Positions 1 to 64,000 of a stretch of 64,000 nucleotides of DNA are shown here, piece after piece. Below the pieces are notes generated by a model. The model was not told where the DNA came from and ran no database searches. It saw nothing but the letters and a program-made list of their open reading frames with translations. This DNA is from Desulfococcaceae bacterium (GTDB lineage Bacteria; Desulfobacterota; Desulfobacteria; Desulfobacterales; Desulfosalsimonadaceae), in NCBI GenBank assembly GCA_030145385.1, contig JAQYVU010000007.1, positions 17,930 through 81,929 of the forward strand, read 5' to 3'. A program made the position numbers and the translations under genes. Every line of letters starts with the position of its first letter. Within the stretch, counting starts at the first letter, position 1.

Positions 1-1
1 A

Positions 2-3000
2 TGTGTCCGTAAACTGGAAAGTGATACTGTGGCCGGATGTCAGCCCGATGATGCTGTCCCCAAATTCATTGCCCCCGGCATACTTGAAGATAAACTGGGC
101 ATCTGTCGCATCCGCGGTAATGGAGATGGTATCGTTTCCTGCACCGCCGGCAATATTGACGGTGTTGCCAGTGGCGGAAGCCACCCCCAGGCTGATATTT
201 ATATTATCGTTACCGGTGCCGCCGCTCAGGGTGATGTTGTTGTTGTTAAACGTTTCCCCGCTTACGAAAAGGCTCAGGGTATCACTGCCGGACCCGCCGG
301 TCATCAGGACATCATTGGAACTTATGAGCGCTGTGGCCGATACGGTCGTCGAGCTGCCTGATGCACCAGCAAGGGCTGAAGCAGCAGCGGATGCTGAAAT
401 ATGGAGCGTCAGCAGATCATCACCGGAACCACCGTCCATGGTAATTTGGTTATTAACAATGGAGGCCTGGGCACTGGCTGAAGCGCTTGCAAGGCTTGAT
501 GCTGAAGCACTTGCAAAGGCGGATGCGGTTGCCTGTAAAGTCAGGTCAAGGGTGTCACTCCCCCCGCCGCCGGTCATATCGACTGTGTTATTATTGACCT
601 GCGCAGACATGCTGACATCGGCAGACGCGCTGGTTACAGAACCTAAGGCGGTTGACGGAACTGCTGTTGCCGATCCCTGCGCTGCAGCGTTTAAGAGGGC
701 CGTGAGCGTATCGTTGCCGCCGCCGCCGCTCATGCTGATATCATTTAAGTTTATATTTGCAGAGCCGGATGCCAAAGCATACAAATAACCGCTTTCACCT
801 GAGGCCAGGGCTTTTGCCGAGGCATCGGCCGTAAGGCTCAACGTCAGGCTGTCCGTGCCGGTATCGGACCCGCCGAACATATCGATGTTGTTGTTTGAAA
901 CGGCTGCGTCAGCATAATACGCATAGGCATAAGCACCGGTATCCCCTATTGCCGTGGCCACCACATCAGCCATTGCCGACAGATGGGCGTAAAAAGTGTC
1001 GTCGCCGGCCCCGCCGGTCATGGTGACAACATTGCTGCTCACAGAGACATAAGCGCCGTAATAGCAACTGGCGTCGGCGCTCCCGTATTCCGCGGATGCA
1101 AATCCATTAATCGATGCATCTGCCTGGAGATCCAGGGACAGGGTGTCGTTACCCGTGCCGCCGTCCATGAAAATATTATTGGAACTGTTGTAGGCACAAG
1201 CCGTGTAGTAGCCAACGGTCACATCCGCATCCCCGCCAATCCCGCTTTCGGACCCGGCAATGGCAATCCCGGTTTCTTTTACCGATACCGACAGCAAGGC
1301 TGAGAGCGTATCATCACCGGACCCGCCGGTCATGGAAATATCGTTATTGCTCACGATAGCTGAAACAGTAGAATAGGCCACATACCCTGAGGCATCTCCT
1401 GCTTCAGCAGACATGAGACCATATATCGATAAATCGGCAGACAGGGTCAAATCAAGCGTATCATTTCCTGCGCCGCCATACATATTGATATCATTAGTGT
1501 AATTGTTAGCCGTTACAGAAGAATAATACGCAACAGTCATCCAGGCATCATTACTCGAACCGCCGGCAATCGCCTCCCCTTTTATACTTAACGATGCGCC
1601 AAGCAGGGCGGTGAGGGTATCGCTGCCGTCCCCGCCGCTCATCGTGATGGTGTTGTTGGAAACAGTCGCATAAGTATAGTAGTATCCGACTGTCAGGGTC
1701 ACAGAATTATCTGTCGCAGAGCCCAGACCGTAAACCGATGCATCGGCTGAAAGCGTCAATGAGAGCGTGTCGGTCCCGATGCCGCCGTCCATCTTAATAA
1801 TGTTGCTATTGACGTTTGCGCTTACAGTTGAATAAGCAGCGGTCAAATCAGCGTCCCCTGTTCCTTCTGCCTTTGCGATTGCCGAAGACTTTGCCGATGC
1901 TGCCAAGAGGGCCGTGAGGGTGTCGTTCCCGTCCCCCCCGGTCATGGTAATGGTATTAATGTTCACGTTAGCACTTGCACAGTAATAACCCCAGGCATCT
2001 GCATCCCCGGATGTCGCAAACGCAGAGGCTTTTGCCGCTGCATCGGCAGAAAGTGTCAGGGTCAATGTATCATCCCCGGCATCACCCCCCATATCAACAG
2101 CATTGCTGTTCACATAGGCCGATACAGAGCTTGCGTATACTGTCGCCGCCTCCCCGTTTGCAATGGCGGAATTCCTGGCCGTTGCCGCCAAAAGTGCCGT
2201 AAGTGTGTCATTGCCGTCCCCGCCGCTCATGGTGATTGTATTATCGTCGACATAGGCTGTAGCGTAATAAGCTGTAGCGTTTGCAGATCCGCCTGATGCC
2301 GAAGCATAGGCCGAGGCATTTGCCGACAGCGTCAGGGCCAGGGTATCGGCACCGTCACCGCCATCCATAAAAATTGTGTTGCTGCTTACATAAGCATAGG
2401 CATAGTCGGCAAAGGCATCCACGCTTTGGCTGCCTGTTCCTTTGGCAATAATGGAACTCTTTGCCGTGGCTGCCAGTAGCAGGTTAAGGGAATCATTGCC
2501 CGCACCACCGGTCATGGAAATCGTGTTATCATCAACATATGCGTAAGCATAAGAGGCAGTTGCCTCAGCACCACCGGAAACCGCAGAAGCTGAAGCAAAG
2601 TTGTAGGCGTCCGCCGACAGGGTCAGGGACAGGCTGTCGCTTCCGTCACCGCCAAACATGTTCACATTATTGCTGGTCACGTAAACATATGCATAAACAG
2701 CCTCAGCCACGGCAGCCTCAGAACCGCTTGCCGAGCCCTTGGCAATGGCTGTATTTCTTCCCGACGCTGCCAGAAGGGCTGTCATTGTATCGTTGCCATC
2801 GCCGCCGGTCATGCTGATGGTGTTATTGCAAACAAATGCATATGCATAATAAGCGATCGCATAGGCGTCACCAGAAGACGCAGCTTCAGAAGCCAGTACA
2901 TATAGATCCGCGTCTGCCGACAGGGTCAGTGATAATGTGTCACTCCCTTCCCCGCCAAACATGTTCACGATGTTATCCCCCACTGTGGCATATGCCGTAT

Positions 3001-5530
3001 AAGCGGCTGCATAAGCAGCAGTGTCATAAGTGGTAGCAGAGGCAGTCAGCGACGTGCCTTTGGCGATTGCCGTTATTCTGGCACTGGCTGCCAGAAGTGC
3101 CGTAAGCGTGTCATTGCCCGTACCGCCGCTTATGGTAACCGTATTGCTGTCAACCGTGGCATACGCATAATACGCAGAGGCAGAAGCCTCACCGCCGGAT
3201 GCTGAGATAAACATAGATGCAGTCGCAGACATTGTAAGGGACAGGGTGTCGGTGCCGCTGCCGCCATCCATATAAACATCGTTACTGTACACATACCCAT
3301 AGGCATAACTGCCAAATGCATCCACATTTTGGCTGCCGGTTCCATTGGCAATGGCTGTAATTTTTGCCGAGGCCGCCAAAAGGGCTTTAAGCGTATCATT
3401 GCCGGTTCCGCCCGTCATTGAAACAGAGTTAGAATACGCATAAGCATACGCATAATCACCGGAAGCGCTTGCGCCACCTGAGACGGCGGCTGCCTTCGCA
3501 TAAAGCTCCGCCTCTACCGACAAGGTCAGGGACAGGGTATCACTCCCGTCACCCCCAAACATATCCACAACATTGCTGTATATAGAATTGTAAGCATAAT
3601 ATGCACTTGCATACGCAACAGTGGTCGAGGAGTCTAACGCCCCAGTGGCGATGGCAGACACTCCACCGGAGGCTGCCAGGAGTGCCGTAAGTTCATCATT
3701 GCCGGCACCGCCGGTCATGCTGATGGTATTACAATAAATTTCGGCATAAGCAGAATAGCCGGTGGCTTCGGCACCTCCGGAAACTGCTGAAGCCAAAGCA
3801 TAAACGTCTGCATCTGCAGACAAGGTCAGGGTCAGGGTGTCATCCCCGGAACCGCCAAACATGTCCACATCATTACTGCTCACATAGACATAAGCATAAT
3901 AGGCAGTTGCAGAGGCCGCATCGGTAGTGCTGGAAGAGGCTTTGGCAATACCTGAGACTTTACCACTGGCCGATAAAATGGCTGTCAGGGTATCATTGCC
4001 CGTGCCGCCGTCCATAACAATCGTGTTGCTGCTTACTGTTGCATAGGCATAATAGGCATAGAGATAGGCGCCGCCGGACTCTGCCGAGGCCAGTACATAC
4101 ATTTCCGCGTCTGCCGCCAAGGTCAGTGACAGGGTGTCATCTCCTGAACTGCCGTACATGTTTATCGCATTGCTGTCTACAACTGCATATACCGTATAAC
4201 CCGTGCCATAAGCAGCATCGGAAGTGCTTGACGAGCCTTTGGCAATATTTGACATCTTTCCCGTTGCTGCCAGAAGCGCCGAAAGGGTGTCATTGCCGGT
4301 GCCGCCGATCATGGAAACCGTATTACTTTCAACAGTTGCATAGGCATAATACGCATACACCGTGGCTTCAGGGCCGGAGGCAGACGCATAGGCCCCTGCG
4401 TTGGCCGACAGCGTCAGGGACATGGTATCGGTTCCTGCGCCGCCGTCCATAAAGATGTTATTATTATTTACATCAGCACTGGCATATGAGGCATACGCAT
4501 AATTTAAGGAGGAAGACCCCGTGCCGACGGCAATGGCCGAAACCTTTGCCGAGGCCGCCAGTAGGGCTGCAAGATTATCGTTGCCCGCACCACCGGTCAT
4601 GGAAATCGAGTTGCTGCTCACTTGGGCATCGGCATAATAAGCATAGGCAGAAGCCCCGGAATCACCAGCGGAAGTTGCTGAGACCTGTGCATGCGCATAA
4701 AGGTCCGCATTCGCTGACAGGGTCAGGGACAACGTATCACTTCCGTCACCGCCGAACATGTTCACGGTATTGTTGTCCACATTCGCTTCAGCGGAATATG
4801 CAGATGCATCCGCAGCATATCCCGTTGCACTGCTTGTCCCGGCTTTGGCCGTTCCCGAAGCCTTTGCTGTTGCTGCCAACAAGGCTGAGAGGGTGTCGTT
4901 GCCGGTGCCGCCGTCCAGGGTGATTGCGTTGTGCGTAATTGATGCAGTGGCACTGTAGCCTGTGGCATCCGCAGAACCTGAACTCGTGGCCGATGCCAGG
5001 GCATAGGCAGTTGCATCTGCGGAAAGAGTCAGGGACAACGTATCACTGCCGTCACCGCCGAACATGGCAATGTCATTGTTGCTAAGGAGGGCTTCGGCCG
5101 TACTTGCCTTGGCAGCAGCAGAAGATGATGTGACATCTGTATGAGAAGCAAGTGCCTTAACTGAGAGTTGGGCTGTGAGCGTATCATTGCCGGCACCGCC
5201 GGTCATGGTAATGATGTTGCCCATGTCGATGGTGGTGGCTGTACTGGTAAAAGTACCACTCCTAAAAACATGGCCGATATTAGCCCGGGCGGCAGCAGAA
5301 AATCCCGTGGATTGATCCGAGGCCGTCATGGCAAGATTGAGTATGTCATCCCCGGTCCCCCCGTCCATGTTGATGGCATTCCAGTCGACATTTTGAGGAT
5401 CGATATCAAGGGAAAGCGTGTCGTTGCAGGCGCCGCCGGTCATATTGATCTGGTTTTGTGCGACAGCCCCTGTGGCGGAAATTTTTATTGATATATTATC
5501 GCTGCTCAGTCCGCCGTGCGCGCTGATCGC
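2..5530 (-). repeat. Coding tandem array of ~36 units of ~145-155 bp (~50 aa). Each unit carries one RTX-like nonapeptide (GGxGxDTL). Two unit types alternate, giving a super-repeat of ~295-300 bp.
   Basis: On the + strand the motif recurs as ccgccggtcatgg (1011-1023, 1323-1335, and near 2505, 3710, 4597, 5200), which encodes ..MTGG... These copies interleave with ccgccgtccat / ccgccaaacatg (near 1160, 1785, 2360, 2652, 2952, 3265, 3852, 4005, 4443, 4752, 5057), which encode ..MDGG../..MFGG... Confidence 0.8.
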
Positions 5531-8155
5531 GTTGCTTAAAACATTGGCCCCGGCCAGGGTGACGCCGATGGTGTCTCCTTCGTTTTCACCGTACGGACAT
5601 TCGGGCCCGCCGTTGAGATTGAAGGTGTTGCCGGAAACATTGCCGCTTGCCGACAATGTAACGCCGAGGGTGTCTGACCAGCCCCGTCCCTCAATATCTA
5701 TGTTGTAGCCGTTAAAATCACCGGTAAAGCTGCCGAGGTTTACCAGAAGGGTGTCCGGCCCCGAGTCTCCGGTAAGGGTCGTGCTGGTGCCGGTTACCGA
5801 GGTAATTGTCTGTTCAGTCCCTGCCGCCACATCATCATCAATAATGGTGCCGGATGCGGAAGCAGAAGTGATCCTCGCCCCCCCGCTGGAGTTGGAAAGG
5901 GTGACAATAAAATTGTTTGAATATTCACCACATGTATCGCCGGCTACCTGCACCGTTATTGTCTTGCTCGTTTCTCCGGCTGCAAAGGTCACCGTACCGC
6001 CGGGCAGAGCGCCGCCAAAATCATCGGCATCGGCGGGATGGTCGCCGCTGCCGGCGACACTCCAGTCCACTGTATGGGTTTTGCCTGTGTCACCATCTCT
6101 GGTCACGGTAAAAGTAAAATCCGTGAGGCCGGCATCACCCTCGACATTATTGGCTGAGTCTGCGGAGATGGAAATATCTGTGTATATCCTTACGTCATCG
6201 TTAATTATTTGTGCGAATGCGGATTCCGTGGTGATATTTGCGCCTTGCGACGCATTGGCCAGGGTAACGGTAAAGCCTTCGGTACTCTCTACTCTTGAAT
6301 CGCCTGCCACCTGCACCGTAATGGTTTGGGTCGTTTCACCGGCTGCAAAGGTCACCGTACCGTCGGGCAAATCGCCCCCGAAGTCATCGGCGTTGGCAGG
6401 ATGGTCGCCGCTGCCGGCTACACTCCAGTCCACCGTATGGGTTGTGTCCAGGTCACCGGCTCTGGTCACGGTAAACGTATAATCCGTCAGCCCGGCATCA
6501 CCCTCGACATGATCAGCTGAGTCTGCAAAGATGGAAATTTCTGCGTCATCATTGATTATCGCTTCATCATCATTGATTATTTGTGCGGTTGCAAATTCTG
6601 TGGTGATATTTGCGCCTGCCGAAGCATTGGACAGTGCAATTGAAAAACCTTCGTTATTCTCGATTATTGAATCGCCTGCCACCTGCACCGTAATGGTCTG
6701 GGTTGTCTCGCCGGCTGCAAAAGTCACCGTACCGCCGGGCAGAGCGCCGCCAAAATCATCGGCATCGGCGGGATGGTCGCCGCTGCCTGCTACACTCCAG
6801 TCCACTGTATGGGCTGTGCTTGTGTCACCGTCTCTGGTCACGGTAAAAGTAAAATCCGTCAGCCCCGCATCACCCTCAACATTATTGGCTGAGTCTGCGG
6901 AAATGGAGATCGCTGCGTCATCATTATTTATCGCTACGTCATCGTTAATTATTTGTGCGAATGCGGATCCCGTGGTGATATTTGCGCCAGCCGAAGCATT
7001 GGACAGGGTAATTGTAAAGTCTTCGTTACTCTCTACTGTTGAATCGCCTGCCACCTGCACCGTAATGGTCTGGGTTGTCTCGCCGGCTGCAAAGGTCACC
7101 GTACCGCCGGGCAGAGCGCCACCGAAATCATCGGCGTCGGCGGGATAGTCGCCGCTGCCGGCGACACTCCAGTCCACTGTATGGGTGGTGCTTGTGTCAC
7201 CGTCTCTGCTCACAGTAAAGGTATAAACCGTCAGGTCGGCATCACCCTCGACATTAATGGCTGAGTCTGCGGAAATGAAGATCTCTGCGTCATCACTGTT
7301 TATCTCTGCGTCATCATTGATTATTTGTGCGAATGCGGATCCCGTGGTGATATTTGCGCCTTGCGAAGCATTGGACAGGGTAATTGTAAAGCCTTCGTCA
7401 CTCTCTACGGTTGAATCGCCGGCCACCTGCACCGTAATGGTCTGGGTTGTCTCGCCGGCTGCAAAGGTCACCGTACCGCCGGGCAGAGCGCCACCGAAAT
7501 CATCGGCGTCAGCTGGATGGTCACCGCTGCCGGCTACACTCCAGTCCACCGTAGGGGTTGTTTCCAGACCACCATTCCTGGTCACGGTAAAGGTAATATC
7601 AGTCAATCCTGAGTTCCCCTCTGCCTGACTGACCGAGTCCGTGGAAAGCGCAATAGTTGACAGGAAATATGGTAAATCCGGATCATCGCTGCCGGAGCGG
7701 CCATCAGGCTGGAAATATGGTAAATCCGGATCATCGCTGCCAGGCTTGTTTTCATTGCCTGCGTTTTGCATCCCTCCATTTTCATCTAAACCGAGATCCC
7801 AGAGTGTTTCATCGAGCCATGGCAGATCAGCAGTATCATTTATGGGCGCCCAGTCAAAGCTGTTGTTTCCCCCCAGTAAAGATTCCAGATCATCCATGGA
7901 GGCATTGAATGCTTCCTCATGGGAAAAACCGTTGATCAGAGATTGATTATAGGTATGTAATACTGATGTACGCATATCAGCAAACTGTTGCGGTGTTTTA
8001 CCAAACAGGTCCGCTAATGTTGCCTCTATGGCATTTAACGTAGTGATTAACGCCACTTTAGCGTTGGCACCTTCTGCCAATGCAGCATCATACGTTTCAT
8101 TTGCAATGCTCATTAAACCTTCGATGATATGTTCTACAGAATGTCCATCAGACAT
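2..8155 (-). CDS. Giant repetitive secreted/surface protein, N-terminal 2718 codons only (3' end lies beyond the window start). It has a ~150-aa unique N-terminus, 5 Calx-beta modules, then ~36 RTX-like GGxGxD units. Probable type I secretion substrate/adhesin.
   Basis: ATG at 8155-8153 with GAGGG 7 nt upstream. Hand translation of the minus frame (codon starts = 1 mod 3) gives MSDGHSVEHIIEGLMSIANE..., then ..VDWSVAGSGDHPADADDFGGALPGGTVTFAAGETTQTITVQVAGDSTVE.. (Calx-beta signature) and ..ITMTGGAGNDTLTAQLS... The frame is still open at the edge (..GDSIIGLTSGHSITFQFTD). The ORF track lists no minus ORF in this frame, so there is no in-frame stop between 8155 and 2. The track evidently drops ORFs that lack a stop inside the window. 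Confidence 0.85.
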   Translation of the reverse strand, partial: MSDGHSVEHIIEGLMSIANETYDAALAEGANAKVALITTLNAIEATLADLFGKTPQQFADMRTSVLHTYNQSLINGFSHEEAFNASMDDLESLLGGNNSFDWAPINDTADLPWLDETLWDLGLDENGGMQNAGNENKPGSDDPDLPYFQPDGRSGSDDPDLPYFLSTIALSTDSVSQAEGNSGLTDITFTVTRNGGLETTPTVDWSVAGSGDHPADADDFGGALPGGTVTFAAGETTQTITVQVAGDSTVESDEGFTITLSNASQGANITTGSAFAQIINDDAEINSDDAEIFISADSAINVEGDADLTVYTFTVSRDGDTSTTHTVDWSVAGSGDYPADADDFGGALPGGTVTFAAGETTQTITVQVAGDSTVESNEDFTITLSNASAGANITTGSAFAQIINDDVAINNDDAAISISADSANNVEGDAGLTDFTFTVTRDGDTSTAHTVDWSVAGSGDHPADADDFGGALPGGTVTFAAGETTQTITVQVAGDSIIENNEGFSIALSNASAGANITTEFATAQIINDDEAIINDDAEISIFADSADHVEGDAGLTDYTFTVTRAGDLDTTHTVDWSVAGSGDHPANADDFGGDLPDGTVTFAAGETTQTITVQVAGDSRVESTEGFTVTLANASQGANITTESAFAQIINDDVRIYTDISISADSANNVEGDAGLTDFTFTVTRDGDTGKTHTVDWSVAGSGDHPADADDFGGALPGGTVTFAAGETSKTITVQVAGDTCGEYSNNFIVTLSNSSGGARITSASASGTIIDDDVAAGTEQTITSVTGTSTTLTGDSGPDTLLVNLGSFTGDFNGYNIDIEGRGWSDTLGVTLSASGNVSGNTFNLNGGPECPYGENEGDTIGVTLAGANVLSNAISAHGGLSSDNISIKISATGAVAQNQINMTGGACNDTLSLDIDPQNVDWNAINMDGGTGDDILNLAMTASDQSTGFSAAARANIGHVFRSGTFTSTATTIDMGNIITMTGGAGNDTLTAQLSVKALASHTDVTSSSAAAKASTAEALLSNNDIAMFGGDGSDTLSLTLSADATAYALASATSSGSADATGYSATASITHNAITLDGGTGNDTLSALLAATAKASGTAKAGTSSATGYAADASAYSAEANVDNNTVNMFGGDGSDTLSLTLSANADLYAHAQVSATSAGDSGASAYAYYADAQVSSNSISMTGGAGNDNLAALLAASAKVSAIAVGTGSSSLNYAYASYASADVNNNNIFMDGGAGTDTMSLTLSANAGAYASASGPEATVYAYYAYATVESNTVSMIGGTGNDTLSALLAATGKMSNIAKGSSSTSDAAYGTGYTVYAVVDSNAINMYGSSGDDTLSLTLAADAEMYVLASAESGGAYLYAYYAYATVSSNTIVMDGGTGNDTLTAILSASGKVSGIAKASSSTTDAASATAYYAYVYVSSNDVDMFGGSGDDTLTLTLSADADVYALASAVSGGAEATGYSAYAEIYCNTISMTGGAGNDELTALLAASGGVSAIATGALDSSTTVAYASAYYAYNSIYSNVVDMFGGDGSDTLSLTLSVEAELYAKAAAVSGGASASGDYAYAYAYSNSVSMTGGTGNDTLKALLAASAKITAIANGTGSQNVDAFGSYAYGYVYSNDVYMDGGSGTDTLSLTMSATASMFISASGGEASASAYYAYATVDSNTVTISGGTGNDTLTALLAASARITAIAKGTSLTASATTYDTAAYAAAYTAYATVGDNIVNMFGGEGSDTLSLTLSADADLYVLASEAASSGDAYAIAYYAYAFVCNNTISMTGGDGNDTMTALLAASGRNTAIAKGSASGSEAAVAEAVYAYVYVTSNNVNMFGGDGSDSLSLTLSADAYNFASASAVSGGAEATASYAYAYVDDNTISMTGGAGNDSLNLLLAATAKSSIIAKGTGSQSVDAFADYAYAYVSSNTIFMDGGDGADTLALTLSANASAYASASGGSANATAYYATAYVDDNTITMSGGDGNDTLTALLAATARNSAIANGEAATVYASSVSAYVNSNAVDMGGDAGDDTLTLTLSADAAAKASAFATSGDADAWGYYCASANVNINTITMTGGDGNDTLTALLAASAKSSAIAKAEGTGDADLTAAYSTVSANVNSNIIKMDGGIGTDTLSLTLSADASVYGLGSATDNSVTLTVGYYYTYATVSNNTITMSGGDGSDTLTALLGASLSIKGEAIAGGSSNDAWMTVAYYSSVTANNYTNDINMYGGAGNDTLDLTLSADLSIYGLMSAEAGDASGYVAYSTVSAIVSNNDISMTGGSGDDTLSALLSVSVKETGIAIAGSESGIGGDADVTVGYYTACAYNSSNNIFMDGGTGNDTLSLDLQADASINGFASAEYGSADASCYYGAYVSVSSNVVTMTGGAGDDTFYAHLSAMADVVATAIGDTGAYAYAYYADAAVSNNNIDMFGGSDTGTDSLTLSLTADASAKALASGESGYLYALASGSANINLNDISMSGGGGNDTLTALLNAAAQGSATAVPSTALGSVTSASADVSMSAQVNNNTVDMTGGGGSDTLDLTLQATASAFASASASSLASASASAQASIVNNQITMDGGSGDDLLTLHISASAAASALAGASGSSTTVSATALISSNDVLMTGGSGSDTLSLFVSGETFNNNNITLSGGTGNDNINISLGVASATGNTVNIAGGAGNDTISITADATDAQFIFKYAGGNEFGDSIIGLTSGHSITFQFTDT
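5831..7660 (-). repeat. Five tandem Calx-beta modules (~124 aa each; 372-bp period, 363 bp for the last) within the giant CDS
   Basis: The string cgcc(t/g)gc(c/t)acctgcacc recurs at 5938, 6301, 6673, 7045 and 7417. Each module encodes ..TVDWSVAGSGD(H/Y)PA(D/N)ADDFGG.LP.GTVTFAAGET(T/S)(Q/K)TITVQVAGD.. and ends in ..IINDD/IIDDD. Confidence 0.8.
7663..7741 (-). repeat. Tandem 48-nt duplication (31-nt identical core) encoding GSDDPDLPYF twice, between the N-terminal domain and the first Calx-beta module
   Basis: ggaaatatggtaaatccggatcatcgctgcc occurs at 7663-7693 and again at 7711-7741. Confidence 0.9.
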
Positions 8156-8264
8156 TTTTCAACCCTCGATTTCCGTTATAATGAATCCATTTAGTGATAT
8201 CGATGACAGAGTAAAAATTCTCGGTAATAACTAACTCAGTCCATGACAGCTTTTAATGATGATA

Positions 8265-9527
8265 CTAAAGTTTGCCCATTGTTTCCAGCAGGGCATTGAT
8301 GTTGATTTTCACATCGGTTTTCGCGGATGCCGCATCGCTCTTGGCGTTGATAAGATTTGTTTCACCGGCAAGAACATCCAGAAGAGAACGTCTGCCAAGC
8401 TTGCGTTCTTTGCGTGCAAGTTCCAGAAACTGCTCAAGAATGTCTACCTGGCTATTCAAAAAACTTGAATTTGTGCGGGCGGTATCCACGTTGGCCCATG
8501 AGTTACGAACCTGTTCTTCAACCTGTTTTTTTAAATAATCACGGTTTTTAACAGCCGCCGCATAATCTTCTCTGGCTGACCGCACTTTATTGGTAGCGGT
8601 TAATCCCAGGTTAAAGGAATAAGAGAGTTCCACCTTGGCAACATAATCTTCTCTTCTCGCCTCAATGCCGCCGACTTCATCTTTCACGTCCGCCTGAAGA
8701 ACACCATTGATTACGGGAAGATAACCGTCAGCCTTGCTGGCGGAAAGAAGCGCATCGGCCTCCTTAACGGCAAAGTCCGCAACTTTCAGATTGGGATTTG
8801 ACTTCATGGCAACCTGCACCGCTTCGTCAACAGTTGCCGGCAGAGGCTGAGGAGAAGAATCTGTCGTAGTCAGGGCAGAGATTTCATCTGGCAAGCGGCC
8901 GAAAACTCTTTGCACCCTGTTTTTGGCCCGTTCGTAAACCCCTCTGGCACTGACGAGCCTTGCCTGCGCTCCCAGAAGTTGTGATTTTGACTGGAGTACG
9001 TCGGTTGAATATCCCTGGCCACGGGTAATACGGGTATTTTCCATCTCAGTCTGATGCTTGATGTTATTTTCTGACTGCTGGGCGTACTGAATGATATCTT
9101 CGGCATTTTTAAGTTCGAGATAGGCTACATTACCTTCCAGTATCAACTCCTGCCTGACCCGTTCCTTATCGGCAGAATATCTCAAATATTCGTTTCGTGC
9201 CTTCCGCAACCTTGCGTTGGTAAGGCCAAAATCCCAGAGAAGCTGCGTTATGGAAGCATCTAACTCTTTTGGATTTTGCGACAAATCATCAACATCTTCG
9301 AGTCTGTATTCGGAAGTGCCGGCAGAGGCCGTTAAATCAAGCTTGGGAAACCAGCCCCCAAGGGCTACGCGTATCTTATTTTCGGCTGAGACTTCCCTTG
9401 CCTGGGCTTCCTGGAGGCGTTCATGACTTTTTAGCATATTTGAAATTGCTTCATCCAGTTCCTCAGCCATGGCAGGGGAACCGAGCAGTAGGCTAATACA
9501 AACCATACCCATCAAAATCTTTTTCAT
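8265..9527 (-). CDS. TolC-family outer membrane efflux/type I secretion protein
   Basis: 420 aa with signal peptide MKKILMGMVCISLLLGSPAMA. It has the two-fold internal repeat of long helical segments typical of outer-membrane efflux (OEP/TolC) proteins. It lies directly upstream of the giant repeat protein on the same strand (109-nt gap). Confidence 0.8.
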   Translation of the reverse strand: MKKILMGMVCISLLLGSPAMAEELDEAISNMLKSHERLQEAQAREVSAENKIRVALGGWFPKLDLTASAGTSEYRLEDVDDLSQNPKELDASITQLLWDFGLTNARLRKARNEYLRYSADKERVRQELILEGNVAYLELKNAEDIIQYAQQSENNIKHQTEMENTRITRGQGYSTDVLQSKSQLLGAQARLVSARGVYERAKNRVQRVFGRLPDEISALTTTDSSPQPLPATVDEAVQVAMKSNPNLKVADFAVKEADALLSASKADGYLPVINGVLQADVKDEVGGIEARREDYVAKVELSYSFNLGLTATNKVRSAREDYAAAVKNRDYLKKQVEEQVRNSWANVDTARTNSSFLNSQVDILEQFLELARKERKLGRRSLLDVLAGETNLINAKSDAASAKTDVKININALLETMGKL

Positions 9528-9629
9528 ATATCCATCTCCTTTTAAGCCCGATCAAGTAAAATTAGTCGTAAATTCAAGTCTCACTTATCGCTGACAGCTC
9601 AGGATAAGGCTTTAGCTTTTTAGCAGAGT

Positions 9630-9658
9630 AGCATATGCCCAAATAACTACTATGTCAA
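9630..9658 (-). promoter_or_regulatory. Candidate sigma-70 promoter for the tolC-like/giant-protein operon
   Basis: The minus strand reads TTGACA-17 nt-TATGCT, about 100 nt upstream of the ATG at 9527. Confidence 0.3.
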
Positions 9659-10366
9659 GAACTATATTGATACAATACATTGAATTGACTCGATAGAGGG
9701 TAGGACGGAAAACAAGAAATATATTTTTTTAAGGGTTTGTTGTTTCAATAAAGCATGGCAAAGTCTCATTCATTCTGTTTTTTGACAAACGCCACCCTAC
9801 GCCCCAGAAAAAAAACTCTCTACCGGTGAATGTGCGCTGTAATATCTGGGAACAAAGATTATTCCAAAATAAGTAAATTACTAAAAACTGAGATCAATCT
9901 ATTCCAGCAGAAAACGAGGTGAGCAATACGAGAAAACCGAGGATTTCACGATTCGGAATACAGTATTGCGCTGCTCAGAAATACCTCAGCTTGGCCCCGG
10001 CAGTCCTCGCCTTTTAAATCTGAATCCCATTGCACCTTGCAATATCAATCCTTGGCAAGTTAACCCAAATAGTAAATCAATATATTGTGGTTGAAAAAAT
10101 TCAGAACAACCCCGGATTTCCTGAGTATACATCATTATTTTTATCAGCTTTGTAACCTTCAATACGTCTGCAATCCAAACGAACCCCCCATTCCTATTTT
10201 ATGGGGTACATTACATTCTTCGTCACTGCGGAGTAGCAAGCTATGCTTCATTTCTCAGGATTTTTACGCCTTGCCAGCTTGATGTAATTGGTAATACTTT
10301 TTTCCGCCCATCAGAACCCTTTTTCCCAATTATTAAACATTGGTACAAATCGAAAAAATCACTTTA

Positions 10367-10395
10367 TTGACATAAGACCATCCCTTAAATATAAA
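10367..10395 (+). promoter_or_regulatory. Candidate sigma-70 promoter for the 10468-14615 operon
   Basis: TTGACA (10367-10372), a 17-nt spacer, then TATAAA (10390-10395), ~75 nt upstream of the ATG at 10468. Confidence 0.35.
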
Positions 10396-10467
10396 CTATT
10401 AAATACAAATTATAATTTAACGTAAACCATTTCAGCAATTAACATTACCTGATAGTGAGAATCTGCC

Positions 10468-11586
10468 ATGAGCCTTCGATTTCGACTTTTACTTCTGATG
10501 CTGATGTCCCTGGCATTATTTTTCGGATATCTCAATCTGTTTATTCCGGAAAACATCCCTTACAATTTTGATCGTCTGCACATTTTTCTGTTCAACCTTT
10601 GCAGCGGCGGATCAATTATCCTGTATTTTACCGAAGGCCATCAGAAAGTATCGCCCAAAATTATCGTGTTTCTTGTCATGGCGATAATTTACGCGATATT
10701 TGCTTTTTTTAATATTTATATTCCAGTCCTGGTCATTACCTTAGGCCTGGTGGCGATTGTCGAAAGCGCCCGGATTAAAAAATTTTCTTTCTTTCCTTTT
10801 GATTTCTTCAAATCCGAAGTCCCGGTATCCGCCAAATTCCACCAGGCATCTCTGCTGTGCCTTTCAATGGGACTGGTGATTTCCGGACTGGTGATATTAA
10901 ACAACGAATATTTTAAGGTTGTCACGACCTTCCCCAAACTCCAGCTGGACACCTTTTTCCTGGGATTTTCATTTCCCCTTTCCCTGATCACCATGTCATT
11001 GCTGTTCAGTTTAATGAAAGATAACGGCAAACCCATTCTGTGGATGAAAAACATCGGCTTCTGGTTTGTCAACCTGGGTGTCATCGTTTTCTTTCTTTTT
11101 ATCATTTTAGAAAAACTGATACCCCAGGTGTTTGTCACTTTAATTCTTTTTTCCACCGTCATGATGATTCTGTATCTTCTGGTAAGACTGGGTGAGGACT
11201 TGCAGCAGAAAGCGTTTCTGATTTCCGGCATGGGATTTTTGCTTTATACTGCGGTCACCGGGATCATGTACATCGTCTATGAAATGTCTCCGGATTATGC
11301 CAGCGAAAACTATAAATGGCTGCTGCGCATGCATTCCTTTGCATCCCTGTACGGCTGGAATCTCTGCGGACTCGCCATCATCTGCCGGTTTGAGGATTTT
11401 CCGTTAAAACTTCACTCGTATACCCTGATTGCATTTCACTGGATCACGGTTATTTTTCTAGCGCCCATGGGAACGTATTATAAATTCTTTGCCTGTTCAG
11501 CCACTGTTTGTTTTATTATTATTTTATACGCCGTTATGTTTACAAAAGGGACAGCAGACAAAATCGTATCTGTTTCAAAAAATTAA
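10468..11586 (+). CDS. Polytopic integral membrane protein, family not recognised
   Basis: 372 aa with about ten hydrophobic helices (LLLLMLMSLALFFGYLNLF, IIVFLVMAIIYAIFAFF, FWFVNLGVIVFFLFIIL ...). First gene of a co-directional four-gene cluster. Confidence 0.6.
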   Translation: MSLRFRLLLLMLMSLALFFGYLNLFIPENIPYNFDRLHIFLFNLCSGGSIILYFTEGHQKVSPKIIVFLVMAIIYAIFAFFNIYIPVLVITLGLVAIVESARIKKFSFFPFDFFKSEVPVSAKFHQASLLCLSMGLVISGLVILNNEYFKVVTTFPKLQLDTFFLGFSFPLSLITMSLLFSLMKDNGKPILWMKNIGFWFVNLGVIVFFLFIILEKLIPQVFVTLILFSTVMMILYLLVRLGEDLQQKAFLISGMGFLLYTAVTGIMYIVYEMSPDYASENYKWLLRMHSFASLYGWNLCGLAIICRFEDFPLKLHSYTLIAFHWITVIFLAPMGTYYKFFACSATVCFIIILYAVMFTKGTADKIVSVSKN

Positions 11587-11646
11587 TTTTTCAAACAGAT
11601 CCAATTTAGCCCACCCTGCCCTACAATCCGAATCATAAGGTTATAT

Positions 11647-12393
11647 ATGAGCATCAGAGATAAAATCAGGCAGCATGTATGGAAATCCGCTGAAAACCAC
11701 CGGACCAAAGACATCCGAATCGGACTTGGATACACTGCCGTTATGCTGGATAATGGTCAGGTTGGCCTTGCCTACACCCCGCATCGTGATGTGCCAAACG
11801 GCTGTTCCCTGTTTCCGAATTTCATGCCGGAAAAAGATATTCCCGCAAAAGAACTGCTGAAACTGATAACATCGGATAATACAATTGAGACAGCTGTTGG
11901 TCTTGCCGCTGCCAATGCGATAGCAAGCGCAAATTTAAATGGTTATACAACCGGCGATGTACTGGAAATGAATCCGCTTACTTCAGATGATTATGTGGGA
12001 ATGGTGGGGAATTTTGCCCCCATGGTCTCATCCATTCGAAAAAAAGCTGCAAAACTCATCATATTTGAACAAATCGATCAGCCCAAAGGAGATTTAATCC
12101 CTACCGCTGAAATAGAAAACCGATTGCCGGAATGCACGGTGGCCCTGATCACCGCCACGTCAATTATTAACCACAGCTTTGACCGTATCATAAATGCAGC
12201 TGGAAACTGCCGTGAGATAATCATCTTAGGGGCATCCACCCCGCTAATACCGGATATATTCTCCACAACACCAGTAACCTGTCTGTCCGGTGTTGTCGTG
12301 ACTGATGCGCAGGAAATATTAAGAATCATCAGTTTCGGCGGCGGTATGCGTATGTTTAAACAATGTATTAAAAAAGTGAATCTTAAGGTCTAA
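11647..12393 (+). CDS. DUF4213/DUF364 (Rossmann-like, 'putative chelation') domain protein
   Basis: 248 aa. N-terminal ..IRIGLGYTAVMLDNGQVGLAYT.. and C-terminal ..VALITATSIINHSFDRII....IIILGASTPLIPDIF.. match the pattern I associate with DUF4213+DUF364. Confidence 0.6.
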   Translation: MSIRDKIRQHVWKSAENHRTKDIRIGLGYTAVMLDNGQVGLAYTPHRDVPNGCSLFPNFMPEKDIPAKELLKLITSDNTIETAVGLAAANAIASANLNGYTTGDVLEMNPLTSDDYVGMVGNFAPMVSSIRKKAAKLIIFEQIDQPKGDLIPTAEIENRLPECTVALITATSIINHSFDRIINAAGNCREIIILGASTPLIPDIFSTTPVTCLSGVVVTDAQEILRIISFGGGMRMFKQCIKKVNLKV

Positions 12394-12477
12394 AATAAAA
12401 TCAAAATTACCCTGCAATGAAAAAAAATGCTGTTTAATACAAAATTCGGCTTTTTTGCAAAACTATAGAGGAACACG

Positions 12478-13359
12478 ATGAAATCAAAAATAAGACGAAA
12501 TCATGAAAAATGCAATCTCTGCATGCGCTGTGTGCAGGACTGCGCTTCCGGTGTATGGAAAAAAATCGCCGGCATGCCGGCCATGACGGATCCGGAATTG
12601 TGCAACCAGTGCAGTCACTGCCTGGCTGTCTGCCCGAAAAACGCCATTGAAAACGATTATTTAAAACCCGCAAAGGTGCGACGGGTCAAACGAAAACAGA
12701 TTGATCCGGACGTTTACAAAGAAATCGCTCTGTCCCGTAGAAGCATCCGGCATTTTACAGACGATCCTGTTGATCCGGACACCGTCAAAAAGATTATCGA
12801 AGTCGCACGTTTTTCCCCCACTGCCAGCAACTCACAGCATGTCTCCTATATTGTGATTACCGATCCGGAAGTATTGAAGGAAATTTCCGAGATGGTTTTT
12901 GATCTGGCGGTTTCCTTTTATAAATACTCCACTACCCGAAGCGGGCAATTTATTTTTAAAGGGCTCAAGATGAGCGCGGCCGTCGAAGCCATGCTTGAAA
13001 AATACATTGAACCCATGGCCTATTACATTGAGCTGAAAGATGCCGGACGGGATCTGATATTGCACCATGCACCGGTGCTGATGTTATTGCACGGGCCTGG
13101 AATGTCTTTTTTCGGGGCGGACAACTGCAATATTGCGGCAGCAAACATTACCAACTATGCCCACAGCCTGGGCCTGGGATCCTGCTATATCGGATTTGTG
13201 ACCATTTTATCCCGAATCAGTAAAAAATTATGCCGTCTGGTCAACCTGCCCAAAAGCAGAAAAGTCTATGCCAGCGTGGTTCTCGGGCATCCGTCAATCA
13301 AACACACCAATATCGTATCCCGAATACAGCCCGAAATTACGTGGGTTGACGGCAAATAA
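12478..13359 (+). CDS. Ferredoxin (2x[4Fe-4S])-fused nitroreductase-family protein
   Basis: CNLCMRCVQDC and CNQCSHCLAVCP cluster motifs, followed by a nitroreductase fold signature (RRSIRHFTDDPV...ARFSPTASNSQ). Confidence 0.75.
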   Translation: MKSKIRRNHEKCNLCMRCVQDCASGVWKKIAGMPAMTDPELCNQCSHCLAVCPKNAIENDYLKPAKVRRVKRKQIDPDVYKEIALSRRSIRHFTDDPVDPDTVKKIIEVARFSPTASNSQHVSYIVITDPEVLKEISEMVFDLAVSFYKYSTTRSGQFIFKGLKMSAAVEAMLEKYIEPMAYYIELKDAGRDLILHHAPVLMLLHGPGMSFFGADNCNIAAANITNYAHSLGLGSCYIGFVTILSRISKKLCRLVNLPKSRKVYASVVLGHPSIKHTNIVSRIQPEITWVDGK

Positions 13360-13364
13360 ATTAA

Positions 13365-14615
13365 ATGACGGACCCAAAACCCAAAATATATTATGGCTGG
13401 TATATTGCCACCGTGGCTTTCTGGGGATATTTTCTGGCTGTGGGCACGGGGTTCTATGCATTTAACGCATTTTTAGAACCGTTGTGCAATGCCCGGGGCT
13501 GGACCCGCACCGACTTAAATCTTGCCCTGGTCATCGGGACAATATTCGGGTTTTCCAGCCAGTACATTTTCGGCACCATTTTAATGAAAACCGGTATAAG
13601 ACGTCTCATGCTTGCTGGTTCACTGACTGCAGGTATATCGTTTATATTCATGGCACGGGTTCAAAGTTTGTGGCAGTTTTATCTGTTTTATTCCCTTTTA
13701 TTTATCGGCAACGGAGCATACGGCGGGATTGTTGCCAGCACTGCGGTCAATAACTGGTTTGTTGAAAAAAGGGGGAAGGCCATTGGGCTTGCAACTGCCG
13801 GGATGTCTCTTTCCGGCGCGATTCTTCCGGTTGCGGCCCTTTTACTGATTCAGTATATTGGCATTGAAAATGCGGCCTTGTGTATCGGCTTGGTGATGAT
13901 TTTATTCGGACCCATGGCATGGAAAATTGTTAAAGACTGGCCGGAAGATATGGGAATGCTCCCGGATGGGCTGCCGGTCAATAAAGACAGTTATACGACC
14001 GGACAAATTCAGATTCATGTCCCCCCTTCCGTTACGTCGTCTGATGAATGGCCGCTGGCCAGACTGGTTCGAACCGATGTTTTCTGGAAGCTCGGAGCCG
14101 CTTTCGGCCTGATGATGATCGGAACAGTTGGCGTCATGTCCCAGCTTAAACCCCGTTTTGCGGATACCGGTTTTTCTCATATGACGGCCATGATGATGAT
14201 GGCTGCCACGGCGCTGGTCGGTGCTGCCGGGAAATACAGCTGGGGACTGATGTGCGACCGGTTTGATCCCAAACGGGTTGCCATTGCAATGACCGTTGCA
14301 AATGCATTGGGGCTGGGGCTGGCTCTGGTAAAAAATTCAATGACGGCTTTAATTATTTTTATCCCTGTATTCGGTTTTTCCATGGGCGGTATCATGTCCA
14401 CCTTTCCCATTATTGTTGCCACTCTTTTTGGCCGAAAAAATTTTGCGTCAGTGCTTCGTTATATTTCAATTTTCCTGATTCTGCAGATGTTCGGATATAT
14501 CATCGCCGGTCAGAGTTTCGACATCACCGGATCATATGATACTGCGTACTGGATTTTTATCAGCCTGGATTTGATCGCGGCTCTGTTGCTTTGTTCCCTG
14601 AAAAAAAACAATTGA
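13365..14615 (+). CDS. MFS transporter (oxalate/formate-antiporter-like subfamily)
   Basis: 416 aa with a 12-helix hydrophobic pattern and a central soluble loop. It starts 5 nt after the preceding gene. Confidence 0.7.
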   Translation: MTDPKPKIYYGWYIATVAFWGYFLAVGTGFYAFNAFLEPLCNARGWTRTDLNLALVIGTIFGFSSQYIFGTILMKTGIRRLMLAGSLTAGISFIFMARVQSLWQFYLFYSLLFIGNGAYGGIVASTAVNNWFVEKRGKAIGLATAGMSLSGAILPVAALLLIQYIGIENAALCIGLVMILFGPMAWKIVKDWPEDMGMLPDGLPVNKDSYTTGQIQIHVPPSVTSSDEWPLARLVRTDVFWKLGAAFGLMMIGTVGVMSQLKPRFADTGFSHMTAMMMMAATALVGAAGKYSWGLMCDRFDPKRVAIAMTVANALGLGLALVKNSMTALIIFIPVFGFSMGGIMSTFPIIVATLFGRKNFASVLRYISIFLILQMFGYIIAGQSFDITGSYDTAYWIFISLDLIAALLLCSLKKNN

Positions 14616-14987
14616 TATTGTAGGCAAATGTAGCGGGAGTCGGGCGGATATAAATGTTTTCTTTCTCTTCTTCTTGCTTGATGCTCATACAATTTATTTT
14701 TACTACAACCACCAACCGTTGTTGTTACCATAAACACAAAAATAAATACTGAAAGCGCAGCTGATTGCGAACTCATAATAATGGGCCGGTGAGCAGGATT
14801 CACTTATAGAGAGATTGTAAAACACATTAAAATGTATGGGTTTATATTGGGTAGACCTTTCTTAATATAAAATAATTCAGCCCCCATGCCACCGCATTAC
14901 AAATAATCTTGCTGGAATAACAAATCAATCATTGTCATATTATATACAATATCAAATAGTTTAATTGATTTAATATTTTTTAGCTCT

Positions 14988-16220
14988 TCAGTTTACCGAT
15001 TCCTTAATCAGCCGACCGACAGTAAGGCCCTGAATAATAATTGAAAACACCACAACAACATAAGTAAATGTCAAGATCGCATCGCGGGGCGCTTCGGCAG
15101 GCAAAGACAGGGCCAATGCAACGGATATTCCGCCGCGCAGTCCGCCCCATGTGAGAATTTTAATTACATTGGGAGAAAACTTTCGTCGATATCGGAACAT
15201 CATCACCGGTATGGAAACCGATATGAACCGGGCGGAAAGCACAATGGGTATCATTGCAAGGGCCACCCAAAACAAATAGGAATAAAAAGGAACAATCAGA
15301 ATTTCCAATCCGATCAGGACAAACAAAACCGCATTTAAAATTTCATCCAGCAGCTCCCAGAAATTATCCAGATGCTCTCGGGTATTTTCAGACATCCCCA
15401 GCATCCGTCCGTGATTTCCGATAAGGAGTCCTGCAACAACGATGGCAATCGGAGCAGATAAATGCAGCATACGGGCAAAAGAATAGCCCCCCATAACAAG
15501 ACCCAGTGTCAACAAAACTTCCACCTGGTAATTATCCACGCCCCGGAGCATCAGAAACGTGATATATCCGGCCCCGAACCCAAAAACTGCGCCGCCGACC
15601 GCTTCTTGAAAAAACAAACCCAGGGCGTCTGAGATTCCAATTTCCTGTCCGCCGGCGGCAACTCCGGAAAGAATCAGAAACACAACAACACCAACGCCAT
15701 CATTAAACAAAGATTCACCGGAAATTTTTGTTTCAAGAGACTTTGGCGCACCGGCGGTTTTTAAAATTGATAACACGGAAATCGGATCCGTGGGGGATAT
15801 CAGTGCACCAAACAGGAGGCAATAAATCAATGGGATTTCGGTACCGATCATATACAGCAGCCAGTAGCTGGCTCCGCCGACAATCATGGTGGAAATCAAT
15901 ACACCGAATGTTGCCAGAAATGAAATGACATATTTCTGCTGCCCCAAATCATTAATATTGATATGTAATGCACCGGCAAAAAGCAGAAAACTCAGCATTC
16001 CATGCATCAGCGTTTCGTCAAAATCAATGGTTCGGATCATATCTGCGGCCAATGCATCAAACTGAAAACCCATCTTCCCCAAAAATATGATAACCATGGA
16101 TATCACCAATGAAATGAGCATCAATCCGACGGCTGTCGGCAGACGAAAAAAACGGTGGTTAATATAGGCAAAAACGCCTGCAAGCGTAACTATCCCTGAT
16201 GTCACATTAAGAGCATCCAT
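14988..16220 (-). CDS. nhaP: Na+/H+ (cation:proton) antiporter, CPA1/NhaP type
   Basis: 410 aa polytopic protein. ..LFGALISPTDPISVL.. and ..GESLFNDGVGVVVF.. are the conserved CPA1 motifs. Confidence 0.75.
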   Translation of the reverse strand: MDALNVTSGIVTLAGVFAYINHRFFRLPTAVGLMLISLVISMVIIFLGKMGFQFDALAADMIRTIDFDETLMHGMLSFLLFAGALHININDLGQQKYVISFLATFGVLISTMIVGGASYWLLYMIGTEIPLIYCLLFGALISPTDPISVLSILKTAGAPKSLETKISGESLFNDGVGVVVFLILSGVAAGGQEIGISDALGLFFQEAVGGAVFGFGAGYITFLMLRGVDNYQVEVLLTLGLVMGGYSFARMLHLSAPIAIVVAGLLIGNHGRMLGMSENTREHLDNFWELLDEILNAVLFVLIGLEILIVPFYSYLFWVALAMIPIVLSARFISVSIPVMMFRYRRKFSPNVIKILTWGGLRGGISVALALSLPAEAPRDAILTFTYVVVVFSIIIQGLTVGRLIKESVN

Positions 16221-16512
16221 TTGTAAATCCTTCCAATAATTTTAAGCAACCGCTGAATGGAATATGTAATTCATGTCAAGCCTGTTGACTGTTCAAAAAC
16301 AATAAGTTATTATGAATTTAAATCAATTATCTGAATTTTCTGGTTTCTCATACTTCACCAAATCCGGGTTCTACTTTTCATTGTATTTTTATAAAACTTC
16401 ATTTAAATTATAAAACTACACCTTATGAATATTAAGTTGAGTCTTTTCTAAAAGGGATCCATTTTTAAACAGCATAAACAGCAGTTTTAAAAAACTGTAT
16501 CGGAATTATTGT

Positions 16513-18012
16513 ATGGCAACACATCAAGAAAATAAAGATATTGCAATTGGACAGTTAAAAAACATATCCACATGGGTCTCCTCTGTCCAGGATCTTAACC
16601 AGCTTCTTGAACTCATCCTCCACACCGGAACCCGTATCATGCGCGCCAAGGCCAGCTCACTGCTGCTTTTGGATCAGAAAACGCAGAAACTCTATTTTAA
16701 GGTCACCACCGGCACCCAGAAAGACAAAATGAAAAACTTTGAAATCAGCCTCGGCCAGGGGATTGTCGGGCATGTGGCTGAAACCGGTGAGCCGCTTTTA
16801 ATCGAAGACGTTGCCCAGGATAAGCGATGGTATCGCAATATCAGCGATGAAATCGGGTTTAAAACACAATCCATCCTGTGCGTCCCCATGAAAGTCAAAG
16901 ACAATGTCATTGGTGCAATCGAATTTATCAATAAGGCGGAAGGTGAAGCTTTCCAGAAAAGCGACCTTGAGCTGCTCAATGTTTTTGCCGACGTTGCGGC
17001 ACTGGCAATAGTTAATGCCAAAAAATTTCAAATCGCTGAACGGGAAAATAAAGGATTAAAACAGGCCCTTGGCTTCACCCACCTGATCATCGGCCAGAGC
17101 AAAGACATCAAAGAGGTGGTGGCGGACGCACTTAAGGTGGCGGATTCTAAAGCCAGCACGCTTATCTTAGGAGAAAGCGGAACCGGCAAGGAACTTCTGG
17201 CCCGACTGATTCATCAGACAAGTTCCAGAAAAGAACGCTATATGGTCACGCTTAATTGTGCGGCTGTACCTGAAACACTGTTGGAAGATGAGTTGTTCGG
17301 CCATGAAAAAGGGTCGTTTACGGGTGCCAATGAAAGAAAAATCGGAAAACTGGAACTGGCCGACGGCAGCACTTTATTCCTTGATGAAATCGGTGAAATG
17401 AGTCCCGCCATGCAGGCAAAAGTACTCCGCGTATTGCAGGACGGCATTTTTTACCGGGTTGGCGGAAACACGCCCATCTCTGTTGACATTCGAATCATTG
17501 CCGCAACCAACCAGAATCTTTCCGAAGGGATTGCTAAAGGAGAGTTCAGAGAAGACCTTTATTATCGTTTAAATGTTGTTGAACTTCACATGCCCCCGCT
17601 TCGTGAACGCAAAAAAGACATTCCGCTGATTGCACGGCATTTTGTGGATATGTTTCAAAAAGAAAAAGGTCACTTTCAAATAGAGGTTTCCCCGGCAGCC
17701 ATGGATATCATGACGAAATATGACTGGCCGGGAAATGTCAGAGAACTTCGAAACGCCATTGAACGGGCTGTTGTCATGGGCAACGGCAGGGAGATCCTGC
17801 CCGAGGATCTGCCGATTCTGAATACACAATCAAATATTGAAAGCATAGAATTCGGCCATACGCTTCAGGAAGCGGTTGATGATTTTAAAAAGAAATTCAT
17901 CAAAGTAAACCTGGAGCATACCAACGGCAACCAGAGCAAAGCTGCTGCCGTAATGGGTATCCAGCGAACCTATCTTTCCCGCCTGATCTCAAAATACGAT
18001 ATGAAAAAATAA
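16513..18012 (+). CDS. Sigma-54-dependent transcriptional activator (GAF sensor - AAA+ - Fis-type HTH)
   Basis: N-terminal GAF-like domain, Walker A GESGTGKE, GAFTGA-loop variant GSFTGA, ELFGHEKG, and a C-terminal HTH QSKAAAVMGIQRTYLSRLISKY. Confidence 0.9.
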   Translation: MATHQENKDIAIGQLKNISTWVSSVQDLNQLLELILHTGTRIMRAKASSLLLLDQKTQKLYFKVTTGTQKDKMKNFEISLGQGIVGHVAETGEPLLIEDVAQDKRWYRNISDEIGFKTQSILCVPMKVKDNVIGAIEFINKAEGEAFQKSDLELLNVFADVAALAIVNAKKFQIAERENKGLKQALGFTHLIIGQSKDIKEVVADALKVADSKASTLILGESGTGKELLARLIHQTSSRKERYMVTLNCAAVPETLLEDELFGHEKGSFTGANERKIGKLELADGSTLFLDEIGEMSPAMQAKVLRVLQDGIFYRVGGNTPISVDIRIIAATNQNLSEGIAKGEFREDLYYRLNVVELHMPPLRERKKDIPLIARHFVDMFQKEKGHFQIEVSPAAMDIMTKYDWPGNVRELRNAIERAVVMGNGREILPEDLPILNTQSNIESIEFGHTLQEAVDDFKKKFIKVNLEHTNGNQSKAAAVMGIQRTYLSRLISKYDMKK

Positions 18013-18198
18013 TACATCTGATCAAATACGTTTTTTATTACCGTTCAGGTTATACTTTTTCATATAAATATGCACAAAAAGATACACTTGTGCCTGCGCT
18101 AAAAGTTATTATTTTCTATACAATTCTTTAAAAACCATTTTTTTTTTAAAGCCTTTCAAAGACGCATTTCCCCATCCTTATATTTTCAAATAATAGAC

Positions 18199-18236
18199 CC
18201 TTAAAACTCTGATTTTAAGGATAATTATTTATCCTT
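18199..18236. promoter_or_regulatory. Two overlapping palindromes, candidate upstream activator sequence (UAS) for the EBP
   Basis: CCTTAAAActctgaTTTTAAGG (18199-18220) and AAGGATAAttatTTATCCTT (18217-18236), ~100-135 nt upstream of the -24 element. Confidence 0.3.
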
Positions 18237-18333
18237 AAACAAAGTATCGAGTCAAAACCACCGGCCCGTTTTTCGTGCTAATGCGGATATTACACATAAG
18301 AAATCTGATCAAAAAAACATAAAGCCCCATTAT

Positions 18334-18349
18334 TGGCATTTCTCTTGCT
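18334..18349 (+). promoter_or_regulatory. Sigma-54 (-24/-12) promoter
   Basis: TGGCATTTCTCTTGCT has GG (18335-6) and GC (18347-8) at the canonical spacing of TGGCAC-N5-TTGCW. It lies 62 nt upstream of the ATG at 18412 and just downstream of a sigma-54 EBP gene. Confidence 0.6.
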
Positions 18350-18411
18350 TTATTTATTATCAAATCGAAACAGCCGTTCGATTAAACCTGAGCCGAAAAG
18401 GACCAAAAAAA

Positions 18412-18963
18412 ATGACAGGAAATGCCTTTTACTTGAATTTGATAAAATTTGTGACAATGGCATTTGTCCTGGCTTTTACTGCTTATGCAGCGAACGCAAA
18501 TGAAGTAATTATGGACCTTGAACCCTTTCCTGTATGCACCAGCTGTCTTGACGAAAATTCCGACAGCAATAACCCGACGATGATAACAGCTACCGAATCA
18601 GAGCGATCACTGCTTTCCGTTGATCTTCCCAGGATCAGCTTGGGGGGCAACGGAATGATTTCAGTGGCGGTATTAAATCCTGACCTTACCGATTTTGATT
18701 CTGTCCGATTTGCTATTGTAGAAGTTGCAGACCTGGAAATCGCAGCCGAATATCTGAGCTATTCTTTAAAAGACATTAACCAGGATGAAAAAACGGATAT
18801 TGTATTTTATTTTTCTACCCGGGATTTAATGCCGTCACATCCTGTAACTGAAAAAAATGAGCATGATGCATGCCTGATCATTGATATCCTGAAAACAGAT
18901 AACTCAATCAGCAACTACAGCCTTTGCGAACATGCTTTCTTCATCGAACAGGACAATATTTAA
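18412..18963 (+). CDS. Small secreted protein, unknown function (probable target of the sigma-54 promoter)
   Basis: 183 aa. Signal-peptide-like N-terminus (..FVTMAFVLAFTAYAANA) and an AAAGGA Shine-Dalgarno 9 nt upstream. No family recognised. Confidence 0.55.
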   Translation: MTGNAFYLNLIKFVTMAFVLAFTAYAANANEVIMDLEPFPVCTSCLDENSDSNNPTMITATESERSLLSVDLPRISLGGNGMISVAVLNPDLTDFDSVRFAIVEVADLEIAAEYLSYSLKDINQDEKTDIVFYFSTRDLMPSHPVTEKNEHDACLIIDILKTDNSISNYSLCEHAFFIEQDNI

Positions 18964-19051
18964 GACGAAAATGACAGACTGCTTACATAAAATTACGAAA
19001 TCTTTTTTCACAGCAAAATCAGTACCCCAAAATTTTAATGGGTTATTTAAT

Positions 19052-19229
19052 AAATTGTGCATAAGCCGCCGTCAAAAAGAGCATTCAAGCTTACCTTATC
19101 CCCTCTCCCTGATACGGGCCGTCTTCCGCTTGGAAAGGCCAATGTCTGTCCCCTTTTGGATTCAAACCCTGATCCTGCCTAAATGCTCTGAAAGAAAAAT
19201 CACTTGACGGCGGGCTTTATGCATAATTT
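19052..19229. repeat. Long inverted-repeat element (~24-26-bp arms around ~130 bp) between convergent genes
   Basis: aaattgtgcataagccgccgtcaa (19052-19075) matches the reverse complement of ttgacggcgggctttatgcataattt (19204-19229). An inner pair, gagcatt / aatgctc, extends the stem. Confidence 0.7.
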
Positions 19230-19298
19230 AAAACATAGACGCACCTAAAATTTTATTGGATTTTTCCCGTTAAACCATGTTCACCACATCTCTGAGCA

Positions 19299-19925
19299 TT
19301 ATTTCTGGTGCCGGGGTATTTTCTTGTTCAATATAAAATCACAATGATTTTTTCCATAAGCAATGGTGTTTTCCCAGCAATCCCCTCTGTCAAATGAAAA
19401 ATCGGGAAATGCCTGAGGAAAAAATTCTTTATCCACATCACAAATCAGACTCGTCAATTCAGGCGTACCGGCTTCCAGGAAAAAATCATACACCACACAC
19501 CGTTTTATAATGTAATGGCAGGTGGTTTCATTCAATGTGATGTATTCTCTGACATTAAATTTCGCTTCATCATTTTTAAACATGAAATCATTAAACGCCA
19601 TTAAACGCGGCATGCCTGACAAATCTGCCAGATTCAGGGAATTGAAAAGTTTTCTCACTGCATTGCAACCAATGGGAACCAGCAGGCGTCTCATTACATC
19701 AAACGCTTTTTGTTTTCCAATTTTTTCCCCAAGTTTCAAGTACAATCCCGATGCCATGGCAAGGCGTTTGACATACGCAGCTTCCTGCCTGCAAACAGAG
19801 TCCGATGCCCATCGGGTTTGTCTGAATATTTTATTTTTTTCCAACAGCGACATGCCGACAAGCACCGGCAACGCAGCACCGACTTCAGATCTTAAAGTAG
19901 AGATAATGTGTATGATCATTGTCAT
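19299..19925 (-). CDS. L-2-amino-thiazoline-4-carboxylic acid (ATC) hydrolase-like family protein
   Basis: 208 aa. The C-terminal pattern ..RCVVYDFFLEAGTPELTSLICDVDKEFF....FDRGDCWENTIAYGKNHCDFIL resembles the PF14196-type signature (C..f.e.G.peL...C..D......R...la.G...CDF). Confidence 0.45.
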   Translation of the reverse strand: MTMIIHIISTLRSEVGAALPVLVGMSLLEKNKIFRQTRWASDSVCRQEAAYVKRLAMASGLYLKLGEKIGKQKAFDVMRRLLVPIGCNAVRKLFNSLNLADLSGMPRLMAFNDFMFKNDEAKFNVREYITLNETTCHYIIKRCVVYDFFLEAGTPELTSLICDVDKEFFPQAFPDFSFDRGDCWENTIAYGKNHCDFILNKKIPRHQK

Positions 19926-19948
19926 CCTTTAAAAGATAAATCACGACA

Positions 19949-20872
19949 TTAGTTTGTGTCATAATCGACATTATACTCATCAAAAACAGCCTTGATTGCC
20001 TGGTCTTTGTCTTTCCATAACTGATTAATCCAATTCTGGAATTCTTCCCGAAACGCCTCATCGTCTTCATAATTTTTCCCCAGAAAACCTTCGGGAATGT
20101 TTAAGGTTCTGATGCGTACGGCAACAGTGGGTATCGCGCCTTTAAGAAAATCCCAAAACGGCATGGGCGGCTCATTTTCCGGGTATACAATGGTTACATC
20201 AACTATTTTGGAGAGGTATTCGCCCATGCTGGAAAGAACAATTGCAATCCCGCCGGCTTTTGGCATCAAAAGATTCTGAAAAGGGGGATTCTGTTTTTCA
20301 TGTTTCTGGTAATTGAAACGCGTGCCTTCTAAAAAATTCAGCACCGTGACCGGAGACTTTTTGAACTTAACGCAGTATTTCCGGGTGGTCTCCATGTCTT
20401 TTCCCTTGAGTTCCGGATGTTTTTTAAGAAACTGACGCGTATACCGCTTCATAAACGGATAATCCAGTCCCCACCAGGCCACCCCCAAAACAGGCACCCA
20501 CATTAATTCTTTTTTTAAGAAAAACTTCAGAAAGGGAATTCGGCGATTAAAAATGTGCTGAAGCACAAATATATCCGTCCAGGAACGATGGTTGCTGACA
20601 ACCAGATAAGAAGAATCCAGGCTAAATCCGTCAAGGCCTTGAACATCCCATTTAACACCCTTGGTAAACTTCTGAATGAAACTGTTCACATCAATCCATG
20701 CGGTTCCAAAAAACATAACCACTCGCGTCAGATGATGCCGTATCCATGCATTGGGAATAAAGACTTTTAATAGAATAAACGGAAACATAGCAGAAAATAA
20801 AATGATGGTATTGGTCACAAACAATAAAGCGGTAACCAGTCCCAGTAGTGGTGCGGGTAAAAAATTCAACAT
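19949..20872 (-). CDS. PlsC-superfamily acyltransferase (YihG-like)
   Basis: 307 aa with N-terminal TM helices, the HX4D motif NHRSWTDIF and motif III FLEGTR. Confidence 0.75.
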   Translation of the reverse strand: MLNFLPAPLLGLVTALLFVTNTIILFSAMFPFILLKVFIPNAWIRHHLTRVVMFFGTAWIDVNSFIQKFTKGVKWDVQGLDGFSLDSSYLVVSNHRSWTDIFVLQHIFNRRIPFLKFFLKKELMWVPVLGVAWWGLDYPFMKRYTRQFLKKHPELKGKDMETTRKYCVKFKKSPVTVLNFLEGTRFNYQKHEKQNPPFQNLLMPKAGGIAIVLSSMGEYLSKIVDVTIVYPENEPPMPFWDFLKGAIPTVAVRIRTLNIPEGFLGKNYEDDEAFREEFQNWINQLWKDKDQAIKAVFDEYNVDYDTN

Positions 20873-20987
20873 ATTTGCTCTCCAGATTAATTAAAGCCCT
20901 TTGCGCAAGCTGATTCCAAAGACATGCTCATTCAGGTTAAGAATATGGATTTGGATAAAACTTCAGTTTTATAATATATTACTTTAA

Positions 20988-22637
20988 CTATTTCAAGTTT
21001 GCCGATGCATCAATTTTCATCCATCGCCGATATCGTTTAAACTCATCTTCAAAATTGTCGCTCAAAATACCCTGGCCCCGGTGGGCTTCAATTTCTTTGG
21101 TTTCCCAGAATCGTACGGAATCGATTTCTTCTTGATTATAAGTTATCTGTCCATCAAATTGACACACATAGGTAAAAACCAGCTCCGACTCAAAATCATT
21201 GGAATGAATGTACTGATAGGCGAATTGAGGAGACATCGGACGGATTCCCAGCTCTTCTTCCATTTCGCGAAACATGGCTGTTTCGATGGATTCGCCGCAG
21301 TCGACATGCCCGCCGACAGACGTATCCCATCGGCCTGGCGCCACCCGCTTGTTTAAAGATCTTTTTTGCAGCAGCAGCCGGTTTTCTTTATCAAATACCA
21401 TTACATGAACCACACGATGAAGCAGCTGATTATTTCCGTGCACGCATTTTCTCGGCGCTGCACCGACAACACGGCCTTGTGGGTCAACAACCTCAAGAAT
21501 TTCCTTTTCACAAGCCAGCTGATGGCAGATATATTCTGCGGCAACATCCGCGCCATTCGGCTCATTCCTTGAAAGCTTCGGCAATGCCAGCAATTCAAGA
21601 AGCTGTTTCAGCCAGGCACCGCTGAAAAAATCCTTTTCATCAATCCGGATGCCTTCCATCTTCGATTGAATGTATGATTCAAAAACAGGTGATTCCCGAA
21701 AATTCGTACGGGGAATAAATCCGTAGGGCACCCCGGCATGATAAACTTCCGCCAGGGTGCTGTACCCGACTTTTCCGACCACCGCATCCGCAGCATTCAC
21801 CAAATCGGGATGGTGAAATGCGGAGCTTTGCGAAAGAAAAATTATATTTTTATGATTTTCACCGCCAACCGTCAGATCCTTTGAAATTCCGGGAAGCACA
21901 AAATAAATATTTTCGTCAAAGTTGGCCAGCTGTTCTGTAAATGGCAGAAATTCGGCTATGCCGCCCATAGTAATTAATACCATTTTACCGAGATCATTAA
22001 TTCCAAGTTTTTCACGAATGCGACGGGAATCGGTCACGGGCATCCGTGAAATCGGAGGCGTGCATAGCTGTCCGGGGCCGAATGCACATACCGGGTCTGC
22101 CTGGATTCGGTGACCTGCTTTGCTGAAAAAATATCCAAGCGTGTCGATATGTTTTTTAAACCGGATATCTGACGACAGATAGGCCTTATAGATCCAGTCC
22201 CATGTAAAATTTTCGATCAATATGGAAGAGATCCCTGCATGTTCTGCGACAGCGATTCCTAAGGGCGAAATATCACTAATGATCAACTGGCAATCTGACT
22301 GATAAACTTGATCCGCCAGTCCGGCCAGACGTTTTTCATCAAAGGGCAGAAAGTTTTCCAGGGCTTCTAATGTTTTATCCAGATTAAAATGCAGAGCAGA
22401 AGTTTGAACCAGTCCGATATCTGTGGACTCCGGATGCCAGGAAAAGGACATCAGCAGCGAATTTTTAAAAAACCATTCCGGCGTTAAGGTAAAAATTTCA
22501 AAATGAACAAACGGCCACCGGGCATATATGGCATTCATCACCGCCGATGCCCGGGCAGCATGTCCAAATCCATGGGAAGTAACAAAATATGCAATCGACA
22601 GTTTAGGGTTCATGATTTCAAATCCGCTCAATTCCAT
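20988..22637 (-). CDS. Fusion protein: GT-B glycosyltransferase-like N-domain + Idi-like Nudix hydrolase C-domain
   Basis: 549 aa. N-terminal YFVTSHGFGHAARA (the pattern seen in MJ1255/ARA1-N-terminal-type GT-like proteins). The C-terminal ~170 aa contain LHRVVHVMVFD..LLLQKRSLNKRVAPGRWDTSVGGHVDCGESIETAMFREMEEELGI (Nudix box, COG1443/Idi-like). Confidence 0.65.
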   Translation of the reverse strand: MELSGFEIMNPKLSIAYFVTSHGFGHAARASAVMNAIYARWPFVHFEIFTLTPEWFFKNSLLMSFSWHPESTDIGLVQTSALHFNLDKTLEALENFLPFDEKRLAGLADQVYQSDCQLIISDISPLGIAVAEHAGISSILIENFTWDWIYKAYLSSDIRFKKHIDTLGYFFSKAGHRIQADPVCAFGPGQLCTPPISRMPVTDSRRIREKLGINDLGKMVLITMGGIAEFLPFTEQLANFDENIYFVLPGISKDLTVGGENHKNIIFLSQSSAFHHPDLVNAADAVVGKVGYSTLAEVYHAGVPYGFIPRTNFRESPVFESYIQSKMEGIRIDEKDFFSGAWLKQLLELLALPKLSRNEPNGADVAAEYICHQLACEKEILEVVDPQGRVVGAAPRKCVHGNNQLLHRVVHVMVFDKENRLLLQKRSLNKRVAPGRWDTSVGGHVDCGESIETAMFREMEEELGIRPMSPQFAYQYIHSNDFESELVFTYVCQFDGQITYNQEEIDSVRFWETKEIEAHRGQGILSDNFEDEFKRYRRWMKIDASANLK

Positions 22638-23305
22638 GCAAAGTAAGGCTGTTCAAAGTGAGCCACACGGGTATTTTTTCCGAAAATAGCAACCTCACGG
22701 AACTGGTAAATCATTGCCGCTGTAGGGGCAGCGATCCAGCTGTTTCCAACCGGCATTAGCAATATGGGATTCTTACTTTCATTATTTCCATGAAGGATGG
22801 GTGCATCTTTGCGCATGAACTCCCTGACGGGAATTCGGTGAATGGATTCCACTTCAGCAGGGCTGGGTGTTAAATTTGCTGCTGCGCCTCCCCAGATCAC
22901 GACCGGTGAAATAACAAAACCCGAGCGGGTGGTAAAATCATCCAGCCGTCCGATCACACTTTCAAGATCCAGTTTTAAACCGACTTCTTCTGAAAGCTCC
23001 CTTAATGCTGCTTCCTCAGGCGTCTCGTCCTTATCCATACGGCCACCGGGAAAAGCCCATTGACCGGAATGTTTTTTTAGCCTGGACGCTCGTATCGTCA
23101 AAACAAGGGCGGCTTCACTGCGCCATTTTTCATAGCGTTCCAAGCCATATATGTCAGTGCCATGGGCAACCTCCACAACCGTAATAGCGACGGCAGCCCG
23201 CTCAATCCCGGCTCTTTCATGTTTTTGGATGTCGAATTTGTCCAGATTAACGGATATGTGCTGATAAAAGTCCTGATCGCAAATCAACTTGTCCGGATAT
23301 GTCAT
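22628..23305 (-). CDS. Nudix hydrolase, CoA pyrophosphatase (NudL-like)
   Basis: 225 aa. VLTIRASRLKKHSGQWAFPGG fits the NuCoA motif LLTxR[SA]x3[RK]x3Gx3FPGG, followed by the Nudix box GGRMDKDETPEEAALRELSEEVGL. It overlaps the next gene by 10 nt. Confidence 0.75.
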   Translation of the reverse strand: MTYPDKLICDQDFYQHISVNLDKFDIQKHERAGIERAAVAITVVEVAHGTDIYGLERYEKWRSEAALVLTIRASRLKKHSGQWAFPGGRMDKDETPEEAALRELSEEVGLKLDLESVIGRLDDFTTRSGFVISPVVIWGGAAANLTPSPAEVESIHRIPVREFMRKDAPILHGNNESKNPILLMPVGNSWIAAPTAAMIYQFREVAIFGKNTRVAHFEQPYFAWN

Positions 23306-23339
23306 TTTAAAAACTCTAATGTTGATAAGATATAAAAAT

Positions 23340-23364
23340 ACCGGGAACTTTACCCGGTTTTTTT
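23340..23364. terminator. Hairpin flanked by T-runs on both strands (bidirectional terminator-like)
   Basis: aCCGGGaactttaCCCGGttttttt. The complement is also followed by a T-rich run (tatttttat). It lies between the HD-GYP operon and the nudL-like operon. Confidence 0.4.
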
Positions 23365-23850
23365 AGAAGTTGAATCACCGCGATTCATAGAGATTTAATT
23401 AAACACCATTAACTGCCTGGCATAAAAGATAACGTTAAAAAAGGCAGCCACAAACCGCTGGCAACAAAGAAAATGGACGAATCAGGCCTGCTGCAATGAT
23501 AAGCGATTAACGCCCTGTTCTTACCCAATACAATATACTGCTCAAAAGAAAATACAACCCGATGATTTCAAATACAACATAAACCAGATAATACCATAAA
23601 TTTTCAATTCTGCGCGTGGGAATCAGCATTCCGATGCCCACGATTGCCAGAAAAAGTTATGAAATAAACGTATAATAATAGCCTTGAGCGACGAGGCCTG
23701 TGAGAAAAAACATGCTGATGTTCATATTGACCAGCAAGTTTGATTACACGCGACAATTGTCCCCAGTGGACAACCAAATGGTCAATATAGTTTTTTTTCG
23801 GCCCGGCTGTAAAGTATCCCCGGCATCAGGTTTCCTCTTTACCTTCAGAA

Positions 23851-25095
23851 TTACATTGCTTTGCTGGCTGCCTGAAAACAATCATGAAGATTTTGCTCCA
23901 CCAGATTGACCAGGTCCGGATCCAGACGGCCCTGTGCCGTAAACTCTTTTAGGATTTTCAATATTTCGTCCTGCGGCAGGGCTCCCCGATACGGCCGTTC
24001 CTGGGCAAGCGCCTGGAATACGTCAGCGACTGAAATGATGCGAGATTCAATACTCAAATCTTTTTTTTGCCGATGAAACGGATATCCGGTACCGTTTAAT
24101 GCTTCATGATGATTTGCCGCCCATAAAGCGATATCCTCAATCCCGTCAATACGGTTCAAAATCACATAAGTTTCAAAACTGTGATGGCGCATATGCGCCA
24201 AGTCATCTAAATCCAGGCGATCCGGCTTTTCAAGGATTTCATCCGGAACTTTCAGCTTTCCGAGGTCATGCAGTAACCCGGCAATTTCAATTTTACTGCA
24301 GGTTTCTGCCGGCAGACCACTGAGACCGGCGAGATGTTTCGCCAGAAGCGCCACCCCCACAGAATGCTGAGCGGTATAAGGACTCTTGGCATCTACGATT
24401 TGAGCAAATACCACAGCCATTTTTTTCAAATCATTCATCGACATCTCAATCGGTTCCCGTTGTTTTTCCATGTCATGAAGGAAGCGGGACAGATGTCGGG
24501 GTTCTAGTGTTATCCAGAACGCTTCGGTTTCAGATACAGTCATGAAAACATCCACCAGTTCCGGGTTGAAAAGAGTTTTCCTGTATTGACTTATCTGATT
24601 TCGGATTTCATCTTTTACCTTGAGCAAATCAACATTCAAGTGCTTTGCGGCAAGTGAATCCGTCCGATCCAGCAAAAATGTCAGATTGGCGGATCGCTGA
24701 TTTTCTTCCGTCAAATGATAGCGATTTATGTCCTCCCAATGCGTATGATGAAAATAAACCGCCTCTGCCATTTCTGACAAAGGCGGAAACTTTTTCAGAC
24801 GTTTTGAACCGATTTCACAATGCTCTCCCGAGCCCTCCCAATCCATTTCTTTGATCAGGTTCTCGTGCACACGGGTTGAGGAAACCCCGCAATCATGCAG
24901 CAGGCCCAATTGAAACAGATCTTTTTGTGATTGATGGTCCAGCCCCATCTCTTTTGCGCATTCCCATGCCATATACCCCACCCGCTTCCCGTGCTGAACT
25001 TCATTGATGCCGACCAGATCCAGGGTATCTGAAAGCGCAAAAATCATTTGACCAAAATCTATTTTCATCAAATCCACCTCTTGTGCAGCAATCAC
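23851..25095 (-). CDS. HD-GYP domain protein with tandem HD modules (probable c-di-GMP phosphodiesterase)
   Basis: 414 aa. The first HD-like module has LLHDCG. The second has LLHDLGKLKVPDEIL ... HHEALNGTGYPF (the HD...HHE..GxGYP signature). Confidence 0.75.
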   Translation of the reverse strand: MIAAQEVDLMKIDFGQMIFALSDTLDLVGINEVQHGKRVGYMAWECAKEMGLDHQSQKDLFQLGLLHDCGVSSTRVHENLIKEMDWEGSGEHCEIGSKRLKKFPPLSEMAEAVYFHHTHWEDINRYHLTEENQRSANLTFLLDRTDSLAAKHLNVDLLKVKDEIRNQISQYRKTLFNPELVDVFMTVSETEAFWITLEPRHLSRFLHDMEKQREPIEMSMNDLKKMAVVFAQIVDAKSPYTAQHSVGVALLAKHLAGLSGLPAETCSKIEIAGLLHDLGKLKVPDEILEKPDRLDLDDLAHMRHHSFETYVILNRIDGIEDIALWAANHHEALNGTGYPFHRQKKDLSIESRIISVADVFQALAQERPYRGALPQDEILKILKEFTAQGRLDPDLVNLVEQNLHDCFQAASKAM

Positions 25096-25128
25096 AGATA
25101 AAAGACAGGCCTTGATTTAAAGTTTTGC

Positions 25129-26289
25129 TTATCCTCCCAGCATCCATTGAAACATTCCTTTTTCTTTTTCAATAGCTGCTTCCGGACAAATTTCAAGGCA
25201 GCAGTAACACCGTATACAAGTTTTGTAATCATATTCGGGAATATCATTTTTCCCCGCTGATTTACTGATCGCACCGGATGCACAGATTTTTTGGCACTGG
25301 TAACACAGCGTGCACTTTTCTTCTTTGGGCACCGGCCGATCCAGAAAGAGATTCTTAAAAGTCGGAGTGTTAAACGGCCATCGTAACATATTTGAAAAAA
25401 TAGAAGATCCTGTTGCGGGTTCAAAATCATTGACTCTCAAAGCCTTAATACTATCTCCGATCACTCTGATTTCATCTGATGATGAAACACCATAATTACG
25501 TTGAAAACCGTTGACGACGGTCAAGGCCTTACTGATATCAAGACCGGCAATCATCGCCGCTACATAATCAACAGCAATGCCGTTTTCACCGGTTAAAACC
25601 GCGTTCAGCCACTTAGGCTTTCCCGAAGGTCCCGGCCCCTCACCTTCCTGCGCACATATTGCGTCCATAATATGAATAATCGGAATTTCGGGCGTCATTC
25701 CATAGGTCATGGCACCGTATAAATCGAGCAGAAATTCGGCAAAATCATCGTGGGCAGGCGCCCGCAGATGCATTTTTGATTTTTCGATCCCGGGAATGAC
25801 CCCGAACAACATTTTAACAGCACCGGTAATATAAGTAATTCCATGGGTTTTAAATTTCGGCAAATTTAAAATAATATCCGCATCAAAATAGGCTTGGGAG
25901 ATATCGATATACTTGAATTTTCTTGCCCCATCATACGCCAGCGCCCGGGTAATGGCCGGGTTGGCAACTTCAACAGCTTCGCTATCCACAACATATGCAT
26001 ATGCGGTTTTTTTAATAACCCGTTCAAGGGAGTGAATGGCCGGTGATTCCACCAGAACAGGCGTGCCGTTATTTTCTTTTACGATCTGAACCACCGCCCT
26101 GAAAAATTCGGAATGGGTAATAATTGCCTTTTCGTTTTTGGCAGGCATCAGCAGATTCGGCTTTACCACAACCCGAGCCCTATTAAATCGTTTTACATCA
26201 AAACCGATATTTGAAAAACTGGTGTAGATTTTATCTTTCAGATGATCAAGCTGATAATTACTGCATTGAACCAAAGAAACCTCAGGCAT
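25129..26289 (-). CDS. DUF362 domain protein with C-terminal 2x[4Fe-4S] ferredoxin domain
   Basis: 386 aa. DUF362-like N-terminus (..RVVVKPNLLMPA..) and C-terminal CTLCYQCQKIC / CIRCYCCLEICP. Confidence 0.7.
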   Translation of the reverse strand: MPEVSLVQCSNYQLDHLKDKIYTSFSNIGFDVKRFNRARVVVKPNLLMPAKNEKAIITHSEFFRAVVQIVKENNGTPVLVESPAIHSLERVIKKTAYAYVVDSEAVEVANPAITRALAYDGARKFKYIDISQAYFDADIILNLPKFKTHGITYITGAVKMLFGVIPGIEKSKMHLRAPAHDDFAEFLLDLYGAMTYGMTPEIPIIHIMDAICAQEGEGPGPSGKPKWLNAVLTGENGIAVDYVAAMIAGLDISKALTVVNGFQRNYGVSSSDEIRVIGDSIKALRVNDFEPATGSSIFSNMLRWPFNTPTFKNLFLDRPVPKEEKCTLCYQCQKICASGAISKSAGKNDIPEYDYKTCIRCYCCLEICPEAAIEKEKGMFQWMLGG

Positions 26290-26425
26290 AGTTTCTGCTC
26301 CATTTGAACCAATTTAAGAATTATTATGGTTAAATTTTATCACCAAATATTCACATATAAGTCGATACATTCTTTACCCGATATTAAATGAAATGGTATC
26401 AATTTCTGTGCTGTAAGCCACAAAA

Positions 26426-26833
26426 TCATTCCAAATCCGGACTGATTGCAAATTCTTCACGGCATATGATATTTCCGGTTGAAGAAATAACATCAACCCG
26501 CCATATGCCGGTCCATTCCTTAACAATCCGTTTTGAAGACCATGTCCGCCAGGATCTTGCGTTAACCGCTAAATCCACAATTGCCATCTGTGTATCATTG
26601 TAATACCAGACATGAGAAATAGCTGTATGCTCCTCGGTACTCGACAGCTTGGTATAGCAATACACCCGTTCTACAGAATCCGAAAAATGCGTATCAATAC
26701 CCACAGGATTTCGTTGCTCAATTCCCCTGCAAAAAACCATATCATGGACGGTAACAGGCGTAACTTCCTGCGCCGAGGATAATAATGGCAAACATAAAAT
26801 GAATATAATAATAACAATTTTTTTAAAAATCAT
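26426..26833 (-). CDS. Small secreted protein, DUF2914-like
   Basis: I prefer the internal start MIFKKIVIIIFILCLPLLSSAQE (signal peptide, GGAGG just upstream) over the track start at 26902. The C-terminus ..HVWYYND....WRTWSSKRI...TGIWRVDV....G..I..EEF resembles DUF2914. Confidence 0.5.
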   Translation of the reverse strand: MIFKKIVIIIFILCLPLLSSAQEVTPVTVHDMVFCRGIEQRNPVGIDTHFSDSVERVYCYTKLSSTEEHTAISHVWYYNDTQMAIVDLAVNARSWRTWSSKRIVKEWTGIWRVDVISSTGNIICREEFAISPDLE

Positions 26834-27162
26834 ATGGCCTCCAACAATTATTGTATTTTTTACCAGACATGATGCGAAAGGTGATATCCCATATAAAACC
26901 AATAACTTTGATTAATTGATAATTTAAGTGATGTCATTACTAACCTATCAGGATTTTATAACTAAGGAAACAACAAATTCCTTTACAAATTACACATATT
27001 CCGGCTCCAGAGCCAATATGAGAAAAAAAGCGTAAGCCGGGTCAAAAAACATTTAATTGCCGTTGACATAATGATCATTGTTCAATAACCTGATCAAAGT
27101 TCAAAAATACATTCTATTGAAATATTTTTCCCTTTTACCCCTCATTAAACAAGGAGAAATCT

Positions 27163-28440
27163 ATGTATGATTTTCTGCTGACCCCAGAAGAACAGGAATT
27201 AAAACAGGAAGCACGCACGTTTACCCGTGAGGAAATCTCCAGTGATTTTTTAAGAAAAATGGATAAGGATGAAATCACCTACCCCCTTGAATTTGTAGAA
27301 AAACTGGCCGCTAAAAACCTGAGGGGAATCCGTTTTCCCAAAAAATACGGGGGACGTGAAATGAGCTGGGCTGCCGAAGTCGCGGCTGCCGAAGAAATCG
27401 GATGCCTGGGTATGGCGCTGGGATGCGCGTTTGTCATGCCGTCAATCGTCGGCGAAGCCCTTAATGTCTTTGGCACGGAAGAACAAAAAGAAAAATATTT
27501 AAAACCTTACATCCAAGGAAAACTGGTGGCTGCCGAAGCTTTGACCGAGCCCCGGGGGGGATCCGATTTTTTCGGCGCCATGACCAAAGCGGAACTTTCC
27601 GGGGATCATTTTATTTTAAACGGTATGAAACGGTTTGTAGTCGGGGCCGAAGGTGCTGATTTTTTTCTGGTCTACTGCCGGACAAACTTTGATGAAAATG
27701 CTCACAAATACAGCCGCATCAGTCTCTTAATCGTTGACAAGGGACCCGGTGTTGAAACCGAATACATGTACGGATTGATGGGATGCCGCGGCGGCGGCAC
27801 CGGCCGCCTGGTCTTCAGGGATGTCAAAGTGCCCAAGGAAAACCTGGTGGGAGAACTGCATGGAGGCGCGTTATGCTTTCACCAGATGATGATCCCCGAA
27901 CGACTGACATCCGCAGCCGGCTGCCTGGGAACCTGGGGCGCACTGGATCTCGCAGTTCGTTATTCCAACCGGCGCCGGGCATTTGGCAAGGAAATCCGTA
28001 AATACCAGGCCGTCAGCTTCAAGGTGGCTGATTCCATTACCCAGCTGGACGCTGCCCGGGCACTGACGTATATGGCCGCCCGCGCGGTCGACAATAATTA
28101 TGTCAATGTCCGCCGCCTGGTCAGTGAAGCGAAGCGGTTTGCCACCGAAGCCGCATGGGATGTCGTCAATAATGCCATGCAGGTCATGGGCGGCATCGGG
28201 TATACGGATGTATATCCCATCGAGCGGGCCCTTCGGGATGTACGCCTGGGCATGATATGGACGGGCACCACCCAGATCATGAACCTCATGATTCAGCATG
28301 AATACTATAACGAAGTCCTTGGCCAATCTTATGACCGCCGGATCATGGAAGATGATGCCGGCAACCCGGACATTACCGAACGATGCTTTACCGATGAAGA
28401 CATGATGGATGTTTTTGAAGGAAAAATAAAAAATACCTGA
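27163..28440 (+). CDS. Acyl-CoA dehydrogenase family protein
   Basis: 425 aa. ..ALTEPRGGSDF.. and C-terminal ..QVMGGIGYTDVYPIERALRDVRLGMIWTGTTQIM.. are classical ACAD motifs. Confidence 0.85.
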   Translation: MYDFLLTPEEQELKQEARTFTREEISSDFLRKMDKDEITYPLEFVEKLAAKNLRGIRFPKKYGGREMSWAAEVAAAEEIGCLGMALGCAFVMPSIVGEALNVFGTEEQKEKYLKPYIQGKLVAAEALTEPRGGSDFFGAMTKAELSGDHFILNGMKRFVVGAEGADFFLVYCRTNFDENAHKYSRISLLIVDKGPGVETEYMYGLMGCRGGGTGRLVFRDVKVPKENLVGELHGGALCFHQMMIPERLTSAAGCLGTWGALDLAVRYSNRRRAFGKEIRKYQAVSFKVADSITQLDAARALTYMAARAVDNNYVNVRRLVSEAKRFATEAAWDVVNNAMQVMGGIGYTDVYPIERALRDVRLGMIWTGTTQIMNLMIQHEYYNEVLGQSYDRRIMEDDAGNPDITERCFTDEDMMDVFEGKIKNT

Positions 28441-28465
28441 ATTTGACGATGAACTTTCATGGCCC

Positions 28466-28598
28466 CGTAAAAAGCAGCACGATGGCTAAGTTAAAAGTTT
28501 CATATACAAGGCGTAGTGGTTTTCAGGCTCGAAATTATACATGCAGTATCTTGAGTGTCTGAAAAACCGCTACAACGAAGTAGATGGGACTTTTTACG
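28466..28598. repeat. Long-hairpin intergenic repeat, subfamily A, copy 1
   Basis: cgtaaaaag (28466-74) pairs with ctttttacg (28590-98). Inner stem: cgtagtggttttcag / ctgaaaaaccgctacaacg. It shares the ggactttttac and caac(a/g)aag features with the copy at 63595-63744. Confidence 0.7.
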
Positions 28599-28665
28599 AC
28601 GCCATCAACTTTGACGCGTCAATTTTATGCTGAATACTTAAAAATTACCCAGATAATCCGCAGAG

Positions 28666-28728
28666 AACCCAGAGAAAACGGAGAACACAGAAAAAAATTT
28701 TCTCTGTCTTCTCCGTGTTCTCTGGGTT
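28666..28728. repeat. 63-bp imperfect palindrome (purine-rich arm / pyrimidine-rich arm)
   Basis: aacccagagaaaacggagaacacagaaaa... is the near reverse complement of ...ttttctctgtcttctccgtgttctctgggtt (about 27 of 31 positions). Confidence 0.75.
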
Positions 28729-28846
28729 GAAAATGTTTATTGCATTTCCCTGTCCCAATAATTTTCCAAATTTATTTACCCTTGATTATGCAGGGCCATC
28801 AGAGATATAAAACCCCTTTTTAATATATCCACACAGGAGAATTTTT

Positions 28847-29452
28847 TTGGTTAAAATTAAAATAAAAGACTTAAAACAGATCGAACGGGACTCCCGGCGC
28901 AAAATCATCCTTCATGCTGCGCTGGATCTTTTTGCAATAAAAGATTTCAGGAGCGTCACGGTCAGGGAAATTGCCAGACATGCCGGCGTCAGTATCGGTA
29001 CTATTTATAACTATTACCCGAACCTCATGGAATTATTCCTGGATGTATTTTTAAACAGCACCGAAGAAATCACGCACATGCTGGACAACATGAGCAAAAA
29101 AACGCCTCCCACCCTGGAACAGCTTTGTGAGTTCTATATTACCTATTTAAATGACAATATGACCTTTTATCAGATGATGAGTCATTTTATGCTGGGCGGA
29201 GAACTGTCACACGATGCCAGCCAAAAGCTGGATGAAAAAATGAAAGAGCTGATGAACCGAATGGAGACCACCCTTCTTGCAACAGGCCTTCAAACAGATT
29301 CCCGGCTTACCGCCCATGCCCTGTTTTCCGCCTTAAACGGCATAATGATCAGCTATGCCCGTTATCCCGGGAAAAGCGATGACGACATACGCCGGCATAC
29401 GCTCCGCCTGGCAAAAATTATTGCCGGTATTTTCACAACAAGTTCCCAATAG
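28847..29452 (+). CDS. TetR/AcrR-family transcriptional regulator
   Basis: 201 aa with N-terminal HTH ..FRSVTVREIARHAGVSIGTIYNYYPN... TTG start with AGGAGA upstream. Confidence 0.85.
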   Translation: MVKIKIKDLKQIERDSRRKIILHAALDLFAIKDFRSVTVREIARHAGVSIGTIYNYYPNLMELFLDVFLNSTEEITHMLDNMSKKTPPTLEQLCEFYITYLNDNMTFYQMMSHFMLGGELSHDASQKLDEKMKELMNRMETTLLATGLQTDSRLTAHALFSALNGIMISYARYPGKSDDDIRRHTLRLAKIIAGIFTTSSQ

Positions 29453-29469
29453 GAACAGAAAAGATCCTA

Positions 29470-30453
29470 ATGAATATTTTTCTCTCATCGTTTGAATTCA
29501 CCGCCTTACTGGTTTTTAAAATGGGATCGGTGATGTTTATCAGCTTATTTGGCGTTGAAGTCCTGATGCAGCTGGGGCTCATGAAGCATCTCCGACCCGT
29601 AGGCAAACCGGTCGCAAAGCTTGCCAACCTTCCTTCCGAAAGTGCGATAACTTTCCTGGCAGGCATCGGTTCCATGATTGCCGCTCACACGATGGCAGCG
29701 CAGTTTCACGAGGACGGGAAACTCACCGACCGGGAACTGATCGTAACCGGCGTACTCAACACCGTACCGTTTCATTTTAAGGAAACACTGACATTCCAGC
29801 TGCCCATTGTTCTGCCTCTGCTGGGTGTTGAACTATGCCTGATCTATATCGCGGCTTTCTGGATGGCCGGGCTCATCAAGCTCACCTTTGTGATCGGATA
29901 CGGACGGTTAGAAATCCAAAGGCGTCATGGTCTTGACGATGCGTTTGATTTGATGGAATGCGATCCCGCTGATCCGGACTGTATTCAGCGGTCATTCTTA
30001 CAAATTCTGGCAGATGCCTGGAATACACGCAAAAAGATGTTTTCCCGCATGATTACGCTGCTGGCGGCAGTCACCATGATTGTTCAGCTCTTGATGCATT
30101 CCGGCATGATGCAGGCATTTGAAAGACTGATTCTGCCCATGACAACCCTTTTCAACCTTCCGCCAGCCGTAGTTGCTCCGGTCAGCGCCTATATTTTAAG
30201 TCCGACTGTCGGAATTACTTACATGTCCAGTCTTTTGGGAGAACATCTGGTCACGCCATTTCAGGCCATTGTCGCTCTCCTGGCCGCTGGCGTTCTCATG
30301 ATTCCCGTAACGCGACTCAGACGGACCCTCCCCCGCTACATGGCGATTTTCGGGCTAAAGAACGGTTCCTTCATCTGCGGCCTGACAACAGCCCTCAGCA
30401 TGTCTTCCCGAATCGTTATTTTGGCCTGGGTGCTGTTTTTCTTTAGGGCATAA
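29470..30453 (+). CDS. Integral membrane protein, nucleoside-recognition (Gate) domain-like
   Basis: 327 aa polytopic protein with weak resemblance to Gate/SpmA-type domains. It starts 17 nt after the TetR gene. Confidence 0.4.
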   Translation: MNIFLSSFEFTALLVFKMGSVMFISLFGVEVLMQLGLMKHLRPVGKPVAKLANLPSESAITFLAGIGSMIAAHTMAAQFHEDGKLTDRELIVTGVLNTVPFHFKETLTFQLPIVLPLLGVELCLIYIAAFWMAGLIKLTFVIGYGRLEIQRRHGLDDAFDLMECDPADPDCIQRSFLQILADAWNTRKKMFSRMITLLAAVTMIVQLLMHSGMMQAFERLILPMTTLFNLPPAVVAPVSAYILSPTVGITYMSSLLGEHLVTPFQAIVALLAAGVLMIPVTRLRRTLPRYMAIFGLKNGSFICGLTTALSMSSRIVILAWVLFFFRA

Positions 30454-30476
30454 AAAATCAAATTGGAAATCAAGGC

Positions 30477-31289
30477 ATGATAAAAATAAATTCCCGGCAT
30501 GTTGAAGATATCAAAAAATGGTTTTCCCTCTATGTAAAAAATTTTAAACAAAGTGATAATGAACTCACAGAAAACGCCATTCTTAAAGAAAATCATACGA
30601 TACGGGTTTGCAGCGAAATTTTACGTATCGGCAGCGCACTTGATTTAAACACGGATGAATTGCATTTGGCCGAAATAACCGCTCTTTTGCATGACGTCGG
30701 ACGTTTTGAACAATATGCCCGTTATAAAACCTTTGTCGATGGAAAATCAGAAAACCATGCCCTGCTGGGAGTTAAAACAATAGAAAAATACAAGGTTTTA
30801 AAGGGGTTGAATGAACCAACAAAAGATCTCATTCTCAGAATCGTCAAATACCATAACCGCGCCACACTGCCAGAAAAAGAAAATAAAACCTGCCTGTTTT
30901 TTTCAAAACTGCTGCGCGATGCGGATAAACTGGATATATGGAGAGTGGTAACCGATTACTATGTTCAGAAAAACAGTCGAAGAAATAACGCGCTTGAACT
31001 GGATCTTCCGGATACCCGGGGATTTTCCGATCAAATTTATAAGGAGTTAATGAATCAACAAATCGTCGACATCAGGCACATAAAAAACCTGAATGATTTT
31101 AAACTGCTTCAGGTCGGCTGGATTTTTGATATTAATTTTCCTGCAACCCTGAATGCTGTCCAATCACGGCATTATCTGGAGATGATTCAAGCGGTTCTGC
31201 CGGAATCTGAAAAAATTCAAAATATTTTCAATATGATCCAATCATATCTGCATGAAAAGATGAATCCAAATAATGCAGAAATGGAATGA
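30477..31289 (+). CDS. HD-domain phosphohydrolase
   Basis: 270 aa with ..ALLHDVGRFEQ.. and ..LRDADKLDIW.. motifs. Confidence 0.7.
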   Translation: MIKINSRHVEDIKKWFSLYVKNFKQSDNELTENAILKENHTIRVCSEILRIGSALDLNTDELHLAEITALLHDVGRFEQYARYKTFVDGKSENHALLGVKTIEKYKVLKGLNEPTKDLILRIVKYHNRATLPEKENKTCLFFSKLLRDADKLDIWRVVTDYYVQKNSRRNNALELDLPDTRGFSDQIYKELMNQQIVDIRHIKNLNDFKLLQVGWIFDINFPATLNAVQSRHYLEMIQAVLPESEKIQNIFNMIQSYLHEKMNPNNAEME

Positions 31290-31359
31290 ACCTGACAGAC
31301 ACCTGAAAACAATCGGTATCTGCCAGATTAATATTACCCTGTTCATTTAACTTCGGTTA

Positions 31360-31455
31360 CTAACCGCTCGAATTTGAATAAGATTTACGCAGCTCTTTTT
31401 TATTGATTTTTCCCACACTGGTTTTTGCAATCGCATCAACCAGCTCAATACATAC
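31360..31455 (-). pseudogene. Relic of the C-terminal ~30 codons of an AMP-dependent (acyl-CoA) synthetase
   Basis: The minus-frame translation ..VCIELVDAIAKTSVGKINKKELRKSYSNSSG* matches the conserved ..v.fvd.lPkTasGKi.rreLr tail. The frame is closed by a stop ~25 codons further upstream, and there is no body of the gene. Confidence 0.4.
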
Positions 31456-32003
31456 ATTTGGAAAGATTAAACTCAAATCAAAACCTGATCGAACCCGCAC
31501 ATAGATCGAACACGATTTCCAACAGGCGAAAGGTTTGACATGTTTTTACGTGCCTGATATTGGTTTTGCCTATTATAAATTTTAACAATTGGACCAACGA
31601 AATAATTAACGAACACATATCATGCGAAAAAAAGAAAACCCTCTGGATGCCGGCTTTGCTTACCGGGGACCGGGCCCGCCATTTCATGCGCGAAAATCTG
31701 CTCGAAGTGAAAACTGCGGCACTGGCATCAAACAATAAATATTCGGGATAATAGTGATCCGGATTCGGAAGGCCCGGTTTTGGTTTGCCCCCGAAAGGAC
31801 AAATCTTTCGATAATTGATGGAGCAGAGAATTCAGATTCCAAAAATCAGGAGTCAGAAAAAATTGGATATCGCTTTGCTCCGATATATTTTATATTTTTT
31901 GCCTGAGCCGAAGGCGAATACCTTTTTCGAAATTCTGCATTCTGACTCCTGGATTCTTTGCCAGTAATTCCCATAAAAAAAGATAAGGTTCAAAGAGGAA
32001 AAA

Positions 32004-32801
32004 ATGATTTCAATTTTAGCAATGTATTCCGCGGTCGGTGCAGTGGCCGGCATCCTGGCAGGCCTGCTGGGTATCGGCGGCGGACTGGTCATCGTCCCGA
32101 TGCTGGTCTTTTGTCTGACCCGCCAGGGAATTCCCGATCATGCCATTATGCACCTGGCTTTGGGCACGTCCATGGCCAGTATTATGTTTACGGCGGTGTC
32201 AAGTTTCTACTCTCACCACAGGCGCGGGGCCGTCAAATGGATTGTTGTGCGTCGCATTGTTTTAGGTATTTTTACGGGCACGTTTCTCGGAACCTGTGTG
32301 GCGGCAGAACTTTCCACACCGATTCTGAAAGGATTTTTTGTGATTTTTCTGTATTACGTGGCCACCCAGATGCTGACCGGCAAAAAACCAAAGCCCGGAC
32401 GCCAGCTTCCCGAACGGACCGGCATGTTCGGCGTGGGCAATGTGATCGGGCTGGTGTCCAGCCTGGTGGGCATCGGCGGCGGCACCCTCTCCGTCCCGTT
32501 TATGGTGTGGTGCAATGTCCCCCTGCATCAGGCCATCGGAACCTCAGCGGCCATCGGTTTTCCCATCGCGGTTGCCGGGACTGTCGGATATATTTACAAC
32601 GGCCTGTCCGCCGCAAACCTGCCCGCAAACTCAATTGGCTATGTTTACCTGCCGGCGCTGGCCGGGCTGATTATCACCAGTGTCCTGACCGCGCCAATAG
32701 GGGTTCGACTGGCCCACAGCCTGCCGGTGGATAAACTCAAGCGGTTTTTCTCAGTTTTGCTGCTGGTGGTGGCCACGAGGATGCTTGTCAGTATTTTTTA
32801 A
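32004..32801 (+). CDS. TSUP (TauE/SafE) family anion exporter
   Basis: 265 aa with duplicated GIGGG motifs (LLGIGGGLVIVPML, LVGIGGGTLSVPFM). It is preferred over the overlapping R/P/G-rich ORF 31958..32734. Confidence 0.8.
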   Translation: MISILAMYSAVGAVAGILAGLLGIGGGLVIVPMLVFCLTRQGIPDHAIMHLALGTSMASIMFTAVSSFYSHHRRGAVKWIVVRRIVLGIFTGTFLGTCVAAELSTPILKGFFVIFLYYVATQMLTGKKPKPGRQLPERTGMFGVGNVIGLVSSLVGIGGGTLSVPFMVWCNVPLHQAIGTSAAIGFPIAVAGTVGYIYNGLSAANLPANSIGYVYLPALAGLIITSVLTAPIGVRLAHSLPVDKLKRFFSVLLLVVATRMLVSIF

Positions 32802-32905
32802 AAAAAAATGACATCTCTTTTAAAAATAAGGACCTGAAAATCAAAAGGCACATTGCAGGTATTTGGCCGCAAGCGCAATAGTTCCCAACAGCCTTTTAAA
32901 ACAGG

Positions 32906-33907
32906 CTATCGAGAACGAAACGGAAAGAGCAGCCCATACCTGAGGTTCTCATAAAATGTCCTTATGCCCGACTGTCCCCAAAGACGGTCTGAAAAGTTCT
33001 TATGAACCACATAGATGGCATCGTCAAAGTCCCAGAAAACGATGGTTTTGTCGTGCGGCTTAAGCGTGAGCAGACTATCTATGTTGCGAAGATTTGCAAC
33101 ATGGAGCATCAGATAATCCGCCTGGGTGTCGGCGATCTCCCGGTACAGCCTTTCCGTGAGAGAATCGAAATGCAGATAAGTTGAAGCAGTCAGCCAGAAT
33201 ATCTGACCTGTCCGGATTTCCGGATAAGTCCGGCCGATGTATCGGATCACGTCGTCGGAAATGGAGCTGATCATAACGTCATCCTCACGATTGAGGGCCT
33301 TGACATCGGCAATAATATGATCAGCAAGCCGCTCATCTTCGTCAGGATCACCCTGCGACTTGATCTCGATATTTATTTTCTTATCTTTGACCACATCCAT
33401 AACCGCCTCATATGAAGCAATCTCGCCTTCGGTCACATCTGATAAAGTCGCAAAGGATGTCTTGCCGATGGCTCGCAAGCTGCCAAATATTCTCAATAAC
33501 CGTTTGTCATGAAACACAACAATCTTCCCATCCCCTGAATATTGGACATCGAACTCGACAAAAGCGTATTCCGGATTATTGTTTGCCGCCTTGAGTGCGG
33601 CAAGCGTATTCTCTGTGTAGTGTCTTGAGTCTCCTCGATGGGCTCCGGCTGTGCATCGATATCCGGTGTACTGATCATTTTCACTGCTGATTTCACTTTT
33701 AAGGATTTCGCCCAGACATCTCGTAGATGGCGACAGTGAACAGGCACTGAGCACAATACAAGATAAAAGCAATAAAGTCAGATAAATACAACTTGCCAGA
33801 GCCCTAAAAATGCAAAGTTCATTATTTTTATTAAATTGGACTCCGGATTCAGAGCCAAAACTGTCTGAATGCCGAGTTGATAATATGTTGTCCGGGTCTT
33901 TTTTCAT
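32906..33907 (-). CDS. Glycerophosphodiester phosphodiesterase (GDPD) family protein, membrane-anchored
   Basis: 333 aa with an N-terminal TM helix, AHRGDSRHYTENTLAAL and VEFDVQYSGDGKIVVFHD. Confidence 0.75.
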   Translation of the reverse strand: MKKDPDNILSTRHSDSFGSESGVQFNKNNELCIFRALASCIYLTLLLLSCIVLSACSLSPSTRCLGEILKSEISSENDQYTGYRCTAGAHRGDSRHYTENTLAALKAANNNPEYAFVEFDVQYSGDGKIVVFHDKRLLRIFGSLRAIGKTSFATLSDVTEGEIASYEAVMDVVKDKKINIEIKSQGDPDEDERLADHIIADVKALNREDDVMISSISDDVIRYIGRTYPEIRTGQIFWLTASTYLHFDSLTERLYREIADTQADYLMLHVANLRNIDSLLTLKPHDKTIVFWDFDDAIYVVHKNFSDRLWGQSGIRTFYENLRYGLLFPFRSR

Positions 33908-34403
33908 GCTAAGAATGATATCTCTGCTCCATAATCATTTACATACGGGACCGATGTTTTTTTGCCATAAAAGGTTACTGTCTTATACTGTATAATTAAA
34001 GCATTGTGCAAATTTAAAAGGATATGGAATACTGTGTTTCGTGGCAGGAAAGTTGGATTTTTTTCACCCCTATCCCCCAAACATTGTCTTTAATCTCAGA
34101 TCCTATTTCATGATACTATTCTCTTATCAAAGGCTGGTGCTTCTGAAAAATTTCGCATTACTGTCGGTCTCAAAAACTATGGCGCACTTTTATTTAGTGA
34201 GAGATAGAAAGAATATTGATTTTAGTATACCGAGATTTGGATATGATTCTCCAAATAAAAATTATATCGCAGAGGCGTCCCAAAAGAATAAGGTTTGGAT
34301 ATCGGAAACAGAATAGACGGGACCTTTTTGGGAAAAAGGATTCACCATCGTAATTAAAGGAATTTTAAGACATTACAAAAATGAACCAGTGGGAACGAAT
34401 CCG

Positions 34404-34910
34404 TTAATCTTGCCCATTAAAATTGCTCACCGGTCCTGTTGCCAATATTGGCGCTGCATCTATTGCTTTAGCGCCCATCATCACAACCATTCGTTGAAGT
34501 GAACTTAAAACCATATGCTGCTCCCAATTGTGCAATTTTTCAAATTGATTTAAAAATGTTTCCTGAAGAGGGGGAGGTGCCTCATCAAGTAAATTTTTAC
34601 AAGTTTCGGTAGCTCTGATAAGAACACGTCGTTTATCCTTTTCGCTACGTCTTCTGGTAATAAACCCTCTTTTTTCAAGACGATTCAAAACGCCTGTTAC
34701 CGTTGCCTGTCCCAGGCTTATTGTTTTAGCCAATTCTCCGACTGAAATTTCTTTGTGCTCCGATAGTTCTTGCAAGATAACAAGTTGAGGGCCGGTAATA
34801 CCATATTTTTTATTGAGGGACTTGGAATGCAGGTCAACGGCCTGCATAATTCTTCGAAGTGAAATCAATACCTCATTTGATAGCGGCTGTCCCCTGGTTT
34901 TGTTGTTCAT
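34404..34910 (-). CDS. MarR-family transcriptional regulator
   Basis: 168 aa with a winged helix ..ISVGELAKTISLGQATVTGVLNRLEKRGFITRRRSEKDKRRVLI... Confidence 0.85.
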   Translation of the reverse strand: MNNKTRGQPLSNEVLISLRRIMQAVDLHSKSLNKKYGITGPQLVILQELSEHKEISVGELAKTISLGQATVTGVLNRLEKRGFITRRRSEKDKRRVLIRATETCKNLLDEAPPPLQETFLNQFEKLHNWEQHMVLSSLQRMVVMMGAKAIDAAPILATGPVSNFNGQD

Positions 34911-34951
34911 TTATTTGTATCCTTAATACATTTCATTAAAAAAAGATCATA

Positions 34952-35809
34952 TCAGTAAATCTTTCGCCGCCCCACATTGGAACCGATTACAGAAAATGTA
35001 TTTTCAGCAATAAAAAGGGCTGCCGGATCAATTGTAAACACAATTTCTTCCAGTCTTTTCAGCTGAATATTATTAATGACTGTTAAAACAATCTGTTTCG
35101 GCGCTCCGGAATAGCCGCCAACGCCGCTTAACAGCGTTGACCCCATTTTAAACTGCTGATTGATCATGTCCGATATCTCTTTGGGTTTGTCCGAAATAAC
35201 CAGCACTACTTTTCTCTGGTCGAACATGGACAGCGCATACTCCATTGCAAAAGAAGTGCAGAAAAGCATGATCACGGAGGCAATCACAAGATCATTATTA
35301 AAAAACAAAAAACTGAATGCATACAAGACCGCGTTAAATAAAAAATAAAATTTGCCAAGGCCGATATTGAATTTCTGGTATAACAGGACCCCCATAACAT
35401 CCAGCCCGCCGTTTGAACCCAGCGATCGCAACACGATGCCAGCCCCCAGCCCTGAAAGTGCTCCGCAGGTGACTGCTGCGTACAGCTGGTTGTGAATCTG
35501 AAAATCCACATCAAGTACCGTATAAATAGCGATAAAAAATAGCATCGCGTAAAGCGAGTAAAACAGAAACCGTTTGCCGATAAACTTCCAGGCAATGATG
35601 AACAACGGAATATTGAATAAAAGGAACCACATACTGATGCGGCTCAGTCCGCTGGCAAAATAAACCAGGGATGCCATCCCGAAAATTCCGCCGGGAATAA
35701 AGGCTTGTTGAAACGCAATTCCCTTTAACGCCAAGGCGATAATAACCGAGCCGGCAGTAATCAGAAAGATGTTCCAGGGAATCGAATAGGTGATTCGGGG
35801 GTCTATCAT
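34952..35809 (-). CDS. YitT-family membrane protein (DUF161 x2 + DUF2179)
   Basis: 285 aa. Five or six TM helices, then a soluble C-terminal domain ..VVLVISDKPKEISDMINQQFKMGSTLLSGVGGYSG... Confidence 0.7.
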   Translation of the reverse strand: MIDPRITYSIPWNIFLITAGSVIIALALKGIAFQQAFIPGGIFGMASLVYFASGLSRISMWFLLFNIPLFIIAWKFIGKRFLFYSLYAMLFFIAIYTVLDVDFQIHNQLYAAVTCGALSGLGAGIVLRSLGSNGGLDVMGVLLYQKFNIGLGKFYFLFNAVLYAFSFLFFNNDLVIASVIMLFCTSFAMEYALSMFDQRKVVLVISDKPKEISDMINQQFKMGSTLLSGVGGYSGAPKQIVLTVINNIQLKRLEEIVFTIDPAALFIAENTFSVIGSNVGRRKIY

Positions 35810-35850
35810 TTATGATGCTTCTTTGGTTTGATTTTTAAAAATCAGTCTTT

Positions 35851-36010
35851 AGGGACGTGGAAATAAATAATTGTCCCAGATGGCGAAGGATTTTGGTTCG
35901 TATTCAAGGCGCGATGAAGCGAGCATATCGGGATATTTGAGCTTTGTCGCAACAAAGAATACGGACCAAAAGACATGTAAGATGGGATAATTATTTTTTT
36001 CCACGTCCCT
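35851..36010. repeat. Long-hairpin intergenic repeat, subfamily B, copy 1 (160 bp, 28-bp terminal inverted arms)
   Basis: agggacgtggaaataaataattgtccca (35851-78) matches the reverse complement of tgggataattatttttttccacgtccct (35983-36010) at 26 of 28 positions. Inner stem: ttttggttcgtattc / gaatacggaccaaaag. The core aaggcgcgatgaagc...tcgcaacaaagaa is shared with the copy at 50406-50566. Confidence 0.8.
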
Positions 36011-37418
36011 TATGGTTCTCAACTAGTTTTTCGTGAAGAACACAGATGGCTTTTTCAAAGTCATCTTCTTCAATGACTAATTGAATGTCAATATCACGCA
36101 TGCATTTATGCACAGCCAGCACTTTGATATTTACCGCATCCAGCGCGTTGACGGCTTTGGGCAACGCCCCGGAATCGGTCATGTTGCTGCCGATAGCGGA
36201 AATCAGCGCCACTTTTTTCAGCATGATATCCGCAGCCGGGAACGACTCCCGGATTGAATCTGCGAGCTTTTTGATTGTGGTCAGGGGTTCGGCCACATAA
36301 TGGGTCAGGGTATTGGCATTGGTGTCCTTCGCCAGGTACCTGATTTTAAATTTTGCAAAATGTTTCAGCATCTCCAGATCATGATTAAACCGGCCGACCA
36401 TATCCTGGTCCCAGCATTCAATGGCCGTCACTTTTTTTCTGCCGGCAATAATTTCAACTTTGGGAGTTTCATTTTTATAATCGGTCTGGATGAGAGTGCC
36501 GGGGTGTTGAGGTTCAAATGCATTTTTAATGCGCAAAGGGATACCGCTTTTCCGCATGCCCTTGGCGGCCTGGGGATGAATCGCTTCCATACCCAGATCA
36601 GAAAGCTGATCGGCCACATCGTAGTTGGTTTGGCCGATGGTTTCCACCTTATCGGCGCCGATCAGCTTCGGATCACCACTGCTGAGATGAAATTCTTTGT
36701 GAATAACCCCCTCCATGGCTTCCGTGAGCACCGCAATCTTGCTGAACGTGATTTCGCTGTAACCCCGATCATAGGTATCCATAATCCCTTCATTACAATG
36801 GGTATAACCGGTGACAATCGGCAGCTCACTGCTGAGATTGATATCTTGAAAATGATTTTGGATTTTATCGTCAAACGAAACACATTCCGTCTCCATCCAG
36901 CCGCTCAAATCTACAAAACGGGCATTGACACCGAGCTTTGCCAGAATCTGAAAAGTGTTATGGGCACTGTGGGCTTCTCCTACGGCGCTGAGCATTTCCC
37001 GGACAGTCATCAAATGCTCGTCCAACTGAAAATGGCCGTATGAACAAAGGCGGGTCAAGTCCAGCAGACAGCTTCGCACCCCCTCGATCCGCTCTTTTAC
37101 AAACCGATCCGCAATGGACAGATCCAGCCCCAGCGGTTCAAGCTTCGCATTGATCCGGCACATCGCATCCCCCACCCGGGTAATGGCATCTCCCCATGTC
37201 CAGGATGAATCACTGTCTGAGAACAGGGCATAAACGCCTGCTTTGCTTGATTTTTTATGCTCCAGCAACATATCCGTCACGCCCCCGTAGGCGGATACAA
37301 CAATAATGCGGTTGTAAAGTTCTTCTTTTTTTCGGTTTCCGATTAAAATATTATCCAGCACATCTTTGAATTGAATCATGGATGTGCCGCCGATTTTTTC
37401 TACAGTATGGTTTCCCAT
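35991..37418 (-). CDS. ask: Aspartate kinase, ectoine-cluster type (Ask_Ect)
   Basis: 475 aa. N-terminal VEKIGGTSM kinase motif and an ACT-like C-terminus. It lies immediately downstream of ectC in the same operon. Confidence 0.85.
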   Translation of the reverse strand: MGNHTVEKIGGTSMIQFKDVLDNILIGNRKKEELYNRIIVVSAYGGVTDMLLEHKKSSKAGVYALFSDSDSSWTWGDAITRVGDAMCRINAKLEPLGLDLSIADRFVKERIEGVRSCLLDLTRLCSYGHFQLDEHLMTVREMLSAVGEAHSAHNTFQILAKLGVNARFVDLSGWMETECVSFDDKIQNHFQDINLSSELPIVTGYTHCNEGIMDTYDRGYSEITFSKIAVLTEAMEGVIHKEFHLSSGDPKLIGADKVETIGQTNYDVADQLSDLGMEAIHPQAAKGMRKSGIPLRIKNAFEPQHPGTLIQTDYKNETPKVEIIAGRKKVTAIECWDQDMVGRFNHDLEMLKHFAKFKIRYLAKDTNANTLTHYVAEPLTTIKKLADSIRESFPAADIMLKKVALISAIGSNMTDSGALPKAVNALDAVNIKVLAVHKCMRDIDIQLVIEEDDFEKAICVLHEKLVENHKGRGKK

Positions 37419-37429
37419 TTTTTCCTCTC

Positions 37430-37813
37430 TTAAAGGGGATAAACCCCATCTTCATCATGGACTTCTTTGCCGGTCAGGGGCGGGTTAAACACACAGATCA
37501 TCCGCATGTCCGAGAAAGCCCGCAGGTAATGCTTCTCATGTCCGTTTAACGCATACATGGTGCCGTCCTTGATTTTAAAGATTTCCCCGGTTTCAATGAC
37601 TTCCAGTTCGCCTTCACCTGCCACACAATAAACCGCCTCCAGATGGTTTTTATACCAAATGAGCGTTGTGGTTCCGGCAAATATCGTGGTGTCATGGAAA
37701 GAAAACCCCATACCGTCTTTTCTCAAAAGCATTCTCCGACTCGCCCATGTCCCGGTTTCCGCGGATATATCATTTTCAGATCCGATAATGTCTTCCAGCA
37801 TTCTTACGATCAT
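37430..37813 (-). CDS. ectC: L-ectoine synthase
   Basis: 127 aa. MIVRMLEDI..W.SRRMLLRKDGMGFSFHDT...YKNHLEAVYCVAGEGE...VFNPPLTGKEVHDEDG is the EctC cupin signature. The start overlaps the ectB stop (TAATG). Confidence 0.92.
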   Translation of the reverse strand: MIVRMLEDIIGSENDISAETGTWASRRMLLRKDGMGFSFHDTTIFAGTTTLIWYKNHLEAVYCVAGEGELEVIETGEIFKIKDGTMYALNGHEKHYLRAFSDMRMICVFNPPLTGKEVHDEDGVYPL

Positions 37814-39087
37814 TACATTTCTCCTGTCAGTCTTTCCTTTTTTTCTTCAAGGAGTTCGCTGATGGATTGTTCAACAATTGAAATGCCCTTTAAAAGGGTT
37901 TCTTCATCAATGATCAGCGGCGGCAGAAACTTGACGACCTGATCATCCGCTCCGGCCAGTTCGATGATCAATCCATTTTCAAAACATCTTTCCGAAATCT
38001 GTGAACTAAATCCCATTTCCGCAATTTCAAGGCCGAAAATCATGCCGCGGCCACGAACCGTTGCATTGAGTTCCGGAAATTTTTCAGCAATCGCTTCAAT
38101 TTCTTTTCTCATTATTTCGGATTTGTACTTCACCGCATTGCTCAAATCCATGTCATCCCAGTAGTGAAGCGCTTCATAGGAAGCCACAAACGCCAGGTTA
38201 TTGCCCCGGAAGGTTCCGGTATGCTCACCCGGCTTCCACTGGTCCAGGTCTGACCGGAAAAGAAGCAATGCCAGGGGCAGGCCCGCGCCGATGGCCTTAG
38301 AAAGAGTTACCATGTCAGGCTTGATGCCGGATTCTTCGAAACTGAAAAAATCACCGGTACGTCCGTTGCCCACCTGGATATCATCAATAATGAGCAAAAT
38401 ATCAAATTCGTTGCACACCTGCGCCACTTCACGGAGCCATTCGGGACTGGCAATATTGACCCCGCCTTCCGCCTGAATGGTTTCTACAATTACGGCAGCC
38501 GGCAGATCCAGTCCGCTGCTGTTATCGGACAGCAATTTTCGAAATAAATCCATGGTGCTGACATCCGGGCCCAGATAACTGTCATACGGCATAAAGCTGA
38601 CATTGGATCGACTGATATACGCTTCATCCCGGTAAAAGTTATTGCCGGTAATGGAAAGGGACCCCATTGTAAGCCCATGGAATGCATTGGTGAACGCAAC
38701 GATGTTTGACCGCCCCTTGATCATCCGAGCCAGCTTGATCGCTGTTTCCACCGAGTTGGTTCCTGTCGGGCCGGTAAACTGGACCTTGTAATCAAGATTC
38801 CGGGGCTGCAGGATAGTGTCATTGAATTTGGTTAAAAACTTCTTTTTAGCCGTTGTGGCCATATCCAGGGTGTGGTGGGGTCCTTTACTTTTAATATATT
38901 CCACCAGGGCACTGTTGATGCGTTCGTTGTTATGCCCGTAATTGAGCGTACCGGCCCCTGCAAAAAAATCGATATAATCCCTGCCGGATTCATCTGTCAT
39001 TATGGCGCCTTCTGATGATTCAAATATGACCGGAAAGGACCGGACATATCCCCTGACGCGTGATTCTATCTGTTCAAAAATTCTCAT
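37813..39087 (-). CDS. ectB: Diaminobutyrate--2-oxoglutarate transaminase
   Basis: 424 aa class-III aminotransferase (LLIIDDIQVGNGRTG, PLP-lysine motif VTLSKAIG) located between ectA and ectC. Confidence 0.9.
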   Translation of the reverse strand: MRIFEQIESRVRGYVRSFPVIFESSEGAIMTDESGRDYIDFFAGAGTLNYGHNNERINSALVEYIKSKGPHHTLDMATTAKKKFLTKFNDTILQPRNLDYKVQFTGPTGTNSVETAIKLARMIKGRSNIVAFTNAFHGLTMGSLSITGNNFYRDEAYISRSNVSFMPYDSYLGPDVSTMDLFRKLLSDNSSGLDLPAAVIVETIQAEGGVNIASPEWLREVAQVCNEFDILLIIDDIQVGNGRTGDFFSFEESGIKPDMVTLSKAIGAGLPLALLLFRSDLDQWKPGEHTGTFRGNNLAFVASYEALHYWDDMDLSNAVKYKSEIMRKEIEAIAEKFPELNATVRGRGMIFGLEIAEMGFSSQISERCFENGLIIELAGADDQVVKFLPPLIIDEETLLKGISIVEQSISELLEEKKERLTGEM

Positions 39088-39104
39088 GGATTCCTTCCTA
39101 ATTA

Positions 39105-39629
39105 TTATAAAGTTAAACTGAATTCCTGGCCGATATGAAAAAGAATTTCCGGTTCATGGACATTTTCTCCAAAATGGGCAGCTGAAAAAAATTCTTTTTC
39201 AAACTCAAAAGACGCCTTTAGCTCTCTGGCCACTGCAGTAAACAGTTTAATGGACGCCTGATTGGAAGGGGTAATGGTTGCTTCCAAATGTTTAATATTT
39301 AATATTTTCATATTTTTATACAGAGAAACCAGCATTTGAACGCCTAAGCCCTTTCCTCGGTGTTTTTCATCAACCGCCACCTGCCAGACAAAAATAGTAT
39401 CCGGCGAGTCCGGCGGGATATAAGCAGTGACAAATCCCACAACTTCTCCTTCGTGTTCAGCCACGATACATGTTTTCGCAAAATGACGGCACATGATAAG
39501 ATATTGATATGCTGAATTTAAATCCAGTGTTTTGGATGATTTTGCAATTTCCCAAAAATATTTTCCATCATTGGTTTTCGGATTTCGAAAGATTATACTG
39601 TTTGGCCGTTGACTGTTTTGCGTTTTCAA
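39105..39629 (-). CDS. ectA: L-2,4-diaminobutyrate acetyltransferase
   Basis: 174 aa GNAT (..WQVAVDEKHRGKGLGVQML..), first gene of the ectABC order. Confidence 0.85.
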   Translation of the reverse strand: MKTQNSQRPNSIIFRNPKTNDGKYFWEIAKSSKTLDLNSAYQYLIMCRHFAKTCIVAEHEGEVVGFVTAYIPPDSPDTIFVWQVAVDEKHRGKGLGVQMLVSLYKNMKILNIKHLEATITPSNQASIKLFTAVARELKASFEFEKEFFSAAHFGENVHEPEILFHIGQEFSLTL

Positions 39630-39663
39630 AACTTATCCTCTGTTTTCAATATTTATTATTATC

Positions 39664-40545
39664 TTAATTACTATTTGTTGTATTATTCTGCGCATATCGT
39701 ATTTCATTTAATATCTTTTTACCGCCGGCTTCTAAAATTCTTTTTCCAAGGTTCTTTCCGATTTCAGTTGCAATTTTTTTTTCTCCGATCAAAATTTTTT
39801 TCAACATTATATTGCCGTTGAGGCTCACTATGCCTGCCGTCAGCCGAACCATTCCTCCGATACTTTCACCAAGTGCAAATACAGGTATACTGCATCCGCC
39901 CTCCAGTTCCCTGAGGAAGGCACGTTCTGCTATCAGAGCAGATTCTGTCGGTGCGTGATTAACGCATTGTCTTATCTGCGTCTTAAGAGTTGAATCAATA
40001 GACGTGTATGCCTCAATTGCGATGCTCCCTTGTCCCGCGGGCGGAACAAATTCGGTTTCAGGAAATCTATATACAATCAGATTGTCGTAATTCATTCGTT
40101 TCACACCGGCATATGCAAGTATCAGGGCATCACACGCTCCGGACTTCATTTTGTTAATACGAGTCTGGAGATTACCTCTCATGTTCACAGTTTTGATGTG
40201 CGGATAAAAATGTTTGAGCATGGCCACTCTTCTGACGGAAGAAGTTCCGATACATATCCGCGCCTCCTTGCTTTCAGGAGACAATAGAGTGTCAAAACTC
40301 ACAAGTACATCATTGACTTTTTCACGTTTGGTAAACGCTATCAGGCTAAATCCGTCAGGCAGCGATGACGGCATATCCTTTGCACTGTGAACAGCGATAT
40401 CGACTTCTCCATTTATCAACATGGTTTCAATTTCTTCGGTAAAAACACCCTTACTACCGATTTTGGCAATTGGTGTATTTAAAATCTTATCACCAAGGGT
40501 ATCTATCGTTACAATTTCAGTTGCCAAACCCTTTTGATTGAGCAT
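39664..40545 (-). CDS. hemC: Hydroxymethylbilane synthase (porphobilinogen deaminase). The true N-terminus is probably ~20-28 codons upstream of the listed ATG.
   Basis: ..DTLGDKILNTPIAKIGSKGVFTEEIE..L..GEVDIAVHSAKDMP.. The conserved N-terminal motif KIKIGSRKSKLALWQSE is encoded in-frame upstream of the ATG at 40545, before a TGA at 40633-35. Confidence 0.85.
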   Translation of the reverse strand: MLNQKGLATEIVTIDTLGDKILNTPIAKIGSKGVFTEEIETMLINGEVDIAVHSAKDMPSSLPDGFSLIAFTKREKVNDVLVSFDTLLSPESKEARICIGTSSVRRVAMLKHFYPHIKTVNMRGNLQTRINKMKSGACDALILAYAGVKRMNYDNLIVYRFPETEFVPPAGQGSIAIEAYTSIDSTLKTQIRQCVNHAPTESALIAERAFLRELEGGCSIPVFALGESIGGMVRLTAGIVSLNGNIMLKKILIGEKKIATEIGKNLGKRILEAGGKKILNEIRYAQNNTTNSN

Positions 40546-41430
40546 TGCAGCAACAGCTTCAGACTGCCAGAGAGCCAGCTTACTTTTTCGTGATCCGATT
40601 TTTATTTTATTATTATTTATCGTTTTGATAGATCAAGCCTCTCTATATCGTTATTAAATTAACGGTAAGCACATTTGAAAATACTAATCAAAAATTAGCC
40701 TGCGATTAACAAATAATGCTTTGAACACAATTGATATATGCAATTTAAATTTTAAATTTACATTGTATTCAAAGTAATTGTCAAGGAAAATAAATACCAT
40801 CAAAGTAACCTTTGAGCGAATTAAAATGCTAAAACGGGTATTTATAATATTTGGATTTTTATTTACCAATATTATTTATATTGTATACGTATTATTTATA
40901 TCCATTGTATAAAATATAAATAGCAACAAAATTTCAATGATAAAAACGAGTTTTAAAAGCACGCAGAAAGCAAAATTTTACTTCTTGTTAATTGGGGAAC
41001 TGCTGACAATACGCGGAGGACCAAACGTAATTCAGTTTACAGGGCACTTAAGGCATGAGCGACAGCGCTGGGCAATAAAATAAAAGCATATGATATAGCG
41101 TGGCAATTAAATTTGCGGATTGAAACTTTATCGGTAATAAAGAAAATTTTTTAATTTGACATTTGGCTTGAATTAATGAGGCAAAAAATATGGATAAATA
41201 CAGTACAGAAAGGCAGCGTGCCAAGACGAACATTTTAGTTTAGCCCACGAATTAAAATATCCTGAAACAGGAATCGGAAAAAAGCATTCTTCAGAATATT
41301 GCGTCAAAAAAATCCAGATTACTTGTTACAATGTGCACTGCCAAAACCATACTCACCAGGGCAGCGTTCAATAGCTATGCCTGTTCTTTAGCCCGAAAGG
41401 CTATATCAAAATCTTGTGGTTTGATCTTTT

Positions 41431-41463
41431 AAGAAAAACCCCTGATATCCAGAAAAATATCAG
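41431..41463 (-). terminator. Rho-independent terminator downstream of the mscS-like gene (the hairpin also reads as a terminator on the + strand)
   Basis: The minus strand reads CTGATATttttctggATATCAGgggtttttctt. The stem is at 41442-48 / 41457-63. Confidence 0.5.
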
Positions 41464-41635
41464 TTTTTTCATTGTGGGCTGGAGTCGTGATACACCTGTA
41501 CGATCTTGAATCCTGAGTGTTCCAAAAAATCAACAAACCTGTCCAATTTTTCAGTAATTGAATTGGGACTTTGTGTCTATTTATCTTCTCATTGAAGACA
41601 CAAATCCATTTAATGACCGATGCACCAATACATCC

Positions 41636-42469
41636 TTAAGTCGTTTGACCGGTATTTGACACAATACGAACATCTCGTTGCGGAAAGGGTATCGTAATTC
41701 CGGCGTCTTTTAACTTTTTATATATTTCTAAGTTTACCGAATAAAGCGTATTAAAATAATCTTTTGTCGGAACCCAGTAGCGCATGCCGATATTGATCGC
41801 TGAATCTGCGTATTCCTCAATCCCGACCTGGGCGGACGGGTCTGTCGGAATTTTGGAAAAAGAAGCCAGAATGTCACGGATAATGGCAATTGCCTTTTCC
41901 GGATCATCATCATAGGAGATACCAATAGACGCTTCCACAACTTTATTTTCAAATGAGTTGGTCAGCACTTCCCCCACGATCTGCTTGTTCGGAATGGTGA
42001 TTTTTTCACCGTCTTCTGTTGAAAGAATGGTCGTTGAAAGCGTCACTTCTTCCACAACGCCGCTGATTCCGAGAATTGAAATCGTATTACCGACTACAAA
42101 CGGCCGGGTCATGATTATCACCAGCCCTGCCCCGTAATTGGACAGCGGCCCCTGCAATGCAAAACTGGCCCCAAAAGCCATGGCCCCCAACGCCGCGATG
42201 AGAGGGGCCACTGAAATCCCGAATTTTCCCAAAGCCATAATAATGACAAAACATAAAACAACTATCTTGACAAGCCGTGCCAGAAAGATGGTCAGGGTGA
42301 CATCCATCCCTTTTTTTTCGCACAACCGGATCACAAGTCTTGACAGCCAGCCGGCAATATAAATCCCGATTCCGAGTATGATCAGGGCCCCGACAATCTG
42401 AAAACTGTAACGCACACAAAAATCTATTATAATCGTCACTACTTTCTGCACCTGGGTAATCTCTTCCAT
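41636..42469 (-). CDS. mscS: Small-conductance mechanosensitive channel (MscS family)
   Basis: 277 aa. Three N-terminal TM helices, then the conserved ..PFVVGNTISILGISGVVEEVTLSTTILSTEDGEKITIPNKQI.. beta-domain. Confidence 0.85.
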   Translation of the reverse strand: MEEITQVQKVVTIIIDFCVRYSFQIVGALIILGIGIYIAGWLSRLVIRLCEKKGMDVTLTIFLARLVKIVVLCFVIIMALGKFGISVAPLIAALGAMAFGASFALQGPLSNYGAGLVIIMTRPFVVGNTISILGISGVVEEVTLSTTILSTEDGEKITIPNKQIVGEVLTNSFENKVVEASIGISYDDDPEKAIAIIRDILASFSKIPTDPSAQVGIEEYADSAINIGMRYWVPTKDYFNTLYSVNLEIYKKLKDAGITIPFPQRDVRIVSNTGQTT

Positions 42470-42583
42470 CAGTCACCTCCTGTATATAATATTTTAAACC
42501 GTGTAAAAATGATCCAAATATGCCGTCAACAACGAAGATCGGGAAATTTTTCCTTTTCAAGTCCGGGCAGCGTTAACAGCTCT

Positions 42584-42949
42584 TCACTGTACCGGTATCA
42601 CCACGGACCACTGAGAATCACAGGCGATTGCAACAATATCAGCCGGCGAAACATTTGATGCTGCAACAACTTTTTTAGCGGCTGTTTTGGCCAGATCCCA
42701 CCTTTGCCCGGCATCCTGCTCAGCGCCACCATCCGGCAGCAGAAAGGTTGAGATACGTTCATCCGCAAAGGCGATGATTCTCCCGGAAACAGAAACAAGC
42801 GCCACCTTAATCGCTCCGCTGCCCAGATCGATGGCCAGGTCATATGGCCGTGCTTGAGTACGGCTGCTCGTATCACTATTGGCATGCGACATCTTAAGAA
42901 TCCGTATGAAAGCATCATAGAAGCGGACTGTCTCTTTTAACGTTTTCAA
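42584..42949 (-). pseudogene. N-terminal fragment (~100 aa) of an FGGY-family carbohydrate kinase
   Basis: ..YDLAIDLGSGAIKVALVSVSGRII.....GGAEQDAGQRWDLAKTAAKKVV....DIVAIACDSQWSVVIP is the FGGY N-domain start. The ORF stops after 121 codons, whereas the family is ~500 aa. No continuation is seen before mscS. Confidence 0.55.
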
Positions 42950-43156
42950 AAATTATAGCATTTAAATGATTAAAAGAAAATTAAATGAATGCAATAAATA
43001 TCCCTATAGGCTATTGATTGCATTTTGACACCCGTTCCAATTGCTTGACACCCTGACAGATTTCTGCCAATTTTTTTTTAATGTATTTAGATTTTATAAT
43101 GTAGGACAACCGGCGAAGGAATGTTAATCAAACGATAAAATCCCCTGGAGGCGAAC

Positions 43157-44119
43157 ATGTTAAAAACAAAAATAACGGATCTGCTCGGCATTAAATACCC
43201 GATAGTCGGCGGGGCAATGATGTGGATATCAAAGGATGAATTTGTTGCCGCCATGAGTGAAGCCGGCGGGCTCGGTATCATGGCATCGGCAAACTATAAG
43301 TCTAAAGAGTCTTTTGCTGAAGCCATTGATAAAATGAAATCGCTGACAGACAAGCCCTATGGCGTTAATATTAATCTCTTTCCCGCCATGACACAGATCG
43401 ACAATAACGACTATATAGATGTGATGGCAGACAACGGACTTAAAATCGTCGAAACATCCGGTCACCATGCACCGGAGGAACTGGTCGCCCGTTTCAAAGA
43501 TCTGGGGATGACCTGGATTCATAAATGCGTGGGCGTACGATACGCCAAAAAAGTGGAAGCCATGGGTGCGGATGTCGTGACGGTGGTGGGTTATGAAAAC
43601 GGCGGAGCCACCGGCAGGCTCGATATCGGCACGATGGTCCTGGTGCCTGTGGTTGTTGATGCGGTAAATGTTCCGGTCATCGGCGGCGGCGGTATTTCCG
43701 ACGGCCGGGGACTGGCAGCGGTATTATCACTGGGCGCGGAAGCCGCCATTATGGGCACCCGCCTGCTGGTCACCAGAGAAGCAACCATCCATGACAATAT
43801 AAAAACCGCCCTTCTCAATTCATCCGAGTTGGATACCATGCTGATTATGCGGTCTTTAAACGCCACTCACCGGGTTTTAAACAATGATGCGGCCAATAAA
43901 TGCGTGGAACTGGAAAATAAAAAAGCGGAGTTTCTGGAAATATACGAAGTCATCAAAGGTGAAAACGCCAAACTGATGTATGACAAAGGCATTGTGGGCC
44001 AGGGCATTCTCTCCTGCGGCCAGGGCATCGGCCTGACCCGCGACATTCCCACGCTCAAGGAGCTGTTTGACCGGATCGCAAATGAAGCGGAAAACACGTT
44101 GTTAAGATTTTCAAATTAA
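43157..44119 (+). CDS. Nitronate monooxygenase / FabK-like enoyl reductase family flavoprotein
   Basis: 320 aa TIM-barrel pattern: ..IKYPIVGGAMMWIS.., ..VPVIGGGGISDGRGLAA... Confidence 0.75.
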   Translation: MLKTKITDLLGIKYPIVGGAMMWISKDEFVAAMSEAGGLGIMASANYKSKESFAEAIDKMKSLTDKPYGVNINLFPAMTQIDNNDYIDVMADNGLKIVETSGHHAPEELVARFKDLGMTWIHKCVGVRYAKKVEAMGADVVTVVGYENGGATGRLDIGTMVLVPVVVDAVNVPVIGGGGISDGRGLAAVLSLGAEAAIMGTRLLVTREATIHDNIKTALLNSSELDTMLIMRSLNATHRVLNNDAANKCVELENKKAEFLEIYEVIKGENAKLMYDKGIVGQGILSCGQGIGLTRDIPTLKELFDRIANEAENTLLRFSN

Positions 44120-44232
44120 TTTTTAAACAGCGGCGCAATGTGACGTTATAAAGCTTCAAAATAACTTCATAATTGACGTTGGAGTCAATTGTCGGTCGGG
44201 ATTCCATTTTCAACAGATGAAATCTGTTCATT

Positions 44233-44260
44233 GCCGGGTAAGAAACCCGGCCTGTTTTGT
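44233..44260 (+). terminator. Rho-independent terminator after the NMO-family gene
   Basis: GCCGGGTaagaaACCCGGCctgttttgt. Confidence 0.55.
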
Positions 44261-44322
44261 AACAGTTATTTGCTGTTACAGTGGTGAATCGTCACCATGA
44301 AAAACTTTTTACGGGATCATCA

Positions 44323-45120
44323 CTATTTCCCGGTAAATACGGGATTACGTTTTTCTAAAAACGCAGCTTGGCCTTCCTGCAGATCATCGCTGTTAAAGGC
44401 TTCAGCAATAAACGCCTGAGCATCATTTAAATATTCAGAAGCGATCAGTGACGATTTTCCGATCATGTTTAAAATCTTTTTCGTTCCTTTTAATGAAAGC
44501 GGCGCATTATTTGATATTTCCTCCGCCATGGCGGATACGGTTTTAGAAAGCTCGTTAGCCGGAACCAGATAATTGACAAGCCCCATTTCCTTAATTTCTT
44601 TGCCGGTGTAAGTATGAGCGGTAAAAAATATTTCACGGGTTTTTGCTATTCCAATGACTTCGATAAACTGGCTTAATCCTTCCGGATGATACACAAGACC
44701 CAATTTTGCCGGGGGCATGCCTGCTTTGATATGATCCGCACCAATGCGGATATCACAACAGACGGCAAGATTCAGCCCGGCACCGAAACAATGGCCGTTG
44801 ACCATGGCGATCACCGGAAAAGGAAAATTCTTTATACTGTCCAGTGCCAGCTCAAGGGGATTGCGTTTCTGCAAAAGTTCCGCTGCTTCGGGAGAAAGTT
44901 CTGTCGGGATGGCGGAAATATCGTATCCGGTTGAAAACGCTTTTTCCGAATTGCCGGTAATAACGACGACCCGAACCAGATCATTTTTCGCCCATTTTTT
45001 CAGGGTCAAATGCATATCTATCAATAGTTCAGGGGTCAAAGAATTGCCCTTTTCAGGCCGGTTGAATTTAAGCGTTCCCACGTTATTTGTTATCTCTTTG
45101 ATCAACACTTCACGTTCCAT
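44323..45120 (-). CDS. Enoyl-CoA hydratase/isomerase (crotonase) family protein
   Basis: 265 aa with ..KAFSTGYDI.. and ..VNGHCFGAGLNLAVCCDIRI... Confidence 0.85.
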   Translation of the reverse strand: MEREVLIKEITNNVGTLKFNRPEKGNSLTPELLIDMHLTLKKWAKNDLVRVVVITGNSEKAFSTGYDISAIPTELSPEAAELLQKRNPLELALDSIKNFPFPVIAMVNGHCFGAGLNLAVCCDIRIGADHIKAGMPPAKLGLVYHPEGLSQFIEVIGIAKTREIFFTAHTYTGKEIKEMGLVNYLVPANELSKTVSAMAEEISNNAPLSLKGTKKILNMIGKSSLIASEYLNDAQAFIAEAFNSDDLQEGQAAFLEKRNPVFTGK

Positions 45121-45160
45121 AATCGATCCTGTATTTTTGATATTTCAAACGGATTCTATG

Positions 45161-45940
45161 CTATTTCTCTTTCCATTCAGGACTTCGTTTCTCCAGAAAC
45201 GCGCTGATCCCTTCGTTGGCATCTTCGGTTGCGCACAGACGGGCAAACGCTTCGTTCATATGTTCGAAGGCTTTATAATAATCCAGATCCGCTGCCACAT
45301 AAAACGCCTTTTTGGCGATCTGCAGCGCCTGAGGACTCTTTTGCGCCAGAATTGCCGCCCATTTACGGGTTTGGGTATCTAAATCCGATTCCGGTATAAC
45401 GCGATTGATCAGCCCCATGCTTAATGCTTCACTGGCCGGGATCAAATCACCGAAAAGCAGTAATTCAAGGGCCCTCTTTCTGCCCACGGACCGGGTAACG
45501 GGAATCACCGGGCCAATGCAGTTTAGTCCGACATTGATCGCAGTCAGACCCAGGCGGGCCTTTTCACCGGCCGTTGCAAGGTCGGCGGCTGCCACCAGAC
45601 CGGCGCCGTTTGCCGCGGCAACGCCATGCACCTGGGCAATCACCGGCTTTTTTATCCGGCTGATCGTCACCAGCGGGTTCTGCATGCACTCTATCCAGTC
45701 CCGGTATTCCATGACACTCTTATTGGCAAAATCTGTTATATCGATACCCGCGCAAAATGCCTTGCCCGCGCCTTTCAGGATAATCACCCGCGCCTGATTT
45801 TCGGCGTCAAGGTCCTGAAACGCCTGATCGAGTTCCCTGGCCAGCGGAACATTGAACGTGTTGAGGCTGCCCGGACGATTCAGCGTTATTTCAGCGACAA
45901 AATCATCTCCAATTTCAACGATAATATTTTCGTATTTCAT
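45161..45940 (-). CDS. Enoyl-CoA hydratase/isomerase (crotonase) family protein
   Basis: 259 aa with ..KAFCAGIDI.. and ..VHGVAAANGAGLVAAADL... Confidence 0.85.
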   Translation of the reverse strand: MKYENIIVEIGDDFVAEITLNRPGSLNTFNVPLARELDQAFQDLDAENQARVIILKGAGKAFCAGIDITDFANKSVMEYRDWIECMQNPLVTISRIKKPVIAQVHGVAAANGAGLVAAADLATAGEKARLGLTAINVGLNCIGPVIPVTRSVGRKRALELLLFGDLIPASEALSMGLINRVIPESDLDTQTRKWAAILAQKSPQALQIAKKAFYVAADLDYYKAFEHMNEAFARLCATEDANEGISAFLEKRSPEWKEK

Positions 45941-46918
45941 GGCATCCTCCTGAAATATTAAATATTGAGTCCAAAACAGGGTTATTTTAAAATATTTTGT
46001 CTTTTATTCCAAGTCAAAAGCCTGGCCTGACCCTATTGTATTCTCATCAACAATAAATTATTATTATTGAATGTTTATTATTTGTATGGATATTTTCTTT
46101 TAAGAATGAGTAAATGTGCGTTTTCCCGGTCGTTTGAAAATCGAAAATATTCTCTACTTTTCTTTGGCGGGCAAAGCAAAGTAGCAAAAGAAACCCGCCC
46201 TGCAGCATGTTCCCTCGATCCGCAGGTTTCCATGGCGGGATCAAAAACTCGATCAATCTTTGGCCCGGAAAGTTTATTTTATTTCTTGTTCACCTTTTTG
46301 CCTCTCAAAGACTTCAGCTTTGCCGCCGCTCAGACAGTTTGCTCCCTTGTCCCATGGAAACCAGCTTCTCTCGGCTATGCTGCAATGGGATTCCTCCGGC
46401 GTTCAAACTGTGGCACAAATGCTGTGAAATAAAAGTGGCATTTTGCAAGGTTGTTGAATTCCCCCTTTTGCTCCTCCGGAACACTGGCAACCAGTTGCCC
46501 GTGCCACCCCAAGACTTTTTGCCCACTCATTTTGCAATTTGCTAACAAAGTCTCTGATCAATACTCTTTGCTATGTATGGATACAAAATAAATGATGAAA
46601 TACTTTGTCGGAGTGCTTGCGCCACTTGAGATCCGTTGGTTTTCAAACGCGCTCTGCGCGGATAAATGGCAAGGAAACTATTTATTTCGTCAAACCCAAA
46701 CCCGGTACGGCAACATAAGAATAATGATAAAAATTGTTCGCCGAAAGGGTTTGCCCATTGCGATGCAGCCCTGAACCGAGGTTTGTGTGGAACAAGGGAG
46801 ACACTGTTTGAGCTGCGTTTACTCCGACAGTGGATTAACAAAAATGATTTGACCGAAGCTTTGGGAAAAGCCCTATCGAGGGCTATTGCCGTCAGCTCTA
46901 AAAATTATGAGACCTCCG

Positions 46919-47239
46919 TTATTCTGTTGAAACTAATTTGAGTCCCACTATTCCGGATACAATGAGAAGCAAACAGACAACCCTGAGGATGTCTCGTGAT
47001 TCACTAAATAGGATCATACCCAATATTGCTACTCCAACCGCACCAACGCCAGTCCATACGGCGTATGCTGTGCCTACTGGAATAGTCTTCATAGCCAATG
47101 ATAATAACCAAACACTAATGACCATACCTGAGACGGTCAGTAATGATGGAATAAGCTTTGTAAATCCAAAAGTATATTTTAATCCAATGGCCCATCCGCA
47201 TTCAAACAAGCCAGCAATTATCAAATAAACCCATGACAT
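46919..47239 (-). CDS. sugE: SMR-family exporter, SugE/Gdx type (guanidinium/quaternary ammonium efflux)
   Basis: 106 aa, four TM helices, [22 protein letters not shown]... with the conserved membrane Glu. GGGAG Shine-Dalgarno upstream. Confidence 0.85.
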
Positions 47240-47269
47240 GTTTCTACTCCCTGACCTGATTTTGTTGCC

Positions 47270-47660
47270 TCATCTCGCGGTAGGAACGCCGGTTACCCGG
47301 CACCCCCCGCACAGACCCGGACGTTCGGTTTTCCCGCATCCGATTCCTCGGTTGTACTCGCTTTCGCGCAAATCATTAGCATTATGTAAATACCCGATGT
47401 CGTTTGGTCGATAGTGGGAGATTGGGTTTAGCAATCCCGAGTCGCTCGATGGCCAATTAATTGCCTTCCAGGCAAAGCTTTTTCGCTTTCCACCTCGTCG
47501 GTTTAGCCATTTGAATGCACTTTCAATCGCCCAACTGTAAAAACGCCATAATGACCTTAAGTTGCCGACCACACTGTAATAATTGTAATGTCCGCGCAGC
47601 CGTCGATTCAACTCCGTTATGAATTTAATCCCCTTTAAAGTAGAAATATGGTAATATCAC
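47270..47660 (-). mobile_element. Group II intron reverse transcriptase/maturase relic (domain X and C-terminal tail only; RT domain missing)
   Basis: ..GIKFITELNRRLRGHYNYYSVVGNLRSLWRFYSWAIESAFKWLNRRGGKRKSF.W.. matches the maturase RGWxNYY region. The tail ..CGKTERPGLCGGCRVTGVPTAR is typical of intron ORF ends. The frame is closed by a TGA near 47668, so only ~130 codons survive. Confidence 0.6.
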
Positions 47661-47904
47661 GCAGTATCTCAGGCATTTGTTTTAATGCCTGTAAATATGT
47701 TTTCAATTTATCTTTCATCTGATGTCTAACTATGCGTAACCGACGCGAGGAGCTTAGTGACAAGCGTTCGGTTTACGCATTTGTTAGTCGAGATATATTA
47801 TTTGTTGTATTTCTTCCTACGTGAGCCTTCATTTCAACCATCACTTAAAGACAATAAGTAACGCAAACGGCGTTTCAATTGGTTTTTTTTCGATACCGCA
47901 GTGA

Positions 47905-48321
47905 CTATTTCTCCTCAATCGAAATCTTGAACTCAACAGTTCCCAACCCTCCCAGTTCGAGACCAGGATCTGTGCATCTAAATCCAGCCATAAAAGCGGT
48001 TATATCACCCTTTTGGTACATGCGATCTAACAACGATGTACTCTTTTCATAAAGTGGCTGAATCGCCCCCAGGCACAAGGGCGCCGTACTCTCCTGTGCG
48101 TTGATCTCTACAGCTCTATCCAACACATACTTCTGCCCAACTTGTAGCCCGGCATAACAATACTTGGAGCTGACCACTTCGGCGACCAATCGATATTTAT
48201 CGACCGCTTCCGTTGCGTTTAAAATAGTCTTTTCCATTTCGGGAGTCACTTTTGCCATATCCTCCTCTGTCATACTGAGAATCTCGACCGCGATTGCCTT
48301 GAGCCCTTCGTCTTTGATCAT
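47905..48321 (-). CDS. Hypothetical protein (possibly TIGR04076-like)
   Basis: 138 aa. ..KYCYAGLQVGQKYVL......APLCLGAIQPL.......FRCTDPGLELGGLGTVEFKISIE weakly recalls the TIGR04076 pattern. Confidence 0.4.
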   Translation of the reverse strand: MIKDEGLKAIAVEILSMTEEDMAKVTPEMEKTILNATEAVDKYRLVAEVVSSKYCYAGLQVGQKYVLDRAVEINAQESTAPLCLGAIQPLYEKSTSLLDRMYQKGDITAFMAGFRCTDPGLELGGLGTVEFKISIEEK

Positions 48322-48741
48322 GTCACGCCTCCTGTTACGGTTTGTTTATGACGACGTTTTATCTAATATATTACGACTAACATTAGTTATTCAACAGACC
48401 GGCTTCTTTTTGTCCAGAAACCGAATATTTTGATAAATTTTGGTAATATTACCAAAAAAGCACCAAATTATCAAAAACATAATAATTTAATGTATATCAA
48501 ATTGTTATTCCGATTTTGGTTTTTTGCTAAAAAATGAACATAGTTCAAATTGGTCGTTTTTTGTTCCAATTAATGCACTTCAAGAGAGAAACCATTGAAT
48601 TTTACTTTTCAATTAACAGCACGAGATTGCATACCATATATTGTGCTTGAGATTTGTTAAAGTACAACCAAATTAGATGATAATGATTTTTATAAATTCA
48701 AGAATGGAGATAAAACCGACAGTATTCCAGATTTTTTTTGA

Positions 48742-48942
48742 TGCGTGGACTATCGATAAAAACAGACAACATTCCCGCAACGGCCGCCAGTGCACATTGT
48801 GATAAACTTTACGGGATTTTTAAAAATCAAACATCCCACATATCGTGGTTGAATTTCCATAATATTCTCGAATCGCAGGTTGAAAATTATCTGACATTTG
48901 TTGGCCTGATCACAACTTTATTGATTTCCGCTACCCCAAGAT
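48742..48942 (+). repeat. Direct repeat, copy 1 (135 bp identical to 59520-59654, plus ~55 bp of diverged extension)
   Basis: 48752-48886 is base-for-base identical to 59520-59654 (checked by eye). Homology resumes at gatcacaactt..atttccg.taccccaagat. Confidence 0.9.
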
Positions 48943-49254
48943 ATGGAAAAATTGCCTTATTGAATAAACCGGCATTAGCACTGAATTCGGTTGGTATGTT
49001 GCACAGATGGCCAGAATTTTACGGCGAGCACAAGCTATTGCAAGATGCAATGAGGAGGAGAGTTTTGATGGTGAGCACTATCTTTGTCTCACCAAAGTTT
49101 TATTTCTTGACATAATCGGAGATTGATTCAACCCGATCTATAGCGCAAAAGTCTTGTTTCAACACAACGTATTGATATTAATTATCATATAGGTAAATAT
49201 TAAACATTATTATCCAGGTGATTCCCTATGTTCAATGCATGCCCTGCCTAAAAA

Positions 49255-50260
49255 CAATATGACATTGACGAACCGCGCAATCCGAATACGACGCCTAACT
49301 TCCAATGCACGTAGATCATTTTGAAGACCTGGAGATGGCTTAGGATAATCGCTACCAAAGTCAGTATGGATTTTTCAGACCTTATGTCCGGGACATGATT
49401 TACCGGTATCTGAACTGCGGGGCCCTGCACCTAAAATTTGCCCGGGTGAGATGCCTTGATTGCGGCCATGAGTATCTTTTGCCGTTTTTCCTGCAAGCGC
49501 CGTCATTTCTGCCCCTCCTGCCACCAGAAAAAAGTCATCGAGTTCGGTGAATGGATGTGCGAGGAGGTCTTGAAACATTTGCCACATCGTCAATGGGAGT
49601 ACTCCATCCCCAAACAGCTTCGCGTATTTAATTGGTCTCTGAAATCAACAGCCTCTATGGGCGTGGATATCTACTATGACCATCGCCTGCTGCTTGCCGA
49701 GCTTTCCCTGTGTGCTTGGAAAGTCTTATCCACATATCTGAAAACCAGTGTGAGATAAGATGACACGATTCCCGGCGGCGTAATCGCGGCCCAGATCTTC
49801 GGCGATTTTCAGAATTTTAATCCCCATCTGCACATTATCGCAACCGATGGCTGTTTTTATGAAAACGGCCTGTCGGCGTGCAACGCACGGACAGGCCTTT
49901 TCATCAAGGGGCCGCAACCCGTTGCAAGGGAGTTGGAGGATTCATTTCGCCGGGAGGTCTTTGCCTGCTCAAAAAAGAGGGAATGATCACCGATCTTGTC
50001 ATCGATAATATGATGTGCCAGCATCACAGCAGCTTCAACGTCTATTGCGACAAGACCCTCTGGCCAGACAATGAAGAGGGACTGGAAAATCTGGCCCGAT
50101 AAATTATCCAGCGTCATTTTCATCCGAGCGGATGACTTATATCCCGGCCTCTGAAACAAAAACCGGGACGGCCAGAGTCATTTATCATTCCAAGAATGAA
50201 CACAGCTTTTGCATTCCTGCCCGAAAGCCATCGCACAATTTTTTCAGAAGAATACAAAAA
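49255..50260 (+). mobile_element. IS91-family (Y2/rolling-circle) transposase pseudogene: multiple frameshifts and stops, 3' truncated
   Basis: The pieces lie in three frames: EPRNPNTTPNFQC / HVDHFEDLEMA*DNRYQSQYGFFRPYVRDMIYRYLNCG..ARVRCLDCGHEYLLPF / SCKRRHFCPSCHQKKVIEFGEW...HRQWEYSIPKQLR / ..PGGVIAAQIFGDFQNFNPHLHIIATDGCFYENG / ..ITDLVIDNMMCQHHSSFNVYCDKTLWPDNEEGLENLAR*. These are the Zn-binding and Y2-transposase motifs of IS91-like elements. Confidence 0.7.
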
Positions 50261-50405
50261 CCGAACGGCAAAATTCAGTACAAAGAAAACTATCGCTTTT
50301 CAGGACAGAAACATTGATATGATTTAAAGCTGAGAGAGTTTTCAGTTCTAATGAAATGAGGATAATGGCAGAAAAAGATAATCAATTCCATTTAAAACCG
50401 CTTTT

Positions 50406-50566
50406 AGGGCCGTGGAAAAAATAAAATATCCCAAATAGCGAAGGATTTTGCTTCCACATTCAAGGCGCGATGAAGCAAACATATCGAGATGCGTATGTTG
50501 CATCGCAACAAAGAAGGCGAAGCAATCGACCCGCAAGATCGCGGCATTTATATTTTTCACAGCCCT
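50406..50566. repeat. Long-hairpin intergenic repeat, subfamily B, copy 2
   Basis: agggccgtggaaaaaataaaatatccca ... gcgaaggattttgcttcc..attcaaggcgcgatgaagc...tcgcaacaaagaaggcgaagcaa ... with a degraded right arm, cggcatttatatttttcacagccct. Confidence 0.75.
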
Positions 50567-50995
50567 TATACCCGCCAAAAGATGAACCAAAGGTCTCAAA
50601 CGCCCCCTTCCGTTAACGTAAGTTTTTTGATTGTTAATAACTTAATCTGGTGCAACAAGAATTTGCATTAATTGCAAGGATGGCAAGTACTGAAAGGATT
50701 GCACACTGGCTTTAATGCTTTTTTTGACTCCGAAAATTTCAAAATTGCGCCACCATTGGAGAAAGATTACAGACTAATATTCATATTTTTTGATGGTTAA
50801 CTTAACTCGCCCCTTTTCGTTCCCTGCACGTTCCGTGTTCGCCCAAATATTACATATTTGTAATGATGCAAGTGCAAACTTACAATTCTGTATTTTATTT
50901 TCAAATCCCACAATGTGGCAGCTAAAGTATAATACGGAAAATAACCCAATGGATTTTAAGATTATTGTAAAAAAGAGATCACATCGATGGGTTTA

Positions 50996-51011
50996 TGGCA
51001 TGCAAAATGCA
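50996..51011 (+). promoter_or_regulatory. Sigma-54-like -24/-12 element (also part of a palindrome) upstream of the ABC/eut operon
   Basis: TGGCATGCAAAATGCA has GG and GC at the canonical 12-nt register and lies 117 nt before the ATG at 51128. It is also the palindrome CATGCAaaaTGCATG, so it could equally be an operator. Confidence 0.3.
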
Positions 51012-51127
51012 TGTTGCTTAATACGTAGCGCTTGCATGGCGCATCACCGAGAAAAAATAACCCATACCCCAAAAAAGCAACCCATATCCTGGACAAGGAT
51101 ATGGGATGAAGAGGAAAGGATTTAAAA

Positions 51128-52105
51128 ATGAAAAGGAAAGAATGTAAGATAAAAAGACGTTGTACTCACTTTTGGCTGTGGATGCTTCTTGCGGCAATGA
51201 TATTCTCACCGGCTTCCGCCCTTTGCGGATCTGTGGAGTCAAATGACCCGATCAAAATCACCCTGCACGACTGGAGCGGTCAGCTGATCACCAGCCATCT
51301 GATGGGAGATATTCTGGAATCCATGGGGTATCGTATCAAATATGTCACTGCCGATTATATTGCCCAGTTCGCCGGACTAGAATCCGGAGATCTGCACCTG
51401 GCGATGGAAATCTGGGAAACCACCGGCAAGCAGGCGATGCTCAAATCCCTGGCAACCGGAAAGACGGAAGACCTCGGCGAAACCGGTTTGTTTGCCAAGG
51501 AAGAGTGGTGGTATCCGGCTTACATGAAGGAACAGTGCCCGGATCTCCCGGACTGGAAAGCACTCAACAAATATGTCAAGGTTTTTGCGGCACCCGAAAC
51601 CGCCCCCAAAGGGCGCTACCTCTGCGCACCGGTGACATGGGGCGGCTTCGACGAGGAGCGGGTCAAGGCGCTCGGCCTTGATTACGAAGTGGTCCATGCC
51701 GGCACAGACGCGGCACTGTTTGCCGAACTCACCTCCGCCTACCAGCGAAAAGCCCCGATCCTCCTGTGGGTTTACACGCCGCATTGGGTCCCCATCAAAT
51801 ATAAAGGCGAATGGATCCAGTTTCCGAAATATACCGATGAATGCTACGAGGATCCGACCTGGGGCGGCAATCCCGAAATGACTCATGACTGCGGCAAACC
51901 GGAAGGATGGATCAAAAAAGTTGCCTGGGCCGGCCTCAAAGATAAATGGCCCGGAGCCTACAAAGCGATCAAGGCGTTCCATATCGAAAATAAAGAGATG
52001 GGAGAAATGATCGCCAGAATCGATCTGGACGGAGAAAAACTGGAAGATGTCGTTGCGGACTATTTGAAAACACACGAAGCTGTCTGGAAGGAATGGATCA
52101 AATAA
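51128..52105 (+). CDS. ABC transporter substrate-binding protein, glycine betaine/choline (ProX/OpuAC) type
   Basis: 325 aa with a signal peptide (..WLWMLLAAMIFSPASALC). The Trp-rich segments (EIWETTG, EEWWYPAYM, LLWVYTPHW) are typical of quaternary-amine binding proteins. Confidence 0.75.
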   Translation: MKRKECKIKRRCTHFWLWMLLAAMIFSPASALCGSVESNDPIKITLHDWSGQLITSHLMGDILESMGYRIKYVTADYIAQFAGLESGDLHLAMEIWETTGKQAMLKSLATGKTEDLGETGLFAKEEWWYPAYMKEQCPDLPDWKALNKYVKVFAAPETAPKGRYLCAPVTWGGFDEERVKALGLDYEVVHAGTDAALFAELTSAYQRKAPILLWVYTPHWVPIKYKGEWIQFPKYTDECYEDPTWGGNPEMTHDCGKPEGWIKKVAWAGLKDKWPGAYKAIKAFHIENKEMGEMIARIDLDGEKLEDVVADYLKTHEAVWKEWIK

Positions 52106-53184
52106 TCATGATCGCTCCCAAAACAGAAAAATTGACCCCTGGCACCGTGAAGCTGGCCTGTCGCAATGTATGGAAGCTCTTCGGGAAACATCCGGAGCGC
52201 TTCCTGGCCGCTCACGACAATCGCCCGACCTACGAGCAAATCCGGGAAGCCTACTATATCGGGGCTACCCGGGATGTATCTCTGGAAATCTATGAAGGAG
52301 AGATTTTTGTCATCATGGGATTATCCGGATCCGGGAAATCCACGCTGGTACGGAACATGACGCGGTTGATCGAACCCACTGCCGGTGAGATTATCTTCGA
52401 CGGCATGGACCTTCTCAAAGCCGATGAGAAAACCCTCATCGACATCCGCCGGAAAAAAATGGGCATGGTATTCCAGAATTTCGGCCTCCTGCCCCACCGC
52501 AATGTTCTTGACAATGTGGCCTTTCCGTTAGAGGTCCAGGGCATGGCACGATTTGCCCGTGAAGAAGAGGCCGAGCAGATGATTGAACTGGTGGGTCTCA
52601 AAGGCCGGGAATATTATTTCCCCAGGGAACTCTCCGGCGGAGAGCAGCAGCGGGTCGGCATTGCCAGGTCGCTGGCGGTCGCCCCGGAGGTCTGGTTCCT
52701 GGACGAACCCTTTTCGGCCTTAGATCCCCTGATCCGCGCGGAGATGCAGGATGAATTCTTAAGGCTTCAAAAAGTTCTCCACAAAACCATCGTTTTCATC
52801 ACCCATGATTTCGACGAGGCCATCCGGCTGGCGGACCGTATCGCCATCATGAAAAATGGAGAAATCGTCCAGGTCGGTACCCCGGAAACCCTGCTCCTGC
52901 ATCCGGCCGACGCATACGTTTCAGAATTCACACAAAAGGTTCCCCGGGCAAAGGTCGTGTCGGCCGCCTCCGTCATGACGCCTTTAGACAGCGCTTCACC
53001 CATTCCGCCAACCGTCTCCCCGGTCGCTGCAGACACGAAAATCGATGCACTCATCGGTCGATTCATCAATCAGCAGGAGCCCATACCTGTGGTCGACGCG
53101 TCGGAACGGATTATCGGAGAGATCAGCATGCAAAATGCGCTCAGGGTCTTTATCGGAGAGGAGGCTGCAACCCATGGGTGCTAA
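52093..53184 (+). CDS. ABC transporter ATP-binding protein, ProV/OpuAA type with a C-terminal CBS-like tail
   Basis: 363 aa with Walker A GLSGSGKST, signature LSGGEQQRVGIARSL and Walker B WFLDEPFSALD. It overlaps the upstream gene by 13 nt (alternative start at 52108). Confidence 0.85.
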   Translation: MDQIIMIAPKTEKLTPGTVKLACRNVWKLFGKHPERFLAAHDNRPTYEQIREAYYIGATRDVSLEIYEGEIFVIMGLSGSGKSTLVRNMTRLIEPTAGEIIFDGMDLLKADEKTLIDIRRKKMGMVFQNFGLLPHRNVLDNVAFPLEVQGMARFAREEEAEQMIELVGLKGREYYFPRELSGGEQQRVGIARSLAVAPEVWFLDEPFSALDPLIRAEMQDEFLRLQKVLHKTIVFITHDFDEAIRLADRIAIMKNGEIVQVGTPETLLLHPADAYVSEFTQKVPRAKVVSAASVMTPLDSASPIPPTVSPVAADTKIDALIGRFINQQEPIPVVDASERIIGEISMQNALRVFIGEEAATHGC

Positions 53185-55312
53185 TGAGATATGCTCATTT
53201 GCCGGATTTTACAAAACCCCACCGGTCCCCTTTGCGCCCATAAGCTGCCCCGCAGCAGAACCGGACGCGGAATCGATAGAGGAGATGGTGGAGATGGAAC
53301 CGGTGGACCGGAGCGCCCCCCTGATACGGGCCTGGCGCCGAATCTGGTCAGAGTTGAAATCGGCCCCCGTCACCCGTTGGATCTGGGTGGCGGTACTCAT
53401 GACCTGGGTGACGACCCGTTTCATTGATCCGCCCTGGATGGCGGTCTACCCGGAAGACTGGGTACTGCCCTTCAAAGACCTGTTGAATCGTCTCATGGAC
53501 TGGCTGATCAACGATCTCAGTTTCGGGGTTTTCACATTCAAAGAAATGACCCGATCTGTGGCCTGGCTGCTCGAATGGCCCATGACATGGGCACTGGGGA
53601 TCTTTGCCACCGGCGTCGATATTGCGACGGGCGGTGGCCAGATGCTGCATATCCCCCACCTGCCCTGGATTGCTGTCGTGGGCGTGGCTGCCATCCTCGG
53701 GCATGCCGGCAAAGGGTGGAACCTTGCCCTTCTGGCCGGATCGGCGTTTCTCTATCTGGCCGTGTTCGGTCAATGGGAAAGCGCCATGATGACCCTGGCC
53801 GCCATATTGATTTCCGTTGCCATCGGAGCCCTGGTCGGGCTGGCCATCGGCATCGTTACCGCCGGGAGCCGCCGGATCGAGGCATGGGTCCTGCCATTGC
53901 TGGATCTCATGCAGACGGTGCCGGTGTTCGCCTACCTGATCCCGATTCTCTTTTTGTTCGGCTTCGGGCCGGTTTCCGCCATGATTGCCACCATCATCTA
54001 TGCCACCCCCCCCATGGTCCGCTGTACCATGCTGGGGTTGCGTGCAACACCCCCCGAAATTATTGAATCCGGACAGATGATCGGCTGCACCCGCCGCCAG
54101 CTCCTGTGGAAAGTCAAAATACCGGCAGCCATGTCGGAATTGATGGTCGGCCTGAATCAGGTCATCATGCTCTCCCTGAACATGGTCATCATCGCCTCCA
54201 TGATCGGTGCCGGCGGCCTGGGGTACGATGTTCTCGCAGCCCTTCGACGCCTGAAGATCGGTGCCGGACTGGAGTCTGGGATCGCCATCGTCGTCATGGC
54301 CATTGCGCTGGATCGCCTCAGCCAGGCCTTCGCATGCAAAGCACCTGTCAATCTGCGTGACGCGACGTTTCTCAAACGTCACGCCCATTCCCTTCTGGCC
54401 GTCGCCGTTATCCTGGGCGGCTATGCGCTGGGAATGATATTCCCGGTGCTGATGAACTACCCCGAGACCTGGGAGGTGACCACCGGCCCCTTCTGGGACG
54501 GAATGATCAAATTTATCAACATCAACTGTTATGATCAGCTCGAATGGATCCGCAGCGGTCTTCTACTGACACTGCTCATGCCGTTCAAACGATTTTTAAT
54601 CGGACTGCCCTGGCTGGGGGTGATCATGGCGCTGGGGCTTGTTGCCTATCGGTTGAAGGGGTTTAAGCTTGCGGGCCTGGTGGTGGCGCTGGCCGGATTT
54701 ATCGCGGTCACCGGGTTCTGGGAAAAAGCCATGATTACCGTTTACCTGTGCGGCATCGGCGTTATGCTTTCCACTGTCATTGGTCTGATTATCGGCGTCT
54801 GGGCCGCCAAGAGCAATTCCATGTCGCGCGTGATAAATATCATTTTAGACACCCTCCAGACGCTGCCGTCCTTTGTCTATCTCATGCCGGTGGTGATGCT
54901 GTTTCGCGTGGGCGATGTATCGGCCCTAATCGCCATCGTTGCTTATGCCGTGGTTCCCGCCATTCGCTATACCGTGCACGGCATATTGAACGTCCCCGCA
55001 ACCGTGCGGGAAGCAGCCGTTGTTTCGGGGTGCACCCCATATCAAACTTTCTGGAAGGTCGAGTTGCCGCTGGCCCTTCCGGATATCATGCTGGGCATCA
55101 ACCAGACAGTCATGCTGGCCCTTTCGATGGTCGTCATTACCGCCCTGGTCGGCACCCGGGATTTGGGCCAGGAGGTCTACATCGCCCTGACACGGGCGGA
55201 TAACGGGCTGGGATTGACCGCCGGACTGGGCGTTGCATTCATCGCGACCATTACCGACCGGCTGATTCAGGCATGGACCGAATCGCGACGATCGCACCTG
55301 GGAGCCGCATGA
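53174..55312 (+). CDS. ABC transporter permease, tandem fusion of two ProW-type transmembrane domains
   Basis: I start it at MGANEICSF (ATG 53174, GGAGAGGAGG 9 nt upstream, overlapping the proV-like stop). It has two copies of the permease core (..MQTVPVFAYLIPILFLFG.. and ..LQTLPSFVYLMPVVMLF..), 712 aa in all. Confidence 0.8.
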   Translation: MGANEICSFAGFYKTPPVPFAPISCPAAEPDAESIEEMVEMEPVDRSAPLIRAWRRIWSELKSAPVTRWIWVAVLMTWVTTRFIDPPWMAVYPEDWVLPFKDLLNRLMDWLINDLSFGVFTFKEMTRSVAWLLEWPMTWALGIFATGVDIATGGGQMLHIPHLPWIAVVGVAAILGHAGKGWNLALLAGSAFLYLAVFGQWESAMMTLAAILISVAIGALVGLAIGIVTAGSRRIEAWVLPLLDLMQTVPVFAYLIPILFLFGFGPVSAMIATIIYATPPMVRCTMLGLRATPPEIIESGQMIGCTRRQLLWKVKIPAAMSELMVGLNQVIMLSLNMVIIASMIGAGGLGYDVLAALRRLKIGAGLESGIAIVVMAIALDRLSQAFACKAPVNLRDATFLKRHAHSLLAVAVILGGYALGMIFPVLMNYPETWEVTTGPFWDGMIKFININCYDQLEWIRSGLLLTLLMPFKRFLIGLPWLGVIMALGLVAYRLKGFKLAGLVVALAGFIAVTGFWEKAMITVYLCGIGVMLSTVIGLIIGVWAAKSNSMSRVINIILDTLQTLPSFVYLMPVVMLFRVGDVSALIAIVAYAVVPAIRYTVHGILNVPATVREAAVVSGCTPYQTFWKVELPLALPDIMLGINQTVMLALSMVVITALVGTRDLGQEVYIALTRADNGLGLTAGLGVAFIATITDRLIQAWTESRRSHLGAA

Positions 55313-56859
55313 CCGGCCCCGTCCAGACGCCAGGCATATCCGCGTGTTCGAGCGACGGGCGGGTTTTCCGCCCGTCGGCGCGCTCGGTCACCCTGCTTGG
55401 ATTTGATTTCGGATCGACGACCAGCAGCGCTGTGGCCGCCCGTTTGCGGGTCGGCAGGCATCGATTTTCCGGTGAGGTCTCCCTCGAACGGCCCAAAATC
55501 ATCTACCGGTCGAAAACCGTTTTTACGCCCTTCACCGGTGACGATCTGGACCTTCCCGCCTTGCGTCGCATTATCCGGGGATGGATGACCGACGGGCGAC
55601 TTGAAATTGACGACATATTCTCCGGGGGTGCCATTGTCACGGGCCTGGCAGCCACCCGGCGCAACGCCGACAAGCTGACGGCCCTGGTACATGAGTATGC
55701 GGGAGAATCACTGATTGCAACGGCTGATGATCCGGCCCTGGAATCCTGGCTGGCATTTATGGGCAGCTGCTATGGCATGTCCCGGAGCCGCCCCCGGCGA
55801 CCGGTGCTTAACCTGGATATCGGGGGAGGGACCACCAATGCGGCCCTGGGATTAAACGGGGATATTCTGTCCACCGGATGCGCGTTTATCGGGGCCCGCC
55901 ACTTTCGCTTTTCGCCGGGAACCTACCGGCTGACAGGCATTTCTTCCTTTGGAGAAAGACTCCTGCGTCAACTGGATATAGATATCACACCGGGAGATAT
56001 TGTGGCGGCCGATGCACGGGATCGTCTCCTGGAGTTGATGATCCGGTATCTTGAAGAGATTGCCACCGGGCAGCGGGACCTGGCAGAAGACTCCCGATTC
56101 GCGTTTATCGAGCAGTTGCCCCTGAACGTTCCCGAAACAGCTCATGATCCGATGATAACATTCTCCGGCGGTGTCGGCGCCCTTGTCTACAGGGCAGCCC
56201 TGGGTGAACCGATGCCCGGGATTACCGCATTCGGGGATCTGGGAATCGACCTGGCCCGGCGGATCGCCTCCTCTCCGATTCTCTCCAAAAACCTCTTGAG
56301 CTGCATGCCCGAGAGCAGGGGACATGCCACCGTTTACGGACTGGCGCTGCATCACACGGAAATTTCGGGCACAACGCTGTTTCTCCCGGCCCCCCAGTTG
56401 CTGCCGCTAAAGGATTTGCCGGTGGTGGCCCGGCTGAAAATTGACGACAAAGAGAGCAGAATTTCCCATGGGCTGAAGATGGTCCGAAAGTGTCAGACCG
56501 GCGGCGCCATTCAGGTGAACGGCACACCCGGCCGCTCTGAAAGCCGTCAGGCAGTTGAGTGCTTTCGGCGGTTTGGCCGGCTGCTGGGTGCGCTGATGAA
56601 GGAAGCGGACTGGCCTGAGGATCGCCCGGTGGTACTGCTCATGAACAGCAATTGCGGAAAAACCGTGGGCAACTATGCCACCGGCTGGAAACAATACGCC
56701 CTGCCCCTTCTGGTCTTAGACGAGATCCCCGATCGGGACACCCAGTTTGTAACCATTGGCAGGAAAAAGGGTGCATTGGTGCCGGTCTCTTTTTTCGGGA
56801 TGCATCATGCGGCGTCCCGTTCAAACATCAGAATCACCAACACGCAGGACACGTGTTGA
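55309..56859 (+). CDS. eutA: Ethanolamine ammonia-lyase reactivating factor EutA
   Basis: Preferred start is MTGPVQ (ATG 55309), which overlaps the permease TGA as ATGA. ..LLGFDFGSTTSSAVAARL.. and ..LNLDIGGGTTNAAL.. are the ASKHA/EutA phosphate-binding motifs. Confidence 0.75.
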   Translation: MTGPVQTPGISACSSDGRVFRPSARSVTLLGFDFGSTTSSAVAARLRVGRHRFSGEVSLERPKIIYRSKTVFTPFTGDDLDLPALRRIIRGWMTDGRLEIDDIFSGGAIVTGLAATRRNADKLTALVHEYAGESLIATADDPALESWLAFMGSCYGMSRSRPRRPVLNLDIGGGTTNAALGLNGDILSTGCAFIGARHFRFSPGTYRLTGISSFGERLLRQLDIDITPGDIVAADARDRLLELMIRYLEEIATGQRDLAEDSRFAFIEQLPLNVPETAHDPMITFSGGVGALVYRAALGEPMPGITAFGDLGIDLARRIASSPILSKNLLSCMPESRGHATVYGLALHHTEISGTTLFLPAPQLLPLKDLPVVARLKIDDKESRISHGLKMVRKCQTGGAIQVNGTPGRSESRQAVECFRRFGRLLGALMKEADWPEDRPVVLLMNSNCGKTVGNYATGWKQYALPLLVLDEIPDRDTQFVTIGRKKGALVPVSFFGMHHAASRSNIRITNTQDTC

Positions 56860-56887
56860 AAAACATATAGAAAAAAAAGGATTTATT

Positions 56888-59095
56888 TTGAAACCACTGA
56901 CCCCCATTGCAGATATCCGGATACCTGCACCGCAACCCGACATGGACTACACCACCCGTATCATGGGCAGGACCTTTACTTTTCACGGCCTCAAGCGCCT
57001 CCTGGGAGCTGCGGACTACGGCAAAGCCGGAGACCGTTCCGCCGGACTCTCGGCCGCCAGTGAAACCGAACGCGAGGCAGCCCGCTCCCTGATGTCGTCT
57101 CTGACGCTGGAGCATTTATTCGACCATCCCCTGACCGACGAGGAGGGTCGAACGGATTCCGTCATGCGGGTTAACTATGCCATCGACGCGACCGCATTTG
57201 ATGAAATTCGACGCATGACCTTAGGGACGCTCAAAGACCACCTGATGCGGCAGCCGGGCGATGTCATCAAGCGGATCGGCAGTGGATTGACCGGCCCCAT
57301 GGCGGCCGCGCTGACCAAACTCATGGATGTCCATGAGCTGATCCTGCTGTCAAAAAAAATTGAAACGCCGACCCGGGCCCGCACCCGGATCGGGCAGCAG
57401 GGCACCCTTTGCTCAAGGCTTCAGCCGAATCATCCGACCGATCACCTGGACGGACTGACCCTGCTGACCTATACAGGACTGTCCCTGGGAACCGGAGACT
57501 GCCTCATCGGCGTCAATCCGGCCGAGGATACGGTTCAGAACATTTCAGCCATACTGGGGCAGCTCGATGCCATCCGCCGTGAAACGGGCGCGCCGACCCA
57601 GATCTGTGTACTGGGCCACATCAAGACGCAGATCAGCTGCCTGGAACAGGGGGCACCTGTCGAGATTCTGTTCCAGAGCCTTGCCGGTACCGATCGCACC
57701 CTGGTTGAGGAATTCGACGTTACCGTCGATTATCTTGACTTTGCCTACGACACGATGGACCGGATCGGGCCGCTTCGCGGGCAGGCAGACCAGATGATGT
57801 ATTTCGAAACCGGCCAGGGCAGCGAGGTCAGCTACGGCAAGCATAACAATATCGACATGGCGACCTGTGAGGCTTTGTGTTACGGGCTTGCCCGACGTTA
57901 CGATCCGTTTATGGTCAACAATGTCACCGGGTTCATCGGTCCGGAAACCCACAATGACAACATGGAGATGATCCTGTCCAACCTTCAGGACCATTTCATG
58001 GGGAAATTGATGGGACTGCCCATGGGCATGGCGCCCTGCTATACGCTTCACTCCGGAATTACGGTCGAGGGGCAGCAGATCGCAACGGAACTTTTGACAG
58101 CCGCCGGGGCCAATTATTACATGGATGTCTATCTGAATAGCGATCGAATGCTGGCCTATTTCGATACCAGCGGCCATGATGACCAGACACTCAGGGAAAT
58201 TTACGGCCGCAGCCCGGCTCCCGAATATGCCGAATGGGCCGTCTCCAAAGGGATCTTTGCCCGCTCGCCGGCGGGTGGTTTTTGCCGCGGCCCGCATTGG
58301 GGCGATCCGTCCATCTTCTGTTCTTCCGAAATGGAATTCCAGTCTCTTTCGGAGTCGCTGCCGGCTGCCTACGGCTTTGAAAATGCCGGCCCCCGTCCGG
58401 CCAATGACGTCTCCCGAACGTCACGATTTAACCAGGCGGCAGCACGCAACGCCATATACAGCGATCTCGATCCTGAACAACTCAAAATCCATGACCTTGA
58501 ACCGGATCGTTTCAAATGGGTCGCCACCCTGGCGGACAGTCGGAAAGTCCATCTGAACAATCCGGAGCGGGGAACCCGTCTGTCCGCGCAAAGTGCGGCG
58601 GACCTGAAAACCGATTGCTCCAAAGACGTTCAGATCGTCATTTCCGACGGTCTCAGCGCTGATGCCATTCACCACAACATACCGCAGCTGCTTCCCGTTC
58701 TTTTAGACGGGCTGGAGAGCCGCGATCTTCGCGTCGGAAAAATAATCGTTGCCCCTTTCGGCAGAGTAAAGCTGGTCGAAAGCATCGCACAGGAAGTCAA
58801 TCCGCGACTGGTGATTATGCTGATAGGCGAACGGCCGGGCGGTGACGCCCAGGCATCCAAGAGCATGTCCGCCTATATTATGTTTCCCGGTGAAACGAAA
58901 AATGACGCATCACTTCCGGAAGAATCCGGTGTGCAGGCGGACGCATACGAATATACCGTTATATCGAATATCTATAACCGGGGCATCCCTCCGCTGGAGG
59001 CCGGAAGCCTTATTGCCGAAAAAGCCCTTGAGATTCTCAAACATCAAGCGGCCGGAAACAGGCTGGAGGAAATTTTGAAATCGGCTGCCGGATGA
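56888..59095 (+). CDS. eutB: Ethanolamine ammonia-lyase, fused large (EutB) and small (EutC) subunits in one polypeptide
   Basis: EutB part: ..RLQPNHPTD..GDCLIGVNPAED..MYFETGQGSE..VNNVTGFIGPE..CYTLHS... EutC part: ..DVQIVISDGLSADAI....RVKLVESIAQEV..LVIMLIGERPGG... The start is uncertain: TTG 56888 has an AAGGA Shine-Dalgarno, and ATG 56942 (MDYTTRIMGRTFTFHGL) fits the homologous N-terminus. The track start at 56756 overlaps eutA and is unlikely. Confidence 0.85.
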   Translation: MKPLTPIADIRIPAPQPDMDYTTRIMGRTFTFHGLKRLLGAADYGKAGDRSAGLSAASETEREAARSLMSSLTLEHLFDHPLTDEEGRTDSVMRVNYAIDATAFDEIRRMTLGTLKDHLMRQPGDVIKRIGSGLTGPMAAALTKLMDVHELILLSKKIETPTRARTRIGQQGTLCSRLQPNHPTDHLDGLTLLTYTGLSLGTGDCLIGVNPAEDTVQNISAILGQLDAIRRETGAPTQICVLGHIKTQISCLEQGAPVEILFQSLAGTDRTLVEEFDVTVDYLDFAYDTMDRIGPLRGQADQMMYFETGQGSEVSYGKHNNIDMATCEALCYGLARRYDPFMVNNVTGFIGPETHNDNMEMILSNLQDHFMGKLMGLPMGMAPCYTLHSGITVEGQQIATELLTAAGANYYMDVYLNSDRMLAYFDTSGHDDQTLREIYGRSPAPEYAEWAVSKGIFARSPAGGFCRGPHWGDPSIFCSSEMEFQSLSESLPAAYGFENAGPRPANDVSRTSRFNQAAARNAIYSDLDPEQLKIHDLEPDRFKWVATLADSRKVHLNNPERGTRLSAQSAADLKTDCSKDVQIVISDGLSADAIHHNIPQLLPVLLDGLESRDLRVGKIIVAPFGRVKLVESIAQEVNPRLVIMLIGERPGGDAQASKSMSAYIMFPGETKNDASLPEESGVQADAYEYTVISNIYNRGIPPLEAGSLIAEKALEILKHQAAGNRLEEILKSAAG

Positions 59096-59176
59096 TGATC
59101 TTCGGGCGTGGTGGTTGCTTGCCAGGAAATCTCCGGCGACGGTTCCAGCGCGAATTCTATCTGGTCCAATCAGGAT

Positions 59177-59208
59177 CATCCTCTTCTGGTGGAGGATGGG
59201 CTTTTTTT
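59177..59208 (+). terminator. Rho-independent terminator of the ABC/eut operon
   Basis: CATCCTCttctggtgGAGGATGggcttttttt, ~80 nt after the eutBC stop. Confidence 0.65.
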
Positions 59209-59511
59209 ACCCCCTTGGTTTTTGCAATCATGCCGGAGATCGGACAGTCAGAAAGCCGATCGGGTCGATACTGGCGAAGCATAGAGGCATTTATGTCAAG
59301 ATGTGGCAGATAATCCCAATTGCATGAATCCTGCAAAGGGTCTGCCTTTAGTGAATCCTTATAAATCCTTTTCGGACCAATTCATAGTTTGAATTTTATG
59401 AATATTTATTCCAAAAATAGCCGTTATCCGGTCTTAAACCCTACATTAAAATTGAAATAATAATGACCTAAGATTGTTTCAAAATGACAGTATTTCAGAA
59501 AATCTCGAAGG

Positions 59512-59710
59512 TGCGTAATATCGATAAAAACAGACAACATTCCCGCAACGGCCGCCAGTGCACATTGTGATAAACTTTACGGGATTTTTAAAAATCAAAC
59601 ATCCCACATATCGTGGTTGAATTTCCATAATATTCTCGAATCGCAGGTTGAAAACGCCCTGTCTTTTTCTGTGTGATCACAACTTTTAGATATTTCCGTT
59701 ACCCCAAGAT
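59512..59710 (+). repeat. Direct repeat, copy 2 (see 48742-48942)
   Basis: 59520-59654 is identical to 48752-48886, with flanking partial homology. Confidence 0.9.
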
Positions 59711-60441
59711 GTTGTGTAATCTGCAAATTTAATAAAACAGACAGCGGTGCCTACAGTTATCGATAGTCTACGCTTTTTGCAACTTTTGCAATACTGTTGG
59801 AACTCGTTGGATTCTTTACCGTGGATCAGAATTTCTGGTATGTCCGGAATCATGATCCGCCGGTCAAAATAAATGAGCAAGTCCGCGAGTTGACGTATGA
59901 CGATTCATATGCTCAATCCTCATTTGAAGATTTCCGGGCGCAATAAATTGTGAACCGGCAGAGGACTGGTGCCGCCAAAATCGGTGAAAATGGCACGGGA
60001 TTTCAGAATTTTTCAGGCATCATCTATTGATCCGACATAACCGACCGCTCCTCCTAAAGCCACTCCCGAACACGCCACAACATAAAATACCTGTTAAAAC
60101 TTGACATACAAGACGATTTTTGAGATATATCAAGTCGTAAAAAACTTTTCATGGTGTCGCGTCACCACTGTATCAGAAAATAAATCATCCATCATTTCAA
60201 CTGATTGGAGAGATGACTTATTTGGAAGCAATATCTTATTCCTTATTTCTTTTATTCCTAAAAATTAGGCCGGATCATGTTCATCTTTTAGTTGAAACAG
60301 ATCCGAAATAATAACTGGTCCGAAATCATTGTTATCTAAATGGCATGATTTGAAATCGGTTTTGCGATTGTTGAATAAATGACGATTCAGTGACCTATAG
60401 AAATTAAAACAAATGATTGATAATGGGAATAGAAATAGAAC

Positions 60442-61623
60442 ATGACAACATTATTTGAACCCGGCACAATCGGAAAGATGGATATTAAAAATCGATTTGT
60501 CAGGTCAGCAACCGCCGAACTCCTTGCAACAGAAGACGGTCGCGTGACAGATAAATATCTCAAGGCTTATAGACAGCTGGCAAGAGGTGGTGTTGGGCTT
60601 ATCATTACCGGAAATTTCTATTTGAATCCTATCGGTCAGGCGCTGCCGAGAAGTATCGTTATGCATCGAGATGAAATTGTGGATGATCTCAGAAAAGTTG
60701 TGAAAACCGTTCATGAGCACGGCGCTAAAATCGTTGCCCAGATTAATCACGCGGGTCGACAATGTTATCCCAATTTCATTGCTCAAAAACCGATTGCACC
60801 ATCAGCGGTTCGCGATATGATGTCGCTTGTCAAACCCAGACAGATGTCTCTAAATGAAATCGAAGAAACCATAACTGCTTATGGAGACGCTGCACGACGG
60901 GTAAAGGAAGCCGGATTTGATGGTGTGCAGATCCATGCTGCACATGGATATATGATTAATCAATTCCTCTCTTGTCACACAAACCGCCGGAAAGACGAAT
61001 GGGGAGGTTCTTTGGATAATCGAATGCGTTTTCTGATAAGGGTGTATGAATTAATCCGCGAAACCGTAGGCCCGGATTATCCGGTTCTGATTAAACTAAA
61101 TGGAGAAGACTGCTTTCCAAATGGGGTAACCATTGATCAGTCATTGGCAGTGTGTGAAAAACTGGATGAACTGGGAATAGATGCCATTGAAGTGAGCGGT
61201 GGTATTGGCGAAACCGGATTTTCCACTATCCGAGGAGACATCCCCAGAGATCTACTGATAAAAAACCGGAATATTGCTGAAAAATTACTCATCCGGTTTT
61301 TGATCGAAAAAAAAATGCGAAAAAATGCGGAATTTAGTGAGGCCTATTTTCTACCTTTTGCGACAGCTGTCAAGAAAAAGGTCAATGTACCGGTTATCTC
61401 TGTCGGTGGCATTCGCCGCAGAGAAACAATAGAAAATATACTTAAAAACAAGGATGCGGATTTTATTTCTTTATCCCGTCCCTTTATTCGTCAACCTAAC
61501 CTGGTCAACCAATTTGAAAAAGGAGAAAAAGATCCCATTACCTGTGATAGCTGTAACCGGTGCACGTTTGAGATGATTATTCATCATAAGCCAATGCGAT
61601 GCTATAATAAAGGCAAGCCTTAA
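60442..61623 (+). CDS. Old-Yellow-Enzyme-family NADH:flavin oxidoreductase (2,4-dienoyl-CoA-reductase N-domain-like) with a C-terminal Cys cluster
   Basis: 393 aa with ..RFVRSAT..GGVGLIITGN..VAQINHAGRQ..GVQIHAAHGYMINQFLS.. and a C-terminal CDSCNRC...C motif. Confidence 0.8.
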   Translation: MTTLFEPGTIGKMDIKNRFVRSATAELLATEDGRVTDKYLKAYRQLARGGVGLIITGNFYLNPIGQALPRSIVMHRDEIVDDLRKVVKTVHEHGAKIVAQINHAGRQCYPNFIAQKPIAPSAVRDMMSLVKPRQMSLNEIEETITAYGDAARRVKEAGFDGVQIHAAHGYMINQFLSCHTNRRKDEWGGSLDNRMRFLIRVYELIRETVGPDYPVLIKLNGEDCFPNGVTIDQSLAVCEKLDELGIDAIEVSGGIGETGFSTIRGDIPRDLLIKNRNIAEKLLIRFLIEKKMRKNAEFSEAYFLPFATAVKKKVNVPVISVGGIRRRETIENILKNKDADFISLSRPFIRQPNLVNQFEKGEKDPITCDSCNRCTFEMIIHHKPMRCYNKGKP

Positions 61624-61723
61624 CAGATTGGATGTAAAAAGTTCTATTGTTTTAAAAAAAAATGACCGTAAAACACGACATTTCGGAATGCTGGCTATAA
61701 TCCATAATAGGTAGAGAAAAACA

Positions 61724-63067
61724 ATGAAAAAAAAATTATTATTAATAAATCCGGCTCAAAGCAAAAAACCAAATCTGGCCAATCTGATCACAATTCCATC
61801 ATCAAGTTTAGGGTACCTGGCTGCACTGACGCCTCCCGATTGGGATATAAAAATTAATGATGAAAATATTGAGGATTTAACTTTTGAGGAGGCTGATCTT
61901 GTCGCTATAACTACCTACACCTGTAATGCGCCCAGAGCATATGAAGTATCTAAGATTTACAGGCGAAAAGGAATAAAAACAGTTATTGGCGGCGTGCATG
62001 TCTCAATGCTGCCAGATGAAGCCGCACAGTATGTTGATACGGTTGTTATAGGTGAGGCAGAATCAATATGGGGAACTGTATTAAAGGATTTTGAGAAAAA
62101 TGAAATGAAAAAGCGGTACACGTCAGAACTTATTTCTCTGGAAAATCAAGTTCTCCCCAGAACGGATCTCTACTCCTGGAAATATAAATTGTTTACAGTG
62201 GAAACTTCCAGAGGCTGCCCCAATGATTGTGAGTTCTGTACTGTAGGGTTATTTAATGGGCACAAGTACAGACAAAGACCTGTTGAAGATGTATTGGATG
62301 AACTGGAAAACCTACCCCGCAAGTTTTTCATGTTTTCAGATAACAATATTCTTGGTCATGGAAAAAAGGCAGAAGAAAGAGCGATTCGTTTGTTTAAAGG
62401 CATGGTTGACAGAGGAATAAAAAAACGATGGGGATGTTACGTTGGAATTGATTTTGTAAACAATCCGGAAGTTTTAAAATGGGCTAAAAAAGCCGGCTGC
62501 TCAAGCTGTTTCATCGGTTTTGAATCCCTCAACGAAGAATCACTTAAAGAAATCCAGAAAACCAGAAATTTAAAAATGGGTGTGGATCATTATAAAGAGG
62601 TTGTACAAAAAATTCATGACAACGGCATTGGACTTATAATTGGATCATTTGTTATGGGTAATGATAATGATTATCCGGATATTTTTCAGAGAACAACGGA
62701 TTTTATTTTAGAGTCAAAGATAGATACGGCACAACTCTCAATTCTAAACCCTTTTCCGGGTACAAGACTATTTGAAAGACTTGAGAAGGAAGGAAGACTG
62801 TTATACACAAATTATCCTCACGATTGGCAGTATTTGGATTTCACAAAAGTTTTATATAAACCGAAGAACATGACACCTGATCAGCTGCGTGAAGGCGTTG
62901 CCCAGGTTTACAAAGACACTTCATCAAGATTAACATCGCTGAAAAGAGCAATTACGTCATACAAAGATACGAAAGATCTGTTGGGAGCAATTATTGCCTA
63001 CTTTGGTAATCGCTCTTCCGGTGACCTGTGGCGTAAAGTATCTGATGCCGTTGAGTTAGAAAATTAG
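61724..63067 (+). CDS. B12-binding-domain radical SAM protein (class B)
   Basis: 447 aa. N-terminal Rossmann-like B12 domain (..DLVAITTYTCNAPRAYEV...IGGVHVS..) followed by ETSRGCPNDCEFCTV (CxxxCxxC). Confidence 0.85.
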   Translation: MKKKLLLINPAQSKKPNLANLITIPSSSLGYLAALTPPDWDIKINDENIEDLTFEEADLVAITTYTCNAPRAYEVSKIYRRKGIKTVIGGVHVSMLPDEAAQYVDTVVIGEAESIWGTVLKDFEKNEMKKRYTSELISLENQVLPRTDLYSWKYKLFTVETSRGCPNDCEFCTVGLFNGHKYRQRPVEDVLDELENLPRKFFMFSDNNILGHGKKAEERAIRLFKGMVDRGIKKRWGCYVGIDFVNNPEVLKWAKKAGCSSCFIGFESLNEESLKEIQKTRNLKMGVDHYKEVVQKIHDNGIGLIIGSFVMGNDNDYPDIFQRTTDFILESKIDTAQLSILNPFPGTRLFERLEKEGRLLYTNYPHDWQYLDFTKVLYKPKNMTPDQLREGVAQVYKDTSSRLTSLKRAITSYKDTKDLLGAIIAYFGNRSSGDLWRKVSDAVELEN

Positions 63068-63080
63068 AGTCTATACCTGT

Positions 63081-63569
63081 ATGATATTTAAAAAAATGTT
63101 TTTGATATTCGTATTTTCCCCTTTTGCCTGTGTATATCACACCGCCAGATATTTTTTTGGTAAAAACAGGATGAATGATTTTTTTTATAAAAAAATTGTT
63201 ACGATGAGTACAAATTCGTTGTCATCTCATATCCCCACTTACCAAAAAGATGAAAAATTCTCTGCTTTTAGCGCTAAAATGAAAGAGACTGTATCGAAAA
63301 TTCCATTTGAAAAATCAGAAATAGCGATTGATGCGCCGGATATGGTAAAGTTTAAGGTGACGGTTTGTCAATTTGTTGAGGTTGCCAAACTGTTAGGTAT
63401 GCGTAAGCTTGCGAAGGCTTTCTGCGATGTTGATATCGTTTATTGTCAAAAATACCAGCCCAATATTATATTTGAACGTAAATTTACACTTGAAAAAGGC
63501 GATCCATTTTGTGATCACACGTATAAAAAAAGGCATAAAAAAAACGGTATCAAAAATTACATCGCCTAA
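63081..63569 (+). CDS. ATC-hydrolase-like family protein (second paralogue in the window)
   Basis: 162 aa. ..VTVCQFVEVAKLLGMRKLAKAFCDVDIVYC....FERKFTLEKGDPFCDHTY shows the same C..D...R..tl..G...CD pattern as 19299..19925. It starts 13 nt after the radical SAM gene. Confidence 0.4.
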   Translation: MIFKKMFLIFVFSPFACVYHTARYFFGKNRMNDFFYKKIVTMSTNSLSSHIPTYQKDEKFSAFSAKMKETVSKIPFEKSEIAIDAPDMVKFKVTVCQFVEVAKLLGMRKLAKAFCDVDIVYCQKYQPNIIFERKFTLEKGDPFCDHTYKKRHKKNGIKNYIA

Positions 63570-63594
63570 GTTTCAACGTTAATGTTGATGATCT

Positions 63595-63744
63595 CGTAAA
63601 AAGTCCGATTTAGACGGCAAAGTACAAAAGCTCCACCAAATCTTATAAAATTGGCGAGGCGCGCAAATCCTGAGCAATGATTAGTAGTTAGCCTACCTTG
63701 AAGCAGCGAGGGATGCAGCGCAACAAAGAATTTGGACTTTTTAC
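63595..63744. repeat. Long-hairpin intergenic repeat, subfamily A, copy 2
   Basis: cgtaaaaagtcc (63595-606) pairs with ggactttttac (63734-744). The core ggcgaggcgcgc...gcgcaacaaagaa is related to the B subfamily. Track ORF 63698..63880 is a translation artefact of it. Confidence 0.7.
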
Positions 63745-63751
63745 AAAGCCG

Positions 63752-64000
63752 TCAATGTTTTGCTATTTTTTTAACCCGTTGGTATCCCGGAATCTCTCCT
63801 TTGATCCCGCACTTGCCAATGGTACGGACTTTTTCAAGCGCAATTCTCACGCCGTTTGGAATACTTCTTCCCGGCTCTGAAACGCACCCGCCAGCCAGAT
63901 AAACATCATGCCCCAGACAAATGCCCAGTGCAAGGCTTCCCGTATCAACAGGATTGCCGTTTTTCATAACAGATACGTTTTTTCCGTCAAAGCGATAGTC
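63752..64000 (-). CDS. C-terminal end of a protein that starts beyond the right window edge; product not recognised
   Basis: The minus frame is open from the edge: DYRFDGKNVSVMKNGNPVDTGSLALGICLGHDVYLAGGCVSEPGRS...KKIAKH*. The track starts it at an internal Met (63967). Confidence 0.5.
   Translation of the reverse strand, partial: DYRFDGKNVSVMKNGNPVDTGSLALGICLGHDVYLAGGCVSEPGRSIPNGVRIALEKVRTIGKCGIKGEIPGYQRVKKIAKH

Follow-up and report, generated by a model that had tools for sequence, protein, structure and literature searches.

How is an ethanolamine-type lyase supplied with substrate when its locus lacks the permeases known from eut loci? This question is raised by five genes within the analysed window, a 64,000-nucleotide stretch from a marine, anaerobic Desulfobacterales-type bacterium resembling sulfate reducers, where an ABC importer of quaternary-amine type is joined to eutA and a fused eutBC gene. 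The five-gene unit proves to be an unusual, not radically new, way to feed a known enzyme, the B12-dependent ethanolamine-type lyase: a "short eut" cassette that is mobile and has an importer of a new type.

Results

Organization of the operon

The five same-strand genes, with overlapping reading frames, occupy 51128-59095 (+), between a promoter-like site and a terminator-like hairpin.

50996-51012, + strand: predicted sigma-54-type (-24/-12) promoter, TGGCATGCAAAATGCAT (pattern match)
51081-51105, no strand assigned: inverted repeat with perfect 9-bp arms, CCCATATCC-N7-GGATATGGG, located 3' of the promoter and 5' of the first start codon
51128-52105, + strand: binding-protein gene (ORF call, Pfam OpuAC)
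52093-53184, + strand: ABC ATPase gene, ProV/betaine-choline family; 13-nt overlap with the binding-protein gene
53174-55312, + strand: double permease gene, 712 aa; 11-nt overlap with the ATPase gene
55309-56859, + strand: EutA gene; ATGA overlap with the permease gene
56888-59095, + strand: fused EutBC gene; 28-nt gap after EutA, GGA-rich ribosome-binding site
59176-59208, + strand: intrinsic-terminator-like hairpin (9-bp stem, 6-nt loop) and T-run, GCTTTTTTTA

The ORFs, coordinates and four junctions match those given by the first-pass annotation, and its single transcription unit is upheld by the overlaps at the junctions, the one promoter-like site and the one terminator. Pfam assigns the five ORFs to OpuAC, ABC_tran, 2x BPD_transp_1, EutA and EutB+EutC (E 1e-33 to 1e-136). 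EutBC starts at TTG 56888 or ATG 56942 and ends at 59095; the hairpin itself (59176-59199) lies 81 nt 3' of its stop codon and is followed by GCTTTTTTT.

The promoter pattern TGGCAT-N6-TGCWT occurs twice in 64 kb (0.18 expected), and L001/L002, L087 and L094 have the same element upstream of their binding-protein gene. The operon is probably transcribed with sigma-54. The P. aeruginosa eut operon is under the sigma-54 enhancer-binding protein EatR, and the promoter predicted for the window operon is likewise of sigma-54 type. The inverted repeat at 51081-51105, also flagged as a minus-strand hairpin in the terminator scan, has no conserved counterpart in L001 or L087.

BMC shell homologs (tblastn with EutM, best E 6.5) and EutH are absent from the whole window, and a Pfam scan of its ~45 larger ORFs yields no eutE/G/D-type gene and no family of the long eut locus (eutM/K/L/N/S, eutE/eutD/eutG/eutT). 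The earlier observation that microcompartment and EutH/Eat genes are missing is thereby confirmed for the window; beside eutBC, the transport genes are of the OpuAC, ABC_tran and BPD_transp_1 families, with no Eat (APC)- or EutH-type transporter. Elsewhere in the window, ectABC (ectoine synthesis) lies at 35991-39629; because the host makes ectoine, it probably lives at high osmolarity.

A horizontally acquired unit under purifying selection

The G+C content of the operon is 56.8%, against 43.5-44.6% in the remaining window, and a recount reproduces exactly the earlier local values of 42/60 (55321-55380) and 22/60 (61741-61800). Remnants of mobility surround it.

48713-48899, + strand: upstream copy of a 187-nt direct repeat, 89% identical to 59481-59667
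49395-50206, + strand: frameshifted IS91-family (Zn-finger + Y2) transposase remnant (Pfam, L174 alignment)
50845-59106, + strand: segment common with L174, comprising the promoter region and five genes
59481-59667, + strand: downstream copy of the direct repeat, bracketing the inserted segment with 48713-48899

The two copies share an identical 136-nt core (48752-48887), and a 53-nt probe from it has two matches in the window against 0 expected. Within the transposase remnant, two adjacent frames match consecutive parts of Zn_Tnp_IS91 (E 0.004 and 2.7e-5, both below the gathering score), and a Y2_Tnp fragment adjoining the L174 operon aligns to 49959-50206 across the frameshift (41-59% identity, E 3e-13). 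L174, a copy in a 5.77-Mb genome, forms one blastn alignment with the window, of 88.3% identity over 8268 nt. Homology ends 11 nt past the stop codon and ~280 nt 5' of the first gene, and the flanks are unrelated.

A neighbourhood survey for the ProXVW-like-eutA-eutBC order, proposed in the first-pass annotation, finds this arrangement in the window, in five close relatives, each with different flanks, and nowhere else. Amino-acid identity of EutBC is ~92% in L174, 91% in L087/L094, 79% in L088 (where the contig starts within the binding-protein gene), 76% in L001 (Desulfospira joergensenii) and 75% in L089, whose contig shows only the permease end, EutA and EutBC. The six sequences keep the five-gene order at 70-90% nucleotide identity. 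All five reading frames are intact, and dN/dS is 0.06-0.29 in all five genes when the window is compared with L174, L087 and L001, in keeping with a conserved unit under purifying selection. Within each comparison dS is alike across the five genes, which therefore diverged together. The operon was acquired horizontally: the foreign composition suspected earlier is borne out by the G+C contrast (56.8% vs ~44%), the direct repeats, the IS91 remnants and the five copies elsewhere. An adjacent Y2 transposase and differing insertion contexts, as in IS91/ISCR elements, are seen in the remnant at 49395-50206, the Y2_Tnp fragment of L174 and the six unrelated flanks.

The importer and its pocket

The label "ProX-like" given in the first pass is too loose for the binding protein (Pfam OpuAC, E 1.9e-47). 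It falls far short of the equivalog models for ProX (46.5 bits, cut-off 215) and ChoX (35.5 bits, cut-off 379), and the closest solved structure is TmoX (PDB 4XZ6, E 1.7e-76). By sequence, the protein is a periplasmic substrate-binding member of a subfamily related to TmoX, the TMAO-binding protein. The TMAO pocket of TmoX consists of seven residues, W55, W102, F106, E131, W177, F220 and W222, and choline is also bound, with a Kd of 2.5 uM (PMC8918994). The corresponding window pocket, W49-W96-G100-E125-W171-W214-Y216, is a signature identical in 124/124 subfamily members examined. Four of the seven TmoX residues (W55, W102, E131, W177) are retained, every one of the 124 members has F106G, F220W and W222Y, and positions 104-105 change from GA to TT. 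A Trp-rich aromatic box in OpuAC-type proteins typically goes with ligands that carry a quaternary or methylated ammonium group rather than a primary amine.

The ATPase reaches the NCBIfam proV subfamily model TIGR01186 (341.6 bits, cut-off 326.6). The permease consists of two ProW/ChoW-like halves, with BPD_transp_1 in two stretches, and reaches the ChoW model TIGR03416 only as the sum of both (421.7 vs 363 bits); its homologs in the subfamily measure 667-712 aa. The layout is that of TmoXWV of Ruegeria pomeroyi and SAR11 (PDB 4XZ6), with three genes, a double permease and a homologous binding protein of the same fold class. Unlike TmoXWV, the window subfamily never adjoins tdm/tmm in the loci examined, and its partners are kinases and a demethylase-like enzyme or, in the window, EutA-EutBC. 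The 4/7 pocket match and the lack of tdm/tmm linkage set it apart from TMAO importers of the TmoXWV kind.

Across 81 subfamily loci there is no full-length Tdm or Tmm match, the sole matches being ~31% to the GCV_T part of a DMGDH-like gene. At 38/40 loci, the importer genes precede choline-kinase-superfamily kinases and this DMGDH-like gene, whose DAO-FAO_M-GCV_T architecture is that of an N-demethylase-like enzyme; a SAM methyltransferase and an MttB homolog are occasional further partners. The kinase and demethylase partners hint at an N-methylated ligand. Marine Alpha- and Gammaproteobacteria commonly encode members of the binding-protein subfamily, and a single cluster at 90% identity contains 935 sequences; no characterised member was found in the literature searched.

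EutA and the fused EutBC

EutA is full length (Pfam EutA, E 9.4e-62), and its gene lies directly 5' of fused EutBC in most other clade loci examined. Domains (EutB, PF06751, E 5.4e-136; EutC, PF05985, E 2.6e-49) and fold (AF2 model pLDDT 79; Foldseek TM 0.91 to 3ABO_A and 0.75 to 3ABO_B) confirm EutBC as a member of the AdoCbl-dependent ethanolamine-ammonia-lyase family. The NCBIfam equivalog cut-offs are missed by EutB (440.6 vs 554 bits), EutC (142 vs 230) and EutA (160.9 vs 598). The window enzyme shares with EutBC of E. coli, Salmonella and Listeria (PDB 3ABO, 2QEZ) the fold, R160, Q162, N193, E287 and the EutA reactivase. Identity is ~37%, however, their subunits are separate and encapsulated in microcompartments, and their D362, T406, N367, G393, N403 and Q405 correspond to A, D, L, D, A and F in the fused clade.

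In E. coli EutB, R160, Q162, N193, E287 and D362 are reported to serve in substrate binding and catalysis (Shibata 2010, Mori 2014). The comparison with characterised enzymes that the first-pass annotation had proposed gives a divided result: the first four residues are invariant in 121 fused-clade sequences, whereas D362 is replaced by Ala in 120/121, always with Asp at 406. D362A, which at first resembled a specificity change, covaries with T406D, and D406 may stand in for D362. The A362/D406 pair is shared by Firmicute loci with BMC shell genes (L029, L033, L045, L049, L050), of which L029 and L049 have EutH too. N367L, G393D, I400R, N403A and Q405F are further invariant fused-clade substitutions near the active site, the polar N367, N403 and Q405 becoming L, A and F; the AF2 model is unreliable in this region (pLDDT <50 at residues 395-413). 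The fused clade is very large (>7,400 database matches), and no characterised member was found in the literature searched. It is widespread in marine bacteria and sediment sulfate reducers.

Gene context and the substrate question

Residues and gene neighbours make ethanolamine the most likely lyase substrate, because the same residue swap occurs in loci with shell genes and EutH, and EutH lies downstream in one fused-clade locus. In this Planctomycete locus (L008), EutA and a fused EutBC with the active-site signature of the window enzyme are followed, 166 nt downstream on the same strand, by EutH (PF04346, E 4e-120); from this neighbour, the window EutBC would be expected to deaminate ethanolamine too. 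In Burkholderiales L091, eutA-eutBC lies beside a GS-like/Fe-ADH/C26-hydrolase/ALDH set that resembles gamma-glutamyl amino-alcohol pathways. Fe-/Zn-ADH or ALDH genes beside the lyase in L003, L016, L087, L089 and L090 are consistent with acetaldehyde as product. Against ethanolamine stand the four-Trp plus Tyr aromatic box and the TmoX Glu kept in the binding protein, the kinase/demethylase partners at 38/40 loci, the missed equivalog cut-offs, the further invariant substitutions near the active site, and EutH at only 1 of ~17 fused-clade loci. Of the two possibilities that the first-pass annotation had raised, a new ethanolamine uptake route is favoured by the EutH ortholog context and by A362/D406 in shell/EutH loci. 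Its methylated-ethanolamine idea is weakened by the EutH contexts, but retains the Trp-rich box, the N-demethylase-like partners and a Pseudomonas tmm/tdm/dmm locus in its favour.

In the form unlikely yet serious enough to be weighed in full, the importer takes up choline or N-methyl/N,N-dimethylethanolamine, and EutBC frees trimethyl-, dimethyl- or monomethylamine plus acetaldehyde as a B12 counterpart of CutC. The aromatic box is kept, enlarged by F106G and supplemented with two Thr; TmoX proteins bind choline; and the importer subfamily is tied to the DAO-FAO_M-GCV_T gene, kinases and sometimes the methyltransferase and MttB homolog. In Pseudomonas cuatrocienegasensis, tmm-tdm-amt and dmmABC flank eutA-eutBC-aldh, in Planctomycete loci an "amino acid/choline transporter" (TIGR00907-like) permease lies 5' of eutA, and the invariant N367L, N403A and Q405F surround the substrate site. 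Fused EutBC was noted in 2012 in the Pelobacter carbinolicus genome paper, whose authors speculated that one eutBC copy could be a choline lyase (PMC3543383). These points are countered by EutH directly 3' of a same-signature gene, by the D362A/T406D pairing in BMC shell loci, two with EutH, by the restriction of the tmm/tdm context to 1 of ~17 loci, and by the Burkholderiales context, which suggests a primary amino alcohol. The literature searched offers no biochemical precedent for choline cleavage by a B12-dependent lyase. Only if choline were the substrate would the glycyl-radical choline trimethylamine-lyase CutC/CutD be comparable, as an enzyme of anaerobes that splits the C-N bond of a 2-aminoethanol derivative to give acetaldehyde and amine; its fold and cofactor are unrelated to those of EutBC, and the window has no cutC-like gene. 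Stated for the whole fused clade, which in the window is supplied by a TmoX-like importer with an aromatic box, adenosylcobalamin-dependent and glycyl-radical-independent cleavage of choline or N-methylated ethanolamines is likewise unlikely.

Another small primary amino alcohol (1-amino-2-propanol, 2-amino-1-propanol or 3-amino-1,2-propanediol) is an improbable substrate. The surroundings of the active site are divergent, E. coli EAL has been solved with 2-amino-1-propanol (PDB 5YSR), showing that the fold accepts such analogues, and Burkholderiales L091 has an FGGY kinase and DAO-type oxidases upstream. However, no specific contextual signal for propanolamines is seen, the downstream ADH/ALDH and EutH suit ethanolamine, and the aromatic box speaks for a ligand with a cationic head group rather than one with a longer chain. 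That the two halves are independent (an osmoprotectant/TMAO importer beside a lyase), or that the cassette is a decaying mobile-element passenger, is very hard to credit: IS91 remnants and repeats flank the operon and the host makes ectoine, but frames overlap at three junctions between one promoter-like site and one terminator, and six sequences keep the order with frames intact, low dN/dS and matching dS.

Discussion

With a probability of roughly 0.55, the operon is a "short eut" cassette, spread horizontally and driven by sigma-54, that combines ABC uptake with a B12 lyase for ethanolamine or a very close derivative. A high-affinity importer, composed of the TmoX-related binding protein, the ProV-type ATPase and the double ProW-type permease, would bring ethanolamine or a very close 2-aminoethanol derivative in from the periplasm. 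In the cytoplasm, and with no microcompartment around it, fused EutBC with adenosylcobalamin would convert this substrate to acetaldehyde and ammonia. EutA would re-activate EutBC after cofactor damage, and the acetaldehyde would be handled by housekeeping enzymes encoded elsewhere. The predicted sigma-54-type promoter suggests control by an enhancer-binding protein, possibly nitrogen- or acetaldehyde/amino-alcohol-responsive. The chief role of the cassette may be to scavenge nitrogen and carbon.

BMC-less short eut operons are already well known. P. aeruginosa PA4022-eat-eutB-eutC and A. baumannii eutBC likewise combine a transporter with an AdoCbl lyase, without shell or eutE/D/G (PMC5821096, PMC9426561), and cytoplasmic catalysis, to judge from gene content, would be a further likeness. 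In contrast to the APC permease Eat of P. aeruginosa, the window has a three-component OpuAC/TmoX-type ABC system. It also differs from both in its fused EutB-EutC, its EutA, an operon without aldehyde dehydrogenase or regulator, its anaerobic host and the mobility of the cassette. Compared by description only, eutBC1/eutBC2 of P. carbinolicus are similar fused genes beside periplasmic binding and membrane proteins in an anaerobic deltaproteobacterium, but are reported without eutA and with transport genes described otherwise (PMC3543383). The first-pass statement that eut loci use EutH/Eat permeases agrees with reviews, which give only these two (PMC5821096), and has to be widened by the TRAP system EtoX (PMC10132767). 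Against Eat, EutH and EtoX, an ABC importer is unprecedented for a eut locus.

If choline or its methylated relatives were the substrate, the enzyme would be an oxygen-tolerant, B12-dependent source of methylamines, precursors of methane and marine aerosols, and the abundant marine W-W-G-E-W-W-Y binding-protein subfamily would be the dedicated importer of these compounds. If the ethanolamine cassette is the true reading, the OpuAC/TmoX-family ABC importer would be a fourth kind of ethanolamine uptake beside Eat, EutH and EtoX, and would give the first functional clue to a large binding-protein subfamily with an invariant pocket. Because this transporter family serves to mark dissolved organic nitrogen turnover in ocean metagenomes, a mistaken "glycine betaine" or "TMAO" label is of consequence. 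A complete uptake and lyase module moves among sediment Desulfobacterales on IS91-type elements.

Organization and putative promoter of the operon

The operon consists of five adjacent genes preceded by a putative promoter element, with protein domains assigned by Pfam:

50996-51012, plus strand, sigma-54-type -24/-12 element TGGCATGCAAAATGCAT (pattern match)
51128-52105, plus strand, binding protein (OpuAC)
52093-53184, plus strand, ATPase (ABC_tran)
53174-55312, plus strand, double permease of 712 aa (2x BPD_transp_1)
55309-56859, plus strand, EutA (EutA)
56888 (TTG) or 56942 (ATG) to 59095, plus strand, fused EutB-EutC (EutB and EutC)

These ORFs agree exactly with the positions of the first-pass annotation, as do their junctions: successive genes overlap by 13 nt, by 11 nt and by an ATGA, and the EutA and EutBC genes are separated by 28 nt holding a GGA-rich ribosome-binding site. 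The foreign composition it described is borne out: its G+C counts of 42/60 and 22/60 are reproduced on recounting, and the operon has 56.8% G+C, with a GC3 of 61-73%, against 43.5-44.6% in the remaining window. The clean terminator corresponds to a terminator-like hairpin with a T-run at 59176-59199. As had also been claimed, the window contains no homologue of BMC shell genes or of EutH, and none of the roughly 45 larger window ORFs scanned is an eutE/D/G-type gene. Since short eut operons without BMC genes are established in Pseudomonas aeruginosa (PA4022-eat-eutBC with the regulator EatR; PMC5821096) and Acinetobacter baumannii (PMC9426561), the missing shell genes are unsurprising, and the window operon resembles both in this respect.

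The start coordinate of the promoter region proposed at first pass coincides with the sigma-54-type element, a pattern with two matches in the 64 kb against 0.18 expected. The element also lies upstream of the homologous operons in Desulfospira joergensenii (L001) and in the marine metagenome loci L087 and L094. EatR of P. aeruginosa is a sigma-54 enhancer-binding protein (EBP). Inside the cassette there is no EBP gene; the window has a GAF-type EBP gene at a distance of 33 kb, and in locus L089 such a gene is found 4 kb from the operon copy. The only other match of the pattern, TGGCATTTCTCTTGCTT (18334-18350, plus strand), sits just 3' of a GAF-sigma54-HTH EBP gene (16513-18012) and 5' of a 183-aa ORF without a Pfam family (18412-18963). 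A perfect 9-bp inverted repeat, CCCATATCC-N7-GGATATGGG (51081-51105), sits 23 nt before the start codon of the binding-protein gene. The copies in Desulfospira and L087 do not conserve this repeat, which may serve as an operator or form a hairpin in the 5'-UTR. Rfam families, including the cobalamin riboswitch, are absent across the whole window.

The importer belongs to a TmoX-related subfamily

The label 'ProX-like' does not hold for the binding protein, which scores only 46.5 bits against a cut-off of 215 for ProX, and 35.5 against 379 for ChoX. It strongly resembles TmoX, the protein that binds TMAO in Ruegeria pomeroyi (PDB 4XZ6, E 1.7e-76). The TmoX pocket is formed by W55, W102, F106, E131, W177, F220 and W222, and choline is a further ligand of TmoX, bound at low micromolar affinity (PMC8918994). 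The aromatic box is kept, the TmoX positions becoming W, W, G, E, W, W and Y, and the GA of TmoX at positions 104-105 is replaced by TT. This pocket signature is identical in 124/124 retrieved homologues (64-100% identity), and therefore defines a distinct, uncharacterised subfamily that, judged from its sequences, probably binds a single ligand. The ligand likely carries a cationic head group, accommodated in a pocket somewhat larger and more polar than that for TMAO. The literature yielded no characterised member of this transporter subfamily.

The usual partners of the importer were assessed in 80 metagenomic loci, a sample among the matches listed rather than a census, 40 of which extend at least 1 kb beyond the permease. 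In 38 of these, the partners are kinases of the choline-kinase superfamily, a dimethylglycine-dehydrogenase-like gene (DAO-FAO_M-GCV_T) or both, often together with a SAM methyltransferase; the best NCBIfam match of the kinases is GntI, below its cut-off. EutA-EutBC is the partner in a single locus of the 40, the close relative L094, and one further locus has neither partner type. Because 38/40 loci carry other partners, the pairing with the lyase is a rare recombination involving an importer that is common in the sea.

The W-W-G-E-W-W-Y binding protein is the first gene product of a conserved marine operon that seems not to have been characterised (L121:10001-18271, L147, L161, L108, L092 and about 35 more loci). 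Its order is SBP, ProV, double ProW, a kinase of the choline-kinase/APH superfamily with GntI N-oxide kinase as best NCBIfam match, the demethylase-like DAO-FAO_M-GCV_T gene, a second kinase and, in some loci, a SAM methyltransferase. Arenicellales versions add genes for an MttB homologue and for a PatB-like C-S lyase. The operon would be expected to act on the importer's own ligand.

The fused lyase and its active site

More than 7,400 database relatives of EutBC were retrieved at E <= 1e-20, and the best 120 of these matches are all fusions of about 730 aa. Only five clusters share at least 75% identity, with ABC genes in at least four of them; from 66% identity down, the matches come from Pseudomonas, Thalassolituus, Burkholderiales, Planctomycetes, Polyangia and many metagenomes. 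Clustering at 50% leaves essentially one full-length representative of the fused clade. In most fused-clade loci examined, a sample rather than a census, the EutA gene lies directly 5' of the fusion and ABC genes do not.

An AlphaFold model (pLDDT 79, unreliable at residues 395-413) superposes on the large and small subunits of E. coli ethanolamine ammonia-lyase (EAL) with TM scores of 0.91 and 0.75. Of the active-site residues of E. coli EutB, R160, Q162, N193 and E287 are invariant and D362 is replaced. Alanine occupies position 362 in 120/121 fused-clade sequences, which also share invariant M361, P363, L367, D393, V394, R400, A403, F405 and D406. In a comparison with 60 canonical eutB loci, positions 362 and 406 (E. 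coli numbering) covary strictly across the EutB homologues (loci L001-L086), D362 occurring with T/S/C406 and A362 with D406. Outside the fused clade, A362/D406 is shared by a group of Firmicute loci, most of which have BMC shell genes (L029, L033, L045, L049, L050), with EutH too in L029 and L049; L024 of that group is without shell genes. The simplest reading of these sequences is that the substrate-binding carboxylate has moved elsewhere in the chain, which would be compatible with ethanolamine. The substitutions at first suggested a re-tooled amine pocket, but D362A was rejected as proof of a new substrate, since A362 always accompanies D406 and the pair is found in BMC-shell loci, two of them with EutH.

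Probable substrate and proposed pathway

Ethanolamine is the favoured candidate for the substrate, with a probability of roughly 0.55. A single substrate is assumed for the whole fused clade because the clade is tight and its signature invariant. In a Planctomycete locus (L008), an EutH gene (E 4e-120) lies 166 nt 3' of the fused EutBC gene on the same strand. In a Burkholderiales locus (L091), eutA-eutBC adjoins a GS-like/Fe-ADH/C26-hydrolase/ALDH gene set of the kind that characterises gamma-glutamyl pathways for amino alcohols, and several copies are flanked by ADH or ALDH genes.

Choline or N-methylated ethanolamines are a much less probable substrate. In their favour are the aromatic box retained by the binding protein, the demethylase-like usual partner of the importer and TIGR00907-like 'amino acid/choline' permeases 5' of eutA in two Planctomycete loci. 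The same proposal draws on Pseudomonas cuatrocienegasensis, where eutA-eutBC-aldh lies between tmm-tdm-amt and dmmABC, but this neighbourhood is not repeated in other fused-clade loci; the methylamine link was rejected, being confined to that locus and absent from 16 others. Another amino alcohol is more doubtful still.

In the P. cuatrocienegasensis locus (L003:1-22211), a gene for an MCP chemoreceptor with an SBP_bac_3 domain is nested together with eutA, fused eutBC and an aldehyde dehydrogenase gene, and the genes around the nest (tmm-tdm-amt; dmmABC-like) serve trimethylamine, TMAO and dimethylamine catabolism.

In the proposed mechanism, the sigma-54 promoter would be switched on by an EBP encoded outside the cassette, and the ABC system would concentrate the amino alcohol. 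In the cytoplasm, the fused, AdoCbl-dependent EutBC would then release acetaldehyde and ammonia, EutA would repair inactivated EutBC, and the acetaldehyde would be oxidised or reduced by enzymes encoded elsewhere. Such high-affinity uptake, together with the sigma-54 element and the absence of genes for processing carbon, would fit a role of the operon in nitrogen scavenging.

Mobility and genomic context

Two copies of a 187-nt direct repeat, identical in a 136-nt core, flank a 10.8-kb segment that contains the operon:

48713-48899, upstream copy of the 187-nt direct repeat
49395-50206, frameshifted IS91-family transposase remnant, between upstream repeat and operon
59481-59667, downstream copy of the 187-nt direct repeat

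The repeat may be an element end, a duplicated target or a member of a small repeat family. In inverted orientation, 48716-48759 also matches 59757-59800 over 44 nt, though more weakly. No tRNA genes that could act as integration sites occur in the whole window. The region 5' of the operon (46000-51000) is decayed and gene-poor, its only content being a gene for an SMR efflux protein (46919-47239, minus strand), transposase fragments and a 138-aa ORF without a Pfam family (47905-48321, minus strand). An ORF at 47270-47611 (minus strand), considered as a group II intron maturase tail, was rejected as Pfam did not confirm it.

The same five-gene order occurs in five other sequences, all with unrelated flanks. 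The copy in L174, a 5.77-Mb genome, has 88% nucleotide identity over window 50845-59106, and homology ends 11 nt past the stop codon, where a Y2_Tnp fragment follows. Identity is 90% in the marine metagenome contig L087/L094, about 76% in L088 (whose contig begins within the binding-protein gene), 72-78% in D. joergensenii and 69-73% in L089, a truncated contig showing the permease gene end, EutA and EutBC only. All five genes have dN/dS of 0.06-0.29 (versus L174, L087 and L001), and dS is similar among genes within each comparison, indicating that they diverged as one unit. That the operon is foreign to the window's genome is well supported; in higher-G+C relatives its composition is nearer that of the host, which suggests acquisition from such a relative.

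In L174 (7760-9283 and 20735-20957), a molybdopterin-oxidoreductase fragment of 507 aa lies on one side of the cassette and Y2_Tnp fragment, and a complete paralogue of 937 aa, encoded on the same strand, lies on the other. This suggests that the insertion partly duplicated its target gene.

An ectoine biosynthesis operon (35991-39629, minus strand) indicates a halophilic or marine host:

39105-39629, minus strand, EctA-like GNAT
37813-39087, minus strand, EctB (homologues named diaminobutyrate transaminase)
37430-37813, minus strand, EctC-like ORF of 127 aa
35991-37418, minus strand, aspartokinase

Neighbouring genes, among them that for EctB, which shares 87-97% identity with Desulfobacteraceae and Desulfobacterales MAG proteins, assign the window to an uncultured bacterium of Desulfobacterales type. 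At the left end, an ORF of at least 2,719 codons (2-8158, minus strand, G+C about 53%) runs off the window and probably encodes a giant surface or repeat protein; plus-strand ORFs overlapping it have no Pfam matches.

Relation to known systems

In Pelobacter carbinolicus, the fused EutBC adjoins binding proteins, as in the window operon, and the same choline speculation was raised there in 2012 (PMC3543383). Beyond that speculation, the literature yielded neither a characterised fused EutBC nor a B12-dependent choline or methylethanolamine lyase. In conclusion, the new elements are the type of importer and the delimitation of the subfamily it belongs to, a five-gene cassette that is mobile and restricted in its distribution, and the covariation of A362 with D406.
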